Shown: positions 1 to 64,000 of the stretch, in pieces
Position numbering within the stretch: position 1 is the first letter of the stretch
How the letters are laid out: every line of letters begins with the position of its first letter
NCBI GenBank assembly: GCA_963830365.1
Contig: CAWHMU010000036.1
Coordinates: 64,884 to 128,883, forward strand
Source: an uncultured Chlamydiae bacterium
GTDB taxonomy: Bacteria; Chlamydiota; Chlamydiia; Chlamydiales; Parachlamydiaceae
Direction of reading: 5' to 3'
Length of the DNA: 64,000 bases
Notes under the pieces: generated by a model
What the model saw: only the letters and a program-made list of their open reading frames with translations
The model's database searches: none
What the model was told of the DNA's origin: nothing
Program-made: the position numbers and the translations under genes

Positions 1-258
1 TCAGCTGGTATTTATCAAATAGAGGCACCCACGCTTTGCGGATCTGCGCGCTGATCTTGTAACTGAAAGGGCGGGCAGAGGGGTAGGCCGGCACATGGTA
101 TAGGGCGAATGTGTGCGGCACCTGCTGACGGGCTGCCAAGCTCTTTGCCAGCCATTCCGTTTGCTGGCCCTGGATGGGTGAGTGTGGCCGCTATCCAAGA
201 GCATGATGCTCATGTAATTGCCGAAATCAAGCACCTGATAACCCTGCAGCCCCGGCAT
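1..258 (-). pseudogene. C-terminal fragment of the metallophosphoesterase encoded by 227..973, out of frame with it
   Basis: The translation GYQVLDFGNYMSIMLLDSGHTHP is the expected continuation of a calcineurin-like/purple-acid phosphatase after its GNHD motif. It lies in a different frame from 227..973. Stop codon at 1..3. Confidence 0.55.
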
Positions 259-973
259 GGGGAAAAGGGCATAAAAAGGGAGCTTCGTCAGGCGTCTGGC
301 CGAAGAAACCGTTGGTGTCGTGGTTGCCCAAGACCGGCAGGATGGGCACCAGGCGTCCGTCAGGGGTTACCATCGAAGTTTCCCAGGCCATAAGCCAGTC
401 CAGCCAGCCAGCGAATTTCTGTTTGGTCGGCAGGTTGAGCAAATGCTGCATCCAGCTGGGGAATAGGTGGGCGGTCTTATCCGCCGCATAGGCGATATCG
501 CCGCCCACCAAAGCAAACAAAGGGCCGGTCCTGGCTGCCGCCCGGTTGGTGGCGCGCAAGATGTCGATCGTATCGTGATACATGTCGCCGCCGGCCACGA
601 AATGGATGGGGTCCTGCAAGATGGCCGGCATGGTCTGGAATTTGTAGATATGCTCGGCGGATTTTATACGGAAGGCGTAATCCGTGGCCGGCAGCAGGTT
701 GGTGAGTTCGACGGTATGGATGAGATATGGGGTATCCAGAGGTATCGGTGCCTGCGAGCCTGTAGCCTGCAGCCAGTCGGGAGCGCTCTCTTTCCTATAT
801 TCCACGACATCCGCGCTGTCATCCAAGGGCGTCAGCCAGCAAATCGTCATGGTGCTTTCGGGGCTGCGCTGCCATGTCAGATAGACAGCTGCCGGCTTTT
901 CGCCTGCGGCGTAACCGGCAGCTGCTGTCAGCAGCAGTAAAAGCAGAAATAAAGAACGTGCCGCTTTACCCAT
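227..973 (-). CDS. Secreted metallophosphoesterase (purple acid phosphatase-like), N-terminal part; frame breaks near A5 run 273..277
   Basis: Signal-peptide-like N-terminus (MGKAARSLFLLLLLLTAAAGYAAG). Metallophosphatase motifs GGDMYHD, GGDIAY and VLGNHD are present. The tail after ..DEAPF is nonsense, whereas the other frame reads YALFPMPGLQGY. Confidence 0.7.
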   Translation of the reverse strand: MGKAARSLFLLLLLLTAAAGYAAGEKPAAVYLTWQRSPESTMTICWLTPLDDSADVVEYRKESAPDWLQATGSQAPIPLDTPYLIHTVELTNLLPATDYAFRIKSAEHIYKFQTMPAILQDPIHFVAGGDMYHDTIDILRATNRAAARTGPLFALVGGDIAYAADKTAHLFPSWMQHLLNLPTKQKFAGWLDWLMAWETSMVTPDGRLVPILPVLGNHDTNGFFGQTPDEAPFLCPFPHAGAAGLSGA

Positions 974-976
974 GTG

Positions 977-2860
977 CTATTGGCTATCGTCTGCGGCGGC
1001 GTTTGGTGCGGCGCTGGCTGTGGTGCTGGCCAGGCGGGCCAGCTTCTCCATGACGCGGCTATTGCGCACCACGAAGTCGTTCAAGGCGGCGGGGCTCATC
1101 TCCCTTTGCGAGAGCAGTGATAGTTCATACGACTGCCTGACGAGGTCTTTGGCTAGTTCGGCATCGATGGCATCGAGCTGTTGGATGGCGGCCATCAGCG
1201 GGTTGTTGGTGTTGACGACGAAGGTCAGTCCTTGCAACAGGTGCATCTTGTCGGCGGCTTCTTTAGGATCGAGGTGCATGAGATAGTCGCGCATCCTGCG
1301 CTGGCTCTCGTCGATGACAATGAATCCCGGCAGGGAGTCGCTGGCCAGGCTTTTGGCCTCCACCTTGATTTTGTCGTCGCCAAGCTTGGCGCGGACGAAA
1401 TCGGCCAGGTGGGCAGCTTCGGTCTTACCGGATTCATCCAGGACGCTTTTCTCGCGGTCTTTGTCTAAAATATTCTCATCGATGCCGGCATCGATACGCT
1501 GGAAGGTGGTCGGGGAGAGCTTCTTTTCCAGAAATTGCATCAGATAGGGGTCGATGGGGCTGTCGGCGCACAGGACCTCGACGCCGCGCTGGCGGTAGAC
1601 ATCCAGGAAGTGTCCTGAATGGGCGAGGTCTCTGGTGTATAGAATCTTATCCTTGGTCTTGTCGCGGTTGCGCTCAAGGTAGTCTTCAACAGTTGTCCAG
1701 GTGCCTTCGGCATTTTTCCAGATGAGGAATTCCTTGACCCGGTCATAGAATTTTTCGTCTTCCAGGATGCCTAGCTTGACGACCATGGAGACATCATCCC
1801 AGCAGTCTATGAAGCGTTCTCTTTCATTGCGATACAGGCTCGACAGGCTGTCGGAGACTTTTTTCGAGATGTGGTTGGCCAGCTGGCGGACGGTCCTGTC
1901 CATCTGCAGGTAGCTTCTAGAGACATTCAATGGGATATCCGGACTGTCGATCACGCCGCGCAGGGCCATGAGGTAGTTGGGGATGATATCCTTGCAGTTG
2001 TCGGAGACAAAGACGCGATTGCAGTACAATTTGACGGTGTTTTTGCTGTTGTCGTAGTCGCGCCGAATCTTGGGGAAATACAAGATCCCTTGCAGATGGA
2101 AGGGGTAGTCGACATTCAGATGCACCCAGAAGAGCGGTTCTTCTTCCATCGGATAGAGGTGGCGGTAAAAATCGAGGTAGTCCTCAGGGGTGCATTCCGA
2201 GGCTGGCTTGATCCAGAGGGGTGTTTTGCTGTTGATCAGCGTCTCGCCAAGGTAGACGGGGTAAGGCAGGAAGGAGCAGTAATGGCGCAGGATCTCGCGC
2301 AGGCGGTGCTCTTCCAGATATTCGTCACTGTCCTTGTCGATGTACAGCGTGATTTCGGTGCCGCGCGTCGCGCGCGTGCCTTTTTCCAGCAGGTATTCGG
2401 CCGAACCGTCGCAGGACCACAGCACAGGTTCAGCGCCGGCTTTATAGGAGAGGGTGTTGACTTCGACTTTTTGGGCGACCATATAGGCGGAATAAAAGCC
2501 CAGGCCAAAATGGCCGATGAATTGATCGCGCTCGTCATTGGATTTGTATTTGCTCATGAACTCTTCGGCCCCGGAGAAGGCGATCTGGGCGATATATTTC
2601 TCCACTTCAGCGGCATCCATGCCGATGCCGTTGTCGATGAATTTCAAGGTGCGATCGGTCTTGTTGATGCGTATTTCAATCTTGAACTCGTCATCGCGTG
2701 CTTCGGCAAGGCCCTGGTCGCGCAGGATTTTGACTTTGCGGATGGCATCGCAGGCATTGGAAACCAGTTCGCGCACAAAGATGTCTTTATCGGAATACAG
2801 CCAGCGCTTGATGATCGGTAAAATATTTTCACTGTGAATCTGCAATGTTTGCTTGCCCAT
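977..2860 (-). CDS. htpG: Molecular chaperone HtpG (Hsp90 family)
   Basis: 627 aa. The N-terminal GHKL ATPase signature (ILPIIKRWLYSDKDIFVRELVSNACDAI, IDNGIGM, GHFGLGFYSAYMV) is typical of bacterial HtpG over the full length. Confidence 0.95.
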   Translation of the reverse strand: MGKQTLQIHSENILPIIKRWLYSDKDIFVRELVSNACDAIRKVKILRDQGLAEARDDEFKIEIRINKTDRTLKFIDNGIGMDAAEVEKYIAQIAFSGAEEFMSKYKSNDERDQFIGHFGLGFYSAYMVAQKVEVNTLSYKAGAEPVLWSCDGSAEYLLEKGTRATRGTEITLYIDKDSDEYLEEHRLREILRHYCSFLPYPVYLGETLINSKTPLWIKPASECTPEDYLDFYRHLYPMEEEPLFWVHLNVDYPFHLQGILYFPKIRRDYDNSKNTVKLYCNRVFVSDNCKDIIPNYLMALRGVIDSPDIPLNVSRSYLQMDRTVRQLANHISKKVSDSLSSLYRNERERFIDCWDDVSMVVKLGILEDEKFYDRVKEFLIWKNAEGTWTTVEDYLERNRDKTKDKILYTRDLAHSGHFLDVYRQRGVEVLCADSPIDPYLMQFLEKKLSPTTFQRIDAGIDENILDKDREKSVLDESGKTEAAHLADFVRAKLGDDKIKVEAKSLASDSLPGFIVIDESQRRMRDYLMHLDPKEAADKMHLLQGLTFVVNTNNPLMAAIQQLDAIDAELAKDLVRQSYELSLLSQREMSPAALNDFVVRNSRVMEKLARLASTTASAAPNAAADDSQ

Positions 2861-3007
2861 GCTTTATGTCCTGGTGAAAGTTGAAATGATTTGTAAATGA
2901 TTTATTTTCAGCTCTTTTAACATTTTCTGTCAACCGGTGAGTGGACAAAAAGTGGCTGAAAGCGGCACAAGTTGATGCTATTGTCCACCGGGTCTGGCAA
3001 TTGGTAG

Positions 3008-4111
3008 CTAACGGCCGGCATGCCACCATTTTGACGCTAGTCCAGCTATGACAGCTATGGCTACCATGCTGACAGCGGCGACAACTGGTTTGTGCTTATC
3101 CATAAAGGCATGGAGGCTAGCGCTGTTTTCGTTGCTAGACGGGCGCGTGAGCGAAAACTCGCCATTCAAGCAAGAACCGATCGACATCAAAGCGCGACAG
3201 TTATTGAAGACAACACCAATGCTATGGGTTGTGATCTGATCGCAGTTACGGATATTGAGATCTATCAGCTTGGGGCAGCTAGCGGCGATAGCTATCAAAG
3301 TTTGATCATTAAGTTGATTGCAATGAGCTAGGCAGAGATGTGTGAGGTTTGGACAGTTCCTGGCAATGTCTATGATATGTTGATTTTTAAGGTGGCAGCA
3401 ATCAGTCAGCTTTAGATGGGTGAGCCCTTGGCATCGCTGCACAATGGGCAAGATGCCTTGAATGGTTGTCTTATCGCAGAAAGCCAGATCTAGCGCGGTG
3501 AGAAGTGGACAGTGACTATGGATGGCGGCTAGGGTGCGATCCGTCAGCTTACTACATCCATAAAGGTTGAGAGTGTTAAGGGCATGGCCACAATTGACTA
3601 TAATGGATATTAAACCATGATCTGTAACCGCATTGCATTCAGTGATGGTAAGGGATTTGAGGCTTTTGCAGCCAAAGGCAATCGCTTCTAAAAGGTCGTC
3701 GGTGGTCCGATATTCAGGCAGTATCAATGATTCGACGTCAGGATGGCTTTTGATAAGGGCTATTACTTCTTGCATGGGCTCGAGCAGGTATCCTCGTAGA
3801 TTGAGAGAAGTGGGTTTTTGGCGTTTATCAGGCCCCTTTTCTTCGCTGACTTCTGAATCTGTATCGGACGGTAGTGCGCCATCAAATGCTGAGTCGGCGC
3901 CTTTTTCATCAGCCTGATTCTTTGGGGATTTTTGTTCGGCCGGCGGTGGGGGTGTTAGCATTTCTTTGAAAAATATGCTAGATAGGCTTGCCAATGGACT
4001 ATCTTGTTTCGTCGTTAAAGCAACACTCGTTTTTTCTTCTTGCGCTGCCGGTTGCCTTGTGTCTAATGGATAAATGGGATAATGAGATTTTTCTGAGATA
4101 GCCATAAGCAA
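3008..4111 (-). CDS. Leucine-rich-repeat protein (cysteine-containing RNI/FBXL-type LRRs) with C-terminal transmembrane anchor
   Basis: About 8 tandem ~26-aa repeats of the form C..LTD..L..I...CP.L..L.L..C (e.g. LYGCSKLTDRTLAAIHSHCPLLTALDLAFC). The N-terminal half is disordered and Pro/Ser/Glu-rich. C-terminal hydrophobic helix VVAAVSMVAIAVIAGLA. No clear F-box was recognised. Confidence 0.8.
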   Translation of the reverse strand: MLMAISEKSHYPIYPLDTRQPAAQEEKTSVALTTKQDSPLASLSSIFFKEMLTPPPPAEQKSPKNQADEKGADSAFDGALPSDTDSEVSEEKGPDKRQKPTSLNLRGYLLEPMQEVIALIKSHPDVESLILPEYRTTDDLLEAIAFGCKSLKSLTITECNAVTDHGLISIIVNCGHALNTLNLYGCSKLTDRTLAAIHSHCPLLTALDLAFCDKTTIQGILPIVQRCQGLTHLKLTDCCHLKNQHIIDIARNCPNLTHLCLAHCNQLNDQTLIAIAASCPKLIDLNIRNCDQITTHSIGVVFNNCRALMSIGSCLNGEFSLTRPSSNENSASLHAFMDKHKPVVAAVSMVAIAVIAGLASKWWHAGR

Positions 4112-4268
4112 ATTCCATCTTGTTTTTTAAAGGCAAGATTTGATGGTTTTCCTGTATTTGTCAATGTGAAAAATAGTTTTTAAAAAAACACTCAAGGCTT
4201 TGGCTTGCGGTTGCCACGCCATGGGCTATAAGTCTTTAGGTTATTTCGTGGCCAGCGGCAAACTGAGG

Positions 4269-5615
4269 CTAAGCGAGTTTTTTCAACTCTTGGCTAAGTT
4301 TTAGATTGGGAGGGAACAGAAAGCTGGGAGGCTTTTTGACCTCTTTGACCATGTAGATGTAATACTGAAAGATGTCCCGCAGCTTGGCTGTCAATACTTG
4401 AGCATGGAGATGGGGCACGGTTTGGCCGGCTTTAATGCCCTGCTGCTTCCAGGCAAAAAACTCCTCGTCGGGATAGAGCTTTTCCCATGCTTGGCGTAAA
4501 GAGCGGAAGGTTTTCAACTCCGCGATGACCTGTTCTTTTGTTAGGCTGATGCAATCTTCGATATGCTGATTAGGCGCGACGAGGACATGCCGGCTATTAT
4601 CCTGATCGATGACATATGACAAAGGATTTATGATGACTTGCGTTTGCGTGCCTTGAGAAACAAGCTCTTTGGGCGGAACTTTGCAAAAGAAACACTTTTT
4701 GGTTTCATGGGTCCTGGCGTCCTTTTGGAAGGCTGCTACTCTTGGCCGCTGGGTTAGGGCCTCGACGCTCAATACAGGGTATCCTTCATGGGCCAGCAGC
4801 TTTAGCAGGGTGGTGACGCGGAATTTCTGGGCATTAGCGAGGTTGACCTCCTCGCGCTTGGCTTGAAAAGGACGCTCGGCACGGTTTGGAGTTTTAGAGA
4901 GGATGTTGGGAAGCGTTTGCTTCAATATTTCGATGCGATCATGAGGCAGTGAATAGGTCTGCCAGCGTCCTCTTGATAGGAGATACAAATTGCGCATGTC
5001 TTTGTCAAGCAGATCCACCTCTTTGGCATCTTTGGTAAGCGCCGGGAAAAGTTCAAATCCGAACGTCGATTTCGACTCCATCAAACCCTCACAATAGTCG
5101 GGGAAGCCAAATACCTTTTCAAAGAGATCAGGAATCGACTTTATGATCTGTTTTAGGGCTACATAATCATCATCTGAAATTTGTGCGAGAGTGACATCCT
5201 TACCCGGTTTGACCAGCAGGTGGTAACGTCCTTTTTCATTGACGAGCACCACTTCAACCTGAGCATTCTTCCAAATAACCTCACCAGGCTTTGATAAGAG
5301 ATCGACCGGAGCTTCTGGATTTAGAGGTATTGAAATGCGATTTTTCGGCGGCCATTGAGAGGCCGGCACAATGGTGAAGGGGATATGGCTCTGCGTCAGC
5401 GATTCGGTGATCATCTCCATATCGATGCCGGTCTTTTGACCGAAGTCGTCCGAAATAAGCCACTCGGGTTCTTTGGCTTTGGGAGGCTGCTGTGAAGCCC
5501 CTTTGATTTTTTTGTAGAAAAGCCAGCCGATTACGCCTGCCGAAAGCGCTGCGGCAGGCTTTAGAATAGGTTCAAACCAATTGGGGCAAATGGATTCAAT
5601 GGGAGAGATGCGCAT
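4269..5615 (-). CDS. Membrane-anchored HIT-superfamily protein with HxHxQ (GalT/Apa-branch-like) motif
   Basis: N-terminal TM helix (AAALSAGVIGWLFY). The C-terminal domain has CFFCK near its start and the nucleotide-binding loop GQTVPHLHAQVL (H-x-H-x-Q instead of H-x-H-x-H). A preceding ~150-aa region looks like a degenerate second HIT-like half. Confidence 0.65.
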   Translation of the reverse strand: MRISPIESICPNWFEPILKPAAALSAGVIGWLFYKKIKGASQQPPKAKEPEWLISDDFGQKTGIDMEMITESLTQSHIPFTIVPASQWPPKNRISIPLNPEAPVDLLSKPGEVIWKNAQVEVVLVNEKGRYHLLVKPGKDVTLAQISDDDYVALKQIIKSIPDLFEKVFGFPDYCEGLMESKSTFGFELFPALTKDAKEVDLLDKDMRNLYLLSRGRWQTYSLPHDRIEILKQTLPNILSKTPNRAERPFQAKREEVNLANAQKFRVTTLLKLLAHEGYPVLSVEALTQRPRVAAFQKDARTHETKKCFFCKVPPKELVSQGTQTQVIINPLSYVIDQDNSRHVLVAPNQHIEDCISLTKEQVIAELKTFRSLRQAWEKLYPDEEFFAWKQQGIKAGQTVPHLHAQVLTAKLRDIFQYYIYMVKEVKKPPSFLFPPNLKLSQELKKLA

Positions 5616-5947
5616 AAAACCTCTTTATATTTAAAATGCCATTGCAGGATAGGTCTATCGGCGATAAATTACAATCTGGATATTATGGCATGATCTGTAA
5701 TCTGATCACAAAAAGTAAGGTTCAAATCAGGTCCAAAGTTTCAACTTTTAGAAAAAGAGCTTACTCGTTTCTTTGAAACAAATATCGATCCTGTTACCAT
5801 GATTATTGATCCTTCGAAAATTAAAGCTAATATCATCCCCATAAGCGCTGCTATCCTTGCAGTACATGTCTATGTCATGCCTTGTGCAGTTGATGAAAAT
5901 TGATAAAATTTGCACTTTGATTCAAAGTTTTGTTGTGAGGCAGTGCC

Positions 5948-7027
5948 ATGAGCCCAAAAGTATCGATAGCTGTACCTTCATATAACCATGCCAAATTTTT
6001 ACCTCAGTTGATTGAAAGTGTATTGAATCAGACCTTTCAAGATTGGGAGCTTTGCATTGTTGATGATGGTTCAACCGATCAGTCAGTTGAAGTGATTAAG
6101 CGTTATGAGGATCCACGGATTAAACTGCATGTTTTTGAAAAAAACAGAGGTGCTGTAGATGCACATAATCATGCTTTTCAAATGGGAACTGGCGAGTACA
6201 TAGCATCCTTAAACTCTGACGATGTAATGATGCCAGATAGACTTGAGAAGCAAGTCTTATATCTAGAGCAAAATCAAGATGTAGGACTTGTTTTTACCCT
6301 GCCCGAATTTATAAATGAAAAGGGTGGACCGATAGAAGTTCCCCATTTGTCAGGGGTTTTTAAAGCTAACGCTGAAGGAAAGCCTAATTGGCTCCGCTAT
6401 TTATTTGAGAATGGAAATTGTTTTTGCCATCCAAGTCTGATGTTAAGAAGAATTTGTTTTGATCGTTGTGGCTATCTTAACCCGGTTTATTACCAGCTGC
6501 CTGACTTTGACTTATGGGTTAGACTCACTATGTGTTTTACAACACATGTGTTAGAAGAACCTTTAGTTCAATATAGGTGTCATGAAAATTGGAGTAATGT
6601 AAGTGCTCCGACTTTTGAAGCACATGTGAGAACTCGTTGGGAATATTCTCGTATCTTGAGACACTTTTTAAAACTGGATACGAGTGAGCGGTTTTTAGAA
6701 GTTTTTCCTGACCAATACATTGAGAATGAAAAACTTATTCCCTATTATCTTGCACAAATGGCTTTGAGGCTTAAAACTTCGATACCTACTGTTTATTCTC
6801 ATTTTGGTTTGGAAGTGCTACATGATATGCTTAATCAGCCTGATTTGCGCCAATTAATAGAAAAAGAAGCTGGATATACGATGAATGATTATAAACGAGA
6901 TACTAGCAAGCATTTCGTTTTTTGTAGTTATGATGATCGATTTTTCATCACAAACTATCAGCAGACTGTCATACAAAAGTTTATAGGTAAGTATAGCTTG
7001 CGCGTTTTAAAAAAAGTAACCGCTTAG
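5948..7027 (+). CDS. Family 2 glycosyltransferase
   Basis: N-terminal GT-A signature VSIAVPSYNHAKFLPQLIESVLNQTFQDWELCIVDDGSTDQS plus a later NSDD (DxD-like) motif. The gene looks AT-richer than its flanks by eye. Confidence 0.85.
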   Translation: MSPKVSIAVPSYNHAKFLPQLIESVLNQTFQDWELCIVDDGSTDQSVEVIKRYEDPRIKLHVFEKNRGAVDAHNHAFQMGTGEYIASLNSDDVMMPDRLEKQVLYLEQNQDVGLVFTLPEFINEKGGPIEVPHLSGVFKANAEGKPNWLRYLFENGNCFCHPSLMLRRICFDRCGYLNPVYYQLPDFDLWVRLTMCFTTHVLEEPLVQYRCHENWSNVSAPTFEAHVRTRWEYSRILRHFLKLDTSERFLEVFPDQYIENEKLIPYYLAQMALRLKTSIPTVYSHFGLEVLHDMLNQPDLRQLIEKEAGYTMNDYKRDTSKHFVFCSYDDRFFITNYQQTVIQKFIGKYSLRVLKKVTA

Positions 7028-7140
7028 AGATTCTCTATTAGAGATCTTCTAACAGAGGCATCATTCATCTAACCTGTTTTTAGAGCGCTTTTTCAGGTTT
7101 ATTTATAAACAAAACCTTCATTTGCCGATTGAATTGAATT

Positions 7141-8418
7141 CTAATATTTCCAATTTATTAGGCATTCAATTCCATGAGTATCGAAAACAGGAATGCACGC
7201 GTTTGTGGCTACTTCAAGGCGTTCGGCGTGTGAGTCATCAATATAGATAGCATCGGACCCACTAATTCTTTCTGATTTTTTTTCATTATTCGTAATGTGC
7301 ATTACATCATCAAAAAGATATCTTAATCTGTGCTTTTCGAGGGTTTTGATCAAGTTTCCCTTATGCCTTGTAAGAAGTACCAGTTTTTTGTTTTCGTTGA
7401 TACATTGGAAGATAAAAGCGATTAACAACGGGTTGACTTGATCATTGAGGATTAGGCTGTCATCGAGATCTACATAGACAGTGTTATAGTTAAGATCCGT
7501 GATATAACGATTTGTTAAACAGCGGTCCAATTCCATTTTAAGGTTAGTGGGCTGCACAGTAACGTCTACATCCATAGCATCAAAGAGGGATAAAAGAGGA
7601 AGGTTGACTCCCATATTCCGATGAAGTCCCATTGTACCTGCAACCCTTGGGCTGACTTCTAAAAGTTTTAGAGTGCCTTGATTATCTTTTTTAAGCTGGA
7701 AGAACCACATTCCTCTAAAAGAGAGAGTATTATTGATTTTTTCAGCGATATCGTTGAACATGGGATCATGAATTGATTTCGCGTTTACGCTGATGCCATT
7801 TAACGTTCTTCCACGGATTCTTGCTCCGGCAAAAAGAAGTTCTCTTTTGTAATTGGTAAAGCAGTCTATCGTATATTCTTCACCGGGTAAATACTCCATG
7901 ATTAATAGTGATGAGTCGCGTTGGAGGTGGTAGTTAAGTTCATCTTTTGTATGAACCAAGTAGGTTCCTTTAGAGCCTTGACCAATGTCCGGTTTTAAAA
8001 AGAGAGGGAAGGTGTCCGGTGTGGTATACCGTTTAGGTAATGGGATAATTCCTTCCAGGTGATCGTAAGTGGCATTTTTCGAACGGCAGATTTCACACGT
8101 TTTATAATCAGAGGTGATGACCTTACATCCGACCTTTTCAAAATCTTTCCGGTGTTTTGCCATTAGAACGACTGCAGAATCATGGGCAGGAATGATAAAT
8201 GAACAATTCTGTTCCTTAACGATTTCGAGGAGTTTAGGAATGATCAGCGGGTCATTGATGTAGGGCAGATTTGGAATGTAGTTGTTATAGACGAATTTCC
8301 CATGATCTTCGACAGAAGAGGCGCCTATTAGCTCGAAGTGAGTGGACCATTTTAAGGAGTTATGGATCTCCAAGCCAATTTCAGAGCCACATGGGAAGAC
8401 AAGAATGATTCCTTTCAT
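7141..8418 (-). CDS. ATP-grasp enzyme fused to a C-terminal HAD-like phosphatase domain
   Basis: ATP-grasp motifs LFLKPDIGQGSKG, IMEYLPGEEYTIDCF and LLEVSPRVAGTMG. The C-terminal ~120 aa carries HAD motif I (VYVDLDDSL) and an IYIDDSHAE acidic motif. It sits inside a glycan-modification gene set. Confidence 0.65.
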   Translation of the reverse strand: MKGIILVFPCGSEIGLEIHNSLKWSTHFELIGASSVEDHGKFVYNNYIPNLPYINDPLIIPKLLEIVKEQNCSFIIPAHDSAVVLMAKHRKDFEKVGCKVITSDYKTCEICRSKNATYDHLEGIIPLPKRYTTPDTFPLFLKPDIGQGSKGTYLVHTKDELNYHLQRDSSLLIMEYLPGEEYTIDCFTNYKRELLFAGARIRGRTLNGISVNAKSIHDPMFNDIAEKINNTLSFRGMWFFQLKKDNQGTLKLLEVSPRVAGTMGLHRNMGVNLPLLSLFDAMDVDVTVQPTNLKMELDRCLTNRYITDLNYNTVYVDLDDSLILNDQVNPLLIAFIFQCINENKKLVLLTRHKGNLIKTLEKHRLRYLFDDVMHITNNEKKSERISGSDAIYIDDSHAERLEVATNACIPVFDTHGIECLINWKY

Positions 8419-8521
8419 GTATGAACTCCAATAAGGCGGTATCTTAGCGTGGCAGGACTCTATTTGTCAATGAGTAGTCAATCAGTTTACAGGATGCAAA
8501 AGCTTCATGATCGGTTATAGG

Positions 8522-8553
8522 AAGCCATGGCCACGGAAAGCCATGGCCACGGA
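8522..8553. repeat. Two tandem copies of a 16-bp unit (AAGCCATGGCCACGGA), each with the palindrome GCCATGGC
   Basis: Direct reading of 8521..8553: gAAGCCATGGCCACGGAAAGCCATGGCCACGGA, followed by a T7 run. It lies between the DegT stop (8562) and the ATP-grasp start (8418). Confidence 0.9.
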
Positions 8554-8561
8554 TATTTTTT

Positions 8562-9722
8562 TCATATGGCAAACGCTAAGCTCTGTGAAAACTGGCGAAT
8601 CAGGCCGCATATTTTTTGTGTGTCAGCTAAGGATAATTCACCATAGAGTGGCAACGCCAATACTTCATCCACAACTCGATTGGCGACAGGCAAATCTGCC
8701 GCACAGGCGCTTGGCAGGTGTTGATAACAAGGGTAATTGCTGCAGAGCGGGTAGAAGTATTTGCGGGTGATCACATTAAAATCTTTCAATTTATCATGTA
8801 ATTCGTCGCGCGAGATCCCATAGTGGCTCTTATCCACTCTGATGACAAAATATTGCAGGCTCGCCGTGGTGTAGGCGCCTCTTTTAACCACCGAAATGCC
8901 GGCGATATCTGCCAATTTTTCCAAATAGACCTTCTCAATGCTTTCCCTTTTGGCGCGTTCAGCAGCCAGCAGTGACATGTTGATCAGTCCAATGGCCGCT
9001 TGCAGTTCGTTCATCTTGCCGTTGATACCTGCCAGCACGACTTCATCAGGGTTTTTGATGCCAAAATTCTTCAGATAGTCTATCTGGCATTTCAGCGCCG
9101 GGTCATTGTAAGTTAAGCAGCCCCCTTCAATGGTGTGGAACAGCTTGGTGGCATGGAAGCTGAACATCGAGATGTCGCCGAAGCTGCCGATACTTTGTCC
9201 ATTCAGCTCTACCCCAAAAGCATGCGCGGCATCGTACATGACTTTAAGTCCATACTTATCGGCGATGGTTTGGATCGCCTCCACCTGGCAGGGAATGCCA
9301 TAGACATGCACCCCGAAAATAGCACTCGTCTGGGGTGTAATCAGACTTTCGATCCTGGCGGGGTCTATAGTCAAGGTCTGCGGATCGATATCACAAAAAA
9401 CGGGCTTTAGTCCGCACCATTCCAATACATGAGTAGTGGCGGGAAAGGTGAACGGTGTGGTGATGACTTCGCCTTTGAGGGCAAGGGCGCGGCAGGCCAC
9501 AAGCAGGGCGATGGTGCCGTTATTAAAGAGGGAGATGCCAGGCACTTTAAGATAATCCTGCAAGGCTTTTTCCAACAGCTGGTGTTTAGGTCCGTTATTG
9601 GTAAGCCATTTGGATTGCCAAATATCTTCAAGCTGCGCTTGCACAAGTTTCAAATCGGCAAGCATGGGGCGGGTGACGTAAATAGGTTCTTCAAATGGTG
9701 TGTGCATGGTCATATTCTTCAT
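8562..9722 (-). CDS. DegT/DnrJ/EryC1/StrS-family PLP-dependent sugar aminotransferase
   Basis: 386 aa. Typical family layout, with ..GDISMFSFHATKLFHTIEGG (Schiff-base Lys) and the N-terminal LTNNGPKHQLLEKAL block. Confidence 0.9.
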   Translation of the reverse strand: MKNMTMHTPFEEPIYVTRPMLADLKLVQAQLEDIWQSKWLTNNGPKHQLLEKALQDYLKVPGISLFNNGTIALLVACRALALKGEVITTPFTFPATTHVLEWCGLKPVFCDIDPQTLTIDPARIESLITPQTSAIFGVHVYGIPCQVEAIQTIADKYGLKVMYDAAHAFGVELNGQSIGSFGDISMFSFHATKLFHTIEGGCLTYNDPALKCQIDYLKNFGIKNPDEVVLAGINGKMNELQAAIGLINMSLLAAERAKRESIEKVYLEKLADIAGISVVKRGAYTTASLQYFVIRVDKSHYGISRDELHDKLKDFNVITRKYFYPLCSNYPCYQHLPSACAADLPVANRVVDEVLALPLYGELSLADTQKICGLIRQFSQSLAFAI

Positions 9723-9781
9723 TTTGGCACTTTTTTATTAGTTCTAAAACTCATGGTGCAGGTTTCTAGTGAACGGATAGA

Positions 9782-9868
9782 GGTCAGGCTTGCGATTTGC
9801 GATTTGAAAGAAGACTGAATTCCTAAATTCTCTGTGGGTCTTTCATATCACAAATCACAAGCCAGACC
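9782..9868. repeat. Long imperfect inverted repeat (29-bp arms, 29-nt loop) between tex and the DegT gene
   Basis: Arm 1, 9782..9810: GGTCAGGCTTGCGATTTGCGATTTGAAAG. Arm 2, 9840..9868: CTTTCATATCACAAATCACAAGCCAGACC. There are 25/29 complementary positions, and two of the four mismatches become G-U pairs if read as minus-strand RNA. Confidence 0.85.
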
Positions 9869-9934
9869 CCTATCCTTAAGTCCTCTTTTTCAAACTCTAA
9901 TCCGTTTCTTCAGTCGTCACCTACTCCATGATGC

Positions 9935-12205
9935 CTATAGGGCGGAAAAAGGATTGTTGGAAAATGATTTAGCCGGTTTCTCACGCTGCCTCTCGCGCCC
10001 ACGCTCTTTGGGTGGCACAGCATGGCTTTTAGCAGTCTGCTCCGAAGGCTGGCGGGCAGAACGGGCCGTTAGGGAAATGCGTTTGCGTTCGGCATCGACA
10101 GTCAGCACTTCGACTTTGATTTTGTCCCCGACTTTAACGACTTCGCTGGCTTCGCGGATAAAGCGGTCCGACAGCTCCGAGATATGGATCAGGCCGTCCT
10201 GATGCACGCCGATATCTACAAAGGCGCCAAAAGCCGCCACATTGGTGACGATGCCTGTCAGTTTCATGCCCGGCTTTAGATCGGCCATAGATGATACATC
10301 ATCGCGGAATGGCACGGCCTCGAAAACGGCACGCGGATCGCGTCCGGGTTTCAGCAGTTCAGCGATGATATCGCGCAAGGTGAGTTCGCCGACTTCAGCA
10401 TTGCTGTAGTTTTTGATGGCGATGGATTCTATCAGTTGGCGGTTGGCGATAAGCTGCGAAACGTCGACTCCCAGATCCTTGGCCATCTTTTCAACCAGCG
10501 CATAGCGCTCCGGATGGACGGCGGAAGCGTCAAGCGGATGCTTGCCATTACGGATGCGCAAAAAGCCTGCCGCCTGCTCGAAGGTGCGCGGACCTAAGCC
10601 GCTGACATCTAGCAGCTCATGGCGCTGGCGGAAAGCTCCATGAATATCGCGGTGCATGATGATTTTATTGGCCAGCGAGGGTCCGATGCCGGCCACCTGT
10701 GCAAGCAAGGGAGCGCTGGCGGTATTGATTTCCACGCCTACCTGGTTGACGCAGCTTTCGACGACTTCATCGAGTTTTTCCTGTAGCAGGGTTTGATAGA
10801 CGTCGTGCTGGTATTGGCCGACGCCGATGGCTTTGGGATCGACTTTAACAAGCTCTGCCAGAGGGTCCTGCAGGCGCCTTGCAATCGAGATGGCGCCGCG
10901 CACAGTGAGGTCGAGGTCGGGAAACTCTTCTCGGGCGATATCAGAGGCGCTATAGACGCTTGCGCCTGATTCACTGACCATCATGACAAGAGGCGGCTCT
11001 ATAGTCAGCGCTTTAAGCGTCTCCTTGACAAAGGCATAGGTTTCGCGTCCGGCCGTGCCATTGCCTATCGCGATGGCGTAAGGGTGGTATTTGGCAATCA
11101 TCAGTTTCAGGTCATGCGCGGCGCTTTGCTGGGCGCGTTCCCCCTGTACCAGATTGAAGGTGGTGTTATCAAGAAATTTGCCCGTGGCATCCACCACTGC
11201 ACATTTGCAGCCGGTGCGCAAGCCCGGGTCGATGCCGATGATCGTCTGTCCGCCCAAAGGAGCGGCCATGAGCAGTTCGCGCAGGTTGCTGGCGAAGACA
11301 TCGACCGCCGCGCGGTCGGAACGCATTTTAAGCTCGACACGCAGGTCTGTTTCGATGACAGGCGCTATCAAGCGTGCGTAGGCATCTTCGATAGCCAGCG
11401 TAAGCTGCTGGGCAAATGGAGAGGCTGTTTGTAAGCCTGCCAGCTTGGTGATACAGGTGCAGGCATTTTCGGCATCTACGGCGATATGGAAATGCAGCAC
11501 CCCTTCTTTTTCGCCGCGGCGGATGGCGAGATAGCGGTGCGAGGGGATGGTGCTGACATTTTCTGAATAGGCATAGTATTGTTCATATTTGGTAGCCTTG
11601 CCATCCTGTCCTTCAATGACCTTGCTGACAATCACGCCTTCATGGGCGAAGATCTCGCGCACCATGGCCCGTATATCGGCCTGTTCGGCAATTCTTTCAG
11701 CGGCGATATCGCGGGCTCCTGAGAGGGCCGCTTCGATATCTTCGACACCTTTGCTGAGGTCGATATAGGCCGCAGCCGCAGTTGACGGAGCTCCCTGCAT
11801 AGGCTGGGAAAGGATGAGCTCGGCCAGCGGTTCAAGCCCCTTTTCACAGGCGATCATGGCCCTGGTGCGTCTTTTAGGCTTGTATGGCAGATAGATGTCT
11901 TCCAGGCCATTTTTCGTATCGCAGGCGTTGATCTGGGCGCGTAGATCTTCGCTTAGTTTGCCTTGGCTTTCGATGGATGACAGGATGGTGGCCCTACGCT
12001 CTTCCATTTCCATGATATACTTCCGGCGCTCTTGAATGGCGCGGATCTGCAGCTCATCGAGGTCGCCGGTGGCTTCTTTGCGATAGCGAGCGATAAAAGG
12101 GACGGTGTTGCCTTCATCCAGCAGGCGCAGGGTGGCAGCGATGCTGCTGTGGGAGAGGCTGAGCTCTTCTGCCAGTTGGGATAGGGGGTTGAAAATGGCG
12201 CTCAT
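9935..12205 (-). CDS. tex: Transcription accessory protein Tex (S1-domain RNA-binding protein)
   Basis: Family-typical N-terminus MSAIFNPLSQLAEELSLSHSSIAATLRLLDEGNTVPFIARYRKEATG, YqgF/RuvC-like and HhH regions, and a C-terminal S1 domain (GMKLTGIVTNVAAFGAFVDIGVHQDGLIHISE). The start is set at ATG 12205. The tracked ORF start at 12463 reads through a MITE and is rejected. Confidence 0.9.
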   Translation of the reverse strand: MSAIFNPLSQLAEELSLSHSSIAATLRLLDEGNTVPFIARYRKEATGDLDELQIRAIQERRKYIMEMEERRATILSSIESQGKLSEDLRAQINACDTKNGLEDIYLPYKPKRRTRAMIACEKGLEPLAELILSQPMQGAPSTAAAAYIDLSKGVEDIEAALSGARDIAAERIAEQADIRAMVREIFAHEGVIVSKVIEGQDGKATKYEQYYAYSENVSTIPSHRYLAIRRGEKEGVLHFHIAVDAENACTCITKLAGLQTASPFAQQLTLAIEDAYARLIAPVIETDLRVELKMRSDRAAVDVFASNLRELLMAAPLGGQTIIGIDPGLRTGCKCAVVDATGKFLDNTTFNLVQGERAQQSAAHDLKLMIAKYHPYAIAIGNGTAGRETYAFVKETLKALTIEPPLVMMVSESGASVYSASDIAREEFPDLDLTVRGAISIARRLQDPLAELVKVDPKAIGVGQYQHDVYQTLLQEKLDEVVESCVNQVGVEINTASAPLLAQVAGIGPSLANKIIMHRDIHGAFRQRHELLDVSGLGPRTFEQAAGFLRIRNGKHPLDASAVHPERYALVEKMAKDLGVDVSQLIANRQLIESIAIKNYSNAEVGELTLRDIIAELLKPGRDPRAVFEAVPFRDDVSSMADLKPGMKLTGIVTNVAAFGAFVDIGVHQDGLIHISELSDRFIREASEVVKVGDKIKVEVLTVDAERKRISLTARSARQPSEQTAKSHAVPPKERGRERQREKPAKSFSNNPFSAL

Positions 12206-12374
12206 ATAGAATACTCCCGGCTGCAGGTCAAAAAACATTAAGCGTACACCAGTTTGCGGATATTTTTGTAGTTGTATCGCCATTTTTGGCAGCAAATAAT
12301 GATATATTCGAACTTGATCTATGTTGTGGCTGGGTGTCTTTTGGTTTAGTTCAAAGTCAATGAACATTAACCTT

Positions 12375-12513
12375 GTTTCACGATCAGCAAATGAAGGGGT
12401 GGTCTTTTTGACATTCTCTGTGTCTCTGTGCTTAATCTTGTAAAATTTTAACCACAGAGACACAGAGTCACAGAGAATAATTTGGCTATTAGGTACTCGT
12501 TTGTGCGAAGACC
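12375..12513. mobile_element. Degenerate MITE (ISL3-type terminal repeat, CTCTGTG hairpin subfamily); left boundary approximate
   Basis: The right end at 12491..12513, AGGTACTCGTTTGTGCGAAGACC, matches the ISL3 IR (AGGTACTCATTTGCGCGATGAGCC). Internal hairpin ATTCTCTGTGTCTCTGTG (12413..12430) / CACAGAGACACAGAG..AAT (12453..12478). The left end (GTTTCACGATCAGCAAATGAAG) is only weakly IR-like, and no clean target duplication was found. Confidence 0.45.
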
Positions 12514-12574
12514 TAGTTACAAGCCTTTAAACGAAATGCATAGCTTCGGCTAGCGGCCGACATGATCAGGAAGA

Positions 12575-13516
12575 TTATGATTTTAATAAGATATTTGCCA
12601 GGTTGCGCAGGCAGCCTCTTTTGTACAGACCGTATTTGTTAATCAGGAAAGCTCTTTTGAAGAATGAGGCCTTTTCACAGCTTAGGAAGGCTTGGATGAG
12701 TTCTTTCTGTTCCGCCTTCAATAGCTCGGGATAGCGCACCAGCAAGGCATTTGCCTGGGCCGTTTTTTTCGGCTGTGGCTGGCGTATTTTGGTTAGACTT
12801 TGCTTGAGATAGTCCCATGAGAGGAATTTCTTGGCCCCAAGGGTGTTGTTTCCATGTTGCCGGTAGAGGATGGTGGCAGCGGGCAAGGCTTCGATGCGGC
12901 CGAAGGCCGCGGCCACCAGTGCCAGCCACCAATCGTGCATCATGACTTGCTGGGGGATGGGATAGGCCAGCTTTAAAAGTGCGCTATTGATCATCATGGT
13001 GCAGCCGGTGACGACATTCTGCATGAGCAGGCAATTTAGGGTATGGGCCTTTAGTGGATTGAGATGGGTATACTGCCAGAATGAGGGGTCGATGACATTG
13101 AGATTGCCATCCACGACTTTCAGATCGGTATGGATGAGAATGGGGGCATCTGCCGGCTGCCTGTCTTCCGTTTCCTTCATCTTGGCAAGTGTTTGGGAGA
13201 TTTTTTCGGGTTCCCATACATCGTCCTGATCGCAAAACATGACGTAAGGGGCGGTGGCATGGTGCATGAGTGCAGAAAAATTTCCGATCACGCCGAGCTT
13301 GTCGCCGGCCGGCAGGAGGACCATTTTAACCGGGAATTTTGCTACATAGCTTTCCAGGATTTTTCGCGTGCCATCGCTAGAACCGTCATCCCGCATGAGC
13401 AGGCGTATGGTTTTATGGCTTTGGCCTAGCAGCGATTCAATTTGACGGGTGACATAGGCTGCGCCGTTATAGGTGGCAAGGAGGATGTCGACGGTATCTT
13501 GCATAGCTTTAGCCAT
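12575..13516 (-). CDS. Family 2 glycosyltransferase (rhamnosyltransferase-like)
   Basis: VDILLATYNGAAYVTRQIESLLGQS...LLMRDDGSSDGT and a later CDQDDVW (DxD) motif. It overlaps the upstream GT gene by 8 nt. Confidence 0.8.
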   Translation of the reverse strand: MAKAMQDTVDILLATYNGAAYVTRQIESLLGQSHKTIRLLMRDDGSSDGTRKILESYVAKFPVKMVLLPAGDKLGVIGNFSALMHHATAPYVMFCDQDDVWEPEKISQTLAKMKETEDRQPADAPILIHTDLKVVDGNLNVIDPSFWQYTHLNPLKAHTLNCLLMQNVVTGCTMMINSALLKLAYPIPQQVMMHDWWLALVAAAFGRIEALPAATILYRQHGNNTLGAKKFLSWDYLKQSLTKIRQPQPKKTAQANALLVRYPELLKAEQKELIQAFLSCEKASFFKRAFLINKYGLYKRGCLRNLANILLKS

Positions 13517-14816
13517 TCCGATATTGTAGCAGGCGGTTTTTGAGTTCCTTGAATATAGCCGCAGGACCGTTTGTGCGATATAGAGATTGAAAAATCAATT
13601 TCATATCAGCTACACGCTGTGCATGCGGCTTGCCGCTGGTTAGTCGTTCGACCATGGCTTCGATGGGCTTTACCACGTTTCCCCACTGAAACCGTGCGCG
13701 CACATTTTCCAGGTTTTTTTTCATCTGGGCAGCCATTTCAGGCTGATCGATGATCTGCAGGATGGCGTTTGTCAAAGCTTCGCTATCGCAAGGGGGCACC
13801 ACCAGGCCGATTTTTTCGTCGGCAATCAAATCGGCAAACGAATCGCCGGCTGTGGCCACGATGGGCAGCTGCGCCCAAATGTAATCCAGCATTCTGGTTC
13901 TGAAGGCGTATTGCGTCTCCAGATGCTCGAAATGGGTGGAAACGCCGATATCGGCTTCAAGCAGGAAGCTTGCGCGCGCTGCATAAGGCACCCAGCCAAA
14001 GTTGAAGAAGACATGCTTGTCGATGATGCCCAATGTTTTTGCCAGCTGGATGGCATCGCGAGCCATCTGCATCTCTGGTGCGCCTTCATCGGGGTGCTTG
14101 AGACCCATAAACACGAGATGAATATCGGACCGTTGCCGGCTGATCTGATGAATGGCCTTTATCAGGGTCAAAGGGTCAAACCAATTCCAAATGCCGCCGC
14201 CCCACAAGACGACCTTATCGGTCTGCTTGAGGTTGAACAGGCTTTTTAAACCCTGGCCTGTATGTTGTGGCGGTGTTGAAGACAGGCCGAAGGGCACGAT
14301 GTCAAGGAAGCTTTTAAACGAGCGGTCGGTGTCATACAGGGCCGGCGTGATTTTCTTTAAACTCAGCAAAAGTCCCGTCCACAGATCGCTTTGGCGTTCG
14401 TTGGCGCAGATGACGGCGTCGGCCATCTGAAATGAGAAATTCAGCCTGTCGACAATGCGCTGTTGCTTGCTATTACGAAAGGCTAACGGCTCGTTTTTGA
14501 AGAGCTCTAGATTTTCCAGTGGCATGGGGTCATAGGCATCCAGGATCAGCTTGATGCCATGCTTTTTAGCTGTCCAGGCGAGGCTGTGCGTAATCATCTG
14601 GGTGATGATGACATCGGCTTCTTTGAAATGGCGGGATGGCTGATCCGTCCTGGAGACAATAGCAAAGTCTTCGGCTGAAATGTCGGGCTGGTTGGGCACC
14701 ATCAAGGTTACCTGATGCTTTTTTGACAGGGCTTTGGCAAACTCCCAATAGCGGATGGCAGGGCCAGCCATCACCTGGCCGACGGAGCCTAGGCAAAGCA
14801 GTAAGATTTTTGCCAT
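13509..14816 (-). CDS. GT-B fold glycosyltransferase (family 1/4-like)
   Basis: 435 aa. The C-terminal half has an E-x7-E-like block (HFEHLETQYAFRTRMLDYIWAQLPIVAT) typical of retaining GT1/GT4 enzymes. Located in the polysaccharide operon. Confidence 0.75.
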   Translation of the reverse strand: MAKILLLCLGSVGQVMAGPAIRYWEFAKALSKKHQVTLMVPNQPDISAEDFAIVSRTDQPSRHFKEADVIITQMITHSLAWTAKKHGIKLILDAYDPMPLENLELFKNEPLAFRNSKQQRIVDRLNFSFQMADAVICANERQSDLWTGLLLSLKKITPALYDTDRSFKSFLDIVPFGLSSTPPQHTGQGLKSLFNLKQTDKVVLWGGGIWNWFDPLTLIKAIHQISRQRSDIHLVFMGLKHPDEGAPEMQMARDAIQLAKTLGIIDKHVFFNFGWVPYAARASFLLEADIGVSTHFEHLETQYAFRTRMLDYIWAQLPIVATAGDSFADLIADEKIGLVVPPCDSEALTNAILQIIDQPEMAAQMKKNLENVRARFQWGNVVKPIEAMVERLTSGKPHAQRVADMKLIFQSLYRTNGPAAIFKELKNRLLQYRNG

Positions 14817-14835
14817 AACAATTCCAATTTATGGG

Positions 14836-16101
14836 TTAGTGCCAGTGCCAGCGATTGCCTAAAAAGATTCCCTCGCGCGCGGGTGTGGCAAAGCGGGCAT
14901 TTTTCCTTTGTGCATAGACGGGGAATCTTATGGCGATATCGTCTTCACTGATTTTTTTTATATTGTGAATGGCGCAATGCAGCTTGATAAGGTATTCGCC
15001 TTCGTGAAAGAGGCCGGCGTCCAAGCCAAAAGAGAGATGATGCCTGCCAGGCTGCGTAAATCTATCCAAGCTTTTCGCATCATCAAAAGTTTGTGAGCGT
15101 GCCAGCAGTTGGTTGCGCATATTCCAGATGCTGATGGACAGATAAAGATCGGGGTGGGGCTTCAGGATTTCATATTCGATATTGAGGTGGGTCTTTTCAT
15201 CCTGATAATAAAATTCGTTTTCACCCGCCAAGGATGCATTGTAAAAACGGATGTGCTCATCGCCGGCATTGCCCTGCCATTGGAAGGACTGCTCGCGGTA
15301 GCTCTTCATATATTCGTTGACGCAATGGTCGATGTTGCCGGCTTCTTTGACTCTCCCTTTTTCCAGGTAGATGCCTTTATTGCAGAGGGAAAGCACGGAG
15401 CCTATGTCATGGCTGACGAAAAGCACCGTACGCCCGTTGCTGCCCAGATCATTAAGCTTCTTAAAGCACTTGGCCTGGAATTGGGCGTCGCCGACAGCCA
15501 GCACCTCATCGATGATCAGCAGGTCGGAATCTAGATGTGCGGCAATGGCAAATCCCAGCCGCATGTACATGCCGCTGGAAAAGCGTTTGACAGGTGTATC
15601 TAGAAACTGTTCGATTTCGGCAAAGCTAACGATCTCATCGAATTTCTGCTTGATCTCGCTCTTCTTCATTCCCAGAATGGCCCCATTGAGGAATATATTT
15701 TCCCTGCCGGTAAGTTCCGGGTGGAAGCCTGTGCCTACTTCTAGCAGGCTTGACAGCCGTCCGCGGATTTTCACCGTCCCTGATGATGGTTCGGTAATGC
15801 GCGATAAGATTTTCAATAAGGTCGATTTACCCGCCCCATTCCTGCCGATGATGCCGACACGATCCCCTTCTTCAATATCAAACGAGACATCCTGCAAAGC
15901 CAAGAACTCATCATAGCCATTTTTAGTAGAATCTTTTCTTTCGGCAAAAGGCTGCAGCAGGCGCCGGCAGGCGCTTTTAGCCCCCCGCGACAGCGTTTCC
16001 ACCAGCGTGGTATGGCTGTTTTGACCTTCACGGGCCAGCAGGTATTTTTTAGAGAGATGGTGGATTTCGATGGCTTTTGTCATATCATATCCTATCCGCA
16101 A
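14836..16101 (-). CDS. wzt: Polysaccharide/O-antigen ABC exporter ATP-binding protein (Wzt/TagH-like) with C-terminal extension
   Basis: Walker A GRNGAGKSTL, signature FSSGMYMRLGFA, Walker B LLIIDEVLAVGD. An extra ~170-aa C-terminal domain is present, as in Wzt proteins that bind the glycan terminus. The start may be the internal MTKAIEIHHL. Confidence 0.85.
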   Translation of the reverse strand: MRIGYDMTKAIEIHHLSKKYLLAREGQNSHTTLVETLSRGAKSACRRLLQPFAERKDSTKNGYDEFLALQDVSFDIEEGDRVGIIGRNGAGKSTLLKILSRITEPSSGTVKIRGRLSSLLEVGTGFHPELTGRENIFLNGAILGMKKSEIKQKFDEIVSFAEIEQFLDTPVKRFSSGMYMRLGFAIAAHLDSDLLIIDEVLAVGDAQFQAKCFKKLNDLGSNGRTVLFVSHDIGSVLSLCNKGIYLEKGRVKEAGNIDHCVNEYMKSYREQSFQWQGNAGDEHIRFYNASLAGENEFYYQDEKTHLNIEYEILKPHPDLYLSISIWNMRNQLLARSQTFDDAKSLDRFTQPGRHHLSFGLDAGLFHEGEYLIKLHCAIHNIKKISEDDIAIRFPVYAQRKNARFATPAREGIFLGNRWHWH

Positions 16102-16798
16102 ATGAGCGTTCCATCCGGCGGAAATAACACAGCCCTGTCACCAATAGCACAGACGAGATGACACACGAAAAGAGCAGCGACCAGAAAATGTCGGGCTGCG
16201 CCACCCCGAACAGGGCCCAGCGGAAGCCGTCGATGATACCGACCATGGGATTGAGGAAAAAGAACCATTTCCATATACCCGGGATGATGAAGCTGCCATA
16301 ACCTACCGGGGAAGCAAACAAACCAAATTGCACCATAAACTGTACGATGAAGCGGAAATCCCGGTATTGTACCGTCAGCGCCGACAGCCAAAGTCCTGTG
16401 CCCACACACAAGATGATGGCCAGCAGCAAAAATATAGGCAATGCCCAGATCGTGGCTAAATCGCCGGCACCCATAAACAGCATCAGCGCAAAAAGTAGCA
16501 CCAGGTTGATGCCGAAATCGACCAGATGCACGAGGATCTGGGAGGTCGATAGGATGATTCTTGGGAAATAGACCTTGGTGATGAGATGCACGTTATTGAT
16601 CAAACTGTTGCATGTGTCGAAGGCGACACCTGATACCAGCTGCCAAGGGAGCATGCCTGCCAGCACGAAGAGGGGGTAGGGGATATCTTCAGAGGAGAGT
16701 TTGGCGAGCTTGCCAAAGATCAAGGTGAAGACGGCCATGTTGAGCAGCGGCCGGATCACCGCCCAGGCGATGCCGAAAGCGGCTTGCTTATAGCGCAC
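16085..16798 (-). CDS. wzm: ABC-2 type polysaccharide exporter permease (Wzm), main body; the N-terminal 30 codons lie in another frame upstream (to ATG 16920)
   Basis: Six-TM ABC-2 permease starting (V)RYKQAAFGIAWAVIRPLLNMAVFTLIF. The family-typical leader MAEVPESFDLILEANRAPKEYFKDLIRYRELFFF is encoded from ATG 16918..16920, 7 nt after the rfbB stop. It is out of frame with the body across the homopolymer at 16820..16829. Confidence 0.85.
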   Translation of the reverse strand: MRYKQAAFGIAWAVIRPLLNMAVFTLIFGKLAKLSSEDIPYPLFVLAGMLPWQLVSGVAFDTCNSLINNVHLITKVYFPRIILSTSQILVHLVDFGINLVLLFALMLFMGAGDLATIWALPIFLLLAIILCVGTGLWLSALTVQYRDFRFIVQFMVQFGLFASPVGYGSFIIPGIWKWFFFLNPMVGIIDGFRWALFGVAQPDIFWSLLFSCVISSVLLVTGLCYFRRMERSFADRI

Positions 16799-16819
16799 CA
16801 GGATGTCGCGCCACGCCAG

Positions 16820-16829
16820 AAAAAAAAAA
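16820..16829. other. A10 (T10 on the coding strand) homopolymer that splits wzm
   Basis: Ten consecutive A counted at 16820..16829. A tract of 11 (or 8) would give ..YRELFFFLAWRDILVRYKQ.. and one continuous Wzm ORF. Confidence 0.9.
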
Positions 16830-16926
16830 GCTCGCGGTAACGGATGAGGTCTTTAAAGTACTCTTTCGGTGCTCTGTTGGCTTCCAAAATCAGATCAAAG
16901 CTTTCGGGGACTTCGGCCATGGTTTT

Positions 16927-18045
16927 CTACTTGCCGCTAGTGGAGGTTTTTTGCCAGGCGTGGCCAGGCTCTGTGGCGGACGCAGGCTTACCCGGTATTT
17001 TCTTTTGCAGGAACCATGCCACGGTGTCTATCCAGGTATTGTTGAAAAGGTACCACTCGACAGTTTCCGTGAGCCCCTGGTTAAATGAGTGTTCCGGAGT
17101 CCATCCCAACTCGTTTTTAATTTTCGAACAATCGATGGCGTAGCGGAAATCATGTCCTGGGCGATCTTTGACAAAGGTGATAAGGGATTCCAGCTTTTTC
17201 TGATCCTGCCCCTGGATCTTAGCGATGACGCGGATGATTTCATAGACGAGATCGATATTTTTCCATTCCGACTCGCCGCCGACATTATACGTCTGTCCAT
17301 TTCTGCCACTTTCCAAAAGTATCCACAGGGCTTTGGCGTGGTCGTTGACGTATAGCCAGTCGCGCACATTGTTGCCTTTGCCATAGATCGGCAACTGCTT
17401 TCCATTTAGGCAATTTAAAATCATTAGGGGGATGAGCTTTTCCGGAAATTGGTAAGGGCCGTAGTTGTTGCTGCAGTTGGAAATACAACTGGAAAGGTGG
17501 TAGGTGTGGCCGTAGGCCTTCACTAGATGGTCTGAGGCGGCTTTTGAAGCTGAATAGGGGGAGTTTGGACGATAGGGCGTCTCTTCAGTGAAAAGGCCGG
17601 TATCTCCCAGGCAGCCATATACTTCATCCGTCGATACATGGTGGAAATGAATATGCGGATTTCGTCTGACGACTTCCAGCAGATGGAAGGTGCCGAGCAC
17701 ATTGGTTTCAATGAAAGCTTGTGGGCCTGTGATGCTGTTGTCTACATGGCTTTCGGCAGCAAAGTGGATGATGGTATCGATTTCATTTTCCATGCAAAGC
17801 TTCTCGACCAAAACTTGATCGCGGATATCGCCTTTATGGAAGCTATAGCGGGGGTCCTGATCGATTTCCTTCAGATTTGCCAGATTGCCGGCATAAGTCA
17901 ATAGATCCAAATTAAGGCACTTGCCATGAAAAGATGGTACTTTTGTCAATAGATAGCGGATAAAGGCCGAGCCGATAAATCCCGCACCGCCAGTGACCAA
18001 TAGGTTAGTGATTTTTCGCTGTTTCTGCATGATATCGCTTTTCAT
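16927..18045 (-). CDS. rfbB: dTDP-glucose 4,6-dehydratase
   Basis: NAD-binding LVTGGAGFIGSAF, catalytic YSASKAASDHL (YxxxK), and full-length similarity in layout to RfbB/RmlB. Confidence 0.92.
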   Translation of the reverse strand: MKSDIMQKQRKITNLLVTGGAGFIGSAFIRYLLTKVPSFHGKCLNLDLLTYAGNLANLKEIDQDPRYSFHKGDIRDQVLVEKLCMENEIDTIIHFAAESHVDNSITGPQAFIETNVLGTFHLLEVVRRNPHIHFHHVSTDEVYGCLGDTGLFTEETPYRPNSPYSASKAASDHLVKAYGHTYHLSSCISNCSNNYGPYQFPEKLIPLMILNCLNGKQLPIYGKGNNVRDWLYVNDHAKALWILLESGRNGQTYNVGGESEWKNIDLVYEIIRVIAKIQGQDQKKLESLITFVKDRPGHDFRYAIDCSKIKNELGWTPEHSFNQGLTETVEWYLFNNTWIDTVAWFLQKKIPGKPASATEPGHAWQKTSTSGK

Positions 18046-18075
18046 TAAAGGATTTAACTTGTGGTTACCTATCGC

Positions 18076-18945
18076 CTAGCAGCTTTCAACCAGCTGGCGC
18101 AGGTTGGCGCCATAGCTGTTTTTTCCATGGCGGTCGGCTAATATCTTAAGCTGGCCGAGATCGATGAACTTCTGTCTGAAGGCCACTTCTTCCAGGCAAG
18201 CGATGCAATGGCCTTGGCGCTCTTCAAGCACCTGTACAAATTGGCCGGCTTGCATCAAGGTCTCATATGAGCCGGCATCAAGCCAGGCAAAGCCTCTACC
18301 AAGGATGTTGACGGTGGCCTGGCCTCTTTTCAGATATTCCCTATTGACATCGGTGATTTCAAGTTCGCCGCGGGCCGAAGGTGTCAGCCGGCTGGCGATA
18401 TCGACGACATGGTTATCATAAAAGTATAGTCCGGTAACGGCGATATTGGACTTGGGGTGTTTAGGCTTTTCCTCGATGGATAGGGCGTTGCCATGGGCGT
18501 CGATTTCTACCACGCCATAGTGTTCGGGAGCTTTGACCTCGTAGCCAAAAAGGGTGGCGCCTTCTTCTTTCTCACGAGCTTTGGCCAATAGGGGTCCCAG
18601 ATGATTGCCATAGAAGATGTTATCGCCGAGGATCAGGCAGACGGGGCTGTTGCCGATAAAATCTTTGCCGATGATGAAGGCTTCAGCCAACCCATTAGGT
18701 TTAGGTTGGACAGCATAGCTGAAATTGACGCCCAGATGGGATCCATCTTTAAGTAGTCGTTGGAATTGGGGTTGTTCTTCGGGAGTAGTGATGATCAAGA
18801 TGTCTTTGATGTTAGCCAGCATCAAGACTGAGATCGGATAGTAAATCATGGGCTTATTGTAGACAGGCAGTAGTTGCTTGGATACCCCCAGAGTCAGAGG
18901 ATGAAGGCGAGTTCCGCTTCCACCTGCTAATACAATGCCTTTCAT
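18076..18945 (-). CDS. rfbA: Glucose-1-phosphate thymidylyltransferase
   Basis: [37 protein letters not shown] is the canonical RmlA N-terminus. 289 aa. Confidence 0.95.
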
Positions 18946-19210
18946 AATTTTCTCCTTAGAAGTGTCAACGAGCTGATGTTGGAAGAATCATACTGATTAT
19001 GACAAATGAGTCAACAACACCTTGCCTACACAAATTGTATTCAAGGCAAGATGTAATAGCAAAAGCATCTTAACCAGCTATAGATCAATAGTTTAATATG
19101 AACGGCAGAAGCTGGGCTGGAAAAGCACGATAATGATTCCATTTTCTGCAGCAACGTGATAGTTATATGATAGTGATAAAATCCAAAGCGAATTTGTATC
19201 AGGAATTATT

Positions 19211-20110
19211 ATGGATAATCAGCCTTTAAATGCGCCAAAGCCCTATACGGAAGCAGATTATGTCCACCCGGAAGTAATGCTGCAAGAAAAATATGGACAA
19301 AAGTCGATCATCAAAAAAATCCTGGATGTGATTTTGTCTTGGTATTTCGAGCTGCTATGGTTTTTGATACTGGCCTATCGGGTCGTGTTTTCTAAGCCCG
19401 CCTTCCCTTATCACAGGCAAGGCGACCCCCTGGCCTGGAAAATAAACAGCCGTGGTTTATATGTCTTCATCCATGGGCTTAGGCTCCACCCTGCAGTTTG
19501 GATGGATCATTTAGATAAGCTTGCCGATGAAAAGGATCCGGTCGATGTGTTGGTGCCTTATGTTTTTAAAGGGGGTGAATGCTCTCTAGAAGTGGCTTCA
19601 GAGTCTATTTTGGCAGGAATATTGGATTATATAAAAGCACATCCCGGCAGGCCGGTATGCATCATCGGCCTTTCCAATGGCGGCAGGATTGGTTTATGGC
19701 TCGAATGCCATTTGAGAAAACTGGCACCTGATGTGTGCGTTAAAATATCTTCAATTTCCGGTGTTTTTTTCGGCACACGCACCGTAGATAGGCTGAAGCG
19801 TTCATTTTTGACCAGGTGGATGGTAGGCTGCGATGCCGTATGTGAAGAGATGTCCTTTGGCAGTGCTACTGCGCGGGCGCTGCTGGATCTGGCGAAGGCG
19901 CCATTTGCGCCGGGCAAGCGGGATTATGAATTCTATGCCTGTACTGAGGATATCGAGCTTAGTAATTTATGCACCGCCTTGCCAATGCTTAACAAGGGGG
20001 AACGCTATTATGTCGTGCAAGGCAAAGGCCATCACAGCATCTTGCCGGTGATTTATAAGCAGCAGATGGATGGCTGCCGTCAATGGATCCGTGCGCATCA
20101 ACACCAATAG
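19211..20110 (+). CDS. Alpha/beta-hydrolase (DUF676/PGAP1-like putative esterase/lipase) with N-terminal TM segment
   Basis: YVFIHGLRLHPAVW (oxyanion region), nucleophile elbow IIGLSNGGRIG (G-x-S-x-G), late GKGHHSI. Hydrophobic segment ELLWFLILAYRVVF. Confidence 0.6.
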   Translation: MDNQPLNAPKPYTEADYVHPEVMLQEKYGQKSIIKKILDVILSWYFELLWFLILAYRVVFSKPAFPYHRQGDPLAWKINSRGLYVFIHGLRLHPAVWMDHLDKLADEKDPVDVLVPYVFKGGECSLEVASESILAGILDYIKAHPGRPVCIIGLSNGGRIGLWLECHLRKLAPDVCVKISSISGVFFGTRTVDRLKRSFLTRWMVGCDAVCEEMSFGSATARALLDLAKAPFAPGKRDYEFYACTEDIELSNLCTALPMLNKGERYYVVQGKGHHSILPVIYKQQMDGCRQWIRAHQHQ

Positions 20111-20120
20111 GCTTTAGAGG

Positions 20121-20954
20121 CTAATTTGGCGGCCGGGCGGAGACTTTTGATACTTGGCCGATATTGTGGTTATAAATTTTCTGCCAGCGCCCGTCCTTTT
20201 TTATCCGGCCTAAAGCGCGATTTATGGTGTGTTGCAGTTCTTTACAACCTTTTTTCATGGCGATGCCATAGCTTTCCAGGGCCAGTTCACCGCCAATGAA
20301 ACGGTAATCTTGCAGGTAATTAGGGGCGTTTTCCCTCAATCCCAACAGCATGACATCATCAATGCTAAAGGCCTGGATCTGGCCCTGCCGCAGGGCTTGG
20401 AAGCCGGCAGATAAGCTGTCAAACCTGGCGATGGTGGCATCGGGCAGAAATTTAGTTGTGATGGTGGTATTGGTGGTACCGCTGAGGATGCCGACGGTTT
20501 GGTTGCGGAGGTCTGCCAGTGAATTAAAGGCGCTATTGGCCAGCACCAGCAGTGACTGGCCGGCGATGTAATAAACATCGGAAAAGTCTACCTGCGTTTG
20601 GCGTTCTTTGGTGATGGAAAGTTCTGCTAAAACGATATCTACCTTGCCTTCCTGCAGCAGGATGAGTCTGTTTTGTGGATGGACGATGACAAATTCAACT
20701 TTATTTTCATCTCCCAACAGCTCCTTTGCAAGGGCATGCGACAGGTCGATATCAAAACCTTCCAGTTGAAATGTTTTAGGATTCATATAGCTAAAATAGG
20801 GATCGTCATTGTAAGTCCCTACCAATAATCTTCCTCTAGACAGTATTGAAGACAAGGTAGCACAGGTCGAGTCGCTTTCTGCATCAGCCGAGAGGCTGGC
20901 AAAAGACAAACAAAGGCCGGTAAATATGGAAAGGGTGTAGAGGATGAGCGGCAT
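20121..20954 (-). CDS. Polar amino-acid ABC transporter substrate-binding protein (SBP family 3)
   Basis: Signal peptide MPLILYTLSIFTGLCLSFASLSA, then LLVGTYNDDPYFSY, GFDIDL and a typical two-lobe SBP_bac_3 layout. The tracked ORF extends to a TTG at 21032; the ATG at 20954 is preferred. Confidence 0.8.
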   Translation of the reverse strand: MPLILYTLSIFTGLCLSFASLSADAESDSTCATLSSILSRGRLLVGTYNDDPYFSYMNPKTFQLEGFDIDLSHALAKELLGDENKVEFVIVHPQNRLILLQEGKVDIVLAELSITKERQTQVDFSDVYYIAGQSLLVLANSAFNSLADLRNQTVGILSGTTNTTITTKFLPDATIARFDSLSAGFQALRQGQIQAFSIDDVMLLGLRENAPNYLQDYRFIGGELALESYGIAMKKGCKELQHTINRALGRIKKDGRWQKIYNHNIGQVSKVSARPPN

Positions 20955-21085
20955 ATGTTTCCTGGTTAAGGATAATATTTTCAACCTACCGCGATATACG
21001 GCCCATTGCAAGCAAAAGTGATGAATTCCCAAGAATGCATGGTGAGCGCTTTAGATATAAGCATGTGCATCAACCTGAAAAATAA

Positions 21086-21295
21086 GGTTCATCACATAAA
21101 TGAGCACCTAATTAACAAAACCCTAAGAGCAAGCCCCATTTTTCTTCGCTGTGCCTCTGTGTCTCGGTGGTGAAGGTTTTCGTAACATGTTGAATAATAA
21201 TGCTATACCACCAGCCGGCAGATTTTACCACAGAGGCAAAGAGTCTATAGAGAAGGTCGGGAAAACCTCATGGGTATTCCTTTGTGTGATGAGCC
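21086..21295. mobile_element. 210-bp MITE with ISL3-type terminal inverted repeats
   Basis: Left IR at 21086..21109: GGTTCATCACATAAATGAGCACCT. Right IR at 21272..21295: GGGTATTCCTTTGTGTGATGAGCC. Flanking 8-mers are AAAAATAA / AAAAATGA (7/8). The interior has a CTCTGTG / CACAGAG hairpin and a block (AGCCCCATTT.TCTTCG) that is also present just inside the ISL3 right end. Confidence 0.75.
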
Positions 21296-21402
21296 AAAAA
21301 TGACAGGATAGACAAGATAGTCAGGATAAACAAAACAGGGGCGTAAGTTCTCAAAAACGCATGCCGAAAGCTGTGCCATGAGTTTTTGGGAACTTACAGT
21401 TT

Positions 21403-22338
21403 TTAATCATCATTGGAAATGACCTGTTGTGCACGCATGAAATCCCGGATTTCTTTTTTATCATTGAGGATACTATCGTTGACAAAAGTCAGCGGCTCTT
21501 CCGTATTTGAAAGAGCGATAGGTGGATAAGCTGCCAGCAAGCTGACATCCCAACTTGCTCCCTTTGAAAGAAGGAATTTGATGACTTCAAGCTGTTCAGT
21601 CTCCGAATCTGAATCGGGAGACTGACATACTAACCATAGCAGGTAGGTAAGCCCCTGAGGATCAATGTGGTGGTTGTTAAGGATTAGCTTGCAGAACTCC
21701 GGGTTGCTAGGAAAATCCGGCTTTGTGCTGATCAAGATTGCCCACCCCAGTGCTTCCTTATCATCACAGCGCGTTCCTTCTGGCAATGGCGGGACATTAG
21801 GCTTGACCCCTTCTTCGATCAACATTTGTAATAGCTGAAGATTTTCTATCGCTCCGAATATAATTGGATCGAAGATCTCGGCATTGCGGTTGGCATGTAT
21901 AAATTCGCGCAGGGTTTTATTGTATTTTGCATGCGATAGCGGTCCAGCATTTTTTTCTTCGGGTATGGAAGCGATGAATTTTGCTATGCTTTCACTATCA
22001 TAATCCATTCCCTCTATTTCTTCTTTGGCTTTGTTAAGCTCAAGCAGGAAAGCATCATTGAGATATTGATAATGAGAGTCAATGGCGTTTTGATAGATTT
22101 TCGATTTTTCTGTGGAACCATTTTCATCAGCCCCATCCTTTTCCTCAGGCTCAGCTATTAAGTTGATGGCGGCATCCACGTCAATATGTAGAGTTTTGGC
22201 CGCCGTTTCCCAGGCATGCCAGTCTACCACGGTTTGCACCTTGGCATCAGTGGATGAAAGTTGGCGAGGCAGGGCTTCGGATAGGGCTTTTGGAAAATCT
22301 GTAAAATCAAGCGATGAGTTTTGAATGGAGGGGGTCAT
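21403..22338 (-). CDS. Hypothetical protein, weakly ankyrin-repeat-like C-terminal half (candidate effector)
   Basis: 311 aa with coding-like composition. Segments such as LQLLQMLIEEGVKPNV and LEVIKFLLSKGASWDV resemble ANK helices. No catalytic motif recognised. Confidence 0.4.
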   Translation of the reverse strand: MTPSIQNSSLDFTDFPKALSEALPRQLSSTDAKVQTVVDWHAWETAAKTLHIDVDAAINLIAEPEEKDGADENGSTEKSKIYQNAIDSHYQYLNDAFLLELNKAKEEIEGMDYDSESIAKFIASIPEEKNAGPLSHAKYNKTLREFIHANRNAEIFDPIIFGAIENLQLLQMLIEEGVKPNVPPLPEGTRCDDKEALGWAILISTKPDFPSNPEFCKLILNNHHIDPQGLTYLLWLVCQSPDSDSETEQLEVIKFLLSKGASWDVSLLAAYPPIALSNTEEPLTFVNDSILNDKKEIRDFMRAQQVISNDD

Positions 22339-22367
22339 AGAAACTCCTGTTCTAAATTTGTTACTTG

Positions 22368-24167
22368 TTATCTTTCTGCCAGCATTTCTTGCACGATTGC
22401 AAAGCGCGCCGCAGCCTGTCGCATCGTCGGCCGGCTATTGGGGTCGATATCGGTCATGCCTTTGAGTAATCTCCCCAGCTCATCTAGTGCATAGGGATCG
22501 GCAAGCTTCATTTCTGTCATCCCAGCGACCAAGGCATCGATATAACGGTCTTTTTCAGCCTCGATCTTCTTCAAGCTGTCTTTTGAGGTGGCTACTGCCA
22601 TATTTTTAGCTTGCGTTGTTAGTCCCCAAAAGGTCTGCGTTCTTGTATGGTTGGCTTCTATGGCATTGAAGCATTTACCCTCGATCACAAAGACTTCAAA
22701 ACCCTCTCTTACTTTTCCTTTTTTCTCATGGCTATTGGCCGCGATGAAAGCACCCTTTTCTTTGGGTTCGATAAGTGAGCGCAAAGTATGATCGCTTAGT
22801 CTTTTATGGGCAAGCACTTGCTGTTCGAAAAGACGGATCAACTTGATACCGGTAGAGCATACATCACCTGTCATACTTAAGCGATTCTCCCATGGGGCGA
22901 AGCGCGTATTGCCTTTATGGATAGTTGGCTTAGTATGGGCGATTTCGGCTTTACCCCAGTCAGATATCATAACAGATATTTTGCCGTTTTTTATGCTATA
23001 TAAAACGTTCTCTGGTTTGATGTCGCCGTGGACATAACCTGCCGCATGCAAATCTGCCATGCCGTTTAAAATTTGCGAGGCACAATCAACCAGCTGTTCA
23101 GGTTTGCATTGATTGCTTCTGATAAGCTTTTCCAGGTCGCCATCAGCCTTAAGGGTCTCCACCGTGAAGAGGCCGTTAATTTTCTGCTTATCATCGACAA
23201 TGCGAATGTCGAGCGCCAGATTCTGTCCCCTTGCCACAGCTTTTTCTATCCGGCCACTATTTTTAGCAGCACTAAAATATTGCTTTAGTTTAAGCAGGTC
23301 TTCTGTGGGGATTTCCTTATGGGGGGCTGTCGCAGCATCGATTTCCGTTTTCAGTGCTTTAACGCTGTCGAATGCCGAAAGATAGCCGATGATCATAGCA
23401 TCATTCGACAGCTTAAGTGGCATAACTTCGTTGGCCAGCAAGTCATATAACACGGCTTTATTAAGTTTCTGCAGAATATTCTGTGCAGTCTTGATTTCAT
23501 CGATCAGTTCCTTTTCAGCAGCTTTATTGCCTGCCAGGGCAGTATAAAACACTTTGTCGGGGACATGATCATCCACCCAAACTTGTTTGACGGCTCCCTG
23601 GGTAAGAGGTCTAATCGAGCTTTTACTTTCTGTTTCAGTATCATTGGCTGTTTTAGGTAAGGCAGCCATAGTTTTGGATGTCACATCGCTTTTTTTAGCT
23701 TCAGCTGCAGGGGTTTTCAGATGGTGGTCGGCAACTACATCCGTTTTTAAGGCAGCAAGCTTTTGTAGATCAAGAGGTTGTTCTGTTTTTTTGCTGAGGA
23801 GAAGCGCCCCGTCCACATGGTCTGTTTTGGGAAGATCACGGATCGATTCTTCAGCTGATTCTTTGCCGGACGAGGTGGCGGATTGGGACAGTGTATCTTC
23901 ATTGACTGGTAAAATAGAGAATGATGTTTTTTGTAAATCCGCGGCAGAAGATAAGAGGGCGAGATCTGATGGGATAGCGGTGTAATGAACGGCATCGGCT
24001 TTTACTGTCTGGGCAGTGGTGGAATCATTCTTTAAAAAATCTTCATGGTTAATTTTTATAAACGCATGTCCGTCATGTACCACAGACTCTTGATCCAAAG
24101 ATATTGGCTTCTTAAATTCTGAGGGTTCGAACGGCGCCCTAGTGGATTGACTAATTTCGTCTACCAT
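22368..24167 (-). CDS. Eukaryotic-like Ser/Thr protein kinase domain protein with long disordered N-terminal half
   Basis: Catalytic loop HAAGYVHGDIKPENVLY, DFG-equivalent ISDWGKA, APE-equivalent RFAPWE. The first ~300 aa are low-complexity and Ser/Thr/Ala/Lys-rich. Confidence 0.75.
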   Translation of the reverse strand: MVDEISQSTRAPFEPSEFKKPISLDQESVVHDGHAFIKINHEDFLKNDSTTAQTVKADAVHYTAIPSDLALLSSAADLQKTSFSILPVNEDTLSQSATSSGKESAEESIRDLPKTDHVDGALLLSKKTEQPLDLQKLAALKTDVVADHHLKTPAAEAKKSDVTSKTMAALPKTANDTETESKSSIRPLTQGAVKQVWVDDHVPDKVFYTALAGNKAAEKELIDEIKTAQNILQKLNKAVLYDLLANEVMPLKLSNDAMIIGYLSAFDSVKALKTEIDAATAPHKEIPTEDLLKLKQYFSAAKNSGRIEKAVARGQNLALDIRIVDDKQKINGLFTVETLKADGDLEKLIRSNQCKPEQLVDCASQILNGMADLHAAGYVHGDIKPENVLYSIKNGKISVMISDWGKAEIAHTKPTIHKGNTRFAPWENRLSMTGDVCSTGIKLIRLFEQQVLAHKRLSDHTLRSLIEPKEKGAFIAANSHEKKGKVREGFEVFVIEGKCFNAIEANHTRTQTFWGLTTQAKNMAVATSKDSLKKIEAEKDRYIDALVAGMTEMKLADPYALDELGRLLKGMTDIDPNSRPTMRQAAARFAIVQEMLAER

Positions 24168-24185
24168 AAAAAACCGCTTGTTATA

Positions 24186-24724
24186 GGTTCATCGCACAAT
24201 CGCGTACCTCCCCATATGTAAACTAATGGAGGATGTTAAATAAATCATACATAATGGCAAATTGCGCGTTCGACCCTGTGAAGGAAGGATTTGAGCTGGC
24301 ACTGCCATACAAGAGATAGGGCACAAGCCATGAGAACATTTTTACAGCCTCGATAGAGGCGGCAGCATGTAGCCACATGCGTCAGCGTGTGGTCATCGCA
24401 TGTTTAGAAACAAAGCCGTGAATACGGCGGCAGCAATGACTAAAGGATAGTATATACTATAATAATTGCATCTAATTCAGCTTCCATCGAAATTGCTGTC
24501 GCCGTATTCACGGCTCTCTTTATACTACATTTTATTCCATAGGTTGACACCTATGGCTACATGCTGCCGCCTCTATCGAGGCTAATTAGACCTTCTGTGC
24601 TAGAATGCCGATTTGTTTCAAAAAGAATATTACAAATAGATCATTACTTCTCATATTTCAACAATCAATTACTAAGGCTTTTTGACGAATCATCATGGGC
24701 AGGTACTCATTTGTGCGATGAACC
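24186..24724. mobile_element. 539-bp MITE with ISL3-type 24-bp terminal inverted repeats and perfect 8-bp target-site duplication
   Basis: IRs GGTTCATCGCACAATCGCGTACCT (24186..24209) and AGGTACTCATTTGTGCGATGAACC (24701..24724). TTGTTATA is present at both 24178..24185 and 24725..24732. Nested internal palindromes: a perfect 30-bp pair at 24346..24375 / 24554..24583 and a 24-bp pair (1 mismatch) at 24414..24437 / 24492..24515. No ORF. Confidence 0.88.
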
Positions 24725-24914
24725 TTGTTATAACGCTTGACTAGGCTTTTTTTATTTATAGTTACATAAGTCAATTATATCATGGCAAATATTTATTATG
24801 CTAAATTAAGGTCGGTTAGATTAGAATCTGTTTTGTTTTCATGGTTTGTCTGGGTTTCTATCTATAAAATGGATATAACTGGCTATTTTTGGCTGATTTT
24901 TTAATAATAAGCAC

Positions 24915-26429
24915 ATGGCAATAACTAATCCCCTTGCAGATTTTATATCTTCCGCCGATGCATTTTTAACTGATGGCAAGCTGTCTGCCTTGCGCATTAC
25001 TAAAAACAAGTCGGGCAGGTATCGTTTTTTTGATGAAGGCTGCTCGCTTTGTCAACGCATCACAGGGCTGTTTTGGCCGTCCATGAGGCCGCACGAGAAT
25101 CAGACGCTGGCGAGTTTAAAAAGTATCATCGGCCATCGCAGGCTTAAGCGCATTTTTTTTAAGAAAGAGCTGCAACTTGATCCCTGTCTGCTTAAAGACA
25201 ATCGTTTGGTGCTGACGCGTGAGCTGGTACATAAGATTTTGATCGGACTTGCCGATGTCCGCCTCGAAGATCTGCAGGAGCTGGCCAAGAAGAAGTGTAA
25301 ATCGCTAAGCAAAATGGCTACAGCCGAAATCGATGCTTTATATGCCGAACTTATGCCTTACACGATCATAGCGAATCCTTTGCTACGCCATTGCCAAGCC
25401 GTCAAGTATTTCGACAAGGTGTCCACCAGCGGCCAGGGATTTTCAGGACTGCAGGAACGTGTATGGACAATTTTACAAGCTAAAGATGGCGTGGTGAATG
25501 GGATCCATGCCACACCGATGCATGCCAAGATGGCTGATGTTGAAATGCTTACCTCAAGACTGGCCGACCGCGAGCCGCCGCCCGGCACGGTTATGCGCCT
25601 GCATGACGGCTATTTTGTGGTCGAGCGCATTTTCGCCAAAGGCGGCGCCCATGTCAGTGTGCTGGCTGAAATTTCAGCGCCAGTGCCAAGAACGCTACTG
25701 CTTTGCCGCGGCACAGCCACCCGCTTTAATGCCAATAATGGCTACTTATCGACGTTTAATGATTGCCTGATGGAGATCGGGAGTCTGGGAATAAAAAGGA
25801 TTTGGCCGGAAATAAGGGATTATTTAAAGGAAAAGTGCATTGCGCAGGTGGAGCTCCTGGGCAAGAGTCTGGGAGGAGCGCACGCCCAATATTTGACGGT
25901 GTTGATAGGCGGGACAACCTCGACTGCTGTCAATCGCCTTACCACCTGCTGCTCGGTAGGCGTGCCTGTGGAAATCCAGGAAATATTCGCCCGCGATGTG
26001 GTCAAGCATATGGGACGGAAACCCGAAATCCTGATCCTGCGCAATGCCGGCGATCCGCAGCGCTATGAGGTCGATGACATCCCGGCAGTCGGCGGTCCGC
26101 ATCTGCATACGCGAGATACCACCAAAATCTACCAGCTGGTGCCGCAGTCAAGTTCTGCACTTGAAGCACAGATTGAATCAAGAGGCCTCGTCAGACAGGT
26201 TTTTGATCTATTTCAATCTTTGCGGCATGCGCACCAGCGCCAAACGACGCTTAAGGCATTTCATGTAAATGAGGTTGAAGACATACTGCAAGAAGTTAAC
26301 ATGGGGACGCGCCTTGAGACGGTTAGAAAATTTGCGGCCGTCATCTTTGACCAGCTGACTTTTGGCTGGGTCAATGGTCAGTCGTTTGAAAGCTTCTATC
26401 AGGCTGCCGGGGCGTCTGTTCTTCTGTAG
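24915..26429 (+). CDS. Putative lipase/alpha-beta hydrolase-like protein (candidate effector)
   Basis: 504 aa. Nucleophile-elbow-like ELLGKSLGGAHAQYL (G-x-S-x-G) in the C-terminal half. No other recognisable domain. The 3' end overlaps the convergent ORF 26371..27435 by 59 nt. Confidence 0.55.
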   Translation: MAITNPLADFISSADAFLTDGKLSALRITKNKSGRYRFFDEGCSLCQRITGLFWPSMRPHENQTLASLKSIIGHRRLKRIFFKKELQLDPCLLKDNRLVLTRELVHKILIGLADVRLEDLQELAKKKCKSLSKMATAEIDALYAELMPYTIIANPLLRHCQAVKYFDKVSTSGQGFSGLQERVWTILQAKDGVVNGIHATPMHAKMADVEMLTSRLADREPPPGTVMRLHDGYFVVERIFAKGGAHVSVLAEISAPVPRTLLLCRGTATRFNANNGYLSTFNDCLMEIGSLGIKRIWPEIRDYLKEKCIAQVELLGKSLGGAHAQYLTVLIGGTTSTAVNRLTTCCSVGVPVEIQEIFARDVVKHMGRKPEILILRNAGDPQRYEVDDIPAVGGPHLHTRDTTKIYQLVPQSSSALEAQIESRGLVRQVFDLFQSLRHAHQRQTTLKAFHVNEVEDILQEVNMGTRLETVRKFAAVIFDQLTFGWVNGQSFESFYQAAGASVLL

Positions 26430-27435
26430 GCGGATTGGCAACCCCTTGCATGGAATTGATATCCCCAAAACCATTATTCAAAAGCGCTTTTCTAAGGTCG
26501 TTAATGAAGTAATTATCATCTTTCATCGCCTGCTCAGTATTGACAGGGAAGATCTGCTTATGCAAGAGGTCATTTGTGGAGGCTTGTTTGGCCGATATAT
26601 CTAGGGTATTGAAGATATCTTTCTTTTGTCCGGTGGCATTATCGTCCCACGCTAATTCTAAAACGCGCATTTCACGCTTCTTACCCAGAGCATCACAGAC
26701 CACGATTTTGTGGCCTTGAGAATCGAATATGAAGGGCTTGCCGGAAGTGCCGAGCTCGCCACTTTTATTCCAGCTTGGCCAATCATCCTGGATGGCAAAA
26801 TGTGCTTTTGATGTTACAAACAAATTAAAGATATTGTCAGCACCTGCGAATTCCCCTTCCCCTTCAAGTTGTAATTTTTGTCCTGCAAATTTACCCCAAC
26901 GCGCGAATTTTATTCCCGAGGGATGCCGCTCGATCTCTTCAGCAACGTGTTTACGATCATCGCCGAAGGTGCGCAGCTTCATGACATAGGGAATGTTTAG
27001 AGCTTTTAATTTTTCCAGTAGTTTATAGAAAGAGGGAAAGACTTTAGGCTGGATTTTGCCAGTGACAGCATCGGTAAATTTAGTCTTGATCTGCACATAA
27101 TCTGCCAACACATCATTCTTCAGGGGGTGTTTGCTGGCGACAAGAAAATGTAAGAATTTATCAATAACTTTAAGCCGCTTTTTCTTGAGCGGCTGATCGC
27201 TTTTGTCGCCCGGCATCAGCACGTTATCGACATAGTCTTTGTATGACAGCGCGCCATGTTTCCCATCCCAATCATAGAAAGTGTTTTTAGCCAGCGCAGA
27301 AATCAGCATCTGCTGCCAGCCGGCCCCTTTGCTGCTATCTTGGAGGATGATCGTTCCGTTCAAATCGAAGTCTATCAACAAAAGAGGCATGGCGGGCTGG
27401 TGATATACATGATTTGCAGAAAGCAAGATGAACAC
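26371..27435 (-). CDS. Hypothetical protein with HAD-like N-terminal motif
   Basis: PLLLIDFDLNGTI resembles HAD motif I, with later FGDD / IQDD acidic motifs. The likely start is the internal ATG at 27390 (MPLLLIDF). Function not established. Confidence 0.4.
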   Translation of the reverse strand: MFILLSANHVYHQPAMPLLLIDFDLNGTIILQDSSKGAGWQQMLISALAKNTFYDWDGKHGALSYKDYVDNVLMPGDKSDQPLKKKRLKVIDKFLHFLVASKHPLKNDVLADYVQIKTKFTDAVTGKIQPKVFPSFYKLLEKLKALNIPYVMKLRTFGDDRKHVAEEIERHPSGIKFARWGKFAGQKLQLEGEGEFAGADNIFNLFVTSKAHFAIQDDWPSWNKSGELGTSGKPFIFDSQGHKIVVCDALGKKREMRVLELAWDDNATGQKKDIFNTLDISAKQASTNDLLHKQIFPVNTEQAMKDDNYFINDLRKALLNNGFGDINSMQGVANPPTEEQTPRQPDRSFQTTDH

Positions 27436-27497
27436 CTCACGTATTTATGTCGGGTATGGTTGTTTAAAAAACTAGCTGCTGGAAGTTCTGCCAAGCG

Positions 27498-28385
27498 TCA
27501 AGGCTTCCTTGGCAGATTTGTTAAAAAGTAATAGATGAAGGAGGCGGCGGCAAGCGCCGTGATTTCGGCATGGTCGTAAGGGGGGGAGACTTCGACGACA
27601 TCCATGCCGATCCAATTCAGTTTGCCGAAGGCCGGGTGGCGCAACAGGCTTAGCACTTGCGCGCTAGACAAGCCGCCAATTTCAGGTGTTCCTGTTCCCG
27701 GGGCAAAAGCTGGATCCAAAATGTCGATGTCAAAAGTGAGATAGCAGGGCTGCCGGTTGATTTTGGCCAGATGGTTCAGCACCGGCTGCCACCCTTCGGC
27801 ATGGATGCTGTCGGATGGGAAAAAGGCTGGGATATGCGCTTTGGTGAATTCTAAGGTGGCAGGATCCATCGGACAGCGCACACCCATCATGAAGCTGCTT
27901 TTCTCATCGATAAGCCCTTCTTCCAAGGCATTGTAGAGAAAGTTGCCGTGCCCGTATTTGACACCCCAGTTGTCTGCCCAGGTGTCTGGGTGGGCATCAA
28001 AATGGCATAGCGTGATCGGAGTCTGGTAGTGCTTCTTTAAGGCGCGCAGGATGGGGAGGGTGATGGAATGGTCGCCGCCAAGTGAGATGGGGAGGATGTT
28101 TTTCTGCAGCAGGCGCAGGATGTAGCTTTCTACCTGTTCAATCATCTTTTCGGGATTTGTTAAGATGTCGCCGAAATCAGCCGTGCGGTAGGGCAGCTCC
28201 TCGCAAAGCGTCAAAGAGGCACGGCGGATGGCTTCAGGCCCGAAGCGCGTGCCTGCGCGATATGAGGTGGTGGCATCAAAAGGGATGCCGACCACGCCGA
28301 TTTCAGCGTTGGATTGTTCGGGCGAGCTTTCATAGGGCACGTTTAAAAAACTGCGCATGCCCATGTACGGTGGCTGCTTAATCAT
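27498..28385 (-). CDS. speB: Agmatinase / ureohydrolase (arginase family)
   Basis: Mn-binding motifs GGDHSITLPILRAL, HFDAHPDTW and LTFDIDILDPAFAPGTGTPEIGG. Confidence 0.85.
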   Translation of the reverse strand: MIKQPPYMGMRSFLNVPYESSPEQSNAEIGVVGIPFDATTSYRAGTRFGPEAIRRASLTLCEELPYRTADFGDILTNPEKMIEQVESYILRLLQKNILPISLGGDHSITLPILRALKKHYQTPITLCHFDAHPDTWADNWGVKYGHGNFLYNALEEGLIDEKSSFMMGVRCPMDPATLEFTKAHIPAFFPSDSIHAEGWQPVLNHLAKINRQPCYLTFDIDILDPAFAPGTGTPEIGGLSSAQVLSLLRHPAFGKLNWIGMDVVEVSPPYDHAEITALAAASFIYYFLTNLPRKP

Positions 28386-28395
28386 GATGACTTAA

Positions 28396-28430
28396 TCCTT
28401 GATTGCTTAGTCCTTGATTGCTTAGTCCTT
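28396..28430. repeat. 15-bp tandem repeat (TCCTTGATTGCTTAG x2 plus partial third copy)
   Basis: Read directly: TCCTTGATTGCTTAG TCCTTGATTGCTTAG TCCTT, in the speB 5' intergenic region. Confidence 0.9.
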
Positions 28431-28453
28431 GGCGTGGCTGGCAAGTGAATATG

Positions 28454-28948
28454 TTAATGCGCGGCTTTGGCAGGCGCTACTTTGGGAGCCGGCTTAGCAG
28501 GTTCGGCTTTAGCCTTAGGCTTGCCCGTTGGAATCTCTTTGAGGTTTGCGTGTGCAATCCACTGCCATTTGCCGTCGATTTTTTGCCATACGCTAAGGCG
28601 CGGCGCCGGTTTAGCGGAAAGCTGGCTGTTGTCGATTTTCTCTTTCACGGAGATAAGGTAGGTGACTACCAAGGTGTCGGCATTTTCCGTCACTACCACA
28701 TTGCTGATCTCGTAGGTGCCGAGATAAAGATCTTTAATCAGGCCGATTTCAGCCTGGCGAGTGAGGGCGCCAAAGGTGTGGATGGATTGGAAATGCTCGG
28801 CAATACGGCTTTCGATGGCCGTGAAGTTCTGATGCTTCATGTCCTCCCACATCTGTGTTTCAAGGGTTTCACCCAAAGACATTTCAGCGTGTAGTGGGAA
28901 GGTGATGGCTGTCAAAGCCGCCAGCGTAGCTAATAAGTTTTTAAACAT
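28454..28948 (-). CDS. Secreted NTF2/SnoaL-like (DUF4440-like) protein with Lys/Pro/Ala-rich C-terminal tail
   Basis: Signal peptide MFKNLLATLAALTAITFPLHA, a ~120-aa domain ending ..VWQKIDGKWQWIAHANL (typical NTF2-like C-terminus), then the tail GKPKAKAEPAKPAPKVAPAKAAH. Confidence 0.45.
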   Translation of the reverse strand: MFKNLLATLAALTAITFPLHAEMSLGETLETQMWEDMKHQNFTAIESRIAEHFQSIHTFGALTRQAEIGLIKDLYLGTYEISNVVVTENADTLVVTYLISVKEKIDNSQLSAKPAPRLSVWQKIDGKWQWIAHANLKEIPTGKPKAKAEPAKPAPKVAPAKAAH

Positions 28949-29092
28949 GAGGGTGCTCCTAAAAATGCAGTTGTGTTAGGTTTTGATGGGCAATTATCCT
29001 TTCAGCCTGATTAAAGTCAATCTGTTATCCCAGCAGCGAGTTGTAATTTCCTATATCCATATGGGGAATTTCAACTAGCTGCTCTTCTAAAG

Positions 29093-29698
29093 CTATTTAA
29101 GGGCGGTTTGTACAAGTTGTTGCAGTTCGGCTTTTAGCTTCTCGCTTTTCAAATGGCCTTGCTGATCAAAGGCGTTATGGGCATCGGGGACGACAAGCTG
29201 TTGAGAGATGACCGTTCCGCCTACGTTCTCGATGATGGTGCGCAGGTGTGCGAGACCTCTTGCGCCGCCACCTCTGCCTGGTGAGGTACTCATAATGGCA
29301 AATCGTTTCCCTTGGAAGGCATCGCGCGATGAACCGCCGTTTTCGCCCCTTGACGCCCAGTCAATGTCATTTTTGAGCACGCCCGTAAGCGAGCCGTTGT
29401 ATTCCGGAGAGGCTATCAGGATGACATCGCTCTGCACCATCAACTGGCGCAACTGTCTGGCCTTGGCAGGCATGCCCGCCTTTGTTTCCAGATCGGCATC
29501 ATAAAGGGGGATAGGATAATCCTTCAGGTCGATGACGGTGACAGCAGCTCCCATTTGGCTGGCCAAATTGGCAGCTTCGGAAATAAGTTTTTTATTGAAA
29601 GAGTTTTCTTGGGTACTGCCTGCGAAGGCCAAGACCTTTGTCTGTGCGCTAAGCGCGGCTGAAAACGCCACGCATAAAAGAGCTATCCATTTCCACAT
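29093..29698 (-). CDS. NAD(P)H-dependent FMN reductase family protein carrying a signal-peptide-like N-terminus
   Basis: KVLAFAGSTQENSFNKKL (flavodoxin-like GS..xS.N loop) and ILIASPEYNGSLTGVLKN. The N-terminus MWKWIALLCVAFSAALSAQT looks like a Sec signal. Confidence 0.75.
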   Translation of the reverse strand: MWKWIALLCVAFSAALSAQTKVLAFAGSTQENSFNKKLISEAANLASQMGAAVTVIDLKDYPIPLYDADLETKAGMPAKARQLRQLMVQSDVILIASPEYNGSLTGVLKNDIDWASRGENGGSSRDAFQGKRFAIMSTSPGRGGGARGLAHLRTIIENVGGTVISQQLVVPDAHNAFDQQGHLKSEKLKAELQQLVQTALK

Positions 29699-29927
29699 AA
29701 ATGACCTCCAAGTGTGATTTCAGATTGTTTTATCGTTTGCTAGCCGATAGGATGCGCAGCTTAGCAGGATTGAAGATATTATTCCACAGGCTCTGCATTC
29801 AGCGATTTGCATTCCCTCACAGACATCAGTAAAAGATTAGATGAGACTGGATGTTATCAGCTTTTTCAGGCATATTTTATGCTACGTTTATGCAAAACAC
29901 CATGCAATATAAGGAACTTTTCTGCCT

Positions 29928-30746
29928 ATGACCAATCCCCATGATTATGATCTTTTTAGTATTTTACCTTGGTATTGGATCGCCCTGCTAGCCATCCTTC
30001 TGACATCCGTCATCGCCGTAGGCGGACTGTTGCTGGTGCGTCGCATGATCAATCCGCAGACGCTGCGCACAGACCAGGAGATTGCCAGCTATGCCCTCAA
30101 TACCATCGCCCTGCTGTATTGTGTCATCGTCGGCTTTGTGGTCATCCGCGTGCAAGAGCGCCATACCGTCGTCAAGGATATCACCATCAAAGAAGCCAAT
30201 GTGCTCCTAAACCTATATTACAGCAGCTGCGATGTCTTCCCGCCCGATGCTTGCGGAAGTATCCGTAAAAGCATCCGCGAATATGCTAAAGATGTGATCG
30301 ATAAGGAATGGCCGCTCATGGTCGAAGGCAAAGATATCACCCTTTCCTTTCCCAAGAGCGTGCATATGCTCTGGAAGACCTATGACCGCATAGACCCGCA
30401 AGGTAACGGACAGATGGCCCGCTATCAGGAGTCCTTGAGTCGCTTGAATGAACTGACCGAGGCGCGCTTTGGTCGCTTAAGCAGCATCGGCCGCAGCGAA
30501 GGGACGTTTATGTGGACGGTGCTGATCTATGGCGGCATCCTGGTGATTGTGTCGTCCTATCTATTTGCCTCTTCGTGCCTGGCAGAACATACCATCCAGC
30601 TGGTCTTCATCTCTTCCTTCATCTCCTTAGTGCTGCTGTTGATCTATTCCCTCGACAGCCCCTATGTCGGCCCGACGGCGATCACGTCAAAACCATTTGA
30701 ACATGTGCTTGAACTGGTCGATCCAAAACATCACACGCCGGCCTAG
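29928..30746 (+). CDS. Integral membrane protein (DUF4239-like)
   Basis: TM helices at both ends (WYWIALLAILLTSVIAVGGLLLV; MWTVLIYGGILVIVSSYLF; LVFISSFISLVLLLIY) around a soluble central segment. The family assignment is from memory of this layout only. Confidence 0.4.
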   Translation: MTNPHDYDLFSILPWYWIALLAILLTSVIAVGGLLLVRRMINPQTLRTDQEIASYALNTIALLYCVIVGFVVIRVQERHTVVKDITIKEANVLLNLYYSSCDVFPPDACGSIRKSIREYAKDVIDKEWPLMVEGKDITLSFPKSVHMLWKTYDRIDPQGNGQMARYQESLSRLNELTEARFGRLSSIGRSEGTFMWTVLIYGGILVIVSSYLFASSCLAEHTIQLVFISSFISLVLLLIYSLDSPYVGPTAITSKPFEHVLELVDPKHHTPA

Positions 30747-30932
30747 GCGATATCTTCTCTGCGGCCAGGCCATGCTAAGCTCTTGATATAAGAAATTATC
30801 CCCAAGAGCACGCTGAAATTTCAGACTCGATAGGATCACGAAAGATAAAATGCCTTAGCTAACAATCCTGCAAAAAAGATTGACACTTTTCCATTTTCAG
30901 CGAATATGGTTTTTAAATTGATTGAGGTATTC

Positions 30933-31973
30933 ATGAGCCATATTCCTGCCGAAATGCGCGCCCTGCAGATTGATTGTTATCATGAGGATCCTTTAGCTGC
31001 GATTCGAAGTTTGCGGGTGGTAAAGAAATCGGTACCGCAGCCATCGCATGGACATGTGCTTGTCAGGGTCGAGGCGGCGCCTTGCAATCCGTCGGATCTC
31101 CTTTTGCTGCAAGGGCGTTATGGACAAAGCAAGACCTTGCCGGCAGTTCCCGGTTGGGAAGGCGCCGGTACCGTCATGGCCAGCGGTGGCGGTCTGCTTG
31201 GAAGATGGCTGATGGGAAAAAGGGTGGCATTTTCTGTCCAAAGTGATACCGATGGCACATGGGCACAATATAGCGTTGTCGATGCCAAAACTTGCATTGT
31301 GTTGAATGATGAGGTGAGTTTTGAGCAGGGAGCGGCCATGATCATCAATCCCCTGACGGCGCTAGGGCTTGTCGACATTGCTAAAAGAGGAGGACATGCC
31401 GCCATTATTCAGACGGCTGCCGCGAGCCAAGTGGGAAGAATGGTCCTTGCGTTAGCGGTGGAAAAGGGCATACCCGCCATACATGTAGTCAGACGGAAGG
31501 ATCAAGAAGTTCTCTTGCAGAATCTGGGGGCTGAAATCGTATTGAATTCGGCATCGGAAAATTTCGAGAAGGCATTGAAGAGCGAAGCTGAACGTTTGCA
31601 TGCTACGATTGCCTTTGACGCGGTCGCAGGAACCATGACAGGGTTGATGCTAAGTGCGCTGCCCAATCATGCCAAGGTGGTCGTTTATGGGGCGCTATCT
31701 GGTTCCAATTGCGCCAATATCAGCCCCCTGGGTCTCATTTTCCAGCAGAAAGCCGTCGAAGGTTTCTATCTGCCGGATTGGATTTCTACAAAAGGTCTTT
31801 GGGGTCTTTATCAGGCTACAAGTACAGTCCAAAAGCTTTTGGCAAGCGGAGCATTCCACACGGCAATTAGCAAACAGGTCGGACTGGATGATGCTGCCAA
31901 GGCCCTTGAAGCATATCAGAAGGAAATGACGTTAGGAAAAGTGCTGATCAGACCCCAGCTATTGTCCAGTTAA
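30933..31973 (+). CDS. Zinc-type alcohol dehydrogenase/quinone oxidoreductase (MDR superfamily)
   Basis: GroES-like N-domain (VLVRVEAAPCNPSDLLLLQGRYG, PAVPGWEGAGTV) and a Rossmann domain (IIQTAAASQVGRMV). Start chosen at the ATG preceded by GAGGT; the tracked ORF starts at 30906. Confidence 0.8.
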   Translation: MSHIPAEMRALQIDCYHEDPLAAIRSLRVVKKSVPQPSHGHVLVRVEAAPCNPSDLLLLQGRYGQSKTLPAVPGWEGAGTVMASGGGLLGRWLMGKRVAFSVQSDTDGTWAQYSVVDAKTCIVLNDEVSFEQGAAMIINPLTALGLVDIAKRGGHAAIIQTAAASQVGRMVLALAVEKGIPAIHVVRRKDQEVLLQNLGAEIVLNSASENFEKALKSEAERLHATIAFDAVAGTMTGLMLSALPNHAKVVVYGALSGSNCANISPLGLIFQQKAVEGFYLPDWISTKGLWGLYQATSTVQKLLASGAFHTAISKQVGLDDAAKALEAYQKEMTLGKVLIRPQLLSS

Positions 31974-32194
31974 CGCCATGCTGAAGTTACATTGTTATTT
32001 ATCTTAGCATTGTCATTGAGCTGGATGTTAGCAAGATTTGCATCAAAGATATTGCTGTTGAGCATCACATTTTTAGCAAGTTTCATTTGACTTTGCAAGT
32101 TGCGAGAAAGCCGAAATTTGTTGCTGAGGATATGGATATTCGCATATACATATATGAACACGAACGAACCACCTAACAAAAGAGGAGTTAACGC

Positions 32195-33058
32195 ATGGAT
32201 TATTATCACCCACCAAAAACCGAATATGTCCAGTATGTGGCGGTAAATACCGCGAAGAACACTGAAGATGTGAAAAGAGAAGTACGTTCAGCTTATGGAG
32301 GCGTAGCAGAAGCGAATAACCAAAATAAAGGTTGCGGAAATGCTCGCAGCTGTTGTGGTGTTTCAGCTAAGCCTGATAGTGGGTATTCGCAAGAATTAGG
32401 CTACTCTCAAGAGGATTTGAATAGTGTGCCTGCAGGGTGTAATATGGGTCTTGGATGCGGCAACCCACAAGCGATAGCTTCGCTTAAACAAGGGGAAGTT
32501 GTTCTAGATTTAGGAGCTGGCGGTGGTTTTGATGTCTTCTTAGCCGCAAAGCAAGTAGGTCCAACAGGAAAAGTATATGGCGTAGATATGACGCCAGAAA
32601 TGATAAGTAAAGCTAGGGATAATGCCTCTAAAAATGGCTATAAAAATGTTGAATTCCTGCTAGGGGAAATCGAACATTTGCCCTTGCCTGACAATACTGT
32701 AGATGTGATTATGTCAAATTGCGTTGTTAACCTCTCAACAAATAAAGAAAATGTTTTTAATGAGTCTTTCCGAGTATTAAGAGAAGGTGGTAGGCTAGCT
32801 ATTTCTGACATGGTTGCCAACAGACCATTGCCACCAGAAATGATTAATAATAAGGAACTTTATTGCAATTGCATCTCAGGTGCTATTACAATTAATGAAC
32901 TTAAAAATATATTAGCCAAAGCTGGATTTACTGACATTGTGATTGAACCGCAAGAAAACAGCCGGATGTTCATTAAGGACTGGGTTCCTGGTTCTGATGC
33001 CGAGAACTATGTCGTATCAGCAAAAATTAAGGCTGTCAAGCCGAAGGCAAGACAATGA
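32195..33058 (+). CDS. arsM: Arsenite S-adenosylmethionine methyltransferase
   Basis: SAM motif VVLDLGAGGGFDVF, conserved Cys pairs (GCGNARSCCG; LGCGNP; CNC) and the typical ArsM order. Overlaps arsR by ATGA. Confidence 0.85.
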   Translation: MDYYHPPKTEYVQYVAVNTAKNTEDVKREVRSAYGGVAEANNQNKGCGNARSCCGVSAKPDSGYSQELGYSQEDLNSVPAGCNMGLGCGNPQAIASLKQGEVVLDLGAGGGFDVFLAAKQVGPTGKVYGVDMTPEMISKARDNASKNGYKNVEFLLGEIEHLPLPDNTVDVIMSNCVVNLSTNKENVFNESFRVLREGGRLAISDMVANRPLPPEMINNKELYCNCISGAITINELKNILAKAGFTDIVIEPQENSRMFIKDWVPGSDAENYVVSAKIKAVKPKARQ

Positions 33059-33399
33059 TGACTCCTGATGAGTTATTCTCTCTGTTATCTGATGAAACAC
33101 GTCTACGTTGTTTAGTGTTACTTCAGAAAGAACAACAACTTTGCGTTTGCGAAATCAGTCAGATATTAGGAAGCATGCAACCAAAGATGTCTCGCCATCT
33201 CGCTCTCATGCGCAATTCCGGACTTGTTTCGGATGAACGCAAGGGGCAGTGGGTGTATTATAGCCTTAACCAATCTTTACCGGATTGGGCTAAGCGAATT
33301 ATTGACTCCACATCAGCAAACATCATGCATGAAGAACCGTATAGTTCTGACATAAAGAAAATATGCTCATTGAAAAAAGAGAATCTGTGTAAATTATAG
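33055..33399 (+). CDS. arsR: ArsR/SmtB-family metalloregulator
   Basis: Winged-HTH with the As(III)-binding-type motif QLCVCEISQILG, followed by SRHLALMRNSGLV. Confidence 0.85.
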   Translation: MMTPDELFSLLSDETRLRCLVLLQKEQQLCVCEISQILGSMQPKMSRHLALMRNSGLVSDERKGQWVYYSLNQSLPDWAKRIIDSTSANIMHEEPYSSDIKKICSLKKENLCKL

Positions 33400-33442
33400 A
33401 TAGTTAAATATAAATTTAAAACGAGAGGCGATTGATAGATCT

Positions 33443-34498
33443 ATGCTTAAGACATCTGTTAAACAACTTTCTTTTTTTGACCGCTATTTAACGCTTTGGA
33501 TTTTCCTGGCCATGCTGTTTGGGGTTGGCTGTGGATACTTATATCCAAATATCCAAGCCGTCATTAACCGCTTCCAGTTTGGCACAACGAACATTCCCAT
33601 CGCGATTGGCCTTATCCTGATGATGTATCCGCCTCTCGCTAAGGTTAAATATGAGCGCATTGGAGAAGTCTTTCGGAACTTTAAAATTCTTCTTCTTTCA
33701 TTAGTTCAGAATTGGCTGATAGGTCCAGTTTTCATGTTTACCTTAGCCATTGTTTTTCTACCTCACCATCCAGAATATATGGTGGGGCTTATCCTTATTG
33801 GATTGGCACGCTGTATCGCTATGGTTATCGTATGGAATGATTTGGCGAAAGGGGATAGGGAGTATTGCGCGGGCCTGGTAGCCTTTAACTCTATTTTTCA
33901 GATTCTCTTTTTTCCGCTATATGCCTATGTCTTCATTACGATATTGCCTACATTTTTTGGATTAGAAGGGAGCGTCGTTGATGTTTCGATCGGTGAGATC
34001 GCTTATAGCGTTTTCATCTATCTAGGCATTCCCTTTTTAGCTGGAATCCTTACAAGAATCACTGGGATTAAGCTTAAGGGGATAGACTGGTATGAGAAAG
34101 TGCTGATACCGTTGATTTCTCCGCTTACTTTGATATCCCTCTTATTTACAATCGTGGTGATGTTTTCTCTTAAAGGAGAGTACATCATACAGCTGCCTTT
34201 TGATGTGCTGATCATTGCCATGCCACTTGCTATCTATTTCCTCGTCATGTTCATGCTGTCGTTTTACTTGTCCTACAAGGCTGGCGCAAGTTACGAGCAG
34301 TCTGCGACGCTAAGCTTTACCGCCGCCTCTAATAATTTCGAGCTAGCCATAGCCGTGGCAATTGCTATTTTCGGTATCAATTCAGGACAAGCGTTTGCCG
34401 CCGTCATTGGGCCGTTAGTTGAAGTTCCGGTCTTGATAAGCCTTGTGCAAGTTTCTTTGTGGATTAAGAAAAAATTCTATAGGATTGGAAACGCATAG
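33443..34498 (+). CDS. acr3: Arsenite efflux permease, ACR3 family
   Basis: 351 aa, ~10 [18 protein letters not shown] start and the [13 protein letters not shown] motif (conserved Cys) characteristic of Acr3/ArsB(ACR3). Confidence 0.9.
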
Positions 34499-34511
34499 CA
34501 GCGGTGATGAA

Positions 34512-34955
34512 ATGCCTAAGCCTTCCATCCAAAAGATCCTTTTTATCTGCACGGGAAATTCCTGCCGCAGTCAGATGGCTGAAGGGTGGGTAAGAAAACT
34601 TAAAGGCTATATTCTAAAGCCCTATTCGGCTGGCATCGAAAAGCATGAGGTGGATCCTAAAGCTTTGAAAGTCATGTCTGAAGTCGGTGTAGACATATCT
34701 AAGCAGCATGCTAAGCTCATCAGTGAATTAGGTGAAAAACATTTTGACTATGTCGTCACAATTTGCCATGACGCCAACGAAAAATGCCCGGTGTTTTCAG
34801 GCAAAGCCAAACGCTTGCATCATGGCTTTGATAATCCCCCTGTTTTAACGCGAGAAATGAAGTCTGAGGAAGAGTCCTTAAGCATTTACCGCCGTGTGCG
34901 AGATGAAATTAGAGATTTTGTTGAGAAGATGCCCAACAACTTGGAATCAGATTAG
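34512..34955 (+). CDS. arsC: Arsenate reductase, LMW-PTPase (thioredoxin-coupled) type
   Basis: P-loop ILFICTGNSCRSQMAEG (CX5R). Start set at ATG 34512; the tracked ORF start at 34443 overlaps acr3. Confidence 0.9.
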   Translation: MPKPSIQKILFICTGNSCRSQMAEGWVRKLKGYILKPYSAGIEKHEVDPKALKVMSEVGVDISKQHAKLISELGEKHFDYVVTICHDANEKCPVFSGKAKRLHHGFDNPPVLTREMKSEEESLSIYRRVRDEIRDFVEKMPNNLESD

Positions 34956-35188
34956 CGACGGCTTCATCTCTACTTCTGCTTTTTGGCTATCGTCAAGATG
35001 CGGTCGCTTTTATTTTCGATGAATTTCTAGCCGTTCGATTTCGCATTGACTAATGACCTTAAACCCTTTCCGGTGCAGCATTTCCTTGAGTTGTCTGGCA
35101 GTATACACCTGAGATTGGGCCCGGTGCTGCATAATTTTATAACTCCCTATAAAGTTATCGTCATGCAGCACCGACCCTAATGCTTTGA

Positions 35189-35863
35189 TTATGGCTTATC
35201 GAGGAATTCGACTTTACCGGATTCAAGATCATAATAGGCCCCTGAAATCCGCAATGTTCCCTTTGCCAGTAATTTGGCAAGTAATGGTTTAGAACTTTTC
35301 AGTTTTTGCTCCACGATTTTAACATTGGCTTTGATCGCCTTCTCAAGGAGATTGCCTGAGTCGCCTTTGGTGGCCACAATCGCCGGATGAATCGCGTTCA
35401 CGACTTCCTGAATATGATTATCGAATTTCATACCCTTTAAGGCCGCGTTTACGGCACCGCAATTGGAATGGCCAAGCACAAGCACTAAGTTTGCACCGAG
35501 GACGTTGACACCGTATTCGATGCTCCCTATCGCAAAGTCATCGACGATATTTCCCGCCACTCTTACCACAAAAAGATCACCCAACGACTGGTCAAAGACA
35601 ATTTCCGGAGGGACTCGCGAATCGGAACAGGCAACAATGACTGCAAAAGGCTTCTGGTTTTCAAGAAGTGCCGACCGTTTCGCGGTCCAATCTTCGTGGC
35701 AAACTGTGGTTGAAGTAGTATAACGCTGATTTCCCTGGATCAATCTTTCCAATGGATTTTTTGCGGGGTTGGCCTCGCTGGCAGAAACAGATACTACTGG
35801 CGAAAAAAGCAAGCTCACGGCAAGCGGTAAGGCAAGGTATAACTGAAAATGAAATCGTTTCAT
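35189..35863 (-). CDS. Beta-class carbonic anhydrase with signal peptide
   Basis: Zn ligands in CSDSRVPPE and GHSNCGAV. N-terminal MKRFHFQLYLALPLAVSLLFSPVVSVSA. Confidence 0.85.
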   Translation of the reverse strand: MKRFHFQLYLALPLAVSLLFSPVVSVSASEANPAKNPLERLIQGNQRYTTSTTVCHEDWTAKRSALLENQKPFAVIVACSDSRVPPEIVFDQSLGDLFVVRVAGNIVDDFAIGSIEYGVNVLGANLVLVLGHSNCGAVNAALKGMKFDNHIQEVVNAIHPAIVATKGDSGNLLEKAIKANVKIVEQKLKSSKPLLAKLLAKGTLRISGAYYDLESGKVEFLDKP

Positions 35864-35966
35864 GACGGCACCTTTGTTGATAAATTTATGAAGGCCTCAT
35901 GGTATAAGTATTTTCCATGAACTAAAGTTCATTGGATATGATTAGGAAATAAATTTCAAATAATTT

Positions 35967-36098
35967 AGTTCATCACACAAATAAGTACCTGTTCGAGACG
36001 ATTCCTCAAAAAGCTTTAGTCATGAATGGTTAAAAATGAAAAGTAATAATTTATTTGTAAGGTTCTCTTTGAAACAAATCGGCATTCTAGCACAGAAG
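35967..36098. mobile_element. Truncated copy of one end of the 24186..24724 MITE
   Basis: Starts with the IR AGTTCATCACACAAATAAGTACCT. It aligns by eye over ~130 bp with the reverse complement of 24592..24724, sharing blocks TCAAAAAGC.TTAGT, TTATTTGTAA and CTTTGAAACAAATCGGCATTCTAGCACAGAAG. No matching second IR was found. Confidence 0.65.
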
Positions 36099-36319
36099 AT
36101 CTAGTGGGCCTTTCCGGTACTCACAACTATCAATCGAATATTTTAAATCATTTTTTGGGCCATCCTCGCCTATTCGGTCAAGAAAGCAAAAAGAAAAGAA
36201 CTCCTACCAGGGCTTTTTCATTAAAGAAATTTAACACCGAAAATTCCACTCACAGCCAGCTCTAAGGCGATTTCGCCATTTTTATTCTCATATATCTAGC
36301 CTAATACATAAAAAAACAA

Positions 36320-36348
36320 TTGACTTCATTTATCACGTATATTATAAG
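36320..36348 (+). promoter_or_regulatory. Candidate sigma70-type promoter of the ISAs1 transposase
   Basis: TTGACT (36320..36325), 17-nt spacer, TATAAG (36343..36348), 27 nt upstream of ATG 36376. Pattern match only. Confidence 0.35.
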
Positions 36349-36375
36349 GTGTTTTAAATAAATATCTGGTCTAAT

Positions 36376-37926
36376 ATGTCGATGAATCTGGTAGATCTAC
36401 ATCTAAACTGGGGTGCATTTACCTCTAAGGGCAAGAAGTATGTCTCCTATAGCCTTGCTAGATCCATTTGGACAAACGGCTCATGCCGGAAAGAAATCGT
36501 ACTTAAATTGGGTAAACTCACTAATGAGGAAGTCGTATTCTGGCGTCAGACGCTGAAAGACGCAAAAAAACGGCGCAAGGCAATTTCTCAGACAGCCCCT
36601 AATCCTTCAGGTGACTCCAGTCCTTCACTTGTCGAAGCTAATAAGTTGACAGCGAATTCTCAGGATCCCGATACTGGAGATCTTCAAATTGCTACGGGGG
36701 ATTTTGAGGGCGAAAACATGTCAGTAAGAAAGAAATTCATCTACGACGAACACGATCAAAATGTCGATATTCACTCTTACGAGGATGCTGTAAAACATGC
36801 TTTTGCGGACGTTCAGGATCCGCGCGTCGCAGATAATCTGCAATATCCATTCTATGGACTTCTGCTAACGATTCTGGCGGGTATTCTTGCAGGCGCAAAG
36901 TCCATCAGTGGTATTTACGAGTATGGAAAGGAAAAAGCTGCCATGTTATGCCCTTTACTTAATCTCGAACGACACCCTTCCTATACCGCCTTTTGGTGGA
37001 TCCTGACGCGAACAAACCCTGAAATCTTGAACCAGGCATTCATTAAATGGATTAAGTTGGTGGCTGACACCTTGGGCGGCACTGAGAAAAAAATCTCTAT
37101 CGACGGGAAAACTCTGAGAGGTGCCAAAAAGGATCTTGTTCATTACGTGAGCGGATACGAGTCTGGAAGTGGGCTTCTGCTTGGTCAAGTGAAAACAGAG
37201 GAAAAATCCAATGAGATCACGGCAATTCCAGAGTTGCTAAAGGTAATCGATGTCAAGGATGCGACGGTCACAATTGATGCGATGGGGTGCCAAAAAGGCA
37301 TTGTAAATGACATCAGGGAGCGCGGAGGGCATTATGTGATTGCCTTAAAAGGAAACCAAGACACTCTACATGCTGAGGCCCAGAATTTTTTTGATCAAGC
37401 CAGAGCAGCTGATTATAAGGGGGCTAAGTGTAAAAAGTATGAAGCGACCAATGAAGGACACGGCAGGCTAGAGAAGCGAGAGGTGACAATCACCAAAAAT
37501 CTCAACTGGCTGGATTGTCGAAGTGATTGGCGGGATCTTAAGATGCTGATAGAAGTGAAATCCACTAGGACGATCAAGGGTAAATCTACAGAAGAACTTC
37601 GCTACTACATTTCCAGCAAGGATATGACTGCGAAGATGGCGAACAGCACTGTTCGCTCACAGTGGGGGATTGAGAATAATCTTCATTGGGTTTTAGATGT
37701 GTTATTCGGTGATGATATCTCCCGGGCCAATACTGGCCATGCAGCGGAGAATCTAGGTCTCTTTAGACGGATGGCCTATTGCATTTTAAAACAGGAAACA
37801 GTGCAAGGACGCGGTTTGGCATCAAAACAACGCAAGGCAATGTGGAATGATCACTATGTGCTTGAACTGTTAAACAAGTTTATCAAGGAAGTGAGCAGCG
37901 GGAGCGAGGTTTACCAGCTCGAGTAG
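36376..37926 (+). CDS. ISAs1-family (H-repeat-associated) DDE transposase
   Basis: ISIDGKTLRG, TIDAMGCQKGIVNDIRERGGHYVIALKGNQ and QWGIENNLHWVLDVLFGDD blocks are typical of ISAs1 transposases. It has an unusually long N-terminal extension (~120 aa). Confidence 0.85.
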   Translation: MSMNLVDLHLNWGAFTSKGKKYVSYSLARSIWTNGSCRKEIVLKLGKLTNEEVVFWRQTLKDAKKRRKAISQTAPNPSGDSSPSLVEANKLTANSQDPDTGDLQIATGDFEGENMSVRKKFIYDEHDQNVDIHSYEDAVKHAFADVQDPRVADNLQYPFYGLLLTILAGILAGAKSISGIYEYGKEKAAMLCPLLNLERHPSYTAFWWILTRTNPEILNQAFIKWIKLVADTLGGTEKKISIDGKTLRGAKKDLVHYVSGYESGSGLLLGQVKTEEKSNEITAIPELLKVIDVKDATVTIDAMGCQKGIVNDIRERGGHYVIALKGNQDTLHAEAQNFFDQARAADYKGAKCKKYEATNEGHGRLEKREVTITKNLNWLDCRSDWRDLKMLIEVKSTRTIKGKSTEELRYYISSKDMTAKMANSTVRSQWGIENNLHWVLDVLFGDDISRANTGHAAENLGLFRRMAYCILKQETVQGRGLASKQRKAMWNDHYVLELLNKFIKEVSSGSEVYQLE

Positions 37927-38116
37927 ACGACTGCCGGCCTAGAGCATCAAGCGCAGCTTGTACCCGCAGGGGCGGCATGAAGAGTGTAAAGTATTTTTAA
38001 TGAAAAAGCCCTGAGTTTATGGGTTTTCGCATCAGTTATATTCTGATCGAGTTCATAAACAACACGGTTGTCAAAAATAATTGTAGAATAGTAGGAAGTT
38101 GTTTGAGTTCAGGGAC

Positions 38117-38185
38117 GGGTCGTTCTGAGTGATTGTAGTTATTGACAACCAAACGAAACCGCCAAATGGGTCGTTCTCGGTGATT
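38117..38185 (+). repeat. Copies 1-2 of an 18-bp direct repeat GGGTCGTTCTnnGTGATy (array continues at 39568)
   Basis: 38117..38134 GGGTCGTTCTGAGTGATT and 38168..38185 GGGTCGTTCTCGGTGATT, with CAAACGAAACCGCCAAAT between them. Confidence 0.9.
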
Positions 38186-38250
38186 GCAGGGTATAATGGT
38201 CCCGGAAATTTGGACAATGGTCTAAGCTAATACCCTCTTTAAGAAAAGAG

Positions 38251-38550
38251 GTGAAAATGAGCCGAACAAGAAAAAAATATCCCCCAGAATTTAAAGTCAA
38301 AGCCGTGCTTGAGATTTTGAAGGGAGAAAAGACTGCAAGTCAATTATCCGGTGAACTGGGAGTGCATCCTATCGTGTTGTCGGAGTGGAAAAAACACTTT
38401 TTATCAACTGCCACAACTGTATTTGAAAAACCGAGCAAGATGACTGGGACAGCACAGGAAGTTAAAGAAAAGGCAGAACTTTTCGAGCAAATCGGACGTC
38501 TTAAAATGGAGGTGGAGTGGCTTAAAAAAAAGTTAGGATGTTTGACTTAA
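38251..38550 (+). CDS. IS3-family transposase OrfA (HTH)
   Basis: KKYPPEFKVKAVLEILKGEKTASQLSGELGVHPIVLSEWKK plus a leucine-zipper-like C-terminus: the classic IS3/IS911 OrfA. Confidence 0.9.
   Translation: MKMSRTRKKYPPEFKVKAVLEILKGEKTASQLSGELGVHPIVLSEWKKHFLSTATTVFEKPSKMTGTAQEVKEKAELFEQIGRLKMEVEWLKKKLGCLT
38526..38532 (+). other. Programmed -1 ribosomal frameshift heptamer A AAA AAG (OrfA to OrfAB)
   Basis: In the orfA frame the codons read ctt aaa aaa aag. orfB is in the -1 frame and overlaps orfA. This motif is the standard IS3-family slippery site. Confidence 0.75.
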
Positions 38551-39380
38551 ATTCTCGACGACTTCTAATAAAGCCAGATCATAAGAAGTTGTCGCTATCA
38601 AGTCAGTGTCATTTGCTTGGAATGTCACGATCTGGGTTGTATTATAAGGCCAAACAGCCCAACGAGGAAGATTTGGCACTCATGCGGGCTATTGATGAAC
38701 AATATCTTCAAACTCCCTTCTATGGAAGAAGACGGATGACGATAGCAATGAGAGCTCAAGGTTTTTTTGTAGGAGGAAAAAGGATTCGAACGGCGATGCA
38801 GACAATGGGTTTAGAAGCAATCTATCCCAAGCCCAATCTGAGTGCGGCAAATAAGGAGCATAAAAAGTTTCCTTACCTACTAAGAGGGATTGTAGTAGAT
38901 AAACCCGATTTGGCATGGGCTGCAGATATCACCTACGTTCCTTTGTTGAAAGGATTTGGATACCTTTTTGCGATCATCGATTGGTTTAGCAGGTATGTGA
39001 TCGAATGGGAACTTTCGAATCTGCTGGATGCGGAATTTTGCATTAATGCATTAGAAAGAGGGCTTTCTCGAGCTAGTCCTGAGATATTCAACACAGACCA
39101 AGGAGTTCAATTCACCTGCTGTCGGTTTGTAGAGAGATTAGAAGCAGGCGGAGTCAGAATCAGTATGGATGGAAAAGGCAGAGCCCTTGATAATGTGTTT
39201 ATTGAAAGGCTCTGGAGAAGCGTGAAGTATGAAGAGATTTATCCAAAAGGGTATGAAAGCTTAAAAGATGTCCGTAATGGACTTAAGAGTTATTTTAAGT
39301 TTTACAACGAGAGCAGGCCACACCAAGGACTGGGTTATAAAACGCCTGCGGAGGTGTATTTTTCTAGGCAGAGCCTTTAG
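38538..39380 (+). CDS. IS3-family transposase OrfB (rve/DDE integrase core)
   Basis: DDE context WAADITYV, IFNTDQGVQF and FIERLWRSVKYEE. Probably expressed as an OrfAB fusion. Confidence 0.9.
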   Translation: MFDLNSRRLLIKPDHKKLSLSSQCHLLGMSRSGLYYKAKQPNEEDLALMRAIDEQYLQTPFYGRRRMTIAMRAQGFFVGGKRIRTAMQTMGLEAIYPKPNLSAANKEHKKFPYLLRGIVVDKPDLAWAADITYVPLLKGFGYLFAIIDWFSRYVIEWELSNLLDAEFCINALERGLSRASPEIFNTDQGVQFTCCRFVERLEAGGVRISMDGKGRALDNVFIERLWRSVKYEEIYPKGYESLKDVRNGLKSYFKFYNESRPHQGLGYKTPAEVYFSRQSL

Positions 39381-39567
39381 GAAAAGGGGGCAAGCCCCCT
39401 TACCCCCCTTCCGCCTTCGTTGGACTTGGATTACCTTGATTTTTAAAGGAACTTGAGGGGGCAAGCCCCCTCAAACTCCCCCTTTAGCTGCAAGAACAAC
39501 AAAAACTTGAGGTTATTAGCTTAACTTTTCCCATTTTTTGTCTAGACAAAGGGGACCACTTTAGGGT

Positions 39568-39687
39568 GGGTCGTTCTGACTGATCGACAAATGTACCCAT
39601 CAAACGAAATCGTCAAATGGGTCGTTCTAAGTGATTGAGGGGGTGGGTCGTTCTTGGTGATCGACAAAAGGGTCGTTCTAAGTGATA
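39568..39687 (+). repeat. Copies 3-6 of the 18-bp direct repeat GGGTCGTTCTnnGTGATy
   Basis: 39568..39585 GGGTCGTTCTGACTGATC; 39619..39636 GGGTCGTTCTAAGTGATT; 39645..39662 GGGTCGTTCTTGGTGATC; 39670..39687 GGGTCGTTCTAAGTGATA. All are in the same orientation as copies 1-2. Confidence 0.9.
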
Positions 39688-40196
39688 TTTACCATTGGGC
39701 AATGAAAATATTGCAATATGATGGTATATGGGATGAAAAGGTATATGAAAAATTGAAGTGGGTTTACAGCTATGAAAAACAAATCAGGATATGGAGTCAA
39801 TGGGTTGAGATTGGAAAACACATCCGAGATCAAGTGAGGAAAAGTGGTTTTGGTTGTGATACAGAAGAATTAATTATTGAACGCTTATCACCATTACCCA
39901 TGGCTGAATCATCACAACAACTTGCATGCGATCTTCTTGATTTTGTATCTAAAGAATCTTGTCAGCTTCCATCAGGTGTGACAGCACCTGGGTCAACAGA
40001 GGTCATCGAATCATTATTCGGATATTTTAAACATGCAAAGAACGGTTTGTGGGATGGAAATGGAGGAATGGGACGCCTCATTTTAACTATGGCAAGTCGG
40101 GTCGGGGAATTAACTTCAGAACTTGTAGAGAACGCTCTTAACAATATTCGCCAAAGTGAGCTTGCGCAATGGTTCGCAAATTGCTATTCCAGATAG
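39654..40196 (+). pseudogene. Possible C-terminal fragment of a DDE transposase
   Basis: GSTEVIESLFGYFKHAKNG resembles the (T/S)N..IES.n...K block that carries the DDE glutamate in several IS families. The ORF start lies inside the repeat array, and no N-terminal catalytic region is present. Confidence 0.3.
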
Positions 40197-40397
40197 TCGT
40201 TTAAATGTTTAATCATGGAAGACTTATGGACACGTACAATTTAGACGTCTTTGGAGACTTTTTGACAGCCCAGGTCGGGCTTGACATTATGGCATTCTCT
40301 TTTCAATCACATATATTTATAAAATATTTTAATTAAATTAAAAATAACGATCTTTTATTTATAAAAAATTAAGTCGAAGTGTAATTTCATGTTTTGA

Positions 40398-41027
40398 TTA
40401 GATGGATCGCAAGATAGTGCGACTCCATTGATTGCCAAGATGCAGGACAGGTCTGCTAGTGGTTGTATTGAATAGAGTCATTAGTCTTATTTTGGTATCT
40501 GTTAACCAGACCCTAACGTTCGATCCATTTATTGACATATCCGGATAATGTCGAACTTTCTTATATGCCCAGTTGATACCATTATAAGCTGATTGAGCAA
40601 GTGAGGGTAACGCTAATATCACAGCTGCAATGCTAACAATATGGCGAGGATGCCAAGGATTAACGACAAAAATAGTATTAGGTCCACACACTTGTTTGAG
40701 TTGAGAGGTAGAAAAAAAACATCCTATCAATGAGGATATGATGAAAACCCCTGGATAAGAAACACCTGCACTCAAAATCAGTGAAATCTTAGTGCAAACA
40801 ATCATTACGTTATTGGCTACTTGAATCCATTTAGGATAGTCTGAACAAACATCGGTTGTAATTTCATGATCTCTTGCTAGATGATAGATGTGATAAATCT
40901 CAACTAGTCCAAACACAAAGGTTACGGTGCCGGTGATGTTTTTTACACCTTCCTTGACTAGCGGCTGATTGAGTAAGCGAACGGAGTCATTAAATAGATA
41001 TTTCGCTGCTCCTGAAATTGAATTCAT
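40398..41027 (-). CDS. Hypothetical membrane protein with bilobed hydrophobic segment (Inc-like topology)
   Basis: Hydrophobic pairs TGTVTFVFGLVEIY and VMIVCTKISLILSAGVSYPGVFIISSLIGCFF. A good SD (AAGGAAG) lies 5 nt upstream of the ATG. The ISL3 element begins 17 nt upstream of the ATG. Confidence 0.5.
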   Translation of the reverse strand: MNSISGAAKYLFNDSVRLLNQPLVKEGVKNITGTVTFVFGLVEIYHIYHLARDHEITTDVCSDYPKWIQVANNVMIVCTKISLILSAGVSYPGVFIISSLIGCFFSTSQLKQVCGPNTIFVVNPWHPRHIVSIAAVILALPSLAQSAYNGINWAYKKVRHYPDMSINGSNVRVWLTDTKIRLMTLFNTTTSRPVLHLGNQWSRTILRSI

Positions 41028-41044
41028 GACACTTCCTTATTTAT

Positions 41045-42371
41045 GGCTCATCGTGCAAATGAGTACCTAACTTTGTGTAAACTATAGAGACGTAATTTAA
41101 AATACTCCATATCTCGAAATCCGTAAGCTTGGCGCTTCATTGTTTTAATCTTGTTATTGATCCCCTCAGTCTTTGCATTGGTGATGGGATGTTTAAAATA
41201 GTTTACCAATCCTTGCCAATGCCTAAGCAGGGTTTTTCCTGCCTTCTCCAGCTCATGTATCCCTGACTCCATAGTATCCATTATCCACCAAGCAAGAAAT
41301 CTAGCCCCCTCTTTCACCGTCTGTTTAGACCAAAATTGACGAATTTGCTCCTTCATTGCATGAGCCAAGGCTATCGGTTGATTTACTTCTAAAAGGCATT
41401 CCAAACTACTTTTTCTCTTAGAATCAAGTTTTTCATAGTTCCTTAAAAGTAAAAATCTCATTCCTTTAATGACTCTTAAGCCAACTTCATTGCATTTTGC
41501 CTGCTGATCTCTCCGGATTTCCTCGATTGCCGTATTCAATAATGCCACGACATGAAATCGATCAAATACTATGTCAACATCCGGTAAATGATTTTGTACA
41601 GCTGATGCATAGGCTGCATTCATGTCCATAGCCATCGCTTTGAGCTGTAAAGCCTTTTCCTTCAACTCTAAGAGGAATGGGATTACGCTTCCCATGCTTT
41701 TACCTTCTACGGCGTGAATGATTTCTCCTGTCTCAAGGTTGATGAAAATCGTCATGTATTCATGCCCTTTTCGAATACTAAACTCATCGATGCCCACGTA
41801 TCGAAGGGATGTAAAATCGAAACTCTTATACTCCCTCTGAAGATATGCTTTATGTATACCCTTCACGAGACTCCAAGAAACCCCAAGGAATTTTGCCACA
41901 TGTTCTATTGTTGCAAACCCCATAAGATTAATGACAAACTTCTCAAAGGAAGTGGTATAACGCTTTCTGGGCTTGACAAAGGGAATCGGGGGCCACCAAA
42001 CGTGTAGGCAATTGACGCATTGAAGACGATGTAGCCGCAGGTTGAGAAAAGCCATTTTGTTCCCTAGAGGGGCCATGCGAAGCCTACGTAACTTCAGTCC
42101 CTTCGATATGGATTCACTGTTCCCACAGCAAGGACAAAGTGTTTTTTTGGGTTGAAGAAGCGCCTCGAAAAGTATTTTGTCTTCATGATATTCACGATTC
42201 AGGACTTGAACATCTTCGATCTGATTGGTATGGTAAAGCAGTGAAGCAGGCATATTAAATCTCCTTTTTTGTCGAAGGATTTAATAAATTGTCTGCTTCT
42301 CTTTTTCAACTAGTTAAACTAGCCCCATTTCTTCGTTCTCCTCGGCTAGGTACTCATTTGCGCGATGAGCC
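41045..42371 (-). mobile_element. ISL3-family insertion sequence (1327 bp) with perfect 8-bp target-site duplication TTATTTAT
   Basis: 24-bp IRs GGCTCATCGTGCAAATGAGTACCT (41045..41068) and AGGTACTCATTTGCGCGATGAGCC (42348..42371). TTATTTAT is present at 41037..41044 and 42372..42379. One transposase ORF ends inside the IR. Confidence 0.92.
41048..42253 (-). CDS. ISL3-family transposase
   Basis: N-terminal zinc-finger (CPCCGN...CVNC), DDE region (YVGIDEFS.., AMDMNAAY.., TNAKTEGINNKIKTMKRQAYGFRD). Confidence 0.9.
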   Translation of the reverse strand: MPASLLYHTNQIEDVQVLNREYHEDKILFEALLQPKKTLCPCCGNSESISKGLKLRRLRMAPLGNKMAFLNLRLHRLQCVNCLHVWWPPIPFVKPRKRYTTSFEKFVINLMGFATIEHVAKFLGVSWSLVKGIHKAYLQREYKSFDFTSLRYVGIDEFSIRKGHEYMTIFINLETGEIIHAVEGKSMGSVIPFLLELKEKALQLKAMAMDMNAAYASAVQNHLPDVDIVFDRFHVVALLNTAIEEIRRDQQAKCNEVGLRVIKGMRFLLLRNYEKLDSKRKSSLECLLEVNQPIALAHAMKEQIRQFWSKQTVKEGARFLAWWIMDTMESGIHELEKAGKTLLRHWQGLVNYFKHPITNAKTEGINNKIKTMKRQAYGFRDMEYFKLRLYSLHKVRYSFAR

Positions 42372-42648
42372 TTATTTATCATACTGAAACACAAAAAATG
42401 GGATTCATGCGTTGTGTAGCATATGCTAATCTCTCGATCCGCTATTATCCGATTGCTATGGGCACTAAAGTGGTCCCCTTTGTCTAGACAAAAAATGGGA
42501 AAAGTTAAGCTAATAACCTCAAGTTTTTGTTGTTCTTGCAGCTAAAGGGGGAGTTTGAGGGGGCTTGCCCCCTCAAGTTCCTTTAAAAATCAAGGTAATC
42601 CAAGTCCAACGAAGGCGGAAGGGGGGTAAGGGGGCTTGCCCCCTTTTC

Positions 42649-43491
42649 CTAAAGGCTCTGCCTAGAAAAATACACCTCCGCAGGCGTTTTATAACCCAGT
42701 CCTTGGTGTGGCCTGCTCTCGTTGTAAAACTTAAAATAACTCTTAAGTCCATTACGGACATCTTTTAAGCTTTCATACCCTTTTGGATAAATCTCTTCAT
42801 ACTTCACGCTTCTCCAGAGCCTTTCAATAAACACATTATCAAGGGCTCTGCCTTTTCCATCCATACTGATTCTGACTCCGCCTGCTTCTAATCTCTCTAC
42901 AAACCGACAGCAGGTGAATTGAACTCCTTGGTCTGTGTTGAATATCTCAGGACTAGCTCGAGAAAGCCCTCTTTCTAATGCATTAATGCAAAATTCCGCA
43001 TCCAGCAGATTCGAAAGTTCCCATTCGATCACATACCTGCTAAACCAATCGATGATCGCAAAAAGGTATCCAAATCCTTTCAACAAAGGAACGTAGGTGA
43101 TATCTGCAGCCCATGCCAAGTCGGGTTTATCTACTACAATCCCTCTTAGTAGGTAAGGAAACTTTTTATGCTCCTTATTTGCCGCACTCAGATTGGGCTT
43201 GGGATAGATTGCTTCTAAACCCATTGTCTGCATCGCCGTTCGAATCCTTTTTCCTCCTACAAAAAAACCTTGAGCTCTCATTGCTATCGTCATCCGTCTT
43301 CTTCCATAGAAGGGAGTTTGAAGATATTGTTCATCAATAGCCCGCATGAGTGCCAAATCTTCCTCGTTGGGCTGTTTGGCCTTATAATACAACCCAGATC
43401 GTGACATTCCAAGCAAATGACACTGACTTGATAGCGACAACTTCTTATGATCTGGCTCTATTAGAAGTCGTCGAGAATTTAAGTCAAACAT
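42649..43491 (-). CDS. IS3-family transposase OrfB (copy 2)
   Basis: Identical to 38538..39380 except for one residue (K11E). Confidence 0.9.
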   Translation of the reverse strand: MFDLNSRRLLIEPDHKKLSLSSQCHLLGMSRSGLYYKAKQPNEEDLALMRAIDEQYLQTPFYGRRRMTIAMRAQGFFVGGKRIRTAMQTMGLEAIYPKPNLSAANKEHKKFPYLLRGIVVDKPDLAWAADITYVPLLKGFGYLFAIIDWFSRYVIEWELSNLLDAEFCINALERGLSRASPEIFNTDQGVQFTCCRFVERLEAGGVRISMDGKGRALDNVFIERLWRSVKYEEIYPKGYESLKDVRNGLKSYFKFYNESRPHQGLGYKTPAEVYFSRQSL

Positions 43492-43778
43492 CCTAACTTT
43501 TTTTTAAGCCACTCCACCTCCATTTTAAGACGTCCGATTTGCTCGAAAAGTTCTGCCTTTTCTTTAACTTCCTGTGCTGTCCCAGTCATCTTGCTCGGTT
43601 TTTCAAATACAGTTGTGGCAGTTGATAAAAAGTGTTTTTTCCACTCCGACAACACGATAGGATGCACTCCCAGTTCACCGGATAATTGACTTGCAGTCTT
43701 TTCTCCCTTCAAAATCTCAAGCACGGCTTTGACTTTAAATTCTGGGGGATATTTTTTTCTTGTTCGGCTCATTTTCAC
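43479..43778 (-). CDS. IS3-family transposase OrfA (copy 2)
   Basis: Translation identical to 38251..38550. The slippery heptamer is at 43497..43503 (minus strand). Confidence 0.9.
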   Translation of the reverse strand: MKMSRTRKKYPPEFKVKAVLEILKGEKTASQLSGELGVHPIVLSEWKKHFLSTATTVFEKPSKMTGTAQEVKEKAELFEQIGRLKMEVEWLKKKLGCLT

Positions 43779-44011
43779 CTCTTTTCTTAAAGAGGGTATT
43801 AGCTTAGACCATTGTCCAAATTTCCGGGACCATTATACACTTTGCTGAATTTTCTGATCTAAATTCAATGAATTTGCTATCGGGATAGGCCTGACATTCG
43901 CCATTGACAAGTCGATGCAGGGGAAAGCGGCGACAAGTCGCGCGCAGTGTTGGAGTAGAGAGGGTCTGCGACCCTTTGGCGGGGGATGATTAAGGGGGCT
44001 GGTGCCCCCTT

Positions 44012-44060
44012 GATTGCCTAAAACAGGAATCGAACCTGCGACCTGCGCGTTACGAATGCG
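44012..44060 (-). repeat. Distal att-type direct repeat: duplicated 3' part of tRNA-Thr (positions 28-73 plus 3 nt)
   Basis: 49 bp identical to 58624..58672 except one position (T at 44037 versus C at 58649). It is immediately preceded (43992..44011) by the hairpin AAGGGGGC-TGGT-GCCCCCTT, plausibly the original tRNA terminator. Confidence 0.9.
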
Positions 44061-44343
44061 GGGGAAGTCACGACAATCCAATATTAACCAGCCGCTTTGA
44101 GCATCATGATAGAGGGATTTTGCTTAAAATGCTATTGGATTTTATCGGATGTCGACGGTTGAATAGGTAAGCCGTTGCACCGCGATTGCACCGCCAAACA
44201 CAGATCAAAAGTTGGTGAGTGTTTATTACAGTTACATAAAAAAACAGCCTTTGTCCACCTTGGAAAAACATTTCAAACGAGGCCAATTTGAACCTTACCG
44301 TTACATCGCGTTACATAAATCAGGCCCAAAGGTAGAATGCTGT

Positions 44344-45051
44344 TTAATTAAATAAATCGCCATTTAAGGAATTGCTGGAATCAACCTTGTTTTGCCAATC
44401 TTTTTGGTTAATCCATGTACCTGCAAATTTAAGGTAGTCAAAATACGTTAATTCATTTTCTTTCAAGTCGCATGATTCGCACATTGCTGGCAAAGCAGCT
44501 TTAAATGAATTATAACGTTCTAAGATAGCAGTCTCGCCTGGTATTGTTTCCTTGGAGTAATGGTTAAGCCATTTTCTAATAACTCCAATCAATTTTTTTT
44601 TGTTATTCCGATGAAAAGATATATCTTGGCCGGCTATATCAGATAACATTTTCTGATAGCGATATTCTTGTTTATCTAAAATTAAACAATTTTTGTTGTT
44701 TTGCTGACTGTCACCGAATGCTTTTGCTCCAAGAAAGAGACCCAATTCAAGAGGCATATTAAATCGCGGTAAACCTGAATTTTTGCTTAATTCGATTCGA
44801 GATAGATCATGAATCCCAAAGCGACACTCACGGATTATTTGGGTGATTTTTTCAATTCGCACTTGCCCACTGTCATGGACCTCTTTCGAACAGCGAGGGG
44901 CAAAGCCACAATCGATTATTGAAAAAACCATTACATTAAATAATGGTAAATATTTCTTATCGAAAGGGCAATTGATGAAGACCTGATTATCATAGGTCGT
45001 CTCTCCAAATATGGTGGGAAATTTAGCTGCGCCATTTCCGTTTATTATCAT
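44344..45051 (-). CDS. Hypothetical protein with N-terminal TIR-like / nucleoside 2-deoxyribosyltransferase-like (flavodoxin-fold) domain
   Basis: QVFINCPFDKKYLPLF ... ECRFGIHDLSRIE...LPRFNMPLELGLFLGAK follows the pattern (beta1 vF.s.pF; ..aDls....N.N...ElG.a.g) that I recall for TIR-like/NDT-like nucleotide-processing domains. The C-terminal ~100 aa is unassigned. Confidence 0.5.
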   Translation of the reverse strand: MIINGNGAAKFPTIFGETTYDNQVFINCPFDKKYLPLFNVMVFSIIDCGFAPRCSKEVHDSGQVRIEKITQIIRECRFGIHDLSRIELSKNSGLPRFNMPLELGLFLGAKAFGDSQQNNKNCLILDKQEYRYQKMLSDIAGQDISFHRNNKKKLIGVIRKWLNHYSKETIPGETAILERYNSFKAALPAMCESCDLKENELTYFDYLKFAGTWINQKDWQNKVDSSNSLNGDLFN

Positions 45052-45185
45052 TTCTTTTTAGGGTCTGATTTTTTTGCCACAGCGTTTTTGACTGCTTTTT
45101 TGACATCATCTAATCTTAAATTACCTTTGTGGGCTATTGCCTTAGGGATTTTTACAGTCCTTGTTTCTTTTTTCTTTTCGCTCAT
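45048..45185 (-). CDS. Micro-ORF (45 aa, Lys-rich) translationally coupled to the TIR-like gene
   Basis: My own translation: MSEKKKETRTVKIPKAIAHKGNLRLDDVKKAVKNAVAKKSDPKKK. AAGGAA SD 6 nt upstream. Its TGA overlaps the downstream ATG (ATGA at 45048..45051). It is too short to appear in the supplied ORF track. Confidence 0.45.
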   Translation of the reverse strand: MSEKKKETRTVKIPKAIAHKGNLRLDDVKKAVKNAVAKKSDPKKK

Positions 45186-45433
45186 ACTTATTCCTTATGT
45201 GGATCTATATTTTTTTCAAAAGCCGATTGTTTAATTCGGTCATAGAATCATTCGACGCAATTGTTCTAAAATTGCTCGCGGTCAATTATTTGGTCAATTA
45301 TTTCTATAATTGCTTCCTTATTGCTCACGATCGCAATTGATGTATGAGGCGCCCCTTTGCCACGGCAAATATACTGAGCATTAGCTCCATGACCTTTGAT
45401 TTGGTCGCGGTAGGGGCATCTATAAGGCCAAAA

Positions 45434-45865
45434 TTATGTTGATGAGATTTCTTGCTGGGCTAATGAAAATAGACAGCCACGCAATCTTGCCTTATCGGAA
45501 AGTTTACTGCTGATTGATACAACTCTACCTTTTGAAGGGATTTCAGAGAAATCGATCAAACAATGAGATGGATCATTTACAGGAGTATTTAAAGGATCTT
45601 GTTGAATATGTAGGTCACCGATTTCCCTGATTTCTCCAACAGAAACACCCCATACACCAGAAGATGAAAGCTTTCTTTCTTCAGTATAAAGCCTATAAGC
45701 ATCTTCAGGAGAGGTTTTAGAATCGCGATTGACTGAAAGTTTGTTTTGATCTTTAAGAGTGGGCCTAAAAGCCTGGCTTGTGATTCTCCCTTCCTGAATC
45801 CATGCTGGGTGAACTTGACGTAGGAGGATTTCGTCTTCATCATCAAAAGTAGATTGAGTTGTCAT
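45434..45865 (-). CDS. Hypothetical 143-aa protein (toxin-sized), second gene of a coupled pair
   Basis: ATGA start/stop overlap with the upstream 390-aa ORF. Conserved-looking blocks LLRQVHPAWIQEGRITSQAFRP, LSVNRD and DPSHCLIDF. No motif that I can assign to a named family. Confidence 0.6.
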   Translation of the reverse strand: MTTQSTFDDEDEILLRQVHPAWIQEGRITSQAFRPTLKDQNKLSVNRDSKTSPEDAYRLYTEERKLSSSGVWGVSVGEIREIGDLHIQQDPLNTPVNDPSHCLIDFSEIPSKGRVVSISSKLSDKARLRGCLFSLAQQEISST

Positions 45866-47034
45866 CTTAAACGGGTCTCGAGTAAATCTTTTAGAAAATG
45901 TGATCCTTGTTCTGGAGCTAGAGGGTCATCTAATCGTAATTTTTCCTCTCTTATTTCTTCTCTTTTTGTATGAGTTGCTTGTAAAATAATAGTTTTTGTT
46001 GTGAATTCAAATAAGCAATTGACTTCCCAAAATCCGAATGACCACTCGGCTATAACGCTGTTTTCAGGAGAGGGATAAACAAATGGTGCTGGAATATCTG
46101 CAATTTTGAGCAGTTTTTCAATCCACTCCTTAGTATCACATAAATCCTGACTGTCAAATGCCAACCCCTCACCATCCAACCAGCCATTTTGATATTTCGT
46201 AAACTCATCTATACGTTTATTAGGGTTAGGAAAATAGTTTGGTTCACCGTTTCTAAAAATGGCAATGTGTTGGAGGCGTTCGATTTGAGCTATTGAACCA
46301 TCGGGTTGATATTTTGCGAGTCCAATTAGAGTAACAGATATTTCTTCTTTTTTATATTTTGACGCTAAATCTCTTAGAACAGTATCAAAAGTATCGCTTA
46401 GTGGGCCGATAATACGCTCTCCATCTCCTACCACAAGATTAAAGACACCGCTTTCCACCTCGAATCCAGATATTGCACCACTCAAATAGCAAATATCTTG
46501 ATATGATTTCTTATTTATGGATAGGACCTGGGATCGAATATCTCTTGAATATATTGGTGCATTATTTTTTCCAGGGATTTTCAGAGTAATTGTTTCATCT
46601 TGTTTTAAATGCTGGCCAAAACGACCGAACAAGGGAATAACTTTTTCTGGAAAATCATTAATGCCCACAGAGTTTTGTTTCACTTCATTCTGAAGAAAAA
46701 GGAGTTGTTCATTGATAAGATCTCTCGCTTGATCAAATTCATCATTTATCCAGCTTTCTTGATCATAGCTCCTTTCAAAAACAGGCACTGTACTACCAGA
46801 CTTAATTTCTGCTACTCCAACATTGAATCTAGATTCAAATTTTTTCGGGATTCGCACTTTATTTGGATTGTTTTTGAGATACAACTCTTTTGCAACTGCA
46901 ACAACGATATCTAGATAAGCAGTAAGATCAGGAAGAATCGGATATGCTAAAAAAGGAGTTGGACCATCAAATCTTCCACCTTTCAAAATCTGTTCTAAAA
47001 ATATTTGCTTTTTGGTTGTCATGGAGTAAAACAC
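45862..47034 (-). CDS. Hypothetical 390-aa protein, first gene of a coupled pair downstream of hsdR
   Basis: Long uninterrupted ORF starting 73 nt after the hsdR stop. No P-loop, nuclease or HTH motif recognised. The C-terminal block NGWLDGEGLAF...PAPFVYPSPENSVIAEWSF resembles a widespread uncharacterised W-D-G-x-G ... P-x-x-(D/E)-G-S-I-x-x-E-W module. Confidence 0.6.
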   Translation of the reverse strand: MFYSMTTKKQIFLEQILKGGRFDGPTPFLAYPILPDLTAYLDIVVAVAKELYLKNNPNKVRIPKKFESRFNVGVAEIKSGSTVPVFERSYDQESWINDEFDQARDLINEQLLFLQNEVKQNSVGINDFPEKVIPLFGRFGQHLKQDETITLKIPGKNNAPIYSRDIRSQVLSINKKSYQDICYLSGAISGFEVESGVFNLVVGDGERIIGPLSDTFDTVLRDLASKYKKEEISVTLIGLAKYQPDGSIAQIERLQHIAIFRNGEPNYFPNPNKRIDEFTKYQNGWLDGEGLAFDSQDLCDTKEWIEKLLKIADIPAPFVYPSPENSVIAEWSFGFWEVNCLFEFTTKTIILQATHTKREEIREEKLRLDDPLAPEQGSHFLKDLLETRLR

Positions 47035-47107
47035 GCCTCGTTCTGGGTCTGAACCAGAGTTTTTGTTTATGATAGCCCAATTAATTTAGCAAATCAACTC
47101 AATAAAT

Positions 47108-50100
47108 CTATTTAATAGCCTCAGCTTGTTTGAGAACGGCATCAAGCGTAGTTTCAATAAAATCTTCGGGGTACTCGCGCTTTCGCAAAATTCGCCTGAT
47201 GGCGACCTTCATGCGAGCACGGGCGTTGTCTTTCAAACTCCAGTCGACAGTAATGTTTTGTTCTACAGTAACCAAGAGATCATGGGCGATTGATTTGAGC
47301 TTGTCTATAGTCACATATTGGGAGGCAGGACTAAGTTCGAGAGCTTCAAAGTATGCAAACTCTTCTTCAGTAAGACCTAGTTCAGCGGCACGTGTATGGC
47401 AGCCTCGCATTTGTTTGGCCATTTCGACGAAATATGAGATTGTTTTGGCTGCGTCTATTTGTCTGTCACGGTACTTTTTAATAGCATTTTCCAAAAGCTC
47501 TGTGAATTTGCGTGCTTGTGCTACATTCTTTTTAGAACGTTGTTTAATCTCATCGTTTAGGAGCCGTTTGATCAATTCCAGAGCCAGATTTTTCCTGTCC
47601 ATCTCTTGAACTTCGGCTAGGAATTCGTCGGAAAAAATAGAAATATCAGGTGATTTGAGACCGGCTAAAGCATAAATGTCGATTACTTCTTGAGATGTGA
47701 TAGCCTTTGAGACCAGTTGTTGAATGGCTGTATCGACCGCTTCATCTTTGATTACTTTAAGAATAGTCTTTTCTTTGACAAACTGCGCCTTAACGGTTTG
47801 GAAAAAGCACACGTCGTCAGAAATTTCCCTGGCTTCATCTGTGGCAGCTGCTAATGCAAATGCTTTTGATAGCTCTGAAACTAGCTTGATAAACCTATTT
47901 TTGCCCTCTTCAGTCTTGAGGATATAATCCGTCGCCATTGCAATGGCGGAAAGTCTGTTTTTTGAAATTTTGGACAAATAACCTGAATAGTCTAAACCCT
48001 GGAACATTTCGCGGATGAGCTCGAGTTTTTCCAGTGTGAGAGAGACTGCATCTGCAATCGGAATCCCTGTTTCCCCCTTATCTGAAGGAGAGTATTCAGC
48101 AAGAGCCTTTTTTAGATCCTCTGCAATGCCTAAGTAATCAACAACTAGCCCACCTGGTTTATCGCCAAATACTCGATTAACCCGAGCAATAGCCTGCATT
48201 AGATTATGTCCCTTCATAGGCTTATCGATATACATCGTATGAAGACAGGGGGCATCAAAACCTGTAAGCCACATGTCGCGAACAATTACCAGCTTTAAGG
48301 AATCTTCAGGGTTTTTTAGGCGTTTGGCGATCTCGTCTCGTTGAGATTTACTCCTGATATGGGACTGCCACGCCGTGGGATCAGAGGCAGAGCCGGTCAT
48401 TATCACTTTTAGGATGCCTTCCATGTGATTGTCATTGTGCCAGCTCGGACGTAGCTTGATGATTTGGTTATAGAGATCGACGCATATACGGCGACTCATA
48501 CATACAATCAACGCCTTTCCTTCAATGCGTCTCAAACGTGCTTCGAAGTGTTCAACAATATCTCTCGCAATTTGAGCTAGTCTTTTTTCAGCGCCTACTA
48601 GTACTTCTACACGTGCCCATCGAGTCTTTAGCTTCTTCTTTTGAAGTTCTTCTTCGCCTTCAGTAACCTCTTCAAAGCTTTCATCTAATGCTGGGCGCTC
48701 TTGTTCGTTTAATTCAATTTTTGCTAATCGACTTTCGTAATAAATGGGAACTGTTGCCTTATCTTCGACGGCACGATGAATATCATAGATATCAATGTAG
48801 TCTCCAAAAATAGCTGGTGTATTTTTATCCTGCTGTTCAATAGGAGTGCCAGTAAAACCAATAAATGAAGCTTTTGGCAGCGCATTGCGCATGTTTTTAG
48901 CAAAACCATCAATGAAGTCATATTGAGTGCGATGAGCCTCGTCAGCAATCACCACGATGTTATTTCGATTGGAAAGGGTGGGGTAGGTATCACCTTTTTC
49001 TTCAGGAGAAAACTTCTGAATCGTTGTGAATATGACACCGCCCGATTGACGATTTAAGAGTTGCTGTAGATGATTTCTAGACTCTGCTTGTAAAGGCGTT
49101 TGACGAAACAATGCCTCGCAACGGCAAAAAGTACCGTACAGTTGATCATCTAGATCATTTCGATCGGTTAAAATGACAAGAGTAGGATTTTGCATGGAGG
49201 GGTTTGCGATCAACTTACCGGCATAAAACGCCATTGTCAGGCTTTTACCTGAGCCCTGTGTGTGCCAAACAACACCAGCTCGTCGATCTTTTTCTTTTGC
49301 CGCTAATGTGGACTGAATTGCCTTATTGACTGCAAAATACTGGTGATATCCAGGAATCTTTTTCTCTATCAGAGTTTCTTCTTTATCACCACTTTCAAAT
49401 ACCACAAAATGACGGATTAAATCGAGTAAACGATCTTTAGGAAAAACCCCTTTGATAAGTGTTTCTAATTCTGGGGTGGCTCTTGAAGCTATATTTTCAC
49501 CGTCAACCGATCGCCAGCTCATGAAGCGTTCAAATTTAGTGAAAAGTGCTCCCAATTTTGCCGAATGACCATCCGAAATAATAAGAAGTTCATTGGTTAA
49601 AAATAATGAAGGAATGTCTTTAAAATAGTTTTGGAATTGTTGAAAAGCATCTTTGATGGTGACCGATTCTTCTGAAATAGTTTTGAACTCGAATACCGCT
49701 AGAGGTAAACCATTCAAAAAGACCACCAGATCTGGTCGTCGTTCTCTTTGCCCTTGAATGGTAAATTGATTGACGACCACCCAATCGTTTTGCTGGGGAT
49801 TTTCATAATCGATCAATTTGATTTCTTCGTATGCAATTCCACCTTCTGGATCTGTTTTTTCAATCGATATGCTATTAACTAGATGGCGATGCATTACTTT
49901 ATTGGATGCCAGAAGATCGAGAGAGCCTTCTGATAATAGACGCTTGATTGCTTCTTCAATAATAGGGGGAGAAGCCTTTGGATTAATGCGTTTTAGGGAT
50001 TTTCGCAATCTTTGTTGGAGGATCACTTCGCTGTATGAATTTCGTTCAGCAAATGATTCATCCGGAGCAATATCGGGACCATAGAGGATAGGATAATCTA

Positions 50101-50149
50101 GTTCTCTAAACCAGTCGAGGGCTGCTTGTTCAACTGTTTCTTCGTTCAT
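47108..50149 (-). CDS. hsdR: Type I restriction enzyme, R subunit
   Basis: 1013 aa. N-terminal nuclease-like region, SF2 helicase motifs ([10 protein letters not shown]; [10 protein letters not shown]; GFTGTP; motif [10 protein letters not shown]). Confidence 0.93.
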
Positions 50150-50157
50150 CTACATCC

Positions 50158-51459
50158 TCATATTATTTTTGAAACCAGTTTATCTGCATCCTTGATCCTG
50201 ATTTCGCCACTGATGAGTTTGGGGAGAAGATTATCCCGAATTTCAACGAGTTGTCTATTTTCAAGGATGTTCCCTGAAATTCGTTTAATTAATGAATTGA
50301 CGGTTGAATGGAATAATGAATATACGGAAGAAGTTGGTGAGATAGTATCTAAATCTAATATGTCATTTTTCCTGACTCTTTGATGGCTTCCAGATGTACC
50401 AGTTACAGCCCCGATCATTTTAGTGCGACATGATTCGCTCTTAAGATTCCAATAAAGGAAACTACACATGTTGTTTTGTTTAGGTAAAAAAGCAACAAAT
50501 TCTGTCGAGGAAATTGATCTACCAGGAAAATTGTCAAAGATCTGCCAAACTCTTGGTGTTATTGGATTCAACTTGGAAACAAGAATGGCTCCCGATGGCA
50601 AAATTAGTTTATTGCTTTTTATTGTGCTACCTAATGCTCTTGAAGGCATTTTACCTGAATCAAATGCAGGAATGCTATAAAGATTAAAGCTCTCATCTGG
50701 AAATTTACTTGGATTTATCGTGCTTTCTCCCATGTGTACGATGTCACGAAGTTTTCCAACCTTCCATCCCTTAGGAATTCTACCCAATTCAGAATCCTCA
50801 AAACTGTCAGGGAAAAGGGTAGCTATCTCATCGCTCATGCCATCAGGATTGCGCCCCTCTGATTTGGCTTTCACCGGATCGAAATCGATGAACCAGCTCT
50901 TGAAAATCGTTTGAGTAATCCCCTCAAGCGTTTCATTCATTTTGCGATTAATCTCGATCTTATTGTCAAATGTGCCAAGGATGTGAGCTATAGCTTTTTG
51001 CTCGCATAGAGGTGGTATTCGTAAAGTATATTGACCAAGAACTTGTGCATTTGCACCTGCTTGAGCAGAGCCTGTCTTTGAAGAGGCTACAAAATTCCAC
51101 CAATCTGCCGAACGCATTTGATACCAAACAAAAAACGGATCGGCAATCTTTTGATTAATTCTGAATCGGATTAAGTATGACGCAAATACTGTTGGCTCTG
51201 AGCCCTTATAAATGTAATTTTCTCCAGTGCTATTTCCGGTTCTAGCCACCACAATATCACCATAACTGAGAAGATATTTATCCAACTTGTTTTGAGTGAT
51301 TTCGCAATACGGAACGGATTGCCAATTAACCACACCATTTTGTATATCCGTTATGCGTAAGAATTTCGGACCCACTGGATTAGCATTAGCACTTGCTGTG
51401 AAACCATATGATACATCACACGCTAGATCAGCTAAACGGCGATATTGTTCAGTTGCCAT
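50158..51459 (-). CDS. hsdS: Type I restriction-modification specificity subunit
   Basis: 433 aa with two variable target-recognition halves. Each is followed by the conserved helical spacer (..[23 protein letters not shown].. and ..[18 protein letters not shown]..). Overlaps hsdM by 11 nt. Confidence 0.9.
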
Positions 51460-53044
51460 AACCCAGCACCTCTAGGTTGCGACGGATTATAGTATCAAGA
51501 ACTTTTGCTTCCTCCAGTTGCTGATAAAGCTTAGCTGTTAACTCTTTCATCTTTTCGTCAAAGGGCATACCTTCCTCATCCGATAGCTCGGTGCCAACGT
51601 AACGCCCTGGCGTTAATATATAGCCATGGCTTTGAACTTCTTCAAGTTTGGCGCTTTTGCAAAAGCCTGCAATATCCTTATACCCTTCCATAAATTCACT
51701 ATTTTCAGTCTCGACCTTCTCTCCCCGCCAAGAATGATATGCATCGGTGATTTGACTAACCTCCTCATCTTTGAGACTGCGATGGGTTCTGTCTTCGAGA
51801 AAGCCCAAATTGCGAGCATCTATGAAGAGTATTTCACCTCTACGGTCACGTAGCCGTGTATGCTTGACGATACCGTTGCTTCGATCCTTTGCAAGGAACC
51901 AGAGACATACAGGAATTGGCGTGGTATAAAATAGTTGACCAGGGAGGGCAACCATACAATCGATCATATTTGCTTCAATCAGAGCCTTTCTGATCTCGCC
52001 CTCACCACTTTGATTGGAGGACATGGATCCATTAGCAAGAACAAAACCAGCAAAACCGTTTGGAGACAGGTGATGTACCATGTGTTGTACCCAAGCAAAG
52101 TTGGCATTTCCCGCCGGGGGAACTCCATATTGCCAGCGGCGGTCCTCTTTAAGGCGTTCACCTCCCCAATCACTAATATTAAAGGGGGGATTGGCTAAGA
52201 TGAAATCAGCACGCAAATCCTTATGAAGGTCGTTGTGAAATGTGTCTGCGTAATGGCTGCCGATATGGCTGTCGATGCCGCGGATGGCAAGATTCATCTT
52301 ACAGAGGCGCCACGTCGTAGGATTGCTTTCCTGCCCATAGACAGAGATATCACCTACTCGTCCTCCATGTGCCTCAACAAACTTTTCTGATTGAACAAAC
52401 ATGCCACCTGATCCGCAACAGGGGTCATAGACCCGTCCATGATAAGGTTCGATCATCTCGACCAATAACTTCACTACTGCTTGAGGTGTATAGAACTCGC
52501 CTCCCCCTTTTCCCTCGGAACTAGCAAACCTGCCAAGAAAATATTCGTATACTTTTCCCAAAACATCTTTAGCGCGATGCTCCTTGCTGCCGAGGCCGAT
52601 GCCGGCGATAAGGTCAACTAATTCCCCAAGGCGTTGCTGATCAAGAGAGGGTCGAGAATAATCCTTTGGTAAAACGCCTTTGAGAGAGGGATTTTCTGAT
52701 TCAATCGCTCGCATGGCATCATCAACTAACTGCCCTATTTGGGCTTGCTTGGCATTTTGTTGAATATGGGCCCACCTAGCAACCTTTGGAACCCAAAAGA
52801 CGTTAACAGCTTTGTACTCATCGCGATCTTCGGGATCAGCTCCGGAAGCTGCGTCTTCTAGTAATTTCTGATGGTGTTCCTCGAAAGCGTCTGAAATATA
52901 CTTGAGGAAGATGAGTCCCAGCACGACGTGTTTGTACTCCGAGGGGTCAAGATGACCCCGTAATTTATCTGCTGCAGCCCATAGCTTCTGTTCTAAAGTC
53001 TGAGAATCGGAAGAAGTTTTCTTCCCTGTGCCTTTCTTTGCCAC
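51449..53044 (-). CDS. hsdM: Type I restriction-modification N6-adenine DNA methyltransferase subunit
   Basis: HsdM N-terminal domain ([26 protein letters not shown]), SAM motif [12 protein letters not shown], catalytic ILANPPFN. Confidence 0.93.
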
Positions 53045-53307
53045 GATGGTGCTCCAAGCGAATGTTTATTTCGCACCCTAGCACAAAACTTGAAATCTTA
53101 TAAATAAATTTAAATAATTTCGGGGTTATTAGGAAGCAAAGCCAATTTCACAGCCAGAAACAGCACAGATTTCGGCTGTAAGAGCTGCAAACTATGGAGT
53201 CAAAATAAACTGACTTGTCTCAAACAGCACCCACTTACCTAAAAGAACGCCGTCAAAGGGTCAAGGCATAAATCCGAAAATATTTTTTTTCCAAAACAAA
53301 CCCATTT

Positions 53308-54174
53308 CTAGAATGTTCCTTGCAGCTTTTTCAAGAGAATAAGATTCTGAAAAATTGATTTTTGCAGTGAGCGCTCATACTTCAGGGTTTTGTCTGCATT
53401 CTCCGTTTGGGGGATTATGCCGAGCATGTAAGTGAGTTTGTTTGATGCGTCATTCTCTAGTTTTTGTTTCGTCAACTTTTGTATTTCTTCTTCGAAACGC
53501 TGATTCTGTTTGGTGTAGATCTCTAGGAGTTTGGCTGATATCCCTTTTGCATCGGTATAGCCGTTTTTTTTCAGAAGGGCTTGCAGCTCGTCAAAACTAA
53601 AGTCGCCAGAATAATACAGTTTTTTACTCTCTTCCGTCGTTAGAGAGCTGAACGACTTGGCGATCCGGTAGAAATCATCGATGATGTCGCTCTCAAAGGC
53701 ATTTCCTTTCCATATGGGTTTATCAAAGGTTACTTCGCCTTTGGCGAGGCATCCAAGATAAGACACATTCCAGGCAAAGAGCTGTTTTTTATGTTGGATC
53801 TCTTCATCGATTTTTTCATTGTTTTGATTCCCATGCGAATAGAATTCTTTAAGTAGTGATTTGACACGATGAGCGATGCTTCCAGTCTCAAACCTGATTG
53901 TGCGACGTAGCCTCCAAAAGTCTACTGCAATTTTTTCAACAAGCAAGCTTTCCATCTGATTACATGGAGATAGGCAGTCGACTAGGTTATTCAAAATTTC
54001 TCGATATTCGTCTTCGTTTTCATGCTCTATGTCGGATTTCAGGATCAGGTCTTTTGTAAAGATACCGTGCTTGATGGCATTTGTCGAAACGATCATCTTT
54101 CCATTTGCAGTCGTTGGACCTGTGGAAAGCAGGGCATTTTGGCAGTTTGATTCAATTTGTTTTTGTGTGGTCAT
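53308..54174 (-). CDS. Hypothetical island protein
   Basis: 288 aa. The N-terminal motif NCQNALLSTGPTTANGKMIVSTNAIKHGIF resembles a recurring N..NA..STGP.T..GK..S..NA.KHG leader seen in many uncharacterised bacterial proteins. The rest is coiled-coil-like. Confidence 0.55.
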   Translation of the reverse strand: MTTQKQIESNCQNALLSTGPTTANGKMIVSTNAIKHGIFTKDLILKSDIEHENEDEYREILNNLVDCLSPCNQMESLLVEKIAVDFWRLRRTIRFETGSIAHRVKSLLKEFYSHGNQNNEKIDEEIQHKKQLFAWNVSYLGCLAKGEVTFDKPIWKGNAFESDIIDDFYRIAKSFSSLTTEESKKLYYSGDFSFDELQALLKKNGYTDAKGISAKLLEIYTKQNQRFEEEIQKLTKQKLENDASNKLTYMLGIIPQTENADKTLKYERSLQKSIFQNLILLKKLQGTF

Positions 54175-54236
54175 TGTTTCCTCCTTTGAATTTCCGATTT
54201 CTGATTTCCCTATAGGATCGGAAATCGGAAAGTTTA

Positions 54237-55952
54237 TTATTCTTTAATAAGTCCCTGGCTTTTAGCCTTTTTCTTCCTTGTCTCAACTTGTGACTTGGTC
54301 AGTCCCGTTTTAATCATGATTTCTTTGATTGTAAGCCCCTCATTAATTGCCTCAGCAACCTCATTCAATTCGATGTCATCATCGGATTCGCCAATTTCCC
54401 ATTCCCATAGTCCATCGCTTTGTTCTTTTAACTGCACTTTAAAAGGGGCGGCGTCACTGCCGGCGAAATGTCTTGTCTTTTCGTAATGGATCTCAAAGCA
54501 AGCTCCTTGCTCTGTGCCATAACCTTGTGGCTGCTTAAGGGTTATCACAACATCGAGAATGTCTTCCCTTTTACTTGTGCCCCGCTGTTGGCCTGTTTTT
54601 CCGGCGTGATGAACAAAGAGAATTGATTTGCCTCGTCTTCGCATATCAAGAGCCCAGTCCTGAACTGGCTGCCAACTTTCGGCCTCGTTCTCGACTCCAG
54701 TGCGAAAAAGGGATGACAAATTATCGACAATAATTAATTCACTATCACCGATAAGTTCTTCTAAAAGGGCTCGTCCTTTTGTTGTAGATAAATCAGGCAA
54801 AGGTCCATCTTGAAGATCAGGAGTAATCAAGCGAAGATAATCTGGTGCAGGAGGTTTCTTGTCTTCAGTGAGAGAAATTCGCCTAAGTCTCTCCTGCATT
54901 GCTGCTGCAGGCATTTCACCGTCAATGTACAATACCTTCCGCGGCTTTTGTGCCTCCCATTTCAAAAAACGACCCCCTACCGCTACCGCATTAGCTATAC
55001 CCAGCGCTACATGCGTTTTCCCAACTCCTCGTTTTGCATATAGAAGACAAAGCCCCTGGCTTGGAAGAAAAGGTGTTAAGATCATTTCCCGCTCAGGTAA
55101 TTCCATCTTCAAAAAATCCTCGACAGTTACCGCCCGGATTTTCGCTTTTGCTCCTTGGGGTATGTAGTCAGGTGTTTTAGCAAGTATTTCTAAAAGTCTG
55201 GTCGAAGTGTTTCCAGAGGCCAACCAATCGCTAATATCCTTCCCATGTGATTCCTGATATTCTAGTCCCGGTAACGTCACAACCCAAAGACGCCTTACTC
55301 TTCCACTAAGCCTTTGGCACAACAGGTCACGTCTTTCAAAACCTGTTTTGTCCATATCGTAGAGAATTACTATGTCGGCATCTTTTAGAAATTCTGTGAA
55401 TTCATCAGGCCAAGAGAGAGAATCGATTGAGGTTGTCGCTGGAAGTCCGCATTCAAGAAGCTTATCAGCATCCTTTTCCCCTTCGACAAGGAAAATTGGC
55501 TTTTTATTGGAAATGGCATTTAAAAGCTCAGGCAATCGGTAGAGGACTTTTCTGCAACCCTTCAGATTTTTGATTGTTTGACCATTCTCAGTATGTTCAC
55601 AAAAGAAATCTTTAGCTTTTCCATTGAATCCAGGTTCAATGCGAACTTTTCTATAAAGCTCTTGTCCTTCCTCATCTTTATAGGAGTAAACAATACGCTT
55701 TGTTTCTCGGCGCTCATTTTTTGGTGTGCCAAATAGTTCGGCTACCTCTATGTTTAACGATCTGCAAATATCTTCGACAGAACATCCTGAGAAACATTTT
55801 AATAGAATTTTGCCGTCAGCAGCTTCGCCTACTGAAAAACTTGGACTCTCATCATCATGAGCAGGGCAGCAGGTCATATACCCGTGACTCGTTTTCTTGA
55901 GGTCTTTCCCTGTTTTTGATTTCAGAGTTTCAATAAACTCATTTAATTTCAT
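54237..55952 (-). CDS. Bifunctional primase / RecA-like (RepA/AAA_25) replication protein, P4-alpha-like, with C-terminal HTH
   Basis: CHC2-type zinc motif CCPAHDDESPSFSV...C..C, TOPRIM FLVEGEKDADKL..DMD, Walker A AKRGVGKTHV, Walker B LIIVDNL. Confidence 0.85.
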   Translation of the reverse strand: MKLNEFIETLKSKTGKDLKKTSHGYMTCCPAHDDESPSFSVGEAADGKILLKCFSGCSVEDICRSLNIEVAELFGTPKNERRETKRIVYSYKDEEGQELYRKVRIEPGFNGKAKDFFCEHTENGQTIKNLKGCRKVLYRLPELLNAISNKKPIFLVEGEKDADKLLECGLPATTSIDSLSWPDEFTEFLKDADIVILYDMDKTGFERRDLLCQRLSGRVRRLWVVTLPGLEYQESHGKDISDWLASGNTSTRLLEILAKTPDYIPQGAKAKIRAVTVEDFLKMELPEREMILTPFLPSQGLCLLYAKRGVGKTHVALGIANAVAVGGRFLKWEAQKPRKVLYIDGEMPAAAMQERLRRISLTEDKKPPAPDYLRLITPDLQDGPLPDLSTTKGRALLEELIGDSELIIVDNLSSLFRTGVENEAESWQPVQDWALDMRRRGKSILFVHHAGKTGQQRGTSKREDILDVVITLKQPQGYGTEQGACFEIHYEKTRHFAGSDAAPFKVQLKEQSDGLWEWEIGESDDDIELNEVAEAINEGLTIKEIMIKTGLTKSQVETRKKKAKSQGLIKE

Positions 55953-55965
55953 TGAAGTCCCTTTA

Positions 55966-56172
55966 TTAATCTTTAGAAGCTTGGCTTTCGATCCAATCGT
56001 CGAATAGATCTTTTCTTAGATAAAGGCGTTTGCCTATTTTGCGGATGGCGACTTCAAGGCCATTTTTGTGACGCATGATCAAATAATGACGCATTTGACC
56101 AAGGGAGAATGGATAGCTGCTCGATTCGGAGATTTGTTTGATACTTAAATATTGATAATCACTCATAGGCAC
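55966..56172 (-). CDS. AlpA/excisionase-family small DNA-binding protein
   Basis: 68 aa. YLSIKQISESS...LRKDLFDDWIES matches the MerR-like excisionase HTH layout. It sits between the primase and the integrase module. Confidence 0.65.
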   Translation of the reverse strand: MPMSDYQYLSIKQISESSSYPFSLGQMRHYLIMRHKNGLEVAIRKIGKRLYLRKDLFDDWIESQASKD

Positions 56173-56288
56173 ACCCTCGAATTGATTTGTTAGAGTTTGC
56201 GCCTAATGGTATTGAATGAAGCTGATTATCCTCTCACACTATGAGTGACACTTTTGTTTTTATAACGAAAACGACTGATTATTAATGG

Positions 56289-57413
56289 TTAATGTGTTAT
56301 TTGTGGCTGATATCGATGATCGAATTCAACTGGTTGAGAAAGGAAGGTTTTAAAAGTAATTTCACCTTGTGTTTGGTAAAAGTCGAGTTTTTGTATGGTA
56401 CGCCTTAAAACTCGATATAAGCTCTCGTCGGTACTTTGAAAAATTCTAGACCTTGGTTGTGCACCTGGAATTTCAGAAAGAGCTTTTAAAAAGTTCCATA
56501 TTGTTTCTGAACACGGCACAGGTAGCCAATCGAATATGGTCGGAAGAGAAAGTGAAGGAAGGTTCTTATCAGAGGGGTTCTCTAAAGCCTTTATAGGAAG
56601 GTTGAAAAGGTCATTCAAAGCTATGGGAAGCCGAAGACGGGAGCTCGTCAGGCATATCCAGCACATTCCAAGGGTTTCGGCTGCTCCCAATTTGGCATTT
56701 TGCCTACCGCATATTACTGTATTAACTAGTTCACGGATAATATCAGCTGCATTCATAATATAGATTGGAAAAACAGTTGGTGGAATTTTCCGGGCAATCT
56801 GTCCACAAGGAACCTCTTGGAATTCTGAAGTTAATGTTCCTGTTTTTACTTCTTTCAAAGTGGTGATTCTTCGAATTTCCATGTCTTCCGGGAAAATCAG
56901 TTCCAAAAATGCGATTTGTCTTTTGGAGATCGACTGGCGGAGGTGATTCAGAAAGCCGCTCAAGGCGCGTTCCCAAAAAAAGAGAAGCTTCTCTTTGTTT
57001 TCTACAATGTCTCGCAACCTGATGATATAATCGTACAGTGTTTCTCCTTTGTTAGGCTCCTCAAGATGATAATCAGCAAAGTCCACAGGATTAAGAAAAT
57101 ACTCGATATATTCGCTGTCAGGGGTAGCATTCTTTTCAATGTCCGTTTGCCAGTTACTATAGTGTGTAGAAGCCAAGCTTCTAGATGCTTCCGATTGATA
57201 GGGAATCTTAGGTAAAGGTGCCATCAAAACCGTTCCGATATCATCGGTGCCATAGATCCAACACCGAGCTAGTTCCTTTCGCCAGTTATCTTCCGATACA
57301 GGAGAAAAATCAGGATTAAGAGCCCGTGTGGTATCATAAAAGTGTTGTTTCTTTTCTAGGTCTGATTGGAATTGAAGTAAGATTCTTGTTAATCCATCAA
57401 GGTTGTATTTCAT
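56289..57413 (-). CDS. Hypothetical protein overlapping the integrase 3' end by 17 nt
   Basis: 374-aa ORF directly downstream of int. No recognisable catalytic motif. Confidence 0.5.
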   Translation of the reverse strand: MKYNLDGLTRILLQFQSDLEKKQHFYDTTRALNPDFSPVSEDNWRKELARCWIYGTDDIGTVLMAPLPKIPYQSEASRSLASTHYSNWQTDIEKNATPDSEYIEYFLNPVDFADYHLEEPNKGETLYDYIIRLRDIVENKEKLLFFWERALSGFLNHLRQSISKRQIAFLELIFPEDMEIRRITTLKEVKTGTLTSEFQEVPCGQIARKIPPTVFPIYIMNAADIIRELVNTVICGRQNAKLGAAETLGMCWICLTSSRLRLPIALNDLFNLPIKALENPSDKNLPSLSLPTIFDWLPVPCSETIWNFLKALSEIPGAQPRSRIFQSTDESLYRVLRRTIQKLDFYQTQGEITFKTFLSQPVEFDHRYQPQITH

Positions 57414-58476
57414 TTTTCCCTCTCAATAAGCGGTTTTCAATGGATTCACCGATAAAACGTGTTGCTTGTGCATCTAGGTGGGAATAGTGGTCGGTCATGC
57501 TGGCTGTAGCGTGCCCGAGTTGGGAACGGAGCTGCTGTCCGCTAGCACCCAATTGCCCACCAATAGAACAGAAGTGGTGTCTAAGTCCATGGAAAACGAA
57601 ATTATTGATTCCCGCGCGACTTAAAGCAGATTGCCATGCCTTCTTGATGTCGAGTCTTCCAAAGGTCGTTTTGCTGGCAAAAACCAAAGTCTTGGTTATA
57701 TCACGGATAATATAAAGGCGTTGAAGTTCTTGGATGACACTGTCAACTAGTCCCACACGGCGCGGGCGGCCATTTTTAGAGTCTTTGATATGGGCGAATC
57801 GATTTTCAAAATCGATGGAATCCCACGTTAAGTTTAAAATCTCACTTTTTCTGGCACCGGTCGTGATTGCCATTAATACGATGCAATAGAGGTATGGGTT
57901 TAGGCTTTGCCGGCATGCTTGAAGGAGTCGGTTCTCTTCATCATTGATGAGGGCGCGCCGTTCTTTCGGTTTGGTTTTTAACTGGAGCAAATTTATGCAT
58001 GGATTTTCATCGATCCAGCGAAGATTTTTGCATGCATATCTGAAAGCGCCGCCGAAAGTGGCAAAATATCGATTGACTGTTGCAGGATTGCGGCGCCCAC
58101 CTCGACTTGTAGGCGTCTCGGCTAGTTTTTTGCGCTCTTGTAAAAGTAGTTCTGGTGTGATGTACATCAGTGCATAATCACCAAGCTTTTCCCGGAAGTA
58201 ATTTAACTGTCGAATGGTGTCTCTGGCTGCTTTATGATGTCCGATCACAGCATCCTGGATGTAAACGTCGATGAGGCCGGCAACAGTCTTATTCTGTTTT
58301 GTTTGATTAGAGGTGTATTTGCCTCGCTTAATCTGTTGCTCGGTATCGTGGGCCCAATCATCCGCTTCTTGCTTGCGATCGAAATGTTCACAAACAGTGG
58401 GGTGACCTTTTATACGGATGACGGCGCGCCAAACTTTGGTGCCATTATTATTTGTTCTTTGGTAGATAGATGCCAT
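57397..58476 (-). CDS. int: Tyrosine-type site-specific integrase
   Basis: Catalytic residues in context: TTGARKSEILNL (R), HGLRHHFCS (H-x-x-R), MTDHYSHL (Y). N-terminal SAM-like arm domain. Adjacent to the tRNA 3' end. Confidence 0.92.
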   Translation of the reverse strand: MASIYQRTNNNGTKVWRAVIRIKGHPTVCEHFDRKQEADDWAHDTEQQIKRGKYTSNQTKQNKTVAGLIDVYIQDAVIGHHKAARDTIRQLNYFREKLGDYALMYITPELLLQERKKLAETPTSRGGRRNPATVNRYFATFGGAFRYACKNLRWIDENPCINLLQLKTKPKERRALINDEENRLLQACRQSLNPYLYCIVLMAITTGARKSEILNLTWDSIDFENRFAHIKDSKNGRPRRVGLVDSVIQELQRLYIIRDITKTLVFASKTTFGRLDIKKAWQSALSRAGINNFVFHGLRHHFCSIGGQLGASGQQLRSQLGHATASMTDHYSHLDAQATRFIGESIENRLLRGKNEIQP

Positions 58477-58623
58477 CTTAAACCCTTTGTTGATTTTGGT
58501 TTAAGCGGCTGGGGTGCTGGTAAAACTATTTTTCACTGCACCGTGATTGCACCGCGGCACATATTTTTAACTTAAGCGATGATATCGGATCAAGTTAAAT
58601 CGTGCTCACAAGTGCTTGTATGG

Positions 58624-58672
58624 GATTGCCTAAAACAGGAATCGAACCCGCGACCTGCGCGTTACGAATGCG
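58624..58672 (-). repeat. Proximal att-type direct repeat (within and just 3' of tRNA-Thr)
   Basis: Partner of 44012..44060 (48/49 identical). Confidence 0.9.
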
Positions 58673-58699
58673 CTGCTCTACCAACTGAGCTATTTAGGC
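58627..58699 (-). tRNA. tRNA-Thr (anticodon CGU)
   Basis: The minus strand reads GCCTAAATAGCTCAGTTGGTAGAGCAGCGCATTCGTAACGCGCAGGTCGCGGGTTCGATTCCTGTTTTAGGCA. It has a 7-bp acceptor, D arm GCTC/GAGC, anticodon loop TTCGTAA and T arm GCGGG-TTCGATT-CCTGT. It closely resembles E. coli thrW as I remember it. CCA is not encoded. Confidence 0.9.
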
Positions 58700-58798
58700 A
58701 TAGATAGAGTAGTGTAGGGTATTGTTGTTTTTTGGCCAATAGCAAGTTGTGTAGTATGAGTCTTCACCTTAATTCGCCGGGCTGTTAGGCTGGCGCAT

Positions 58799-59173
58799 AT
58801 GGAAGATATATATATTTTACAGATCGGTGAGGCCGATGGCCTCCATCTTAGTGCTGGGGGGCGCATGCAGGCTTTGGCCGCCGGCAGGGCGCTGGTCGGG
58901 CATGCCATCGCTTCGTTATGCTATAGTTCTTTTGGCGGGGCCAAAGAGACGGCTTTGATCGTGGCCGGGGTATGCCATTGCAGTCTGCATCCTTTAGACG
59001 ATTTTGAGGTGGCTTTGGCGCGGCCGGCGCCGCTATTATTTGTGTTGGCGCAAGCTGAGATGATGAATATGAGGAAGAAGGCTGGCTTAGAGAGCATTGA
59101 CTTCCCGGAGGCTACGCTCAGCCATGTGTATAAGCAGCTGGGAAAATGGACTGTCGAGGTGCTGCTGGCTTAG
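58799..59173 (+). CDS. Short histidine-phosphatase-like protein lacking the catalytic RHG motif
   Basis: IYILQIGEADG..LSAGGRMQALAAGRAL...CYSSFGGAKETALIV parallels the PGM/SixA pattern (l.RHGE...Ls..G..QA...g..L...ySS...RA.qTA), but RHG is replaced by QIG and the protein is only 124 aa. Confidence 0.35.
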   Translation: MEDIYILQIGEADGLHLSAGGRMQALAAGRALVGHAIASLCYSSFGGAKETALIVAGVCHCSLHPLDDFEVALARPAPLLFVLAQAEMMNMRKKAGLESIDFPEATLSHVYKQLGKWTVEVLLA

Positions 59174-59628
59174 TGTTCGCCAGGGCTTTTGTGGTTAACG
59201 ACCCAGTAGGCGATGGCGGTTGCCAGGACCATGGCGGCGAGGGCATAGACGTATTCGGGCGGGGTTGCCTTGTAATCCAAGATGATGACTTTCCGCGAGA
59301 TGGCGATGAGGGCGGTGGACAGCACCAGTTTAGCGTGCAGGGAGTCCTCTTTGAGATAGACGATGATGTTGTTAAAAACTTCGATGGCGATAAGTACGGC
59401 AATAAATGCGCCCAAGATGGTCAGAATGCCTTCCACATGCAGTAAGCCTAAGGGGACGCCGTTCATGGCCACTAAATTGTTGTATAGGATGTAAACAACA
59501 TCGACCAGGCTGGCCAAGATGACGACGATCATCAAGATAGCCAGAGCTTTGACACAGTAGATGACGATCTTATTCGAAAGAATGGGTAAGGGGATCTTCC
59601 TTCTTTTTAGTATCAGGAGGAAGCGCAA
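59170..59628 (-). CDS. PsiE-like (phosphate-starvation-inducible E family) membrane protein
   Basis: Four TM helices and the block LIAIEVFNNIIVYLKEDSLHAKLVLSTALIAISRKVIILD, typical of the PsiE family as I recall it. Confidence 0.5.
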   Translation of the reverse strand: MRFLLILKRRKIPLPILSNKIVIYCVKALAILMIVVILASLVDVVYILYNNLVAMNGVPLGLLHVEGILTILGAFIAVLIAIEVFNNIIVYLKEDSLHAKLVLSTALIAISRKVIILDYKATPPEYVYALAAMVLATAIAYWVVNHKSPGEH

Positions 59629-59804
59629 GCTCTTGATCAGACATGTGGATATCCTATTGTGTATTTCATCTTCTTTCTAGCATGAAGTGGCGATTTTAAA
59701 AATGTTTTTATTTTCGGTCTGCGCCGCACGCCTTTTCTAAAATGAGTCGATAGGGTATACTGTCTTTTTAAGTATTGATTTTCAATCAGGTGAGATAAAA
59801 TTCG

Positions 59805-61412
59805 ATGAATGTTTCTGCTGCAGATACACAACTGCGTGAACAAATTGCCAAACGGCGAACCTTTGCCATCATCAGTCATCCCGATGCCGGTAAGACGACC
59901 CTTACCGAAAAGCTGCTGCTTTATTCCGGCATGGTACATACTGCCGGCATGGTGCGTGGACGTAAAGGGCGCAAGGCAGCCACTTCGGACTGGATGGCCA
60001 TGGAGCAGGAGCGCGGCATTTCGATTACCGCCTCTGCCATGCAGTTCACCTATAAAGATACCATCATCAACGTGCTGGATACGCCGGGTCACGAGGACTT
60101 TTCTGAAGATACGTATCGCACCTTAACGGCTGCCGACTGCGCCATCATGGTGATCGATGCTGCCAAAGGCGTGGAAAAGCAGACGCGGAAGTTGTTTGAT
60201 GTCTGCCGCCTAAGGAAGATCCCGGTGCTGACCTTCATCAATAAAATGGATATGCCCGGACAAGACCCCTTGGATTTGATGAATGAAGTCGAAAACGTCC
60301 TGCAAATCAACTCTGCGGCCATTAATTGGCCCATCGGCACCGGCCGCCAATTCGCGGGCGTTTATGATAGGCCGTCGTCGGAGTGCTTGATTTTTACCAA
60401 GATATCTGTCGGTGGGGCGCAAAGGGCGGACATTGCGCGCTATAGCATCGACAGTGCTGAAATCCGCGAGTTGATTGGCGCTGACGAGGTGCAGAAGCTG
60501 AAGCAGGAGCTTGAGCTGCTCGACATGGCAGGCAACGCCTTTAGCCATGAAGAATTTCTGGCCGGCCGGGTCACACCAGTCTTTTTTGCTTCGGCCTTGA
60601 CGAATTTCGGGGTCGAGCCTTTCTTTGATGCTTTCATCCATTTGGCGCCCTGTCCGCAGCCGCGCATTGCCGATAGTCTGAAAGAAGGGGAGATCATCAT
60701 CGATCCGGCCGAACATTCCTTTAGCGCCTACGTGTTCAAAATCCAGGCCAATATGGACAAGCGGCACCGCGACAGCATGGCCTTTCTAAAGGTCTGCTCG
60801 GGTAAATTCGAACGGGATCTGGTTGTGAAACACCATCGGCTGGGACGCGAAGTGCGTCTGTCGCGGCCTCACGGTATGGTGGCTGGCGAGCGCACTACGC
60901 TGGATGCCGCCTATGCCGGCGACGTCATCGGCGTAATCAATCCGGGCGTCTTTGCTGTCGGCGACAGCATCTCATTGACCGGCGGTTTTAATTTCAAGCC
61001 GTTGCCGCAGTTCCAGCCCGAAATCTTTGCCAGGGTAACGCCGAAAGATATCGGCAAGCGCAAGTCGTTTGACAAGGGGTTGCTGCAGCTGGCAGAAGAA
61101 GGGGCCATCCAGTTGCTGAGACCGTTTGATTTGAGCGGCGATCTGATCTTTGCCGCCGTTGGACAACTGCAGTTTGAGGTGATGCAATACCGGCTGAAAG
61201 ATGAATATAGTGTCGAAACCTTGGTGAATGTGCTGCCGTACAAATGCAGCGCCTGGCTGGTCGGGGATATGCAAACCTTTAAGAAGCCATCCACGGCCAT
61301 GGTCGTGCGCGACCGTTGGGAGCGTCCGATGGTGCTCTTTGGAGAGCAGTGGGAGAAGCAATATGCCATCAAGCAGAACCCAGACCACCAACTGGTGGAT
61401 CTGCTCGTTTAA
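59805..61412 (+). CDS. prfC: Peptide chain release factor 3
   Basis: GTPase motifs RRTFAIISHPDAGKTTLTEKLL, LDTPGHEDF and INKMD. 535 aa. Family-typical throughout. Confidence 0.95.
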   Translation: MNVSAADTQLREQIAKRRTFAIISHPDAGKTTLTEKLLLYSGMVHTAGMVRGRKGRKAATSDWMAMEQERGISITASAMQFTYKDTIINVLDTPGHEDFSEDTYRTLTAADCAIMVIDAAKGVEKQTRKLFDVCRLRKIPVLTFINKMDMPGQDPLDLMNEVENVLQINSAAINWPIGTGRQFAGVYDRPSSECLIFTKISVGGAQRADIARYSIDSAEIRELIGADEVQKLKQELELLDMAGNAFSHEEFLAGRVTPVFFASALTNFGVEPFFDAFIHLAPCPQPRIADSLKEGEIIIDPAEHSFSAYVFKIQANMDKRHRDSMAFLKVCSGKFERDLVVKHHRLGREVRLSRPHGMVAGERTTLDAAYAGDVIGVINPGVFAVGDSISLTGGFNFKPLPQFQPEIFARVTPKDIGKRKSFDKGLLQLAEEGAIQLLRPFDLSGDLIFAAVGQLQFEVMQYRLKDEYSVETLVNVLPYKCSAWLVGDMQTFKKPSTAMVVRDRWERPMVLFGEQWEKQYAIKQNPDHQLVDLLV

Positions 61413-61429
61413 GCTAACGGTAATCCATT

Positions 61430-62953
61430 TCAATGTTTTTCCAGCCATAATGTATCTAGTTCGATGACGGGTATTTTTGGATTCAGCTGTGCGACTAGTT
61501 TGAGTGCTGTCGTAGAGGTGCCAATGACCACATTCGACTTTGAAAGCAAGACATTTTCCACAAGTTCGCGCTCTTCATTTTCCGCTAAGCAGGATTTGCC
61601 ATGGTCTGGTTTATAAAGGCAGATATTTGCAGAAACTGCCTCTCTCAGCACTTTGATAAGCTGTTCATCCTGCGTGACCACAAAGAGCTTATATTTTTTA
61701 TCGCCGAGTTTTTTAACCTGTTCCTTGATCCCTTGGAGAATCTGTTCATAAGGCACAGTCGTTTCCCAATGATAAGTGGATTTGACAAAATTGACTCCAA
61801 TGATGTGATAGCCATCGAACTGGCTTTGCACAAATTGATTTATCATTTCGTCAATATGCGGGCGAAATCTGATATGTTTTTTGATGAGTTGGTGTGCCCG
61901 ATCTTTGGGCATTTCAAACAAGTTAGTTGATCCTAGAACCGTCAGGTCTCTGAAAGGTAGTTTTAAAGGTTGAGGATTAGTTCCCACAGATAGCGGTAAG
62001 AAGTGGTACAGCCACCAATTGATACCTTTTCGATTTTTGTAGGCTTCTGTAAGAGGGAAATTTACTGTAAAATCAGAGAAGTCATTCTTCTCATGTCTAT
62101 CCAATAAAGCCAAAACGGTATTAATGGCATCGACAGGGTTATAAGCATGGCTGTCATAATTTTCACTAAAGCTTGTATTGAGGTGTACTGCTTGGATTGC
62201 CGGATTGAATCTCAGTGATGTGTCACTGAGGTTAGAGGCCATTTTGATCAGTTTAGAGCACTTTGCCAGCAATAAGCAGTCAAGCAGGGCATCTTCCCCT
62301 TTTTGATAGGAATGTTTATCTAATGAGATGTGAACAGGCAGTTTATTTTGTGATCTGATAGCGTCTGTGGCAATGATTTTCCCGGGAAATTTCTCATGCA
62401 TAAAGGAAAGAAAAGGTTTTTCGTCTGTGGCAACAAAAACTTTTGTGTTTTTTTTATGTTTGATGAATTCACCAATCTTATTGGCGACTTCGGCATAAGT
62501 CACTTCGGCGGCTTCACACTTTTTATCAGTTCCCCGGTAATGTACACCCACCACATGCTGGCCTTGAAAATGTTTTTTTACAAAATCGTTCAGCTTTGCT
62601 TTTATATGTGGCTTTAAATGAATATATCTTTTAATCAATTCATGGCCTCGATGTCGAGTCATGTCAAATTGAGCCATGAGTGAAAATGTGATTTTCTTAT
62701 ATGTAGGAAAGCGTTTTTCGTGATCTTTTGACCCTAAACGAATAGGTTCAAAGTAATATTGCCACCAATTTGAACCACGAGCTTGGTCGTAATAAAAACC
62801 TTGATCCTCAAAATCAACGACTAAGCCATTACAGTGCGGGCTCTTTTCATAGTGATCAAGAGCGCCAAGGACGGTGTTGAATACACTAAAAAAGCCCGGG
62901 TCATATACAGGATGGGTGAGTCTGTATGAGGCGGCGGCAAATGAGGAGCACAT
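61430..62953 (-). CDS. Hypothetical protein made of two tandem ~245-aa homologous halves (fucosyltransferase/NodZ-like glycosyltransferase signature in the first half only)
   Basis: Paired blocks: FNTVLGALDHYEKS / INTVLALLDRHEKN; GSNWWQYYFEPI / GINWWLYHFLPL; LIKRYIHLKPHIKAKLNDFVKKHFQGQHVVGVHYRGTDK / LIKKHIRFRPHIDEMINQFVQSQFDGYHIIGVNFVKSTY; KVFVATDE / KLFVVTQDE. Confidence 0.45.
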   Translation of the reverse strand: MCSSFAAASYRLTHPVYDPGFFSVFNTVLGALDHYEKSPHCNGLVVDFEDQGFYYDQARGSNWWQYYFEPIRLGSKDHEKRFPTYKKITFSLMAQFDMTRHRGHELIKRYIHLKPHIKAKLNDFVKKHFQGQHVVGVHYRGTDKKCEAAEVTYAEVANKIGEFIKHKKNTKVFVATDEKPFLSFMHEKFPGKIIATDAIRSQNKLPVHISLDKHSYQKGEDALLDCLLLAKCSKLIKMASNLSDTSLRFNPAIQAVHLNTSFSENYDSHAYNPVDAINTVLALLDRHEKNDFSDFTVNFPLTEAYKNRKGINWWLYHFLPLSVGTNPQPLKLPFRDLTVLGSTNLFEMPKDRAHQLIKKHIRFRPHIDEMINQFVQSQFDGYHIIGVNFVKSTYHWETTVPYEQILQGIKEQVKKLGDKKYKLFVVTQDEQLIKVLREAVSANICLYKPDHGKSCLAENEERELVENVLLSKSNVVIGTSTTALKLVAQLNPKIPVIELDTLWLEKH

Positions 62954-63200
62954 AAATATAAATCCTTTAAAACAGCTGTTTTGAATAAATATTTTAATTT
63001 TCCAGCGAAGTATTGCCTAAAGTTAGCGACAGTTCTTGAGGCTTGCGTGTTGTTGATGCCGTTCACAATGTGTTGTAAGTGTGGAATTGAAGTAAAGAAA
63101 AGTGTTTTCTTTACGAAATGGAATCTAGCACTGCGTTAGCTTTTTGTCTATGGCGATATGCTGTTTACGCCATTGGACTCTAATTGCAGGAGCTGCTCGT

Positions 63201-63821
63201 TTAAGTGATAGGTGAAGTTGCGTGCAGGCGTTCCAGGGTATCGACGATAACTTGCGTTTGCGAGTCGATTTCCAGGTTGACCAGGTCACCGACTTTTTTG
63301 TTGGCAAAGGTGGTGCGTTTGAGGGTTTCAGGGATCAGGTGTACGCTGAAGAGCCCTTCCTTGTGGTCGACATCGACCAAGGTCAGGCTGGCGCCGTCAA
63401 GTGCGACATATCCTTTAGGTAAAAGATATTTCGTCCAGGCGGCTGGGCATTTGAGGAAGACGACGCAGTTGTTAGCGGCGCGGTCGATGGTGTGGATTGA
63501 GACTGTGCCGTAGATATGGCCTGAGAGTAGGTGTCCGCCGATCTCATCGCCCATCCGGGCAGCGCGTTCGATATTGACATCTTGTCCGGGCTGCAGAAAC
63601 TGCAAGGTGGTGCGCTGCAGCGTTTCTTGGATGGCGTCAAACCATACGGTGGTGGCATCGAAAGCTTTGACGGTGAGGCATACGCCGTCGACGCTGATGC
63701 TTGCGCCCATCTGGACACCTGCCGCCAGCGCATGGCCGAGCGATACGCCGAAATGGGTGTTTCCCGGCGGGGCATCGACTTCAATGACGCGGCAGACGCC
63801 GCTGATAATGCCTGTAAACAT
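63201..63821 (-). CDS. ribE: Riboflavin synthase (alpha chain)
   Basis: MFTGIISGVCRVIEV start, duplicated lumazine-binding halves (GASISVDGVCLTV / LDGASLTLV). 206 aa. Confidence 0.92.
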   Translation of the reverse strand: MFTGIISGVCRVIEVDAPPGNTHFGVSLGHALAAGVQMGASISVDGVCLTVKAFDATTVWFDAIQETLQRTTLQFLQPGQDVNIERAARMGDEIGGHLLSGHIYGTVSIHTIDRAANNCVVFLKCPAAWTKYLLPKGYVALDGASLTLVDVDHKEGLFSVHLIPETLKRTTFANKKVGDLVNLEIDSQTQVIVDTLERLHATSPIT

Positions 63822-63835
63822 CCCTTTCTTTTCCT

Positions 63836-64000
63836 TTAAAACCCCGGCTGTCGGGGCAAGTCTGTCACTGTATCAAATGAGCAGCTGTATCCTTCGGTAT
63901 GGGGTTCTTTGCCTGTATGGCAGCGCCCGCAGGTCTGGCACTGGCGGGTGATTTTGATGACATAGGTGCCGCAGTTGTCGCGTGCGATGGTGCGCACGGG
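63836..64000 (-). CDS. 3' end of an upstream gene (partial at window edge), Cys-rich C-terminus, function unknown
   Basis: My own translation of the minus strand is open from the window edge: PVRTIARDNCGTYVIKITRQCQTCGRCHTGKEPHTEGYSCSFDTVTDLPRQPGF, with a stop at 63836..63838, 14 nt before the ribE start. The region is GC-rich, so a chance ORF cannot be excluded. Confidence 0.35.
   Translation of the reverse strand, partial: PVRTIARDNCGTYVIKITRQCQTCGRCHTGKEPHTEGYSCSFDTVTDLPRQPGF

Follow-up and report, generated by a model that had tools for sequence, protein, structure and literature searches.

A chlamydial integrative island in tRNA-Thr(CGU) with a fixed backbone and a swappable cargo slot

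The window, a 64,000-nucleotide stretch of DNA from an uncultured member of the Parachlamydiaceae, very probably carries the integrated copy of a site-specific and probably self-replicating mobile island, one of a chlamydial family whose members combine a fixed backbone with a swappable cargo slot. We found no published description of this island family in the literature.

Results

The island is inserted in a tRNA-Thr gene

The sole tRNA that ARAGORN finds in the window is a tRNA-Thr(cgt) at 58626-58700 on the minus strand. Its 3' 46 nt form part of the attL core, and a second copy of this core marks the other end of the island:

58627..58699, minus strand: intact tRNA-Thr(CGU) (ARAGORN; Rfam RF00005, 66 bits)
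58624..58672: attL core copy, 49 nt, direct repeat
44012..44060: attR core, direct repeat, the tRNA's original 3' end displaced by the insertion
43950..44011, minus strand: native double hairpin downstream of the tRNA, the chromosomal flank of attB (fold; empty sites)

A preliminary description of this DNA had reported both the tRNA and a 49-bp copy of its 3' part, and direct comparison of the repeats bears it out: the two copies match at 48/49 positions and span tRNA positions 28-73 plus 3 nt. The lone mismatch (58648 C, 44036 T) corresponds to tRNA position 52, such that the G52-C62 pair is kept in the intact tRNA and A52 stands in the distal fragment. A 35-nt core pattern of the repeat matches twice in the window, where 100 shuffles give an expectation of 0.00, and a 39-nt pattern allowing up to three mismatches has exactly two occurrences across the 2.73-Mb assembly; the repeat is specific to the island ends and is not scattered over many loci. 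From the repeat spacing, the inserted DNA measures 14,612 bp, a figure that replaces the 14.7 kb given previously for an island that is otherwise real. The left flank, 170 bp from attR, is rich in IS elements.

Beyond the distal repeat lies a GC-rich double hairpin (8-bp stem with a 4-nt loop at 43992-44011, then another hairpin; -23.9 kcal/mol, z = -4.0). It had been read as the displaced terminator of the tRNA. The displacement stands, since the same double-hairpin module occurs 3' of tRNA-Tyr, tRNA-Ser and tRNA-Arg in this genome, but no U tract follows the hairpin at 43992-44011, which is therefore not a canonical intrinsic terminator. In L037, a related locus, the hairpin comes after the outermost repeat. 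Moreover, the empty tRNA-Thr site that the preliminary description proposed to seek is present in two metagenomic relatives, L048 and L049 (prfC 87% identical to that of the window), where the GC-rich double hairpin comes immediately after the tRNA; the window's joined flanks align to both at 85-86% across the junction (q485-637, junction at 577). The repeat and the two empty sites uphold the earlier view of an integrative island with att repeats, and sequence comparison shows that it is a true insertion into tRNA-Thr(CGU).

A conserved backbone adjoins attL

The island carries a backbone of ~5.5 kb next to attL, and comparison with L037 and L045, which occupy the same tRNA, delimits it together with an arm at either end:

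58537..58555: attL-arm motif TGCACCGTGATTGCACCGC (reverse complement GCGGTGCAAnnnGCGGTGCA), repeat
57397..58476, minus strand: int, tyrosine integrase, 359 aa (PF00589 1e-28; phrog_1 3e-58)
56289..57413, minus strand: 374-aa backbone protein (17-nt overlap with the end of int)
55966..56172, minus strand: small HTH protein, 68 aa, 13 nt upstream of the primase-helicase
54237..55952, minus strand: primase-helicase, 571 aa (PF13481 7e-28; PF01807 6e-7; TIGR01391 dnaG domain; phrog_239)
53308..54174, minus strand: 288-aa backbone protein, helical/coiled-coil, family marker (391 homologues)
53139..53307: conserved non-coding stretch of ~170 nt at the backbone end (blastn to L037 and L045; 75% column identity)
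44061..44200: attR arm, conserved and non-coding (80% identity to L037, 83% to L045)

All five backbone ORFs are intact, and the listed island genes all lie on the minus strand, in agreement with their reported co-orientation. The integrase gene, previously placed beside the tRNA, begins 150 nt from it and encodes the complete catalytic set (R209, K234, H296, R299, H322 and Y331), invariant in the family alignment. The arm motif recurs at 44176-44194 in the attR arm and occurs genome-wide only at the two island ends; its position and orientation are conserved in three elements (this island, L037 and L045), making it a candidate arm-type binding site for Int or a recombination directionality factor (RDF). 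About 140 nt of the attR arm are kept relative to L037 and L045 while the neighbouring cargo is unrelated, and a 60-aa ORF overlapping this conserved non-coding arm (44104-44286) is probably not a gene.

The 374-aa protein has no match in Pfam, NCBIfam, PHROG or PADLOC, and a search of 5.8 billion proteins yields just 13 homologues. Its AF2 model (pLDDT 82) aligns with XerH (5jk0; Foldseek prob 0.94, E 0.04) and with phage integrases (prob 0.93), which weakly suggests that the predicted fold resembles a tyrosine recombinase. Comparison with integrases by hhalign gave no match, and the family has no conserved Tyr (position 368 is Y, F, C or T).

The 68-aa protein, conserved at 55-86% in L037, L038 and L020, had been called AlpA-like. 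Only HTH_17 matches, below threshold, in three of five family members (E 0.007-0.0014); Pfam returns no Phage_AlpA match, and a PDB profile search gave nothing informative. We regard it as a candidate excisionase or regulator. The 288-aa protein, most of whose 391 homologues are 283-288 aa long, matches no family in Pfam, NCBIfam, PADLOC or PHROG, and a fold search gave no informative match.

The primase-helicase comprises firstly a CHC2 zinc finger; secondly, Toprim motifs (LVEGEKD, YDMDKTG); thirdly, a RepA/DnaB-like AAA_25 (SF4) helicase; and lastly a C-terminal HTH. It is 63-84% identical across chlamydial loci, and matches RepA (1g8y) in the PDB at 2e-4. Against 50,697 phage records (tblastn) it reaches at best ~27%, to actinophage 'DNA primase/helicase' proteins. 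Neither Pfam nor NCBIfam detects a D5/SF3 helicase domain, Pox_D5 or a P4-family primase, so the 'P4-like, alpha-type' designation given earlier does not hold; the protein is instead a DnaG-type CHC2 and Toprim module with a RepA-like SF4 helicase. A search of the element identified no origin and no iterons.

A single slot holds defence cargo

Between the backbone and the attR arm lies a single cargo slot (44201-53138), at whose borders homology stops sharply (53139 and 44194-44200) in independent blastn comparisons with L037 and L045:

51449..53044, minus strand: hsdM, type I methyltransferase (PF02384 6e-110; PADLOC MTase_I 7e-230)
50158..51459, minus strand: hsdS, two target-recognition domains (PF01420, two stretches)
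47108..50149, minus strand: hsdR, 1013 aa (TIGR00348 3e-193; PADLOC REase_I 1100 bits)
45862..47034, minus strand: PDC-M32A, candidate defence gene (PADLOC PDLC04575 2e-64; phrog_30544)
45434..45865, minus strand: PDC-M32B, candidate (PADLOC PDLC04579 7e-40; phrog_31579)
44344..45051, minus strand: 235-aa protein whose N-terminus is weakly TIR-like (PF10137 below cutoff, E 0.0025)

Pfam, NCBIfam and PADLOC agree with the earlier assignment of hsdMSR: the three genes form one operon encoding a complete type I restriction-modification system. Among the 'four unknown ORFs' listed beside them, two are the adjacent M32A and M32B (4-nt overlap, profile coverage near full length in PADLOC-DB 2.0), and one is the weak TIR match. 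The PHROG relatives of M32A and M32B indicate that similar genes occur in phage genomes. The 235-aa protein has no PDB match and no other family match in NCBIfam, PADLOC or PHROG. A role of PDC-M32 and the TIR-like gene in defence is a database prediction.

The backbone recurs at several tRNA genes with different cargo

The same backbone is found at tRNA-Thr, tRNA-Met and tRNA-Asn genes in other chlamydial genomes and metagenome contigs, each time with different cargo, and at tRNAs other than the window's it is flanked by its own repeats (48-63 nt). L037 (46/46 repeats, 11.3 kb) and L045 share the window's tRNA and backbone and carry unrelated cargo; others lie at tRNA-Met (L020; 51-nt repeats, 14.5 kb) and tRNA-Asn (L025; 48/48 repeats, 11.4 kb), and Ca. 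Protochlamydia phocaeensis has a further copy (L038; 63-nt repeats, 13.7 kb). Cargo in relatives includes other type I R-M systems, T5orf172, PD-(D/E)XK, a Schlafen/AlbA_2 protein, a DUF4379 helicase, DUF3800, HEPN and SocA_Panacea. The 288-aa family marker is patchily distributed, occurring in 56/401 genomes of the phylum (43/212 genera). As judged from these searches, the family has been found so far only in environmental chlamydiae, in the order of the Parachlamydiaceae.

Decay is visible in some members: L020 has a frameshifted int, G012, G013 and G003 retain int fragments only, and in L037, L020, L038 and G013 several elements, degraded ones included, are stacked in tandem at one tRNA. 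The window copy could thus itself be immobile, a formerly mobile island now fixed and retained for its defence genes only. Decayed relatives at the same hot spot and the IS-rich left flank would fit this, as would the reads of the sole run holding the element, which at very low depth contain the occupied attR junction alone and show neither an excised circle nor a repaired attB. We nevertheless consider a fixed remnant improbable: Int retains its full active site, none of the five backbone ORFs is broken, the 48/49 match between the att cores persists, the arms and their motifs are conserved, and the L037 and L045 backbones, at 76-78% nucleotide identity to that of the window, also have open ORFs. 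Metagenome contigs break at the att core. Together, these comparisons favour a mobile family with a fixed backbone and exchangeable cargo.

Comparison with satellites and mobilisable elements

Pfam, NCBIfam, PADLOC and PHROG detect no relaxase, coupling protein, terminase or capsid gene in the element. Helper prophage or conjugative functions elsewhere in the genome, suggested earlier as worth seeking, did not appear either: T4CP (PF02534), MOB relaxase (PF03432) and Terminase_6N are absent from the assembly, which is 82% complete.

Could the island be a phage satellite in the P4 or PICI sense, excised and replicated on induction by a helper phage and packaged in helper capsids? Its architecture (int, small HTH, primase/helicase, cargo) and size (11-15 kb) are analogous to those of satellites, it carries defence cargo in a hotspot as P4-like elements do, and M32A and M32B have PHROG relatives. 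Like P4, it has a tRNA-adjacent integrase, and a small HTH precedes its multidomain primase-helicase, which ends in a DNA-binding domain. In P4 alpha, however, the primase is linked to an SF3 (D5-type) helicase; the island joins a DnaG-type zinc finger and Toprim to a RepA/DnaB-type SF4 helicase, a layout common to T7 gp4 and actinophage primase-helicases; RSF1010 RepA (1g8y) is among its best, if distant, matches, and unlike all of these the island protein carries an extra C-terminal HTH and is encoded on an integrative island. Searches of Pfam, PHROGs and NCBIfam with the island proteins return no psu, sid, delta or epsilon, neither a clear AlpA match nor a P2-like helper is present, and family membership among P4-like satellites is rejected. 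PICIs share with the island a similar size, int, a regulator, a pri-rep module, att repeats and accessory defence genes, but their packaging and capsid-interference module (terS, ppi, cpm or similar) has no counterpart in it by Pfam, NCBIfam, PADLOC or PHROG, and its unknown proteins have no PHROG match. The chlamydial phages described belong to the Microviridae and are small, with capsids in which 14.6 kb would not fit; no tailed helper phage is known for this host group, and Terminase_6N is missing from the assembly. A satellite in the strict sense therefore seems very unlikely.

Alternatively, the island may be an integrative mobilisable element that, once excised, borrows the conjugation apparatus of a plasmid or ICE in the same cell through a cryptic oriT, and either the 374-aa or the 288-aa protein might then be an accessory factor or a relaxase not recognised as such. 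Parachlamydiaceae do have F-like transfer systems (PMC548262). The two conserved unassigned proteins and the conserved non-coding DNA, which could hold an oriT, leave room for such a function, and, among plasmids, the primase part finds its closest matches on small mobilisable or non-mobilisable ones. Against this, no island protein has a relaxase domain in Pfam or NCBIfam, PF03432 and PF02534 are absent from the 82%-complete assembly, and the modelled 374-aa fold points to a recombinase rather than a relaxase. We regard mobilisation of this kind as unlikely, if not negligibly so. For the mobile island as we interpret it, we consider transfer by helper conjugation or DNA uptake more likely than transfer by capsid hijacking.

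The closest analogues are tycheposons and PICI-type islands. Tycheposons of Prochlorococcus are 10-20 kb long, carry a tyrosine recombinase, an excisionase-like gene, a primase/helicase and modular cargo, integrate at tRNA genes leaving partial tRNAs, form tandem copies, some degraded, and are defined by a shared hallmark gene pool (bioRxiv 10.1101/2020.12.28.424599). As that paper describes them, they resemble the chlamydial island in tRNA integration, in pairing a recombinase with a primase/helicase, in modular cargo and in having no capsid or conjugation genes, and they resemble its family in piling up with degraded copies at one tRNA. They differ in host phylum and in cargo, which serves nutrient acquisition there and defence here; the 374-aa and 288-aa backbone proteins are without annotated relatives.

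A working model

Recombination within the 3' 46 nt of tRNA-Thr(CGU) inserted the element, rebuilding the tRNA from an element-borne copy and moving the original 3' end and native hairpin to the far end. We propose that Int, together with the arm sites GCGGTGCAAnnnGCGGTGCA on both arms, would excise it as a circle, possibly with the small HTH, the recombinase-like 374-aa protein translationally coupled to int, or both, as accessory factors. The primase-helicase would replicate the circle, its C-terminal HTH binding a backbone origin. The circle would enter new cells by a route not encoded on the element, Int would insert it at the tRNA, and the host would gain restriction and abortive-type defence from the cargo.

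More speculatively, and with considerable doubt, the family may represent a chlamydia-specific, tycheposon-like class of self-replicating integrative 'cargo shuttles' that spread without capsid or conjugation genes of their own and carry a catalytically dead 374-aa partner of Int. If so, they would pass between obligate intracellular bacteria, for instance when cells in a shared host amoeba take up DNA, and the 374-aa recombinase-fold protein would work with Int as a directionality or synapsis factor of a new kind.

An island inserted into tRNA-Thr(CGU)

The island at 44012-58699 is bounded by a direct repeat and lies at the only tRNA gene that ARAGORN calls in the window:

58626-58700 (ARAGORN) or 58627-58699 (Rfam), minus strand: tRNA-Thr(cgt)
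58624-58672: attL core, first copy of a 49-nt direct repeat (repeat search; 48/49 identical)
44012-44060: attR core, second copy, at a spacing of 14,612 bp

The repeat search agrees with the preliminary description that this repeat consists of tRNA positions 28-73 plus 3 bases. Its lone mismatch falls at tRNA position 52: the G52-C62 pair is kept in the intact gene, and the distal fragment has A52. A 35-nt core pattern matches twice in the window, against 0.00 matches expected from shuffles, and a 39-nt pattern (≤3 mismatches) occurs twice in the 2.73-Mb, 48-contig assembly; the att repeat is thus confined to the island ends.

The empty site emerged from metagenome assemblies, searched for the prfC proteins closest to that of the window. 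L048 and L049, two contigs that come from separate runs, both carry tRNA-Thr(CGU) and a prfC 87% identical to that of the window, and in both the tRNA is followed directly by AATTAAGGGGGCCTTGCCCCCTTAATAATCCCCCACCAAAGGGCCACTGGCCC, the homologue of window 44011-43950. When the window's flanks (59200-58624 and 44011-43842, minus strand) were joined, the resulting sequence aligned unbroken across the junction at position 577 (positions 485-637), with 86% identity to L048 and 85% to L049. The unoccupied tRNA-Thr genes, with which the family comparison below agrees, bear out the earlier reading of an integrative island, and strongly support the conclusion that the block is an insertion.

The same contigs bear on the hairpin at 43992-44011, which had been taken for the terminator of the tRNA, displaced by the insertion. 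The hairpin has an 8-bp stem, with a second hairpin after it (-23.9 kcal/mol, z = -4.0), and no U tract. The double-hairpin module, AAGGGGGC..GCCCCCTTAA.AATCCCCCGCCAAAGGG...CCCTCTGGACTCC, adjoins several tRNA genes in this genome, being found at window 43950-44011 and, on other contigs, at C14:29880-29970, C14:30270-30360, C25:41880-41985 and C41:42095-42170; it lies immediately 3' of tRNA-Tyr (C14), tRNA-Ser (C25) and tRNA-Arg (C41). Because the module adjoins the tRNA both at the empty sites and at these three genes, the earlier guess holds that the hairpin is native to the 3' side of the tRNA and was pushed away by the insertion; "terminator" in the strict sense is unproven. The module has the look of an element for termination or processing at tRNA 3' ends, specific to the lineage and lacking a U tract.

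A conserved backbone and a single cargo slot

Every gene of the island lies on the minus strand. The backbone comprises five:

57397-58476, minus strand: tyrosine integrase (int), with a complete R-K-H-R-H-Y set
56289-57413, minus strand: 374-aa protein, overlapping the int stop by 17 nt; no match in any family library
55966-56172, minus strand: 68-aa protein; HTH_17 below threshold, no other match
54237-55952, minus strand: primase-helicase, 571 aa (PF01807, PF13481)
53308-54174, minus strand: 288-aa protein, no family match

The primase-helicase combines a CHC2 zinc finger (PF01807), Toprim motifs read from the sequence (LVEGEKD and YDMDKTG), an AAA_25 RepA/DnaB-like helicase (PF13481, 7e-28) and a C-terminal HTH; its top PDB match is RSF1010 RepA (1g8y), and its relatives are found chiefly in chlamydial MAGs. 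Profile comparison of the 68-aa HTH protein with the PDB returned spurious matches only. The cargo, at 44201-53138, includes a complete type I R-M system (hsdM, hsdS and hsdR), a PDC-M32A/B pair (PADLOC, 2e-64 and 7e-40) and a 235-aa protein whose TIR match is weak and below the Pfam cutoff (E 0.0025); further searches of this gene gave nothing.

Elements related to the island
L037, JGI metagenome: ribE-prfC-tRNA-Thr(CGU) context as in the window; perfect 46-nt repeats; 11.3 kb; DUF3800 and unknowns
L045, Logan contig of 14,550 nt: both ends inside the tRNA-Thr core; DUF4357, inverted type I R-M, SocA_Panacea
L020, genome contig: tRNA-Met, 51-nt repeats; 14.5 kb; EcoEI-type R-M, T5orf172, PD-(D/E)XK; int frameshifted
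L025, genome contig: tRNA-Asn, 48/48 repeats; 11.4 kb; DUF4379 helicase, Schlafen/AlbA_2
L038, Ca. Protochlamydia phocaeensis: 63-nt repeats; 13.7 kb; type I R-M, HEPN

L037 shares 63-86% identity with the window in its backbone proteins. Nucleotide alignment pairs the window with L037 over 58707-53139 (76%) and 44200-44015 (80%), and with L045 over 58654-53139 (78%) and 44194-44032 (83%), with no match between the two blocks in either comparison. Since homology stops between both blocks, the backbone and an attR arm of ~140 nt are conserved around a single cargo slot whose junctions are sharp. Both arms of all three tRNA-Thr elements (window, L037 and L045) carry the motif GCGGTGCAAnnnGCGGTGCA in the same orientation, and within the window's genome it is found at the island ends only. 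L038 retains the int, 374-aa, 68-aa and 287-aa genes and has a DUF927-type replicase instead of the DnaG/RepA-type; its 63-nt repeats match the tRNA-Met 3' repeat of L020, although ARAGORN calls no tRNA in the L038 locus. In the same locus (4485-20864), an inserted DUF1016/YhcG nuclease separates int from the 374-aa gene, and a second integrase-led element follows the first in tandem.

Downstream of the 288-aa gene, a non-coding stretch of ~170 nt (53139-53307) shows 75% column identity across four elements and stops exactly at the cargo junction (..GTGAAATTGGCTT). Possible identities for this stretch are an origin, a promoter and an RNA. Its support from RNAalifold is weak (3 compensatory pairs in 4 sequences), and we treat it as a candidate origin with a weak structural signal. 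A search of the island for iterons or an origin located no origin and no convincing tandem repeats, and Rfam finds no RNA family in it except the tRNA. The element belongs to a family of chlamydial islands that integrate, probably replicate, and hold a slot for defence genes.

Relation to known mobile elements

The label "P4-like", given in the preliminary description, finds no support: the replication protein has no D5/SF3 or P4-family primase signature, the island has no psu, sid or delta, and AlpA was not detected, the HTH_17 match being sub-threshold. Its layout is analogous to that of P4, but membership of that group fails. It differs from PICIs in having no packaging or capsid-interference module, and from IMEs in having no relaxase. 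The closest functional analogue, likened by published description only, is the tycheposon: tycheposons target tRNAs, carry a tyrosine recombinase, xis, a primase/helicase and modular cargo, accrete in tandem with partial tRNAs, and have no capsid or conjugation genes (bioRxiv 10.1101/2020.12.28.424599). A search of full-text literature brought up no account of small replicative islands that integrate at tRNA genes in chlamydiae; among chlamydial islands it yielded solely the F-like conjugative one of Protochlamydia amoebophila. The family is well delimited and apparently undescribed, and its mechanism a variation on a familiar theme with no new principle.

Searches of the 82%-complete assembly for helper functions found no T4CP, MOB relaxase or Terminase_6N. 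A read search for excision yielded one small sediment run of low depth with a 6% word share; its 151-nt contigs are identical to the window, the occupied attR junction included, and contain no joints at that low depth. We rejected the terminal overlap of the L045 contig as a sign of circularity, since k-mer assembly stops at the repeated 46-49-nt core with or without a circle.

The 374-aa and 288-aa proteins

The 374-aa protein has 13 homologues in a collection of 5.8 billion proteins. Neither a sequence search of the PDB nor profile-profile comparison with the element's integrases (hhalign) gave a match. Its structural model, built from a 13-sequence alignment (pLDDT 82), matched XerH in Foldseek (5jk0, prob 0.94, E 0.04, 349 columns), followed by phage integrases and poxvirus topoisomerase IB (prob 0.92-0.93); tyrosine recombinases are the only meaningful matches, every E-value being above 0.01. 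R259, within LTSSRLRLP, and R334 are invariant, and position 368, where a nucleophilic Tyr might sit, is Y, F, C or T. The overlap of the gene with int is kept in L037 and L045. The protein may be a pseudo-recombinase; we hold it an even call that it is a diverged, probably inactive, recombinase-fold partner of Int.

The model of the 288-aa protein is moderate (pLDDT 70), with generic coiled-coil structural matches only. As a marker, this protein is represented by 391 clusters in the same collection; within the phylum, 56 of 401 sampled genomes carry it, from 43 of 212 genera and all in one order.

Chlamydiae are obligate intracellular bacteria with few described mobile elements. About 14% of the species sampled in the phylum carry the backbone marker, so the island family may be a main route of defence-gene exchange in environmental chlamydiae, and the sharp junctions of the cargo slot make it a natural hunting ground for new defence systems. 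Furthermore, the integrase and its 46-49-nt tRNA target form a well-delimited recombination system, which could be taken up in E. coli and might later aid the genetics of amoeba symbionts.

A hot spot and its surroundings

Across the family, the tRNA-Thr(CGU) gene is a hot spot. In other genera the site holds different integrases, integrase fragments or R-M genes, and in one genus an IS200/IS605 element only. A decayed relative occupies it in L016 (G013:C20, 2000-15000), a syntenic locus (prfC 79%) whose integrase is cut to its first ~125 residues (70% identity); this locus has a different type I R-M system and two more partial tRNA-Thr copies 11-13 kb away. In L037 (16781-19103), a third, older tRNA-Thr 3' copy, 80% identical, lies 2.3 kb beyond attR with a BNR_4 gene between. 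Past it, a palindromic 72-nt sequence is perfectly repeated in tandem (19259-19402), and a Fic/ParD pair follows. The arrangement looks like tandem accretion at the same attB.

To the right of the island lie a 124-aa ORF, prfC, a fucosyltransferase-like gene and ribE. The nearest relatives of prfC are in Parachlamydiaceae (83% identity in a MAG of this family, 81% in Ca. Protochlamydia amoebophila). With the mainly chlamydial relatives of the primase-helicase, this makes the host an environmental chlamydia. The 124-aa ORF (58799-59173, between tRNA and prfC) has a weak, partial histidine-phosphatase match only, and since L037, L048 and L049 have a NUDIX gene at its position, the right flank varies among relatives too.

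Far to the left lies an arsenic-resistance-like cluster (32195-34955: SAM methyltransferase, ArsR, Acr3-type SBF transporter and one more ORF); after it come a beta-carbonic anhydrase and an IS4-like element (36208-38013). This block is not tied to the tRNA-Thr site by any att copy, and a search of the window for a third, older copy, as a test of older accretion of 31975-44011, found none. Directly left of the island, just 170 bp of native sequence precede an IS3-family copy (42465-43841), which forms an inverted pair with another at 38188-39564; the two differ at 3 of 1377 positions (38190, 38571 and 38909) and enclose 2.9 kb with an ISL3 transposase and two small ORFs. The IS3 and ISL3 transposases each have ~10 copies in the genome at >90% identity.

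Follow-up and report, generated by a model that had tools for sequence, protein, structure and literature searches.

A two-gene locus at the far end of a tRNA-integrated island

The genes described here lie on the minus strand of the window (the whole 64-kb stretch of DNA that was analysed, from an uncultured member of the Chlamydiae), where they sit at the distal tip of a defence island that is integrated at a tRNA gene. A 235-aa gene, referred to hereafter as TIR-like from its predicted fold, is preceded and overlapped by a 45-aa micro-ORF; the features discussed below are as follows, with the basis of each in parentheses.

44344..45051, minus strand: 235-aa TIR-like gene (ORF list, gene caller, family alignments)
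45048..45185, minus strand: 45-aa micro-ORF (ORF list, second gene caller, homologues upstream of related genes)
45191..45196, minus strand: Shine-Dalgarno sequence AAGGAA, 5 nt ahead of the micro-ORF ATG at 45185 (direct read)
45048..45051, minus strand: ATGA stop/start overlap of the micro-ORF and the 235-aa gene (sequence)
45069..45161, minus strand: partner motif, microprotein residues 9-39 (alignments, HMM consensus, adjacency counts)
44563..44985, minus strand: predicted TIR/NDT-like core, residues 23-163 (AF2, Foldseek against PDB and BFVD, weak PF10137 match)
44740..44769, minus strand: signature PRFNMPLELG, residues 95-104 (invariant columns, AF2 helix, DNA read)
44353..44535, minus strand: predicted C-terminal helical hairpin, residues 173-233 (alignments, AF2)

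The coordinates, strand and lengths that the first-pass annotation gave for the two ORFs proved exact, all of its quoted sequence strings were found, and both the ATGA overlap and the AAGGAA element that it assigned to the micro-ORF were located in the minus-strand sequence. An independent gene caller likewise predicts both ORFs (on the public contig). The 235-aa gene is without a strong Shine-Dalgarno sequence of its own, which suggests that it is translationally coupled to the micro-ORF, and it is intact, since all 19 family-invariant residues are present. Scanning for promoters and terminators gave none on the minus strand in the vicinity of the module.

The surrounding island is bounded by a tRNA-Thr gene and a 49-nt direct repeat (Rfam finding only a degenerate tRNA fragment of the att repeat), and contains an integrase, a type I restriction-modification (R-M) system and PDC-M32; the module lies in the same island as the R-M system, as originally proposed. 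The neighbouring 390/143-aa pair corresponds to the PADLOC candidate PDC-M32A/B, and PDC-M32 falls outside the 25 most frequent PADLOC families in the 129 flanking ORFs of relatives. The module, whose separateness from this pair had been offered as a possibility, is independent of both PDC-M32 and the type I R-M system.

Predicted fold and candidate active site of the TIR-like protein

The AF2 model of the 235-aa protein (pLDDT 86.6, pTM 0.84) presents a flavodoxin-like core in which five parallel strands (residues 23-27, 51-53, 78-82, 121-126 and 143-146) alternate with five helices (32-47, 65-74, 98-112, 131-135 and 151-163). The top Foldseek matches in the PDB are SPARTA TIR-APAZ, the TIR of SfSTING, AbTir (TMt 0.70), Cat1 and an NDT, and those in BFVD comprise NDTs together with one protein of TIR/WD40 type and one with a CAP12/Pycsar TIR; probabilities are 1.0 against many TIR structures, with modest E-values (best 3e-3, PDB) and TM-scores normalised to the query of ~0.45. 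The NDT structure 8pqt aligns with the model at an rmsd of 2.7 Å over 111 columns (Foldseek), and 8qc0 and viral NDTs also match it at the level of the fold. The fold, as modelled, is TIR/NDT-like, and the first reading of the sequence was in this respect well judged.

Alignment of 120 family sequences yields the 19 invariant residues, among them H81, D82, the PRFNM stretch and E102. The last of these is conserved in 120/120 sequences and sits, in the AF2 model, on the first turn of the third helix (98-112), making it a candidate catalytic Glu whose place probably corresponds to that of the active-site Glu in TIR and NDT enzymes. A metal site formed by the conserved cysteines C28, C48, C54 and C122 was considered and dropped; these residues lie at opposite strand ends in the model, so a single cysteine cluster is unlikely.

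The part of the protein C-terminal to the core amounts to ~70 aa rather than the ~100 aa first estimated, of which residues ~164-219 are conserved and helical, while the last ~16 aa form a tail unique to the 235-aa protein. Its helical hairpin is family-specific (conserved residues include P171, F183, P188 and W213) and has no match in Pfam, NCBIfam or PADLOC; residues 1-19 and ~220-235 are unconserved.

The named Pfam models put forward in the first-pass annotation fared less well. The sole Pfam signal is PF10137 (CAP12/Pycsar TIR), which covers residues 43-141 at 18.2 bits versus a cut-off of 24.7; the TIR families PF01582, PF13676 and PF08937 do not match the 235-aa protein, nor does PF05014 (nucleoside 2-deoxyribosyltransferase) at E ≤ 1, the likeness to NDTs being at fold level only. 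Sub-threshold matches to PF10137 recur in 69/120 family members (best E 3.7e-4) and reach threshold in 0/120, while PF13271 is absent from the Pfam matches at E ≤ 1 and from the weak matches of the 120 members. Searching PDB sequences, whether with the protein alone or with a profile of its family, returned nothing useful, NCBIfam and PHROGs hold no match for the module, and exact protein look-up yielded no names. Within PADLOC-DB v2.0 the 235-aa protein only weakly matches a TIR effector model (E = 0.017), and the micro-ORF has no match.

Distribution of the family

The TIR-like family is unnamed and large (3,532 clusters at 50% identity). Representative genomes from 185,579 GTDB species contain a minimum of 592 loci, spread patchily over many phyla; the family is nearly absent from phages, and members are 50-60% identical across phyla. 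Beyond the window, the gene is found as Tn7-like cargo, beside a restriction endonuclease, in a TA cluster and downstream of type IIG R-M genes. These defence neighbours come from an uncontrolled listing, and housekeeping genes account for many of the immediate neighbours in other genomes. Six Thermoanaerobaculia genomes carry the locus at a syntenic chromosomal site among housekeeping genes, and loci L002, L003 and L005 also have housekeeping neighbours.

Such settings, in combination with the very high cross-phylum conservation, the similarity to the NDT fold and the near-absence from phages, would suit a non-immune role, whereby an NDT/LOG-like nucleotide N-glycosidase or transferase serves salvage or stress and its partner is a chaperone or nucleoid protein. 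We regard this as decidedly unlikely in view of the patchy spread, the copies on plasmids, in transposon cargo and in integrase islands, the fusions, described below, that join the partner to CD-NTase, ThsB_TIR or nuclease-like domains, and the occurrence of SEFIR/TIR_2 fusions of the TIR-like domain next to an LmuB_C gene of the Lamassu type.

The micro-ORF is a conserved partner of the TIR-like gene

In the three loci whose TIR-like proteins are the closest homologues, a clear homologue of the microprotein lies immediately upstream (BLASTP with the window microprotein gives E = 2e-6 against that of L005 and 1e-4 against that of L002). Using an iterated HMM, we find a motif of ~30 residues adjoining the TIR-like gene, and co-directional with it, in 65/80 GTDB loci at E ≤ 1e-3 (70/80 at E ≤ 1), and these motif-positive loci span many phyla; apart from additional matches within those same adjoining ORFs and a match at L050 just past the upstream region examined, the only non-adjacent match is at L044. 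The stop codon of the microprotein falls within -14 to +20 nt of the TIR-like start codon in 37 of the 47 upstream-type loci, an estimate biased to short distances because the nearest start was chosen. On Sphingomonas plasmids, RefSeq annotates both genes as adjoining hypothetical proteins. The micro-ORF, whose conservation upstream of homologues had been set out as a check, is a conserved partner, and the two genes therefore constitute a genuine two-gene module.

AT-rich DNA easily yields short Lys-rich ORFs, and an HMM lacking the window's clade, scored against all six-frame segments of the 64-kb window, gives the window micro-ORF an E-value of just 0.13 (9.6 bits; it ranks first, the runner-up scoring 6.2 bits). 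The proposition that these two points favour, of a chance ORF or untranslated leader ahead of a 235-aa gene that acts alone, is nevertheless barely credible: conservation is at the protein level, with position and strand unchanged, across phyla of unrelated DNA composition, the ORF has its own Shine-Dalgarno sequence and ATGA coupling, and the motif also occurs within larger, real proteins.

The window microprotein (MSEKKKETRTVKIPKAIAHKGNLRLDDVKKAVKNAVAKKSDPKKK; 45 aa, pI 10.4, 16 K+R and 5 D+E) comprises the motif plus short Lys-rich ends and nothing more. The motif itself (consensus RKRTIKSPPKRGSVSRSQIRRAVKKV; HMM consensus RKRTIKSPPKRGSVSRSQIRRAVKKVLAERKA) is laid out as a basic extended stretch, then Gly21, then an amphipathic helix, with R9, G21 and A31 almost invariant in two alignments; the AF2 monomer contains a single helix at residues 25-39 (pLDDT 70.8). 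Neither Pfam, NCBIfam and PADLOC searches nor the AF2 model revealed a recognised antitoxin DNA-binding fold (RHH, HTH, AbrB or Phd) in the microprotein. A profile search for further motif-bearing proteins retrieved only 100 tiny unnamed proteins. Of 100 microproteins, 7 have a pI below 7; some clades carry acidic tails, and in others the tail resembles histone H1 in its abundance of Lys and Ala. The 270 proteins retrieved include no naturally occurring chimera of the microprotein and the TIR-like domain, from which the interface might have been read. The only weak motif HMM matches fell on helices of the enzyme itself (DSGQVRIEKI and AIKAVRDWL); their E-values were non-significant, and they were set aside.

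The motif is also carried by larger immune proteins

In the Poribacteria the motif is located downstream of the TIR-like gene, where it forms the N-terminus of larger proteins: DncV-like nucleotidyltransferase, ThsB-TIR, URI/GIY-YIG-like, DUF2188 or TPR proteins. Across proteins of these kinds the motif is an N-terminal (or C-terminal) part, and the fused genes always adjoin the TIR-like gene. The DncV-like assignment, which applies to some poribacterial relatives only, is a Pfam match in L045 and was extended to L038 and L054 via sequence similarity. As for DUF2188, work by Burroughs and Aravind from 2020 is said by others to connect it with defence. The same domain has been named a putative Thoeris effector (bioRxiv 10.64898/2025.12.03.692087). 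A further arrangement is seen where SEFIR or TIR_2 is fused covalently to the TIR-like domain, which is then C-terminal: all three such loci are without a nearby motif gene (0/3 versus 65/80 unfused loci, p ~0.009 by hypergeometric estimate). The fusion of the motif to large immune domains in relatives suits an element for docking, or an adaptor, better than a simple antitoxin.

These two classes of fusion can be read in terms of activation, such that a sensor or co-effector is anchored by the motif on a TIR-like hub or effector and the partner switches the enzyme on; for example, a basic tail could bind nucleic acid and nucleate TIR oligomerisation by analogy with SPARTA, whose TIR domains are the best structural matches, and the H1-like tails of some partners would be in keeping with this. 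We consider an activating adaptor unlikely, as the window microprotein offers only the motif and its short Lys-rich ends, the acidic tails of some clades are at odds with it, and nucleic-acid binding is hypothetical.

The roles might also be reversed, with the TIR-like protein a non-catalytic ligand sensor or antitoxin that sequesters the motif, in the manner of the ThsA SLOG domain, and the microprotein or the domain fused to the motif the effector that a signal releases. Typical effectors (URI/GIY-YIG-like, TIR and DUF2188) are indeed among the motif-fused domains, and the TIR-like domain occupies the C-terminal position, usual for a sensor, of the SEFIR/TIR_2 fusions. Against this, a hydrophilic peptide of 45 aa is an unlikely killer, the invariant Glu probably lies in the canonical catalytic position, and antitoxins and regulators are typically encoded by a small gene placed upstream; we judge the reversal improbable.

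Relationship to known systems

The gene pair resembles type II toxin-antitoxin systems in having two small, adjacent, co-directional and mobile genes with overlapping stop and start codons and tight spacing in relatives, and in combining a poorly conserved, largely disordered upstream product with a well conserved downstream enzyme. It differs from them in that the microprotein lacks a known antitoxin fold or DNA-binding domain and in that the motif is found downstream or fused to large domains as well.

Similarity to the CAP12/Pycsar TIR family consists of a core match between residues 43-141 and profile positions 17-111 of 119, within the same fold class. The PF10137 consensus presumably has the N-x-x-x-E-L-G signature in common with it, at the putative catalytic Glu. 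The 235-aa protein nonetheless scores below threshold, has no fused STING, SAVED or cNMP sensor, and possesses its own conserved C-terminal hairpin and a microprotein partner. The SPARTA and Thoeris systems are comparable in their TIR-like fold, and some relatives of the gene are paired with a ThsB_TIR protein or DUF2188, whereas the 235-aa protein is without PF08937 and is partnered by a 45-aa peptide. The neighbours of the module in the window are PDC-M32A/B, the type I R-M system and IS elements; no cyclase (pyrimidine cyclase included), CD-NTase, ThsA-type effector, Ago or APAZ is present in the window, which sets the locus apart from CBASS, Pycsar, Thoeris and SPARTA alike.

A signalling system of the Thoeris/CBASS/Pycsar type, in which the TIR-like protein would make, or be activated by, a nucleotide signal and the partner would be the matching effector or generator, draws on the weak PF10137 similarity and on those poribacterial loci where the gene is paired with a motif-bearing DncV-like nucleotidyltransferase or ThsB_TIR. 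It is highly improbable given that the window lacks a cyclase, a ThsA-type effector and a fused nucleotide-sensor domain, and that in most loci the microprotein is the only partner.

NDTs (PF05014) and the NDT-like effectors of retrons share the modelled fold (8pqt) and, to judge from the model, probably a Glu that opens the equivalent helix, but the 235-aa protein has no match to the profile and there is no retron RT or ncRNA near the module. The DUF4062 defence proteins Evangelion and Swarozyc are single genes on mobile elements that consist of a TIR-like core and a short AUX region (bioRxiv 10.64898/2026.06.25.731849). The 235-aa protein is like them in its mobility and in placing a short C-terminal region without known domain after a compact, divergent TIR-like core, and unlike them in lacking PF13271, in its conserved motifs and in belonging to a module with a conserved second gene. 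Literature searches on TIR-like, DUF2188, PDC-M32 and PF10137 defence topics did not turn up a description of the TIR-like family, and the two-gene module is of a kind not yet described.

A proposed mode of action

We infer from these observations an enzymatic activity, direct binding between the two products, a direction of regulation and a defence phenotype. At roughly even odds (probability about 0.5), the locus is a self-contained, horizontally mobile two-gene conflict module, whose microprotein docks on and restrains a TIR-like N-glycosidase. The TIR-like protein is predicted to act on NAD+ or a nucleotide via the invariant E102; the basic, mostly disordered microprotein, probably coupled to it in translation, would dock through the ~30-residue motif and, in the minimal version, hold the enzyme back. 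On infection or under stress the enzyme would be freed as the microprotein is lost, titrated or displaced, and depletion of the substrate would then lead to cell arrest, following toxin-antitoxin or abortive-infection logic. The microprotein would regulate the TIR-like enzyme, most likely by restraint.

In favour of this restraint model we count, for the fold, the AF2 model and the TIR/NDT matches in Foldseek; for the sequence, the PF10137 signal in 69/120 members and the 19 invariant residues; for the partner, adjacency in 65-70 of 80 loci, tight or overlapping spacing and the Sphingomonas plasmids; for docking, a motif shared by varied immune proteins and SEFIR/TIR_2 fusions that lack the motif gene; and for a role in conflict, the integrase island, the mobile and defence neighbours and the patchy distribution. 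Counted against it are the failure to reach any Pfam TIR/NDT gathering threshold, the lack of a PDB sequence match, the modest Foldseek scores, a level of identity across phyla that is unusually high for a defence effector, the Thermoanaerobaculia synteny with its housekeeping neighbours, the absence of a recognisable DNA-binding antitoxin fold from the microprotein, and the fusions to a nuclease or CD-NTase, which would be atypical for an antitoxin.

More tentatively, the motif may serve as a portable tag for docking, with the TIR-like protein as a common hub for swapped immune domains (CD-NTase, ThsB-TIR, SEFIR/TIR_2, URI/GIY-YIG nuclease, DUF2188 and TPR being plugged into it), the window then holding the tag-only form; we see this as possible, though short of probable. 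A more extreme variant of the hub would have the enzyme covalently modify the tag at its nearly invariant Arg, for instance by ADP-ribosylation.

TIR-domain enzymes are central to bacterial, plant and animal immunity. The present locus would bring to them a TIR-like family of considerable size (thousands of sequences from many phyla) that current Pfam and PADLOC models miss, a genuine and conserved microprotein, short enough to be passed over at times in automatic annotation, and a short peptide motif by which the TIR-like protein is seemingly linked to several immune domains. If docking is true, the ~30-residue peptide would provide a testable handle on how TIR-like effectors are silenced or switched; if the hub exists, it would represent a new modular principle for the assembly of TIR-based immune systems.

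A coupled gene pair at the end of the island

The TIR-like gene and the micro-ORF ahead of it overlap by a stop/start tetranucleotide, with a translation signal in front of the first ORF:

44344–45051, minus strand: TIR-like gene, 235 aa (ORF list)
45048–45185, minus strand: micro-ORF, 45 aa (ORF list)
45048–45051, minus strand: ATGA stop/start common to both ORFs (sequence)
45191–45196, minus strand: AAGGAA (SD), 5 nt ahead of the micro-ORF ATG (sequence)

Both ORFs were also called by independent gene calling on the public contig; the coordinates given by the first-pass annotation are exact, and the SD and ATGA overlap that it described are both present. The sequence preceding the 235-aa start holds no SD comparable to AAGGAA, which fits termination–reinitiation coupling; the gene pair is real and translationally coupled. 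A tandem repeat, AATAATTGACC-A-AATAATTGACC (45280–45302, minus strand, 95–117 nt upstream of the micro-ORF start), falls within the 248 nt that separate the PDC-M32B gene from the micro-ORF. It may be an operator, or its two units may be -35-like TTGACC boxes; a canonical -10 at the proper spacing is absent.

The module closes a ~14.7-kb island as its final gene pair, next to a 49-nt repeat, and had thus been correctly placed at the distal tip. After the tRNA and integrase, island order runs through a 374-aa ORF, a primase-like Zn-ribbon/AAA_25 protein, HsdM, HsdS and HsdR (type I R-M) and PDC-M32A/B to the module:

58626–58700: tRNA-Thr(CGT), island boundary
57397–58476: tyrosine integrase, next after tRNA-Thr in island order
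45434–47034, minus strand: 390/143-aa pair, PADLOC candidate PDC-M32A/B (2e-64 and 7e-40)
44012–44060 and 58624–58672: 49-nt direct repeat of the tRNA-Thr 3' part (48/49 identical), bounding the island

Rfam reads the repeat at 44012–44060 as a degenerate tRNA, and an 82-aa ORF overlapping it (43833–44081) is probably spurious. Beyond this repeat lies a nest of IS elements. A composite IS structure occupies 38251–43778, in which two nearly identical, inverted IS3-type copies (99-aa and 280-aa ORFs; 38251–39380, plus strand, and 42649–43778, minus strand) enclose an ISL3-like 401-aa transposase ORF (41048–42253, minus strand; named from sequence), a 209-aa hydrophobic ORF (40398–41027, minus strand) and a 180-aa ORF (39654–40196, plus strand).

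The 390/143-aa pair has zero matches in Pfam and NCBIfam; its two ORFs also match phrog_30544 and phrog_31579, PHROGs of unknown function. PDC-M32 does not appear in the list of the 25 PADLOC families most often met beside the module elsewhere, so nothing there suggests that the two pairs move as a unit, in line with the independence suggested earlier.

A distant TIR-like family with an invariant glutamate

The sole Pfam match of the 235-aa protein is PF10137 (CAP12/Pycsar effector TIR; E = 0.0025, 18.2 bits, below the 24.7-bit cut-off), and in PADLOC a TIR effector model matched weakly (E = 0.017); NCBIfam, PHROGs and PDB sequence searches (single protein and family profile) returned zero matches. 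The sub-threshold PF10137 match recurs in 69 of 120 family members, among which no other TIR or NDT Pfam model appeared. Of the TIR and NDT profiles proposed at first pass, PF10137 was therefore recovered below threshold and none at its cut-off; the TIR/NDT-like call itself holds at the level of the fold. AlphaFold2, run on the 120-sequence alignment, gave a confident model (pLDDT 86.6, pTM 0.84) with a core of five strands alternating with five helices (residues 23–163), followed by two long C-terminal helices (173–193 and 203–233). Foldseek searches of the PDB with this model ranked the TIR domains of SPARTA TIR-APAZ best, alongside SfSTING TIR, AbTir (TMt 0.70), Cat1, plant and animal TIRs and a cyanobacterial NDT (rmsd 2.7 Å over 111 columns), with probabilities of ~1.0 and E-values of only ~3e-3. 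The top BFVD matches were a TIR/WD40 protein, several NDTs and a [quoted passage not shown].

In TIR and NDT enzymes, the catalytic glutamate is placed in the helix after the third strand. E102 occupies the first turn of that helix in the predicted fold, making it the candidate catalytic residue, an equivalence drawn from position rather than superposition. It is one of 19 invariant columns in the 120-sequence alignment, which include R65, H81, D82, P95-R96-F97-N98-M99, G104, K120, S137, D138, G141, D143, W161 and W213; the window protein has all 19 and is therefore intact. Conservation is absent from its N-terminal ~19 and C-terminal ~16 residues. The most fitting description of the family is that of a distant relative, so far unrecognised, of PF10137-type TIRs.

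Family members, typically ~205 aa, share 50–60% identity with the window protein across the whole conserved length. Of the candidates scored, over 7,900 proteins reach E <= 1e-3, and in a 50%-identity representative library 3,532 clusters match (885 at E <= 1e-30). Across 185,579 species, taken by their representative genomes, the gene occupies at least 592 loci, in phyla including Acidobacteriota, Planctomycetota, Poribacteria, Gemmatimonadota, Verrucomicrobiota, Pseudomonadota, Nitrospirota, Chlorobiota and Clostridia. Three representatives (P0139, P0171, P0127) have an additional conserved C-terminal domain of ~100 aa (...GLSYMQ...LEYQEGSLDEHY.C...W...), which gave zero matches in Pfam scans of P0139 and P0171.

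The microprotein carries a conserved motif

Each of the three closest homologues of the TIR-like protein (58–62% identity) has a clearly related small ORF directly upstream (products MATTKRAIRTVQLPKIASARGKGKVTLAAAQRAVKKV..., MSMVRKKAVREILLPKVVLSRGKGKVSLTAARRAVKKV... and ...MTTKKRAVRRSVKLPKVAAARGKGKVRLSAAKKAVRKF...), two of which the window microprotein matches by BLASTP at E = 2e-6 and 1e-4. Among 80 GTDB loci, small upstream ORFs were found with the common pattern R-x-[VI]-K-x-x-P-[KR]-x-G-x-[VIL]-[ST]-x-x-x-h-x-x-A-[VI]-x-x-V. At E <= 1e-3, an HMM iterated on these loci (consensus RKRTIKSPPKRGSVSRSQIRRAVKKVLAERKA) placed the motif right beside the TIR-like gene, and co-directional with it, in 65 of the 80 (upstream in 45, downstream in 20); at E <= 1 the figure is 70, bearing out the expected conservation of the micro-ORF; most remaining loci have a degenerate version, judged by eye. 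Over ~23,000 six-frame segments, seven matches were not counted as adjacent: five were extra matches within the same adjacent long ORFs, one (L050) lay just upstream of the counting window, and the only one truly elsewhere (L044, 776–859, plus strand) was a significant second match in a poribacterial locus, ~4 kb ahead of the TIR-like gene.

As the seed had included the window's clade, the HMM was rebuilt without it; the micro-ORFs of two loci, L002 and L003, then scored E ~1e-5, and that of the window was the best segment of all 64 kb (E = 0.13, 9.6 bits; runner-up 6.2 bits). A spurious micro-ORF is effectively excluded. Equivalent small genes on Sphingomonas plasmids are annotated in RefSeq as hypothetical proteins. 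The microprotein is strongly basic (pI 10.4; median 10.7 among 100 relatives, 7 of them acidic), and its AlphaFold2 monomer, a single helix (residues 25–39, pLDDT ~82) in an otherwise extended chain, looks as a fold-on-binding peptide would.

Another short motif, [ST]GRF[VI] (as in GRDAKTGRFISRKEAERRK), is repeatedly found beside the first, before or after it depending on lineage, in downstream ORFs (L084, L027, L012, L066, L078) and upstream ORFs (L010, L060, L065, L087, L088). The module is present in full at least twice in one poribacterial genome (OZ246979.1; L045 and L084).

The motif is portable between partner proteins

Poribacteria have the opposite gene order, and there the motif (MARxRxVKxPPKRGKLTxxQxxRAVxKV) forms the N-terminus of the gene that follows the TIR-like gene directly. 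Elsewhere it is the C-terminus of an upstream GIY-YIG-like protein in L019, of an upstream 128-aa protein on a Bradyrhizobium plasmid and of upstream DUF2188 proteins in two IMG/VR contigs.

Downstream poribacterial partners with the motif at the N-terminus, by locus
DncV-like nucleotidyltransferase: L045 (PF21654, 30.7 bits against a cut-off of 24.9), L038 and L054 (both by sequence similarity)
ThsB-type TIR: L042 (PF08937, 75 bits)
URI/GIY-YIG-like domain: L028, L035, L061 (weak Pfam matches)
DUF2188: L049, L016 (PF09954, 55–76 bits)
TPR array: L044 (read from sequence)
~600-aa protein: L037, L067 (no Pfam evidence)
Tail with TGRF[IV], next to the motif: several loci (no Pfam evidence)

In a small clade, the TIR-like domain has a covalent N-terminal fusion to SEFIR/TIR_2, and none of the three such loci that could be read has a nearby motif-bearing ORF, against 65 of 80 unfused loci (hypergeometric estimate, p ~0.009). 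From the partner fusions and this absence we argue that the motif is the piece connecting partner to TIR-like protein; the window has the minimal form, its partner little more than the motif.

The TIR-like protein would be an N-glycosidase acting on NAD+ or a nucleotide, the motif would bind it and, in the tag-only form, the microprotein would restrain the enzyme and be removed on infection or stress, a toxin–antitoxin or abortive-infection logic to which, as a package, we give roughly even odds. The main rival keeps the binding and reverses its sign: the same fusions would suit a partner that is an activator or sensor. Exchanged roles, with the microprotein or the domain fused to the motif rather than the TIR-like protein as effector, are less likely, as is Thoeris/CBASS-type signalling, which the DncV-like, ThsB-type and DUF2188 partners recall (DUF2188 is listed as a putative Thoeris effector; bioRxiv 10.64898/2025.12.03.692087); the module falls outside PF10137 (CAP12/Pycsar TIR), ThsB, NDT, DUF4062 and every PADLOC model.

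Genomic settings elsewhere

Settings in other genomes are mixed, both mobile or defence-type and housekeeping. The module is Tn7-like cargo in one context and immediately precedes a restriction endonuclease in another; the SEFIR fusions have a TA cluster or a Lamassu-type (LmuB_C) gene beside them, and flanking ORFs match mad2, PsyrA/ShosA, PglX, ThsB, capP, NACHT, AbiJ and Schlafen models. The enrichment in defence genes, counted without matched control genes, is no more than suggestive. A metabolic function, with which the housekeeping contexts (among them a syntenic chromosomal position in six Thermoanaerobaculia) would agree, is less likely than the restrained-enzyme reading. The TIR-like family occurs on 17 PLSDB plasmids, in only 5 IMG/VR contigs and in none of 50,697 phage records.

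Eight poribacterial loci have a ~990-aa gene, probably of a type IIG R-M system, upstream of the TIR-like gene. Related to one another, these ~990-aa genes lie within a few kb of the TIR-like gene in L025, L038, L040, L045, L054 and L084, and directly ahead of it in three of them (L038, L040 and L084). They are probably the source of the neighbour matches to PADLOC REase_MTase_IIG and Pfam Eco57I, and they echo the R-M association of the window. In L002, the locus of the closest homologue, a microbial poly(ADP-ribose) glycohydrolase gene (PF10021; 6984–8225, minus strand) lies immediately downstream of and convergent to the module, which may be coincidence and is of note given a possible ADP-ribose link.

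Relation to known systems

The module would work like a TIR-effector system or a type II TA module. In architecture it comes closest to the DUF4062 "TIR-like core + AUX" defence proteins, reported recently (bioRxiv 10.64898/2026.06.25.731849), which are single genes with different motifs, whereas the module has two genes. The searchable literature yielded no description of the TIR-like family or the motif. Its function we infer; the module itself is broadly distributed, well delimited and readily tested.

Follow-up and report, generated by a model that had tools for sequence, protein, structure and literature searches.

Type I restriction-modification (R-M) loci and integrase-bearing islands are hot spots for embedded defence genes, such as prrC in hsd operons. 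PrrC is a single protein, both ABC-ATPase and anticodon nuclease, that is encoded in a type I R-M operon and kept latent by the R-M complex. In Ronin (Silas et al.), the effector RonA is a 61-aa membrane peptide that is neutralised by HsdMS, is always linked to hsd genes and usually occurs without hsdR (bioRxiv 10.1101/2023.04.06.535777). Phage defence candidate, multi-gene number 32 (PDC-M32), was catalogued in 2024 through guilt-by-embedding in BREX, DISARM and type I R-M loci (Payne et al., bioRxiv 10.1101/2024.01.29.577857). According to the PDC passages of that preprint, it is one of 145 PDCs, all listed as untested, and its catalogue entry carries neither a domain annotation nor a mechanism. 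No experiments on PDC-M32 were found in the literature, where a single further paper mentions it, as an annotation only. Four of eight randomly picked PDC/HEC candidates protected E. coli against phage (bioRxiv 10.1101/2024.09.26.614923).

Two adjacent genes, A and B, were analysed in the window, which is the whole 64,000-nucleotide stretch of DNA studied here. Their positions are as follows.

45862..47022, minus strand: gene A (PDC-M32A), 386 aa from the ATG at 47022; PADLOC match and public gene call
45862..47034, minus strand: longest open reading frame of gene A, 390 aa from the GTG at 47034
45434..45865, minus strand: gene B (PDC-M32B), 143 aa, ATG start; open reading frame and PADLOC match
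45862..45865, minus strand: ATGA stop/start overlap of A and B, seen in the sequence, which couples their translation

On the evidence of its sequence, the pair belongs to the PADLOC candidate system PDC-M32. Protein A matched model PDLC04575 (PDC-M32A) with an E-value of 2.4e-64, residues 9-381 aligning to positions 3-367 of the 375-position profile, and was also matched by three more PDC-M32A models. Protein B matched PDLC04579 (PDC-M32B) with an E-value of 6.7e-40, its residues 10-134 aligning to positions 3-121 of a 123-position profile. Given these full-length matches and the many homologues (62 for A and 58 for B), both are real genes and not chance reading frames. The catalogued cassette order, A>>B (FAM_01821>>FAM_00608 in Table S8), is also the order in the window, where the genes are adjacent and co-directional. 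The window pair further shares with PDC-M32 the type I R-M association on which the candidate was defined, but it is appended after hsdR and not embedded among the hsd genes. An earlier note on this DNA, which had proposed a PADLOC model search, took the family to be an unknown one. This is not supported, since both proteins match this catalogued candidate; the note's broader suggestion of a candidate defence or toxin-antitoxin (TA)-like cassette gains support from a strictly conserved, coupled pair that is often tied to R-M operons.

The details of the gene pair agree with most of what had been read from the letters. Both clean reading frames lie on the minus strand, as do hsdM, hsdS and hsdR. 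The plus strand at 45862-45865 reads TCAT (coding strand ATGA), so the reported overlap is present, and the TGA stop of A at 45862-45864 shares bases with the start of B. For the start of A, public gene calls and the alignment of homologues favour the ATG at 47022 over the GTG at 47034. The gap between hsdR and A is then 85 nt; the 73 nt given previously is correct for the GTG start only.

The pair directly follows an intact R-M operon on an island, with these features.

47108..53044, minus strand: type I R-M operon hsdM-hsdS-hsdR, intact, directly upstream of A-B
51449..53044, minus strand: hsdM, HsdM_N/N6_Mtase (Pfam, identical public contig)
50158..51459, minus strand: hsdS, Methylase_S (Pfam, identical public contig)
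47108..50149, minus strand: hsdR, HSDR_N/ResIII/T1RH-like_C (Pfam, identical public contig)
47023..47107, minus strand: hsdR-A spacer of 85 nt, with a single, weak sigma-70-like match and one imperfect hairpin
57397..58700, minus strand: island boundary, tRNA-Thr and tyrosine integrase (ARAGORN, Pfam, GC)

Numbers of promoter-like and terminator-like sites in the spacer did not exceed the shuffled expectation. Since the spacer holds no convincing terminator, co-transcription of hsdR and A is possible. The tRNA island described in the earlier note was borne out by a tRNA-Thr(CGU) at 58626..58700 (ARAGORN), a tyrosine integrase at 57397..58476 (Phage_integrase match, E 1e-28) and a low GC content of 0.38-0.44 compared to 0.46-0.57 in the flanks, the drop spanning about 36-58 kb. 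A cyanobacterial origin of the DNA was rejected, as the HIP1 motif GCGATCGC occurs zero times.

Adjacency of homologues had been suggested as a check, and the two families do co-occur as neighbouring, overlapping genes. When loci were collected by searching with B, A was found immediately upstream on the same strand in 81 of 82 loci, the exception being cut by a contig end. When they were collected with A (alignment A5 was used for the metagenome scan), B was found immediately downstream in 19 of 20, and the one exception ends 44 nt after A. Pairing is thus obligate in every testable locus (81/81 from B and 19/19 from A). The 4-nt ATGA or GTGA junction between A and B is present in most homologous loci. 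B was more conserved than A in all 78 loci compared, with a median identity to the window proteins of 41% for B and 26% for A. B is carried by at least 140 species genomes, and the pair has a patchy distribution across many phyla, on mobile elements. A phage origin of the pair was rejected, as tblastn gave no match in 50,697 phage genomes; in IMG/VR, 9 of 2.9 million contigs matched.

This organisation resembles that of type II TA systems with a large multidomain antitoxin, such as Xre-RES/MbcTA, DarTG and AbiE. In these, the gene for the neutraliser comes first and its stop overlaps the start of the gene for a small enzyme; the two occur together obligately and travel on mobile elements, with the toxin more conserved than the antitoxin. 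B would take the place of the toxin. In contrast to these systems, A and B show no sequence or fold link to RES, ART, DarT, DarG or AbiE, and no HTH, RHH or AbrB DNA-binding domain was detected in the window A or in 62 family members. Such a domain is usual in classical type II antitoxins, and with its 386 aa, A would make a very large one; both points count against a TA-like module.

Protein A is modular, with three parts in the AlphaFold (AF2) model.

46618..47022, minus strand: A N-terminal domain, residues ~1-135; a beta-hairpin followed by a long helix, a beta pair and a helix
46231..46617, minus strand: A middle region, residues ~136-264; mostly beta (strands 174-264), weakly OB-like
45865..46230, minus strand: A C-terminal domain, residues ~265-386; helix, five strands and helix, with GWxDGxG...PxP...EW

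In the N-terminal domain, G15, R17 and F18 are invariant. The middle region may be a sensor or ligand-binding module. The C-terminal domain is acidic (pI 4.76 in the window, family median 4.36) and would be the part that binds or neutralises B. It holds the W-D-G-x-G...P-x-P...E-W block pointed out previously, which proved to be conserved (G280, W281, D283, G284 and G286, followed by P313, P317, E326 and W327) and can now be described more narrowly as lying in the only part of A that is constant beside B. Short forms, here called A', lack the N-terminal domain and the middle region (HMM positions 1 to about 250) and match positions about 250-373 of the PDC-M32A models, so that PADLOC's own profiles confirm the short form. 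The C-terminal domain alone precedes B in about 16 genomes, as well as in several loci from metagenomes and viruses. The neighbours of these short pairs are unrelated housekeeping genes, e.g. GSDH, radical SAM and aquaporin, and one A' has an AF2212-like, antitoxin-type N-terminus (23.5 bits). One short A' lies among hsd genes (locus L071); because of this exception, we do not claim that all R-M-embedded copies have a long A. Neither the short form nor the persistence after R-M decay described below appears in the PDC passages or the Table S8 line of the 2024 preprint.

Protein B is a globular alpha/beta protein of 125-143 aa with about 125 core residues (AF2). A search with B gave 1,593 clusters (E<=1e-3), of which the best 150 were all small (100-223 aa). 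The blocks of B that had looked conserved by eye are indeed so: in alignments of 57 and 198 sequences, R16, Q17, F33, P35, D39, S44, S68, G70 and H101 are near-invariant, H19 is kept at 85% and S30 is also conserved. The invariant residues of B are polar and catalytic-looking; those of A consist largely of G, F, W and P. B is a putative effector or toxin enzyme. With a family median pI of 6.4, it is not basic, unlike many nucleic-acid-targeting toxins, and this, too, is a point against a TA-like module.

Searches for relatives of either protein gave little. Pfam and NCBIfam returned zero matches to A and B, consistent with the earlier remark that neither has a nameable motif, and PHROGs returned only the function-less families 30544 and 31579. 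Over 62 A and 57 B family members, Pfam at E<=1 gave no consistent family; DUF7636 was weakly matched by 6/62 members. PDB sequence and profile searches with A and B produced only a spurious 25-residue match to a retroviral capsid. The AlphaFold models are confident (pLDDT 91.4 for A and 92.9 for B), but the Foldseek comparison that had been proposed found no significant match to any fold, with nothing at E<=0.001 for B against PDB and BFVD or for A against PDB. Below this threshold, B had KH-like matches and A had OB-like matches (IF1, cold-shock and eIF5A; probability up to 0.9, but E>=0.02). The idea that B is vaguely ART- or RES-like found no support, since none of the 57 B family members matched RES, ART or DarT in Pfam at E<=1 and no ART fold was matched in PDB or BFVD. 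A RES/ART-fold toxin was rejected for B, lacking either a sequence signature or a fold match, and so was HEPN membership. The finding of no link by fold or sequence between B and any known toxin also weighs against a TA-like module.

The genomic contexts of the pair bear on its relation to R-M. Type I hsd genes lie within 10 kb of A-B in 25 of 79 genome loci, and about two thirds have no hsd genes in their flanks. In about 15 loci, the pair is embedded on one strand as hsdM-A-B-hsdS(-hsdR). In Cyanobium, Thiohalocapsa, Ectothiorhodospira, Phycisphaerales and others, the hsdM/A, A/B and B/hsdS junctions of this operon are all 4-nt ATGA or GTGA overlaps. In one locus (L097), a type III res-mod pair is directly upstream. 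Examples of other neighbours are integrases and defence genes, among them a type IV REase, AbiE, DRT, DrmA, JetD and type III R-M. The pair is found on five plasmids in total, including the Limnohabitans plasmid pTEGF4, on which it lies among clustered type II TA modules.

One explanation for these operons is that A-B guards the R-M system in the manner of PrrC-EcoprrI or Ronin. The pair would be latent under, or would monitor, HsdM and HsdS (and perhaps HsdR), and would fire once restriction is disabled by an anti-restriction protein of a phage (e.g. Ocr, ArdA or Stp). The hsd-linked loci, the fully overlapping operons and the type III pair upstream in L097 fit this reading, and it has precedents in PrrC and in the sequestration of RonA by HsdMS (bioRxiv 10.1101/2023.04.06.535777). 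As with PrrC, an effector gene would be tied to hsd genes as a second line of abortive defence behind restriction; as with Ronin, a small effector is linked to hsdM and hsdS, and the proposed logic is that of programmed cell death. However, neither A nor B resembles PrrC or RonA. PrrC itself was rejected, as Pfam, NCBIfam and PADLOC gave no P-loop, ABC or PrrC match at E<=1. A and B also differ from it in being an obligate pair of their own that persists without hsd genes. The pair lies after hsdR, outside the operon, in the window and between hsdM and hsdS in the embedded relatives. Ronin was rejected too, since B is globular with its own partner, hsdR is present and most homologues are not hsd-linked.

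The window's nearest clade argues further against such a guard. There, deletion or pseudogenisation has left only remnants of the orthologous hsd operon in loci L120, L121 and L122, and A-B is intact in all of them. In L120 and L121, HsdM aa 13-75 and HsdR aa 898-1010 are left; in L122, HsdR aa 753-1013 is left, with an in-frame stop. These loci do not appear to fit Hsd-dependent latency of the PrrC type. Hsd proteins are unlikely neutralisers, because loss of hsd with A-B intact would then be lethal. With about two thirds of loci free of flanking hsd and the short forms among housekeeping genes, we regard an R-M guard as decidedly unlikely.

Another possible explanation is selfish addiction, i.e., a TA pair that keeps its carrier (island, plasmid or R-M operon) stable and has no anti-phage role. 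A pair that outlasts the decay of the neighbouring R-M, sits in the TA cluster of pTEGF4, is obligate and occurs in minimal form in housekeeping contexts fits this explanation. Against it, recurrent precise insertion at hsdM/hsdS across phyla, together with the defence neighbours, fits validated defence systems, and the ~260 extra conserved residues of long A would be needless for a simple antitoxin. Addiction and defence are also not mutually exclusive. Addiction alone seems unlikely to us.

Highly doubtful is a third explanation, a non-toxic accessory that either modulates R-M (restriction alleviation, assembly or specificity) or is an enzyme that modifies nucleic acids or nucleotides, together with its adaptor. 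The stoichiometric-looking coupling with hsdM and hsdS, the weak OB-like similarity in A and the non-basic B are compatible with it, and the toxicity of B is our own inference. On the other side, most copies lie far from any R-M genes, and the pair outlives the loss of R-M. Neither protein resembles known R-M accessory proteins or C-proteins, and a patchy mobile distribution is typical of defence or TA cargo.

The reading we prefer, with a probability of roughly 50%, is that A-B is a self-contained, TA-like abortive-infection or defence cassette that often rides in R-M operons. Obligate pairing, the greater conservation of B, the acidic C-terminal domain of A and the minimal form support a TA-like module. 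Intact pairs beside decayed hsd operons support its independence of R-M. The embedding origin of PDC-M32, the TA and defence neighbours and the success of half of the sampled candidates support a role in defence. B would be a compact effector enzyme with a pocket-like set of R16, Q17, H19, D39, S44, S68 and H101. The C-terminal domain of A would bind B and hold it inactive, and the ATGA overlap would have the two made in a fixed ratio. The N-terminal ~260 residues of long A, including the possibly OB-like beta region, would be an added input or sensor module that releases or activates B upon infection. Placed inside or behind R-M operons, the cassette would form a second layer of defence that does not need the Hsd proteins. 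Against this reading, the full hsdM-A-B-hsdS coupling in many phyla suggests a closer functional tie to R-M than simple hitch-hiking.

More tentatively, B may represent a new fold and class of toxin enzyme and the acidic GWxDGxG...PxP...EW domain of A a new antitoxin or immunity domain, with the N-terminal ~260 residues of long A sensing restriction failure. In this less probable extension, the trigger might be, e.g., anti-restriction proteins or phage nucleic acid, and hsdM-A-B-hsdS might be a "restrict, then abort" system of many phyla.

The obligate pairing, the conservation of B over A, the minimal A'-B form, the coupled hsdM-A-B-hsdS operons and the persistence after R-M decay are new here. 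They define a minimal unit (A residues ~265-386 plus B) with R16, S44 and H101 as targets for mutation, and the R-M decay suggests that Hsd proteins are not needed for A-B to work. Should the pair prove to be no more than an addiction module, it would be an ordinary finding. If B is a new-fold toxin neutralised by the C-terminal domain of A, the pair would add a new effector and immunity pair to the TA and defence repertoire, and the fully coupled hsdM-A-B-hsdS operons would be, next to PrrC and Ronin, a widespread natural case of restriction combined with suicide as a backup.

Both genes lie downstream of hsdR on the minus strand, which they share with the type I restriction-modification (R-M) genes, at the positions given in the earlier note. 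The main features are as follows:

58626..58700, tRNA-Thr
57397..58476, integrase
51449..53044, minus strand, hsdM (type I R-M)
50158..51459, minus strand, hsdS (type I R-M)
47108..50149, minus strand, hsdR (type I R-M)
45862..47034, minus strand, gene A, 390 aa from GTG
45434..45865, minus strand, gene B, 143 aa

The stop of A overlaps the start of B as described, with plus-strand TCAT at 45862-45865 reading ATGA on the coding strand. The reported 73-nt gap after the hsdR stop holds if A is counted from its GTG; an ATG at 47022 is favoured by public gene calls (386 aa) and by homologue alignment, and the spacer is then 85 nt. The surroundings are a horizontally acquired island in the order tRNA-Thr, integrase, primase/AAA_25 gene, hsdMSR, A-B and IS elements, with a GC of 0.38-0.44 vs 0.46-0.57 outside. 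The tRNA, the integrase and the lowered GC bear out the tRNA-island location proposed earlier.

Further genes of the island were annotated:

54237..55952, minus strand, 571-aa CHC2 zinc-finger/AAA_25 primase-helicase-like protein with a weak PADLOC 'RTasDnaG-like' match
45048..45185, minus strand, 45-aa lysine-rich ORF whose stop overlaps the next ORF's start as ATGA
44344..45051, minus strand, 235-aa ORF with weak TIR-like similarity
36376..37926, DDE_Tnp_1 transposase

The first is one of three genes between the integrase and hsdM (53308..57413, minus strand), which resemble an integrative element's replication module; the other two, of 288 and 374 aa, had no Pfam or PADLOC match. The next two ORFs form a second overlapping pair directly downstream of B (44344..45185, minus strand). 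The 235-aa protein matched PF10137 (CAP12/Pycsar TIR; E 0.0025), short of the family cutoff, and a PADLOC model for TIR effectors (E 0.017). None of the other loci compared had a homologue of it. It is a possible additional defence gene. At the distal island end, an ISL3 transposase (41048..42253) and ORFs of 209 and 180 aa lie between two near-identical, inverted two-ORF elements (99 aa + 280 aa; 38251..39380, plus, and 42649..43778, minus) in a composite-transposon-like arrangement. The 280-aa ORFs of the two elements differ at a single residue. Judged by ORF layout alone, the two-ORF element looks like an IS3-family member.

No motif had been named in A or B, in line with the lack of any match to either in Pfam and NCBIfam. 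Both proteins matched PADLOC models over their full length: PDC-M32A for A (PDLC04575, E 2.4e-64) and PDC-M32B for B (PDLC04579, E 6.7e-40). The pair is therefore a new member of an already catalogued candidate family and not, as first supposed, of a novel one; the earlier observation is confirmed and its interpretation partly supported. The PDC systems are 145 'phage defence candidates' defined from genes that lie inside BREX, DISARM or type I R-M loci, and PDC-M32 is cassette CAS_00128 (FAM_01821>>FAM_00608) of Table S8 (bioRxiv 10.1101/2024.01.29.577857). Our literature search on PDC-M32 found one further paper naming it, solely to annotate a Sinorhizobium prophage. A later study assayed eight other PDC/HEC candidates, PDC-M32 not included, and four of the eight protected E. 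coli (bioRxiv 10.1101/2024.09.26.614923). Plasmid copies of the pair are annotated 'hypothetical protein' in RefSeq.

A search of 1.84 billion representatives at E<=1e-3 puts 1,593 clusters (50% identity) in the B family; the best 150 of these hits are all small proteins (100-223 aa). B is rare in phages and occurs in at least 140 species genomes from many phyla, including Myxococcota, Planctomycetota, Pseudomonadota, Actinomycetota, Chloroflexota, Acidobacteriota, Verrucomicrobiota and Cyanobacteria. As to whether the two families co-occur as neighbours, pairing is obligate in both directions. A was directly upstream of B in 81 of 82 B loci, the lone exception being at a contig edge, and B was directly downstream of A in 19 of 20 A-retrieved loci, the exception's sequence stopping 44 nt past A. 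Conservation is asymmetric: identity to the window was higher for B than for A in all 78 loci compared (medians 41% and 26%). Nine B residues are near-invariant in 198 sequences (R16, Q17, F33, P35, D39, S44, S68, G70 and H101), with H19 at 85%; in A, most of the invariant positions hold G, F, W or P.

A is also modular. A short form, A', of 140-220 aa was found in about 16 genome loci and several metagenome and viral loci, and it matches the A profile only at positions ~250-370, the GWxDGxG...PxP...EW domain. PADLOC's own models agree that A' is the C-terminal part of A only. The block singled out earlier is thus the domain retained beside B. This C-terminal domain is strongly acidic (family median pI 4.36), and minimal A'-B pairs adjoin unrelated housekeeping genes. 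In a Planctomyces MAG (L016, 9501..9986), the A' N-terminus, ahead of the conserved domain, matches PF01954 (AF2212-like, a predicted antitoxin family; 23.5 bits, above cutoff); other short forms had no PF01954 match.

Type I hsd genes flank 25 of 79 genome loci. In about 15, hsdM-A-B-hsdS(-hsdR) runs on one strand, and each of the junctions hsdM/A, A/B and B/hsdS is an ATGA/GTGA overlap. Such coupled operons favour a PrrC/Ronin-like guard of the Hsd complex, but roughly two thirds of loci lack a nearby R-M gene and A-B stays intact where R-M has decayed, so we consider this reading unlikely. A non-toxic accessory of R-M seems quite improbable. The clade nearest to the window (A 53-57% identical) has a decayed form of the orthologous hsd operon, with A-B intact just downstream. 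In two loci (L120, 7356..7951, and L121), all that is left is an N-terminal piece of HsdM (aa 13-75) directly next to HsdR aa 898-1010 (the last ~115 aa), and a third (L122, 181..966) keeps HsdR aa 753-1013 (the last ~260 aa) with an in-frame stop. The remnants' end points differ between the first two and the third, and the adjacent A-B is intact in each. It follows that the hsdR-A-B junction is ancestral for the clade and that A-B outlives the R-M system.

Other copies lie near type III res-mod genes, JetD and further defence genes. In an Acidobacteria MAG (L097, 82..9632), the genes ahead of A-B are type III-like res (ResIII, 1021 aa) and mod (N6_N4_Mtase, 933 aa), and a UvrD-family helicase is encoded after the pair; B of this locus (7098..7478) is absent from the public gene call. 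On Limnohabitans plasmid pTEGF4 (NZ_AP027057.1, 7454-21807), the pair sits within a dense annotated type II TA cluster with three RelE/ParE toxins, one VapBC pair and a CopG antitoxin.

AlphaFold2 models were confident (pLDDT 92.9 for B, 91.4 for A). At E<=0.001, Foldseek returned no match for B in PDB or BFVD or for A in PDB, and PDB sequence and profile searches with both proteins were empty. Below threshold, B had KH-like matches (TM ~0.25), and the central beta region of A had OB-fold matches (IF1, cold-shock, eIF5A) whose probability reached 0.9 at most, with E>=0.02. A Pfam scan of every A and B family member at E<=1 turned up neither a recurrent family nor any RES, ART or DarT signal; the vague ART/RES likeness suggested for B is therefore unsupported.

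The best-supported reading, to which we give a probability of about 0.5, is that A-B is a self-contained toxin-antitoxin-like module. B would be the effector enzyme and toxic, and the acidic C-terminal domain of A would be its dedicated binder or neutraliser. The ~260 N-terminal residues of long A may act as an accessory input module, with a predicted role in sensing, and the cassette, often carried in R-M operons, would serve there as a backup with a phage phenotype. Of this reading, the comparisons show the pairing, the unequal conservation, the modularity of A, the operon coupling and the independence from intact hsd genes. More speculatively, the R/S/H/D pocket of the non-basic B protein would fit metal-independent phosphoryl or nucleotidyl transfer, or a small-molecule substrate. 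A purely selfish addiction module is unlikely. The family is familiar to PADLOC users, yet neither A nor B falls into a known fold or family, and the analysis defines a concrete, testable minimal system.
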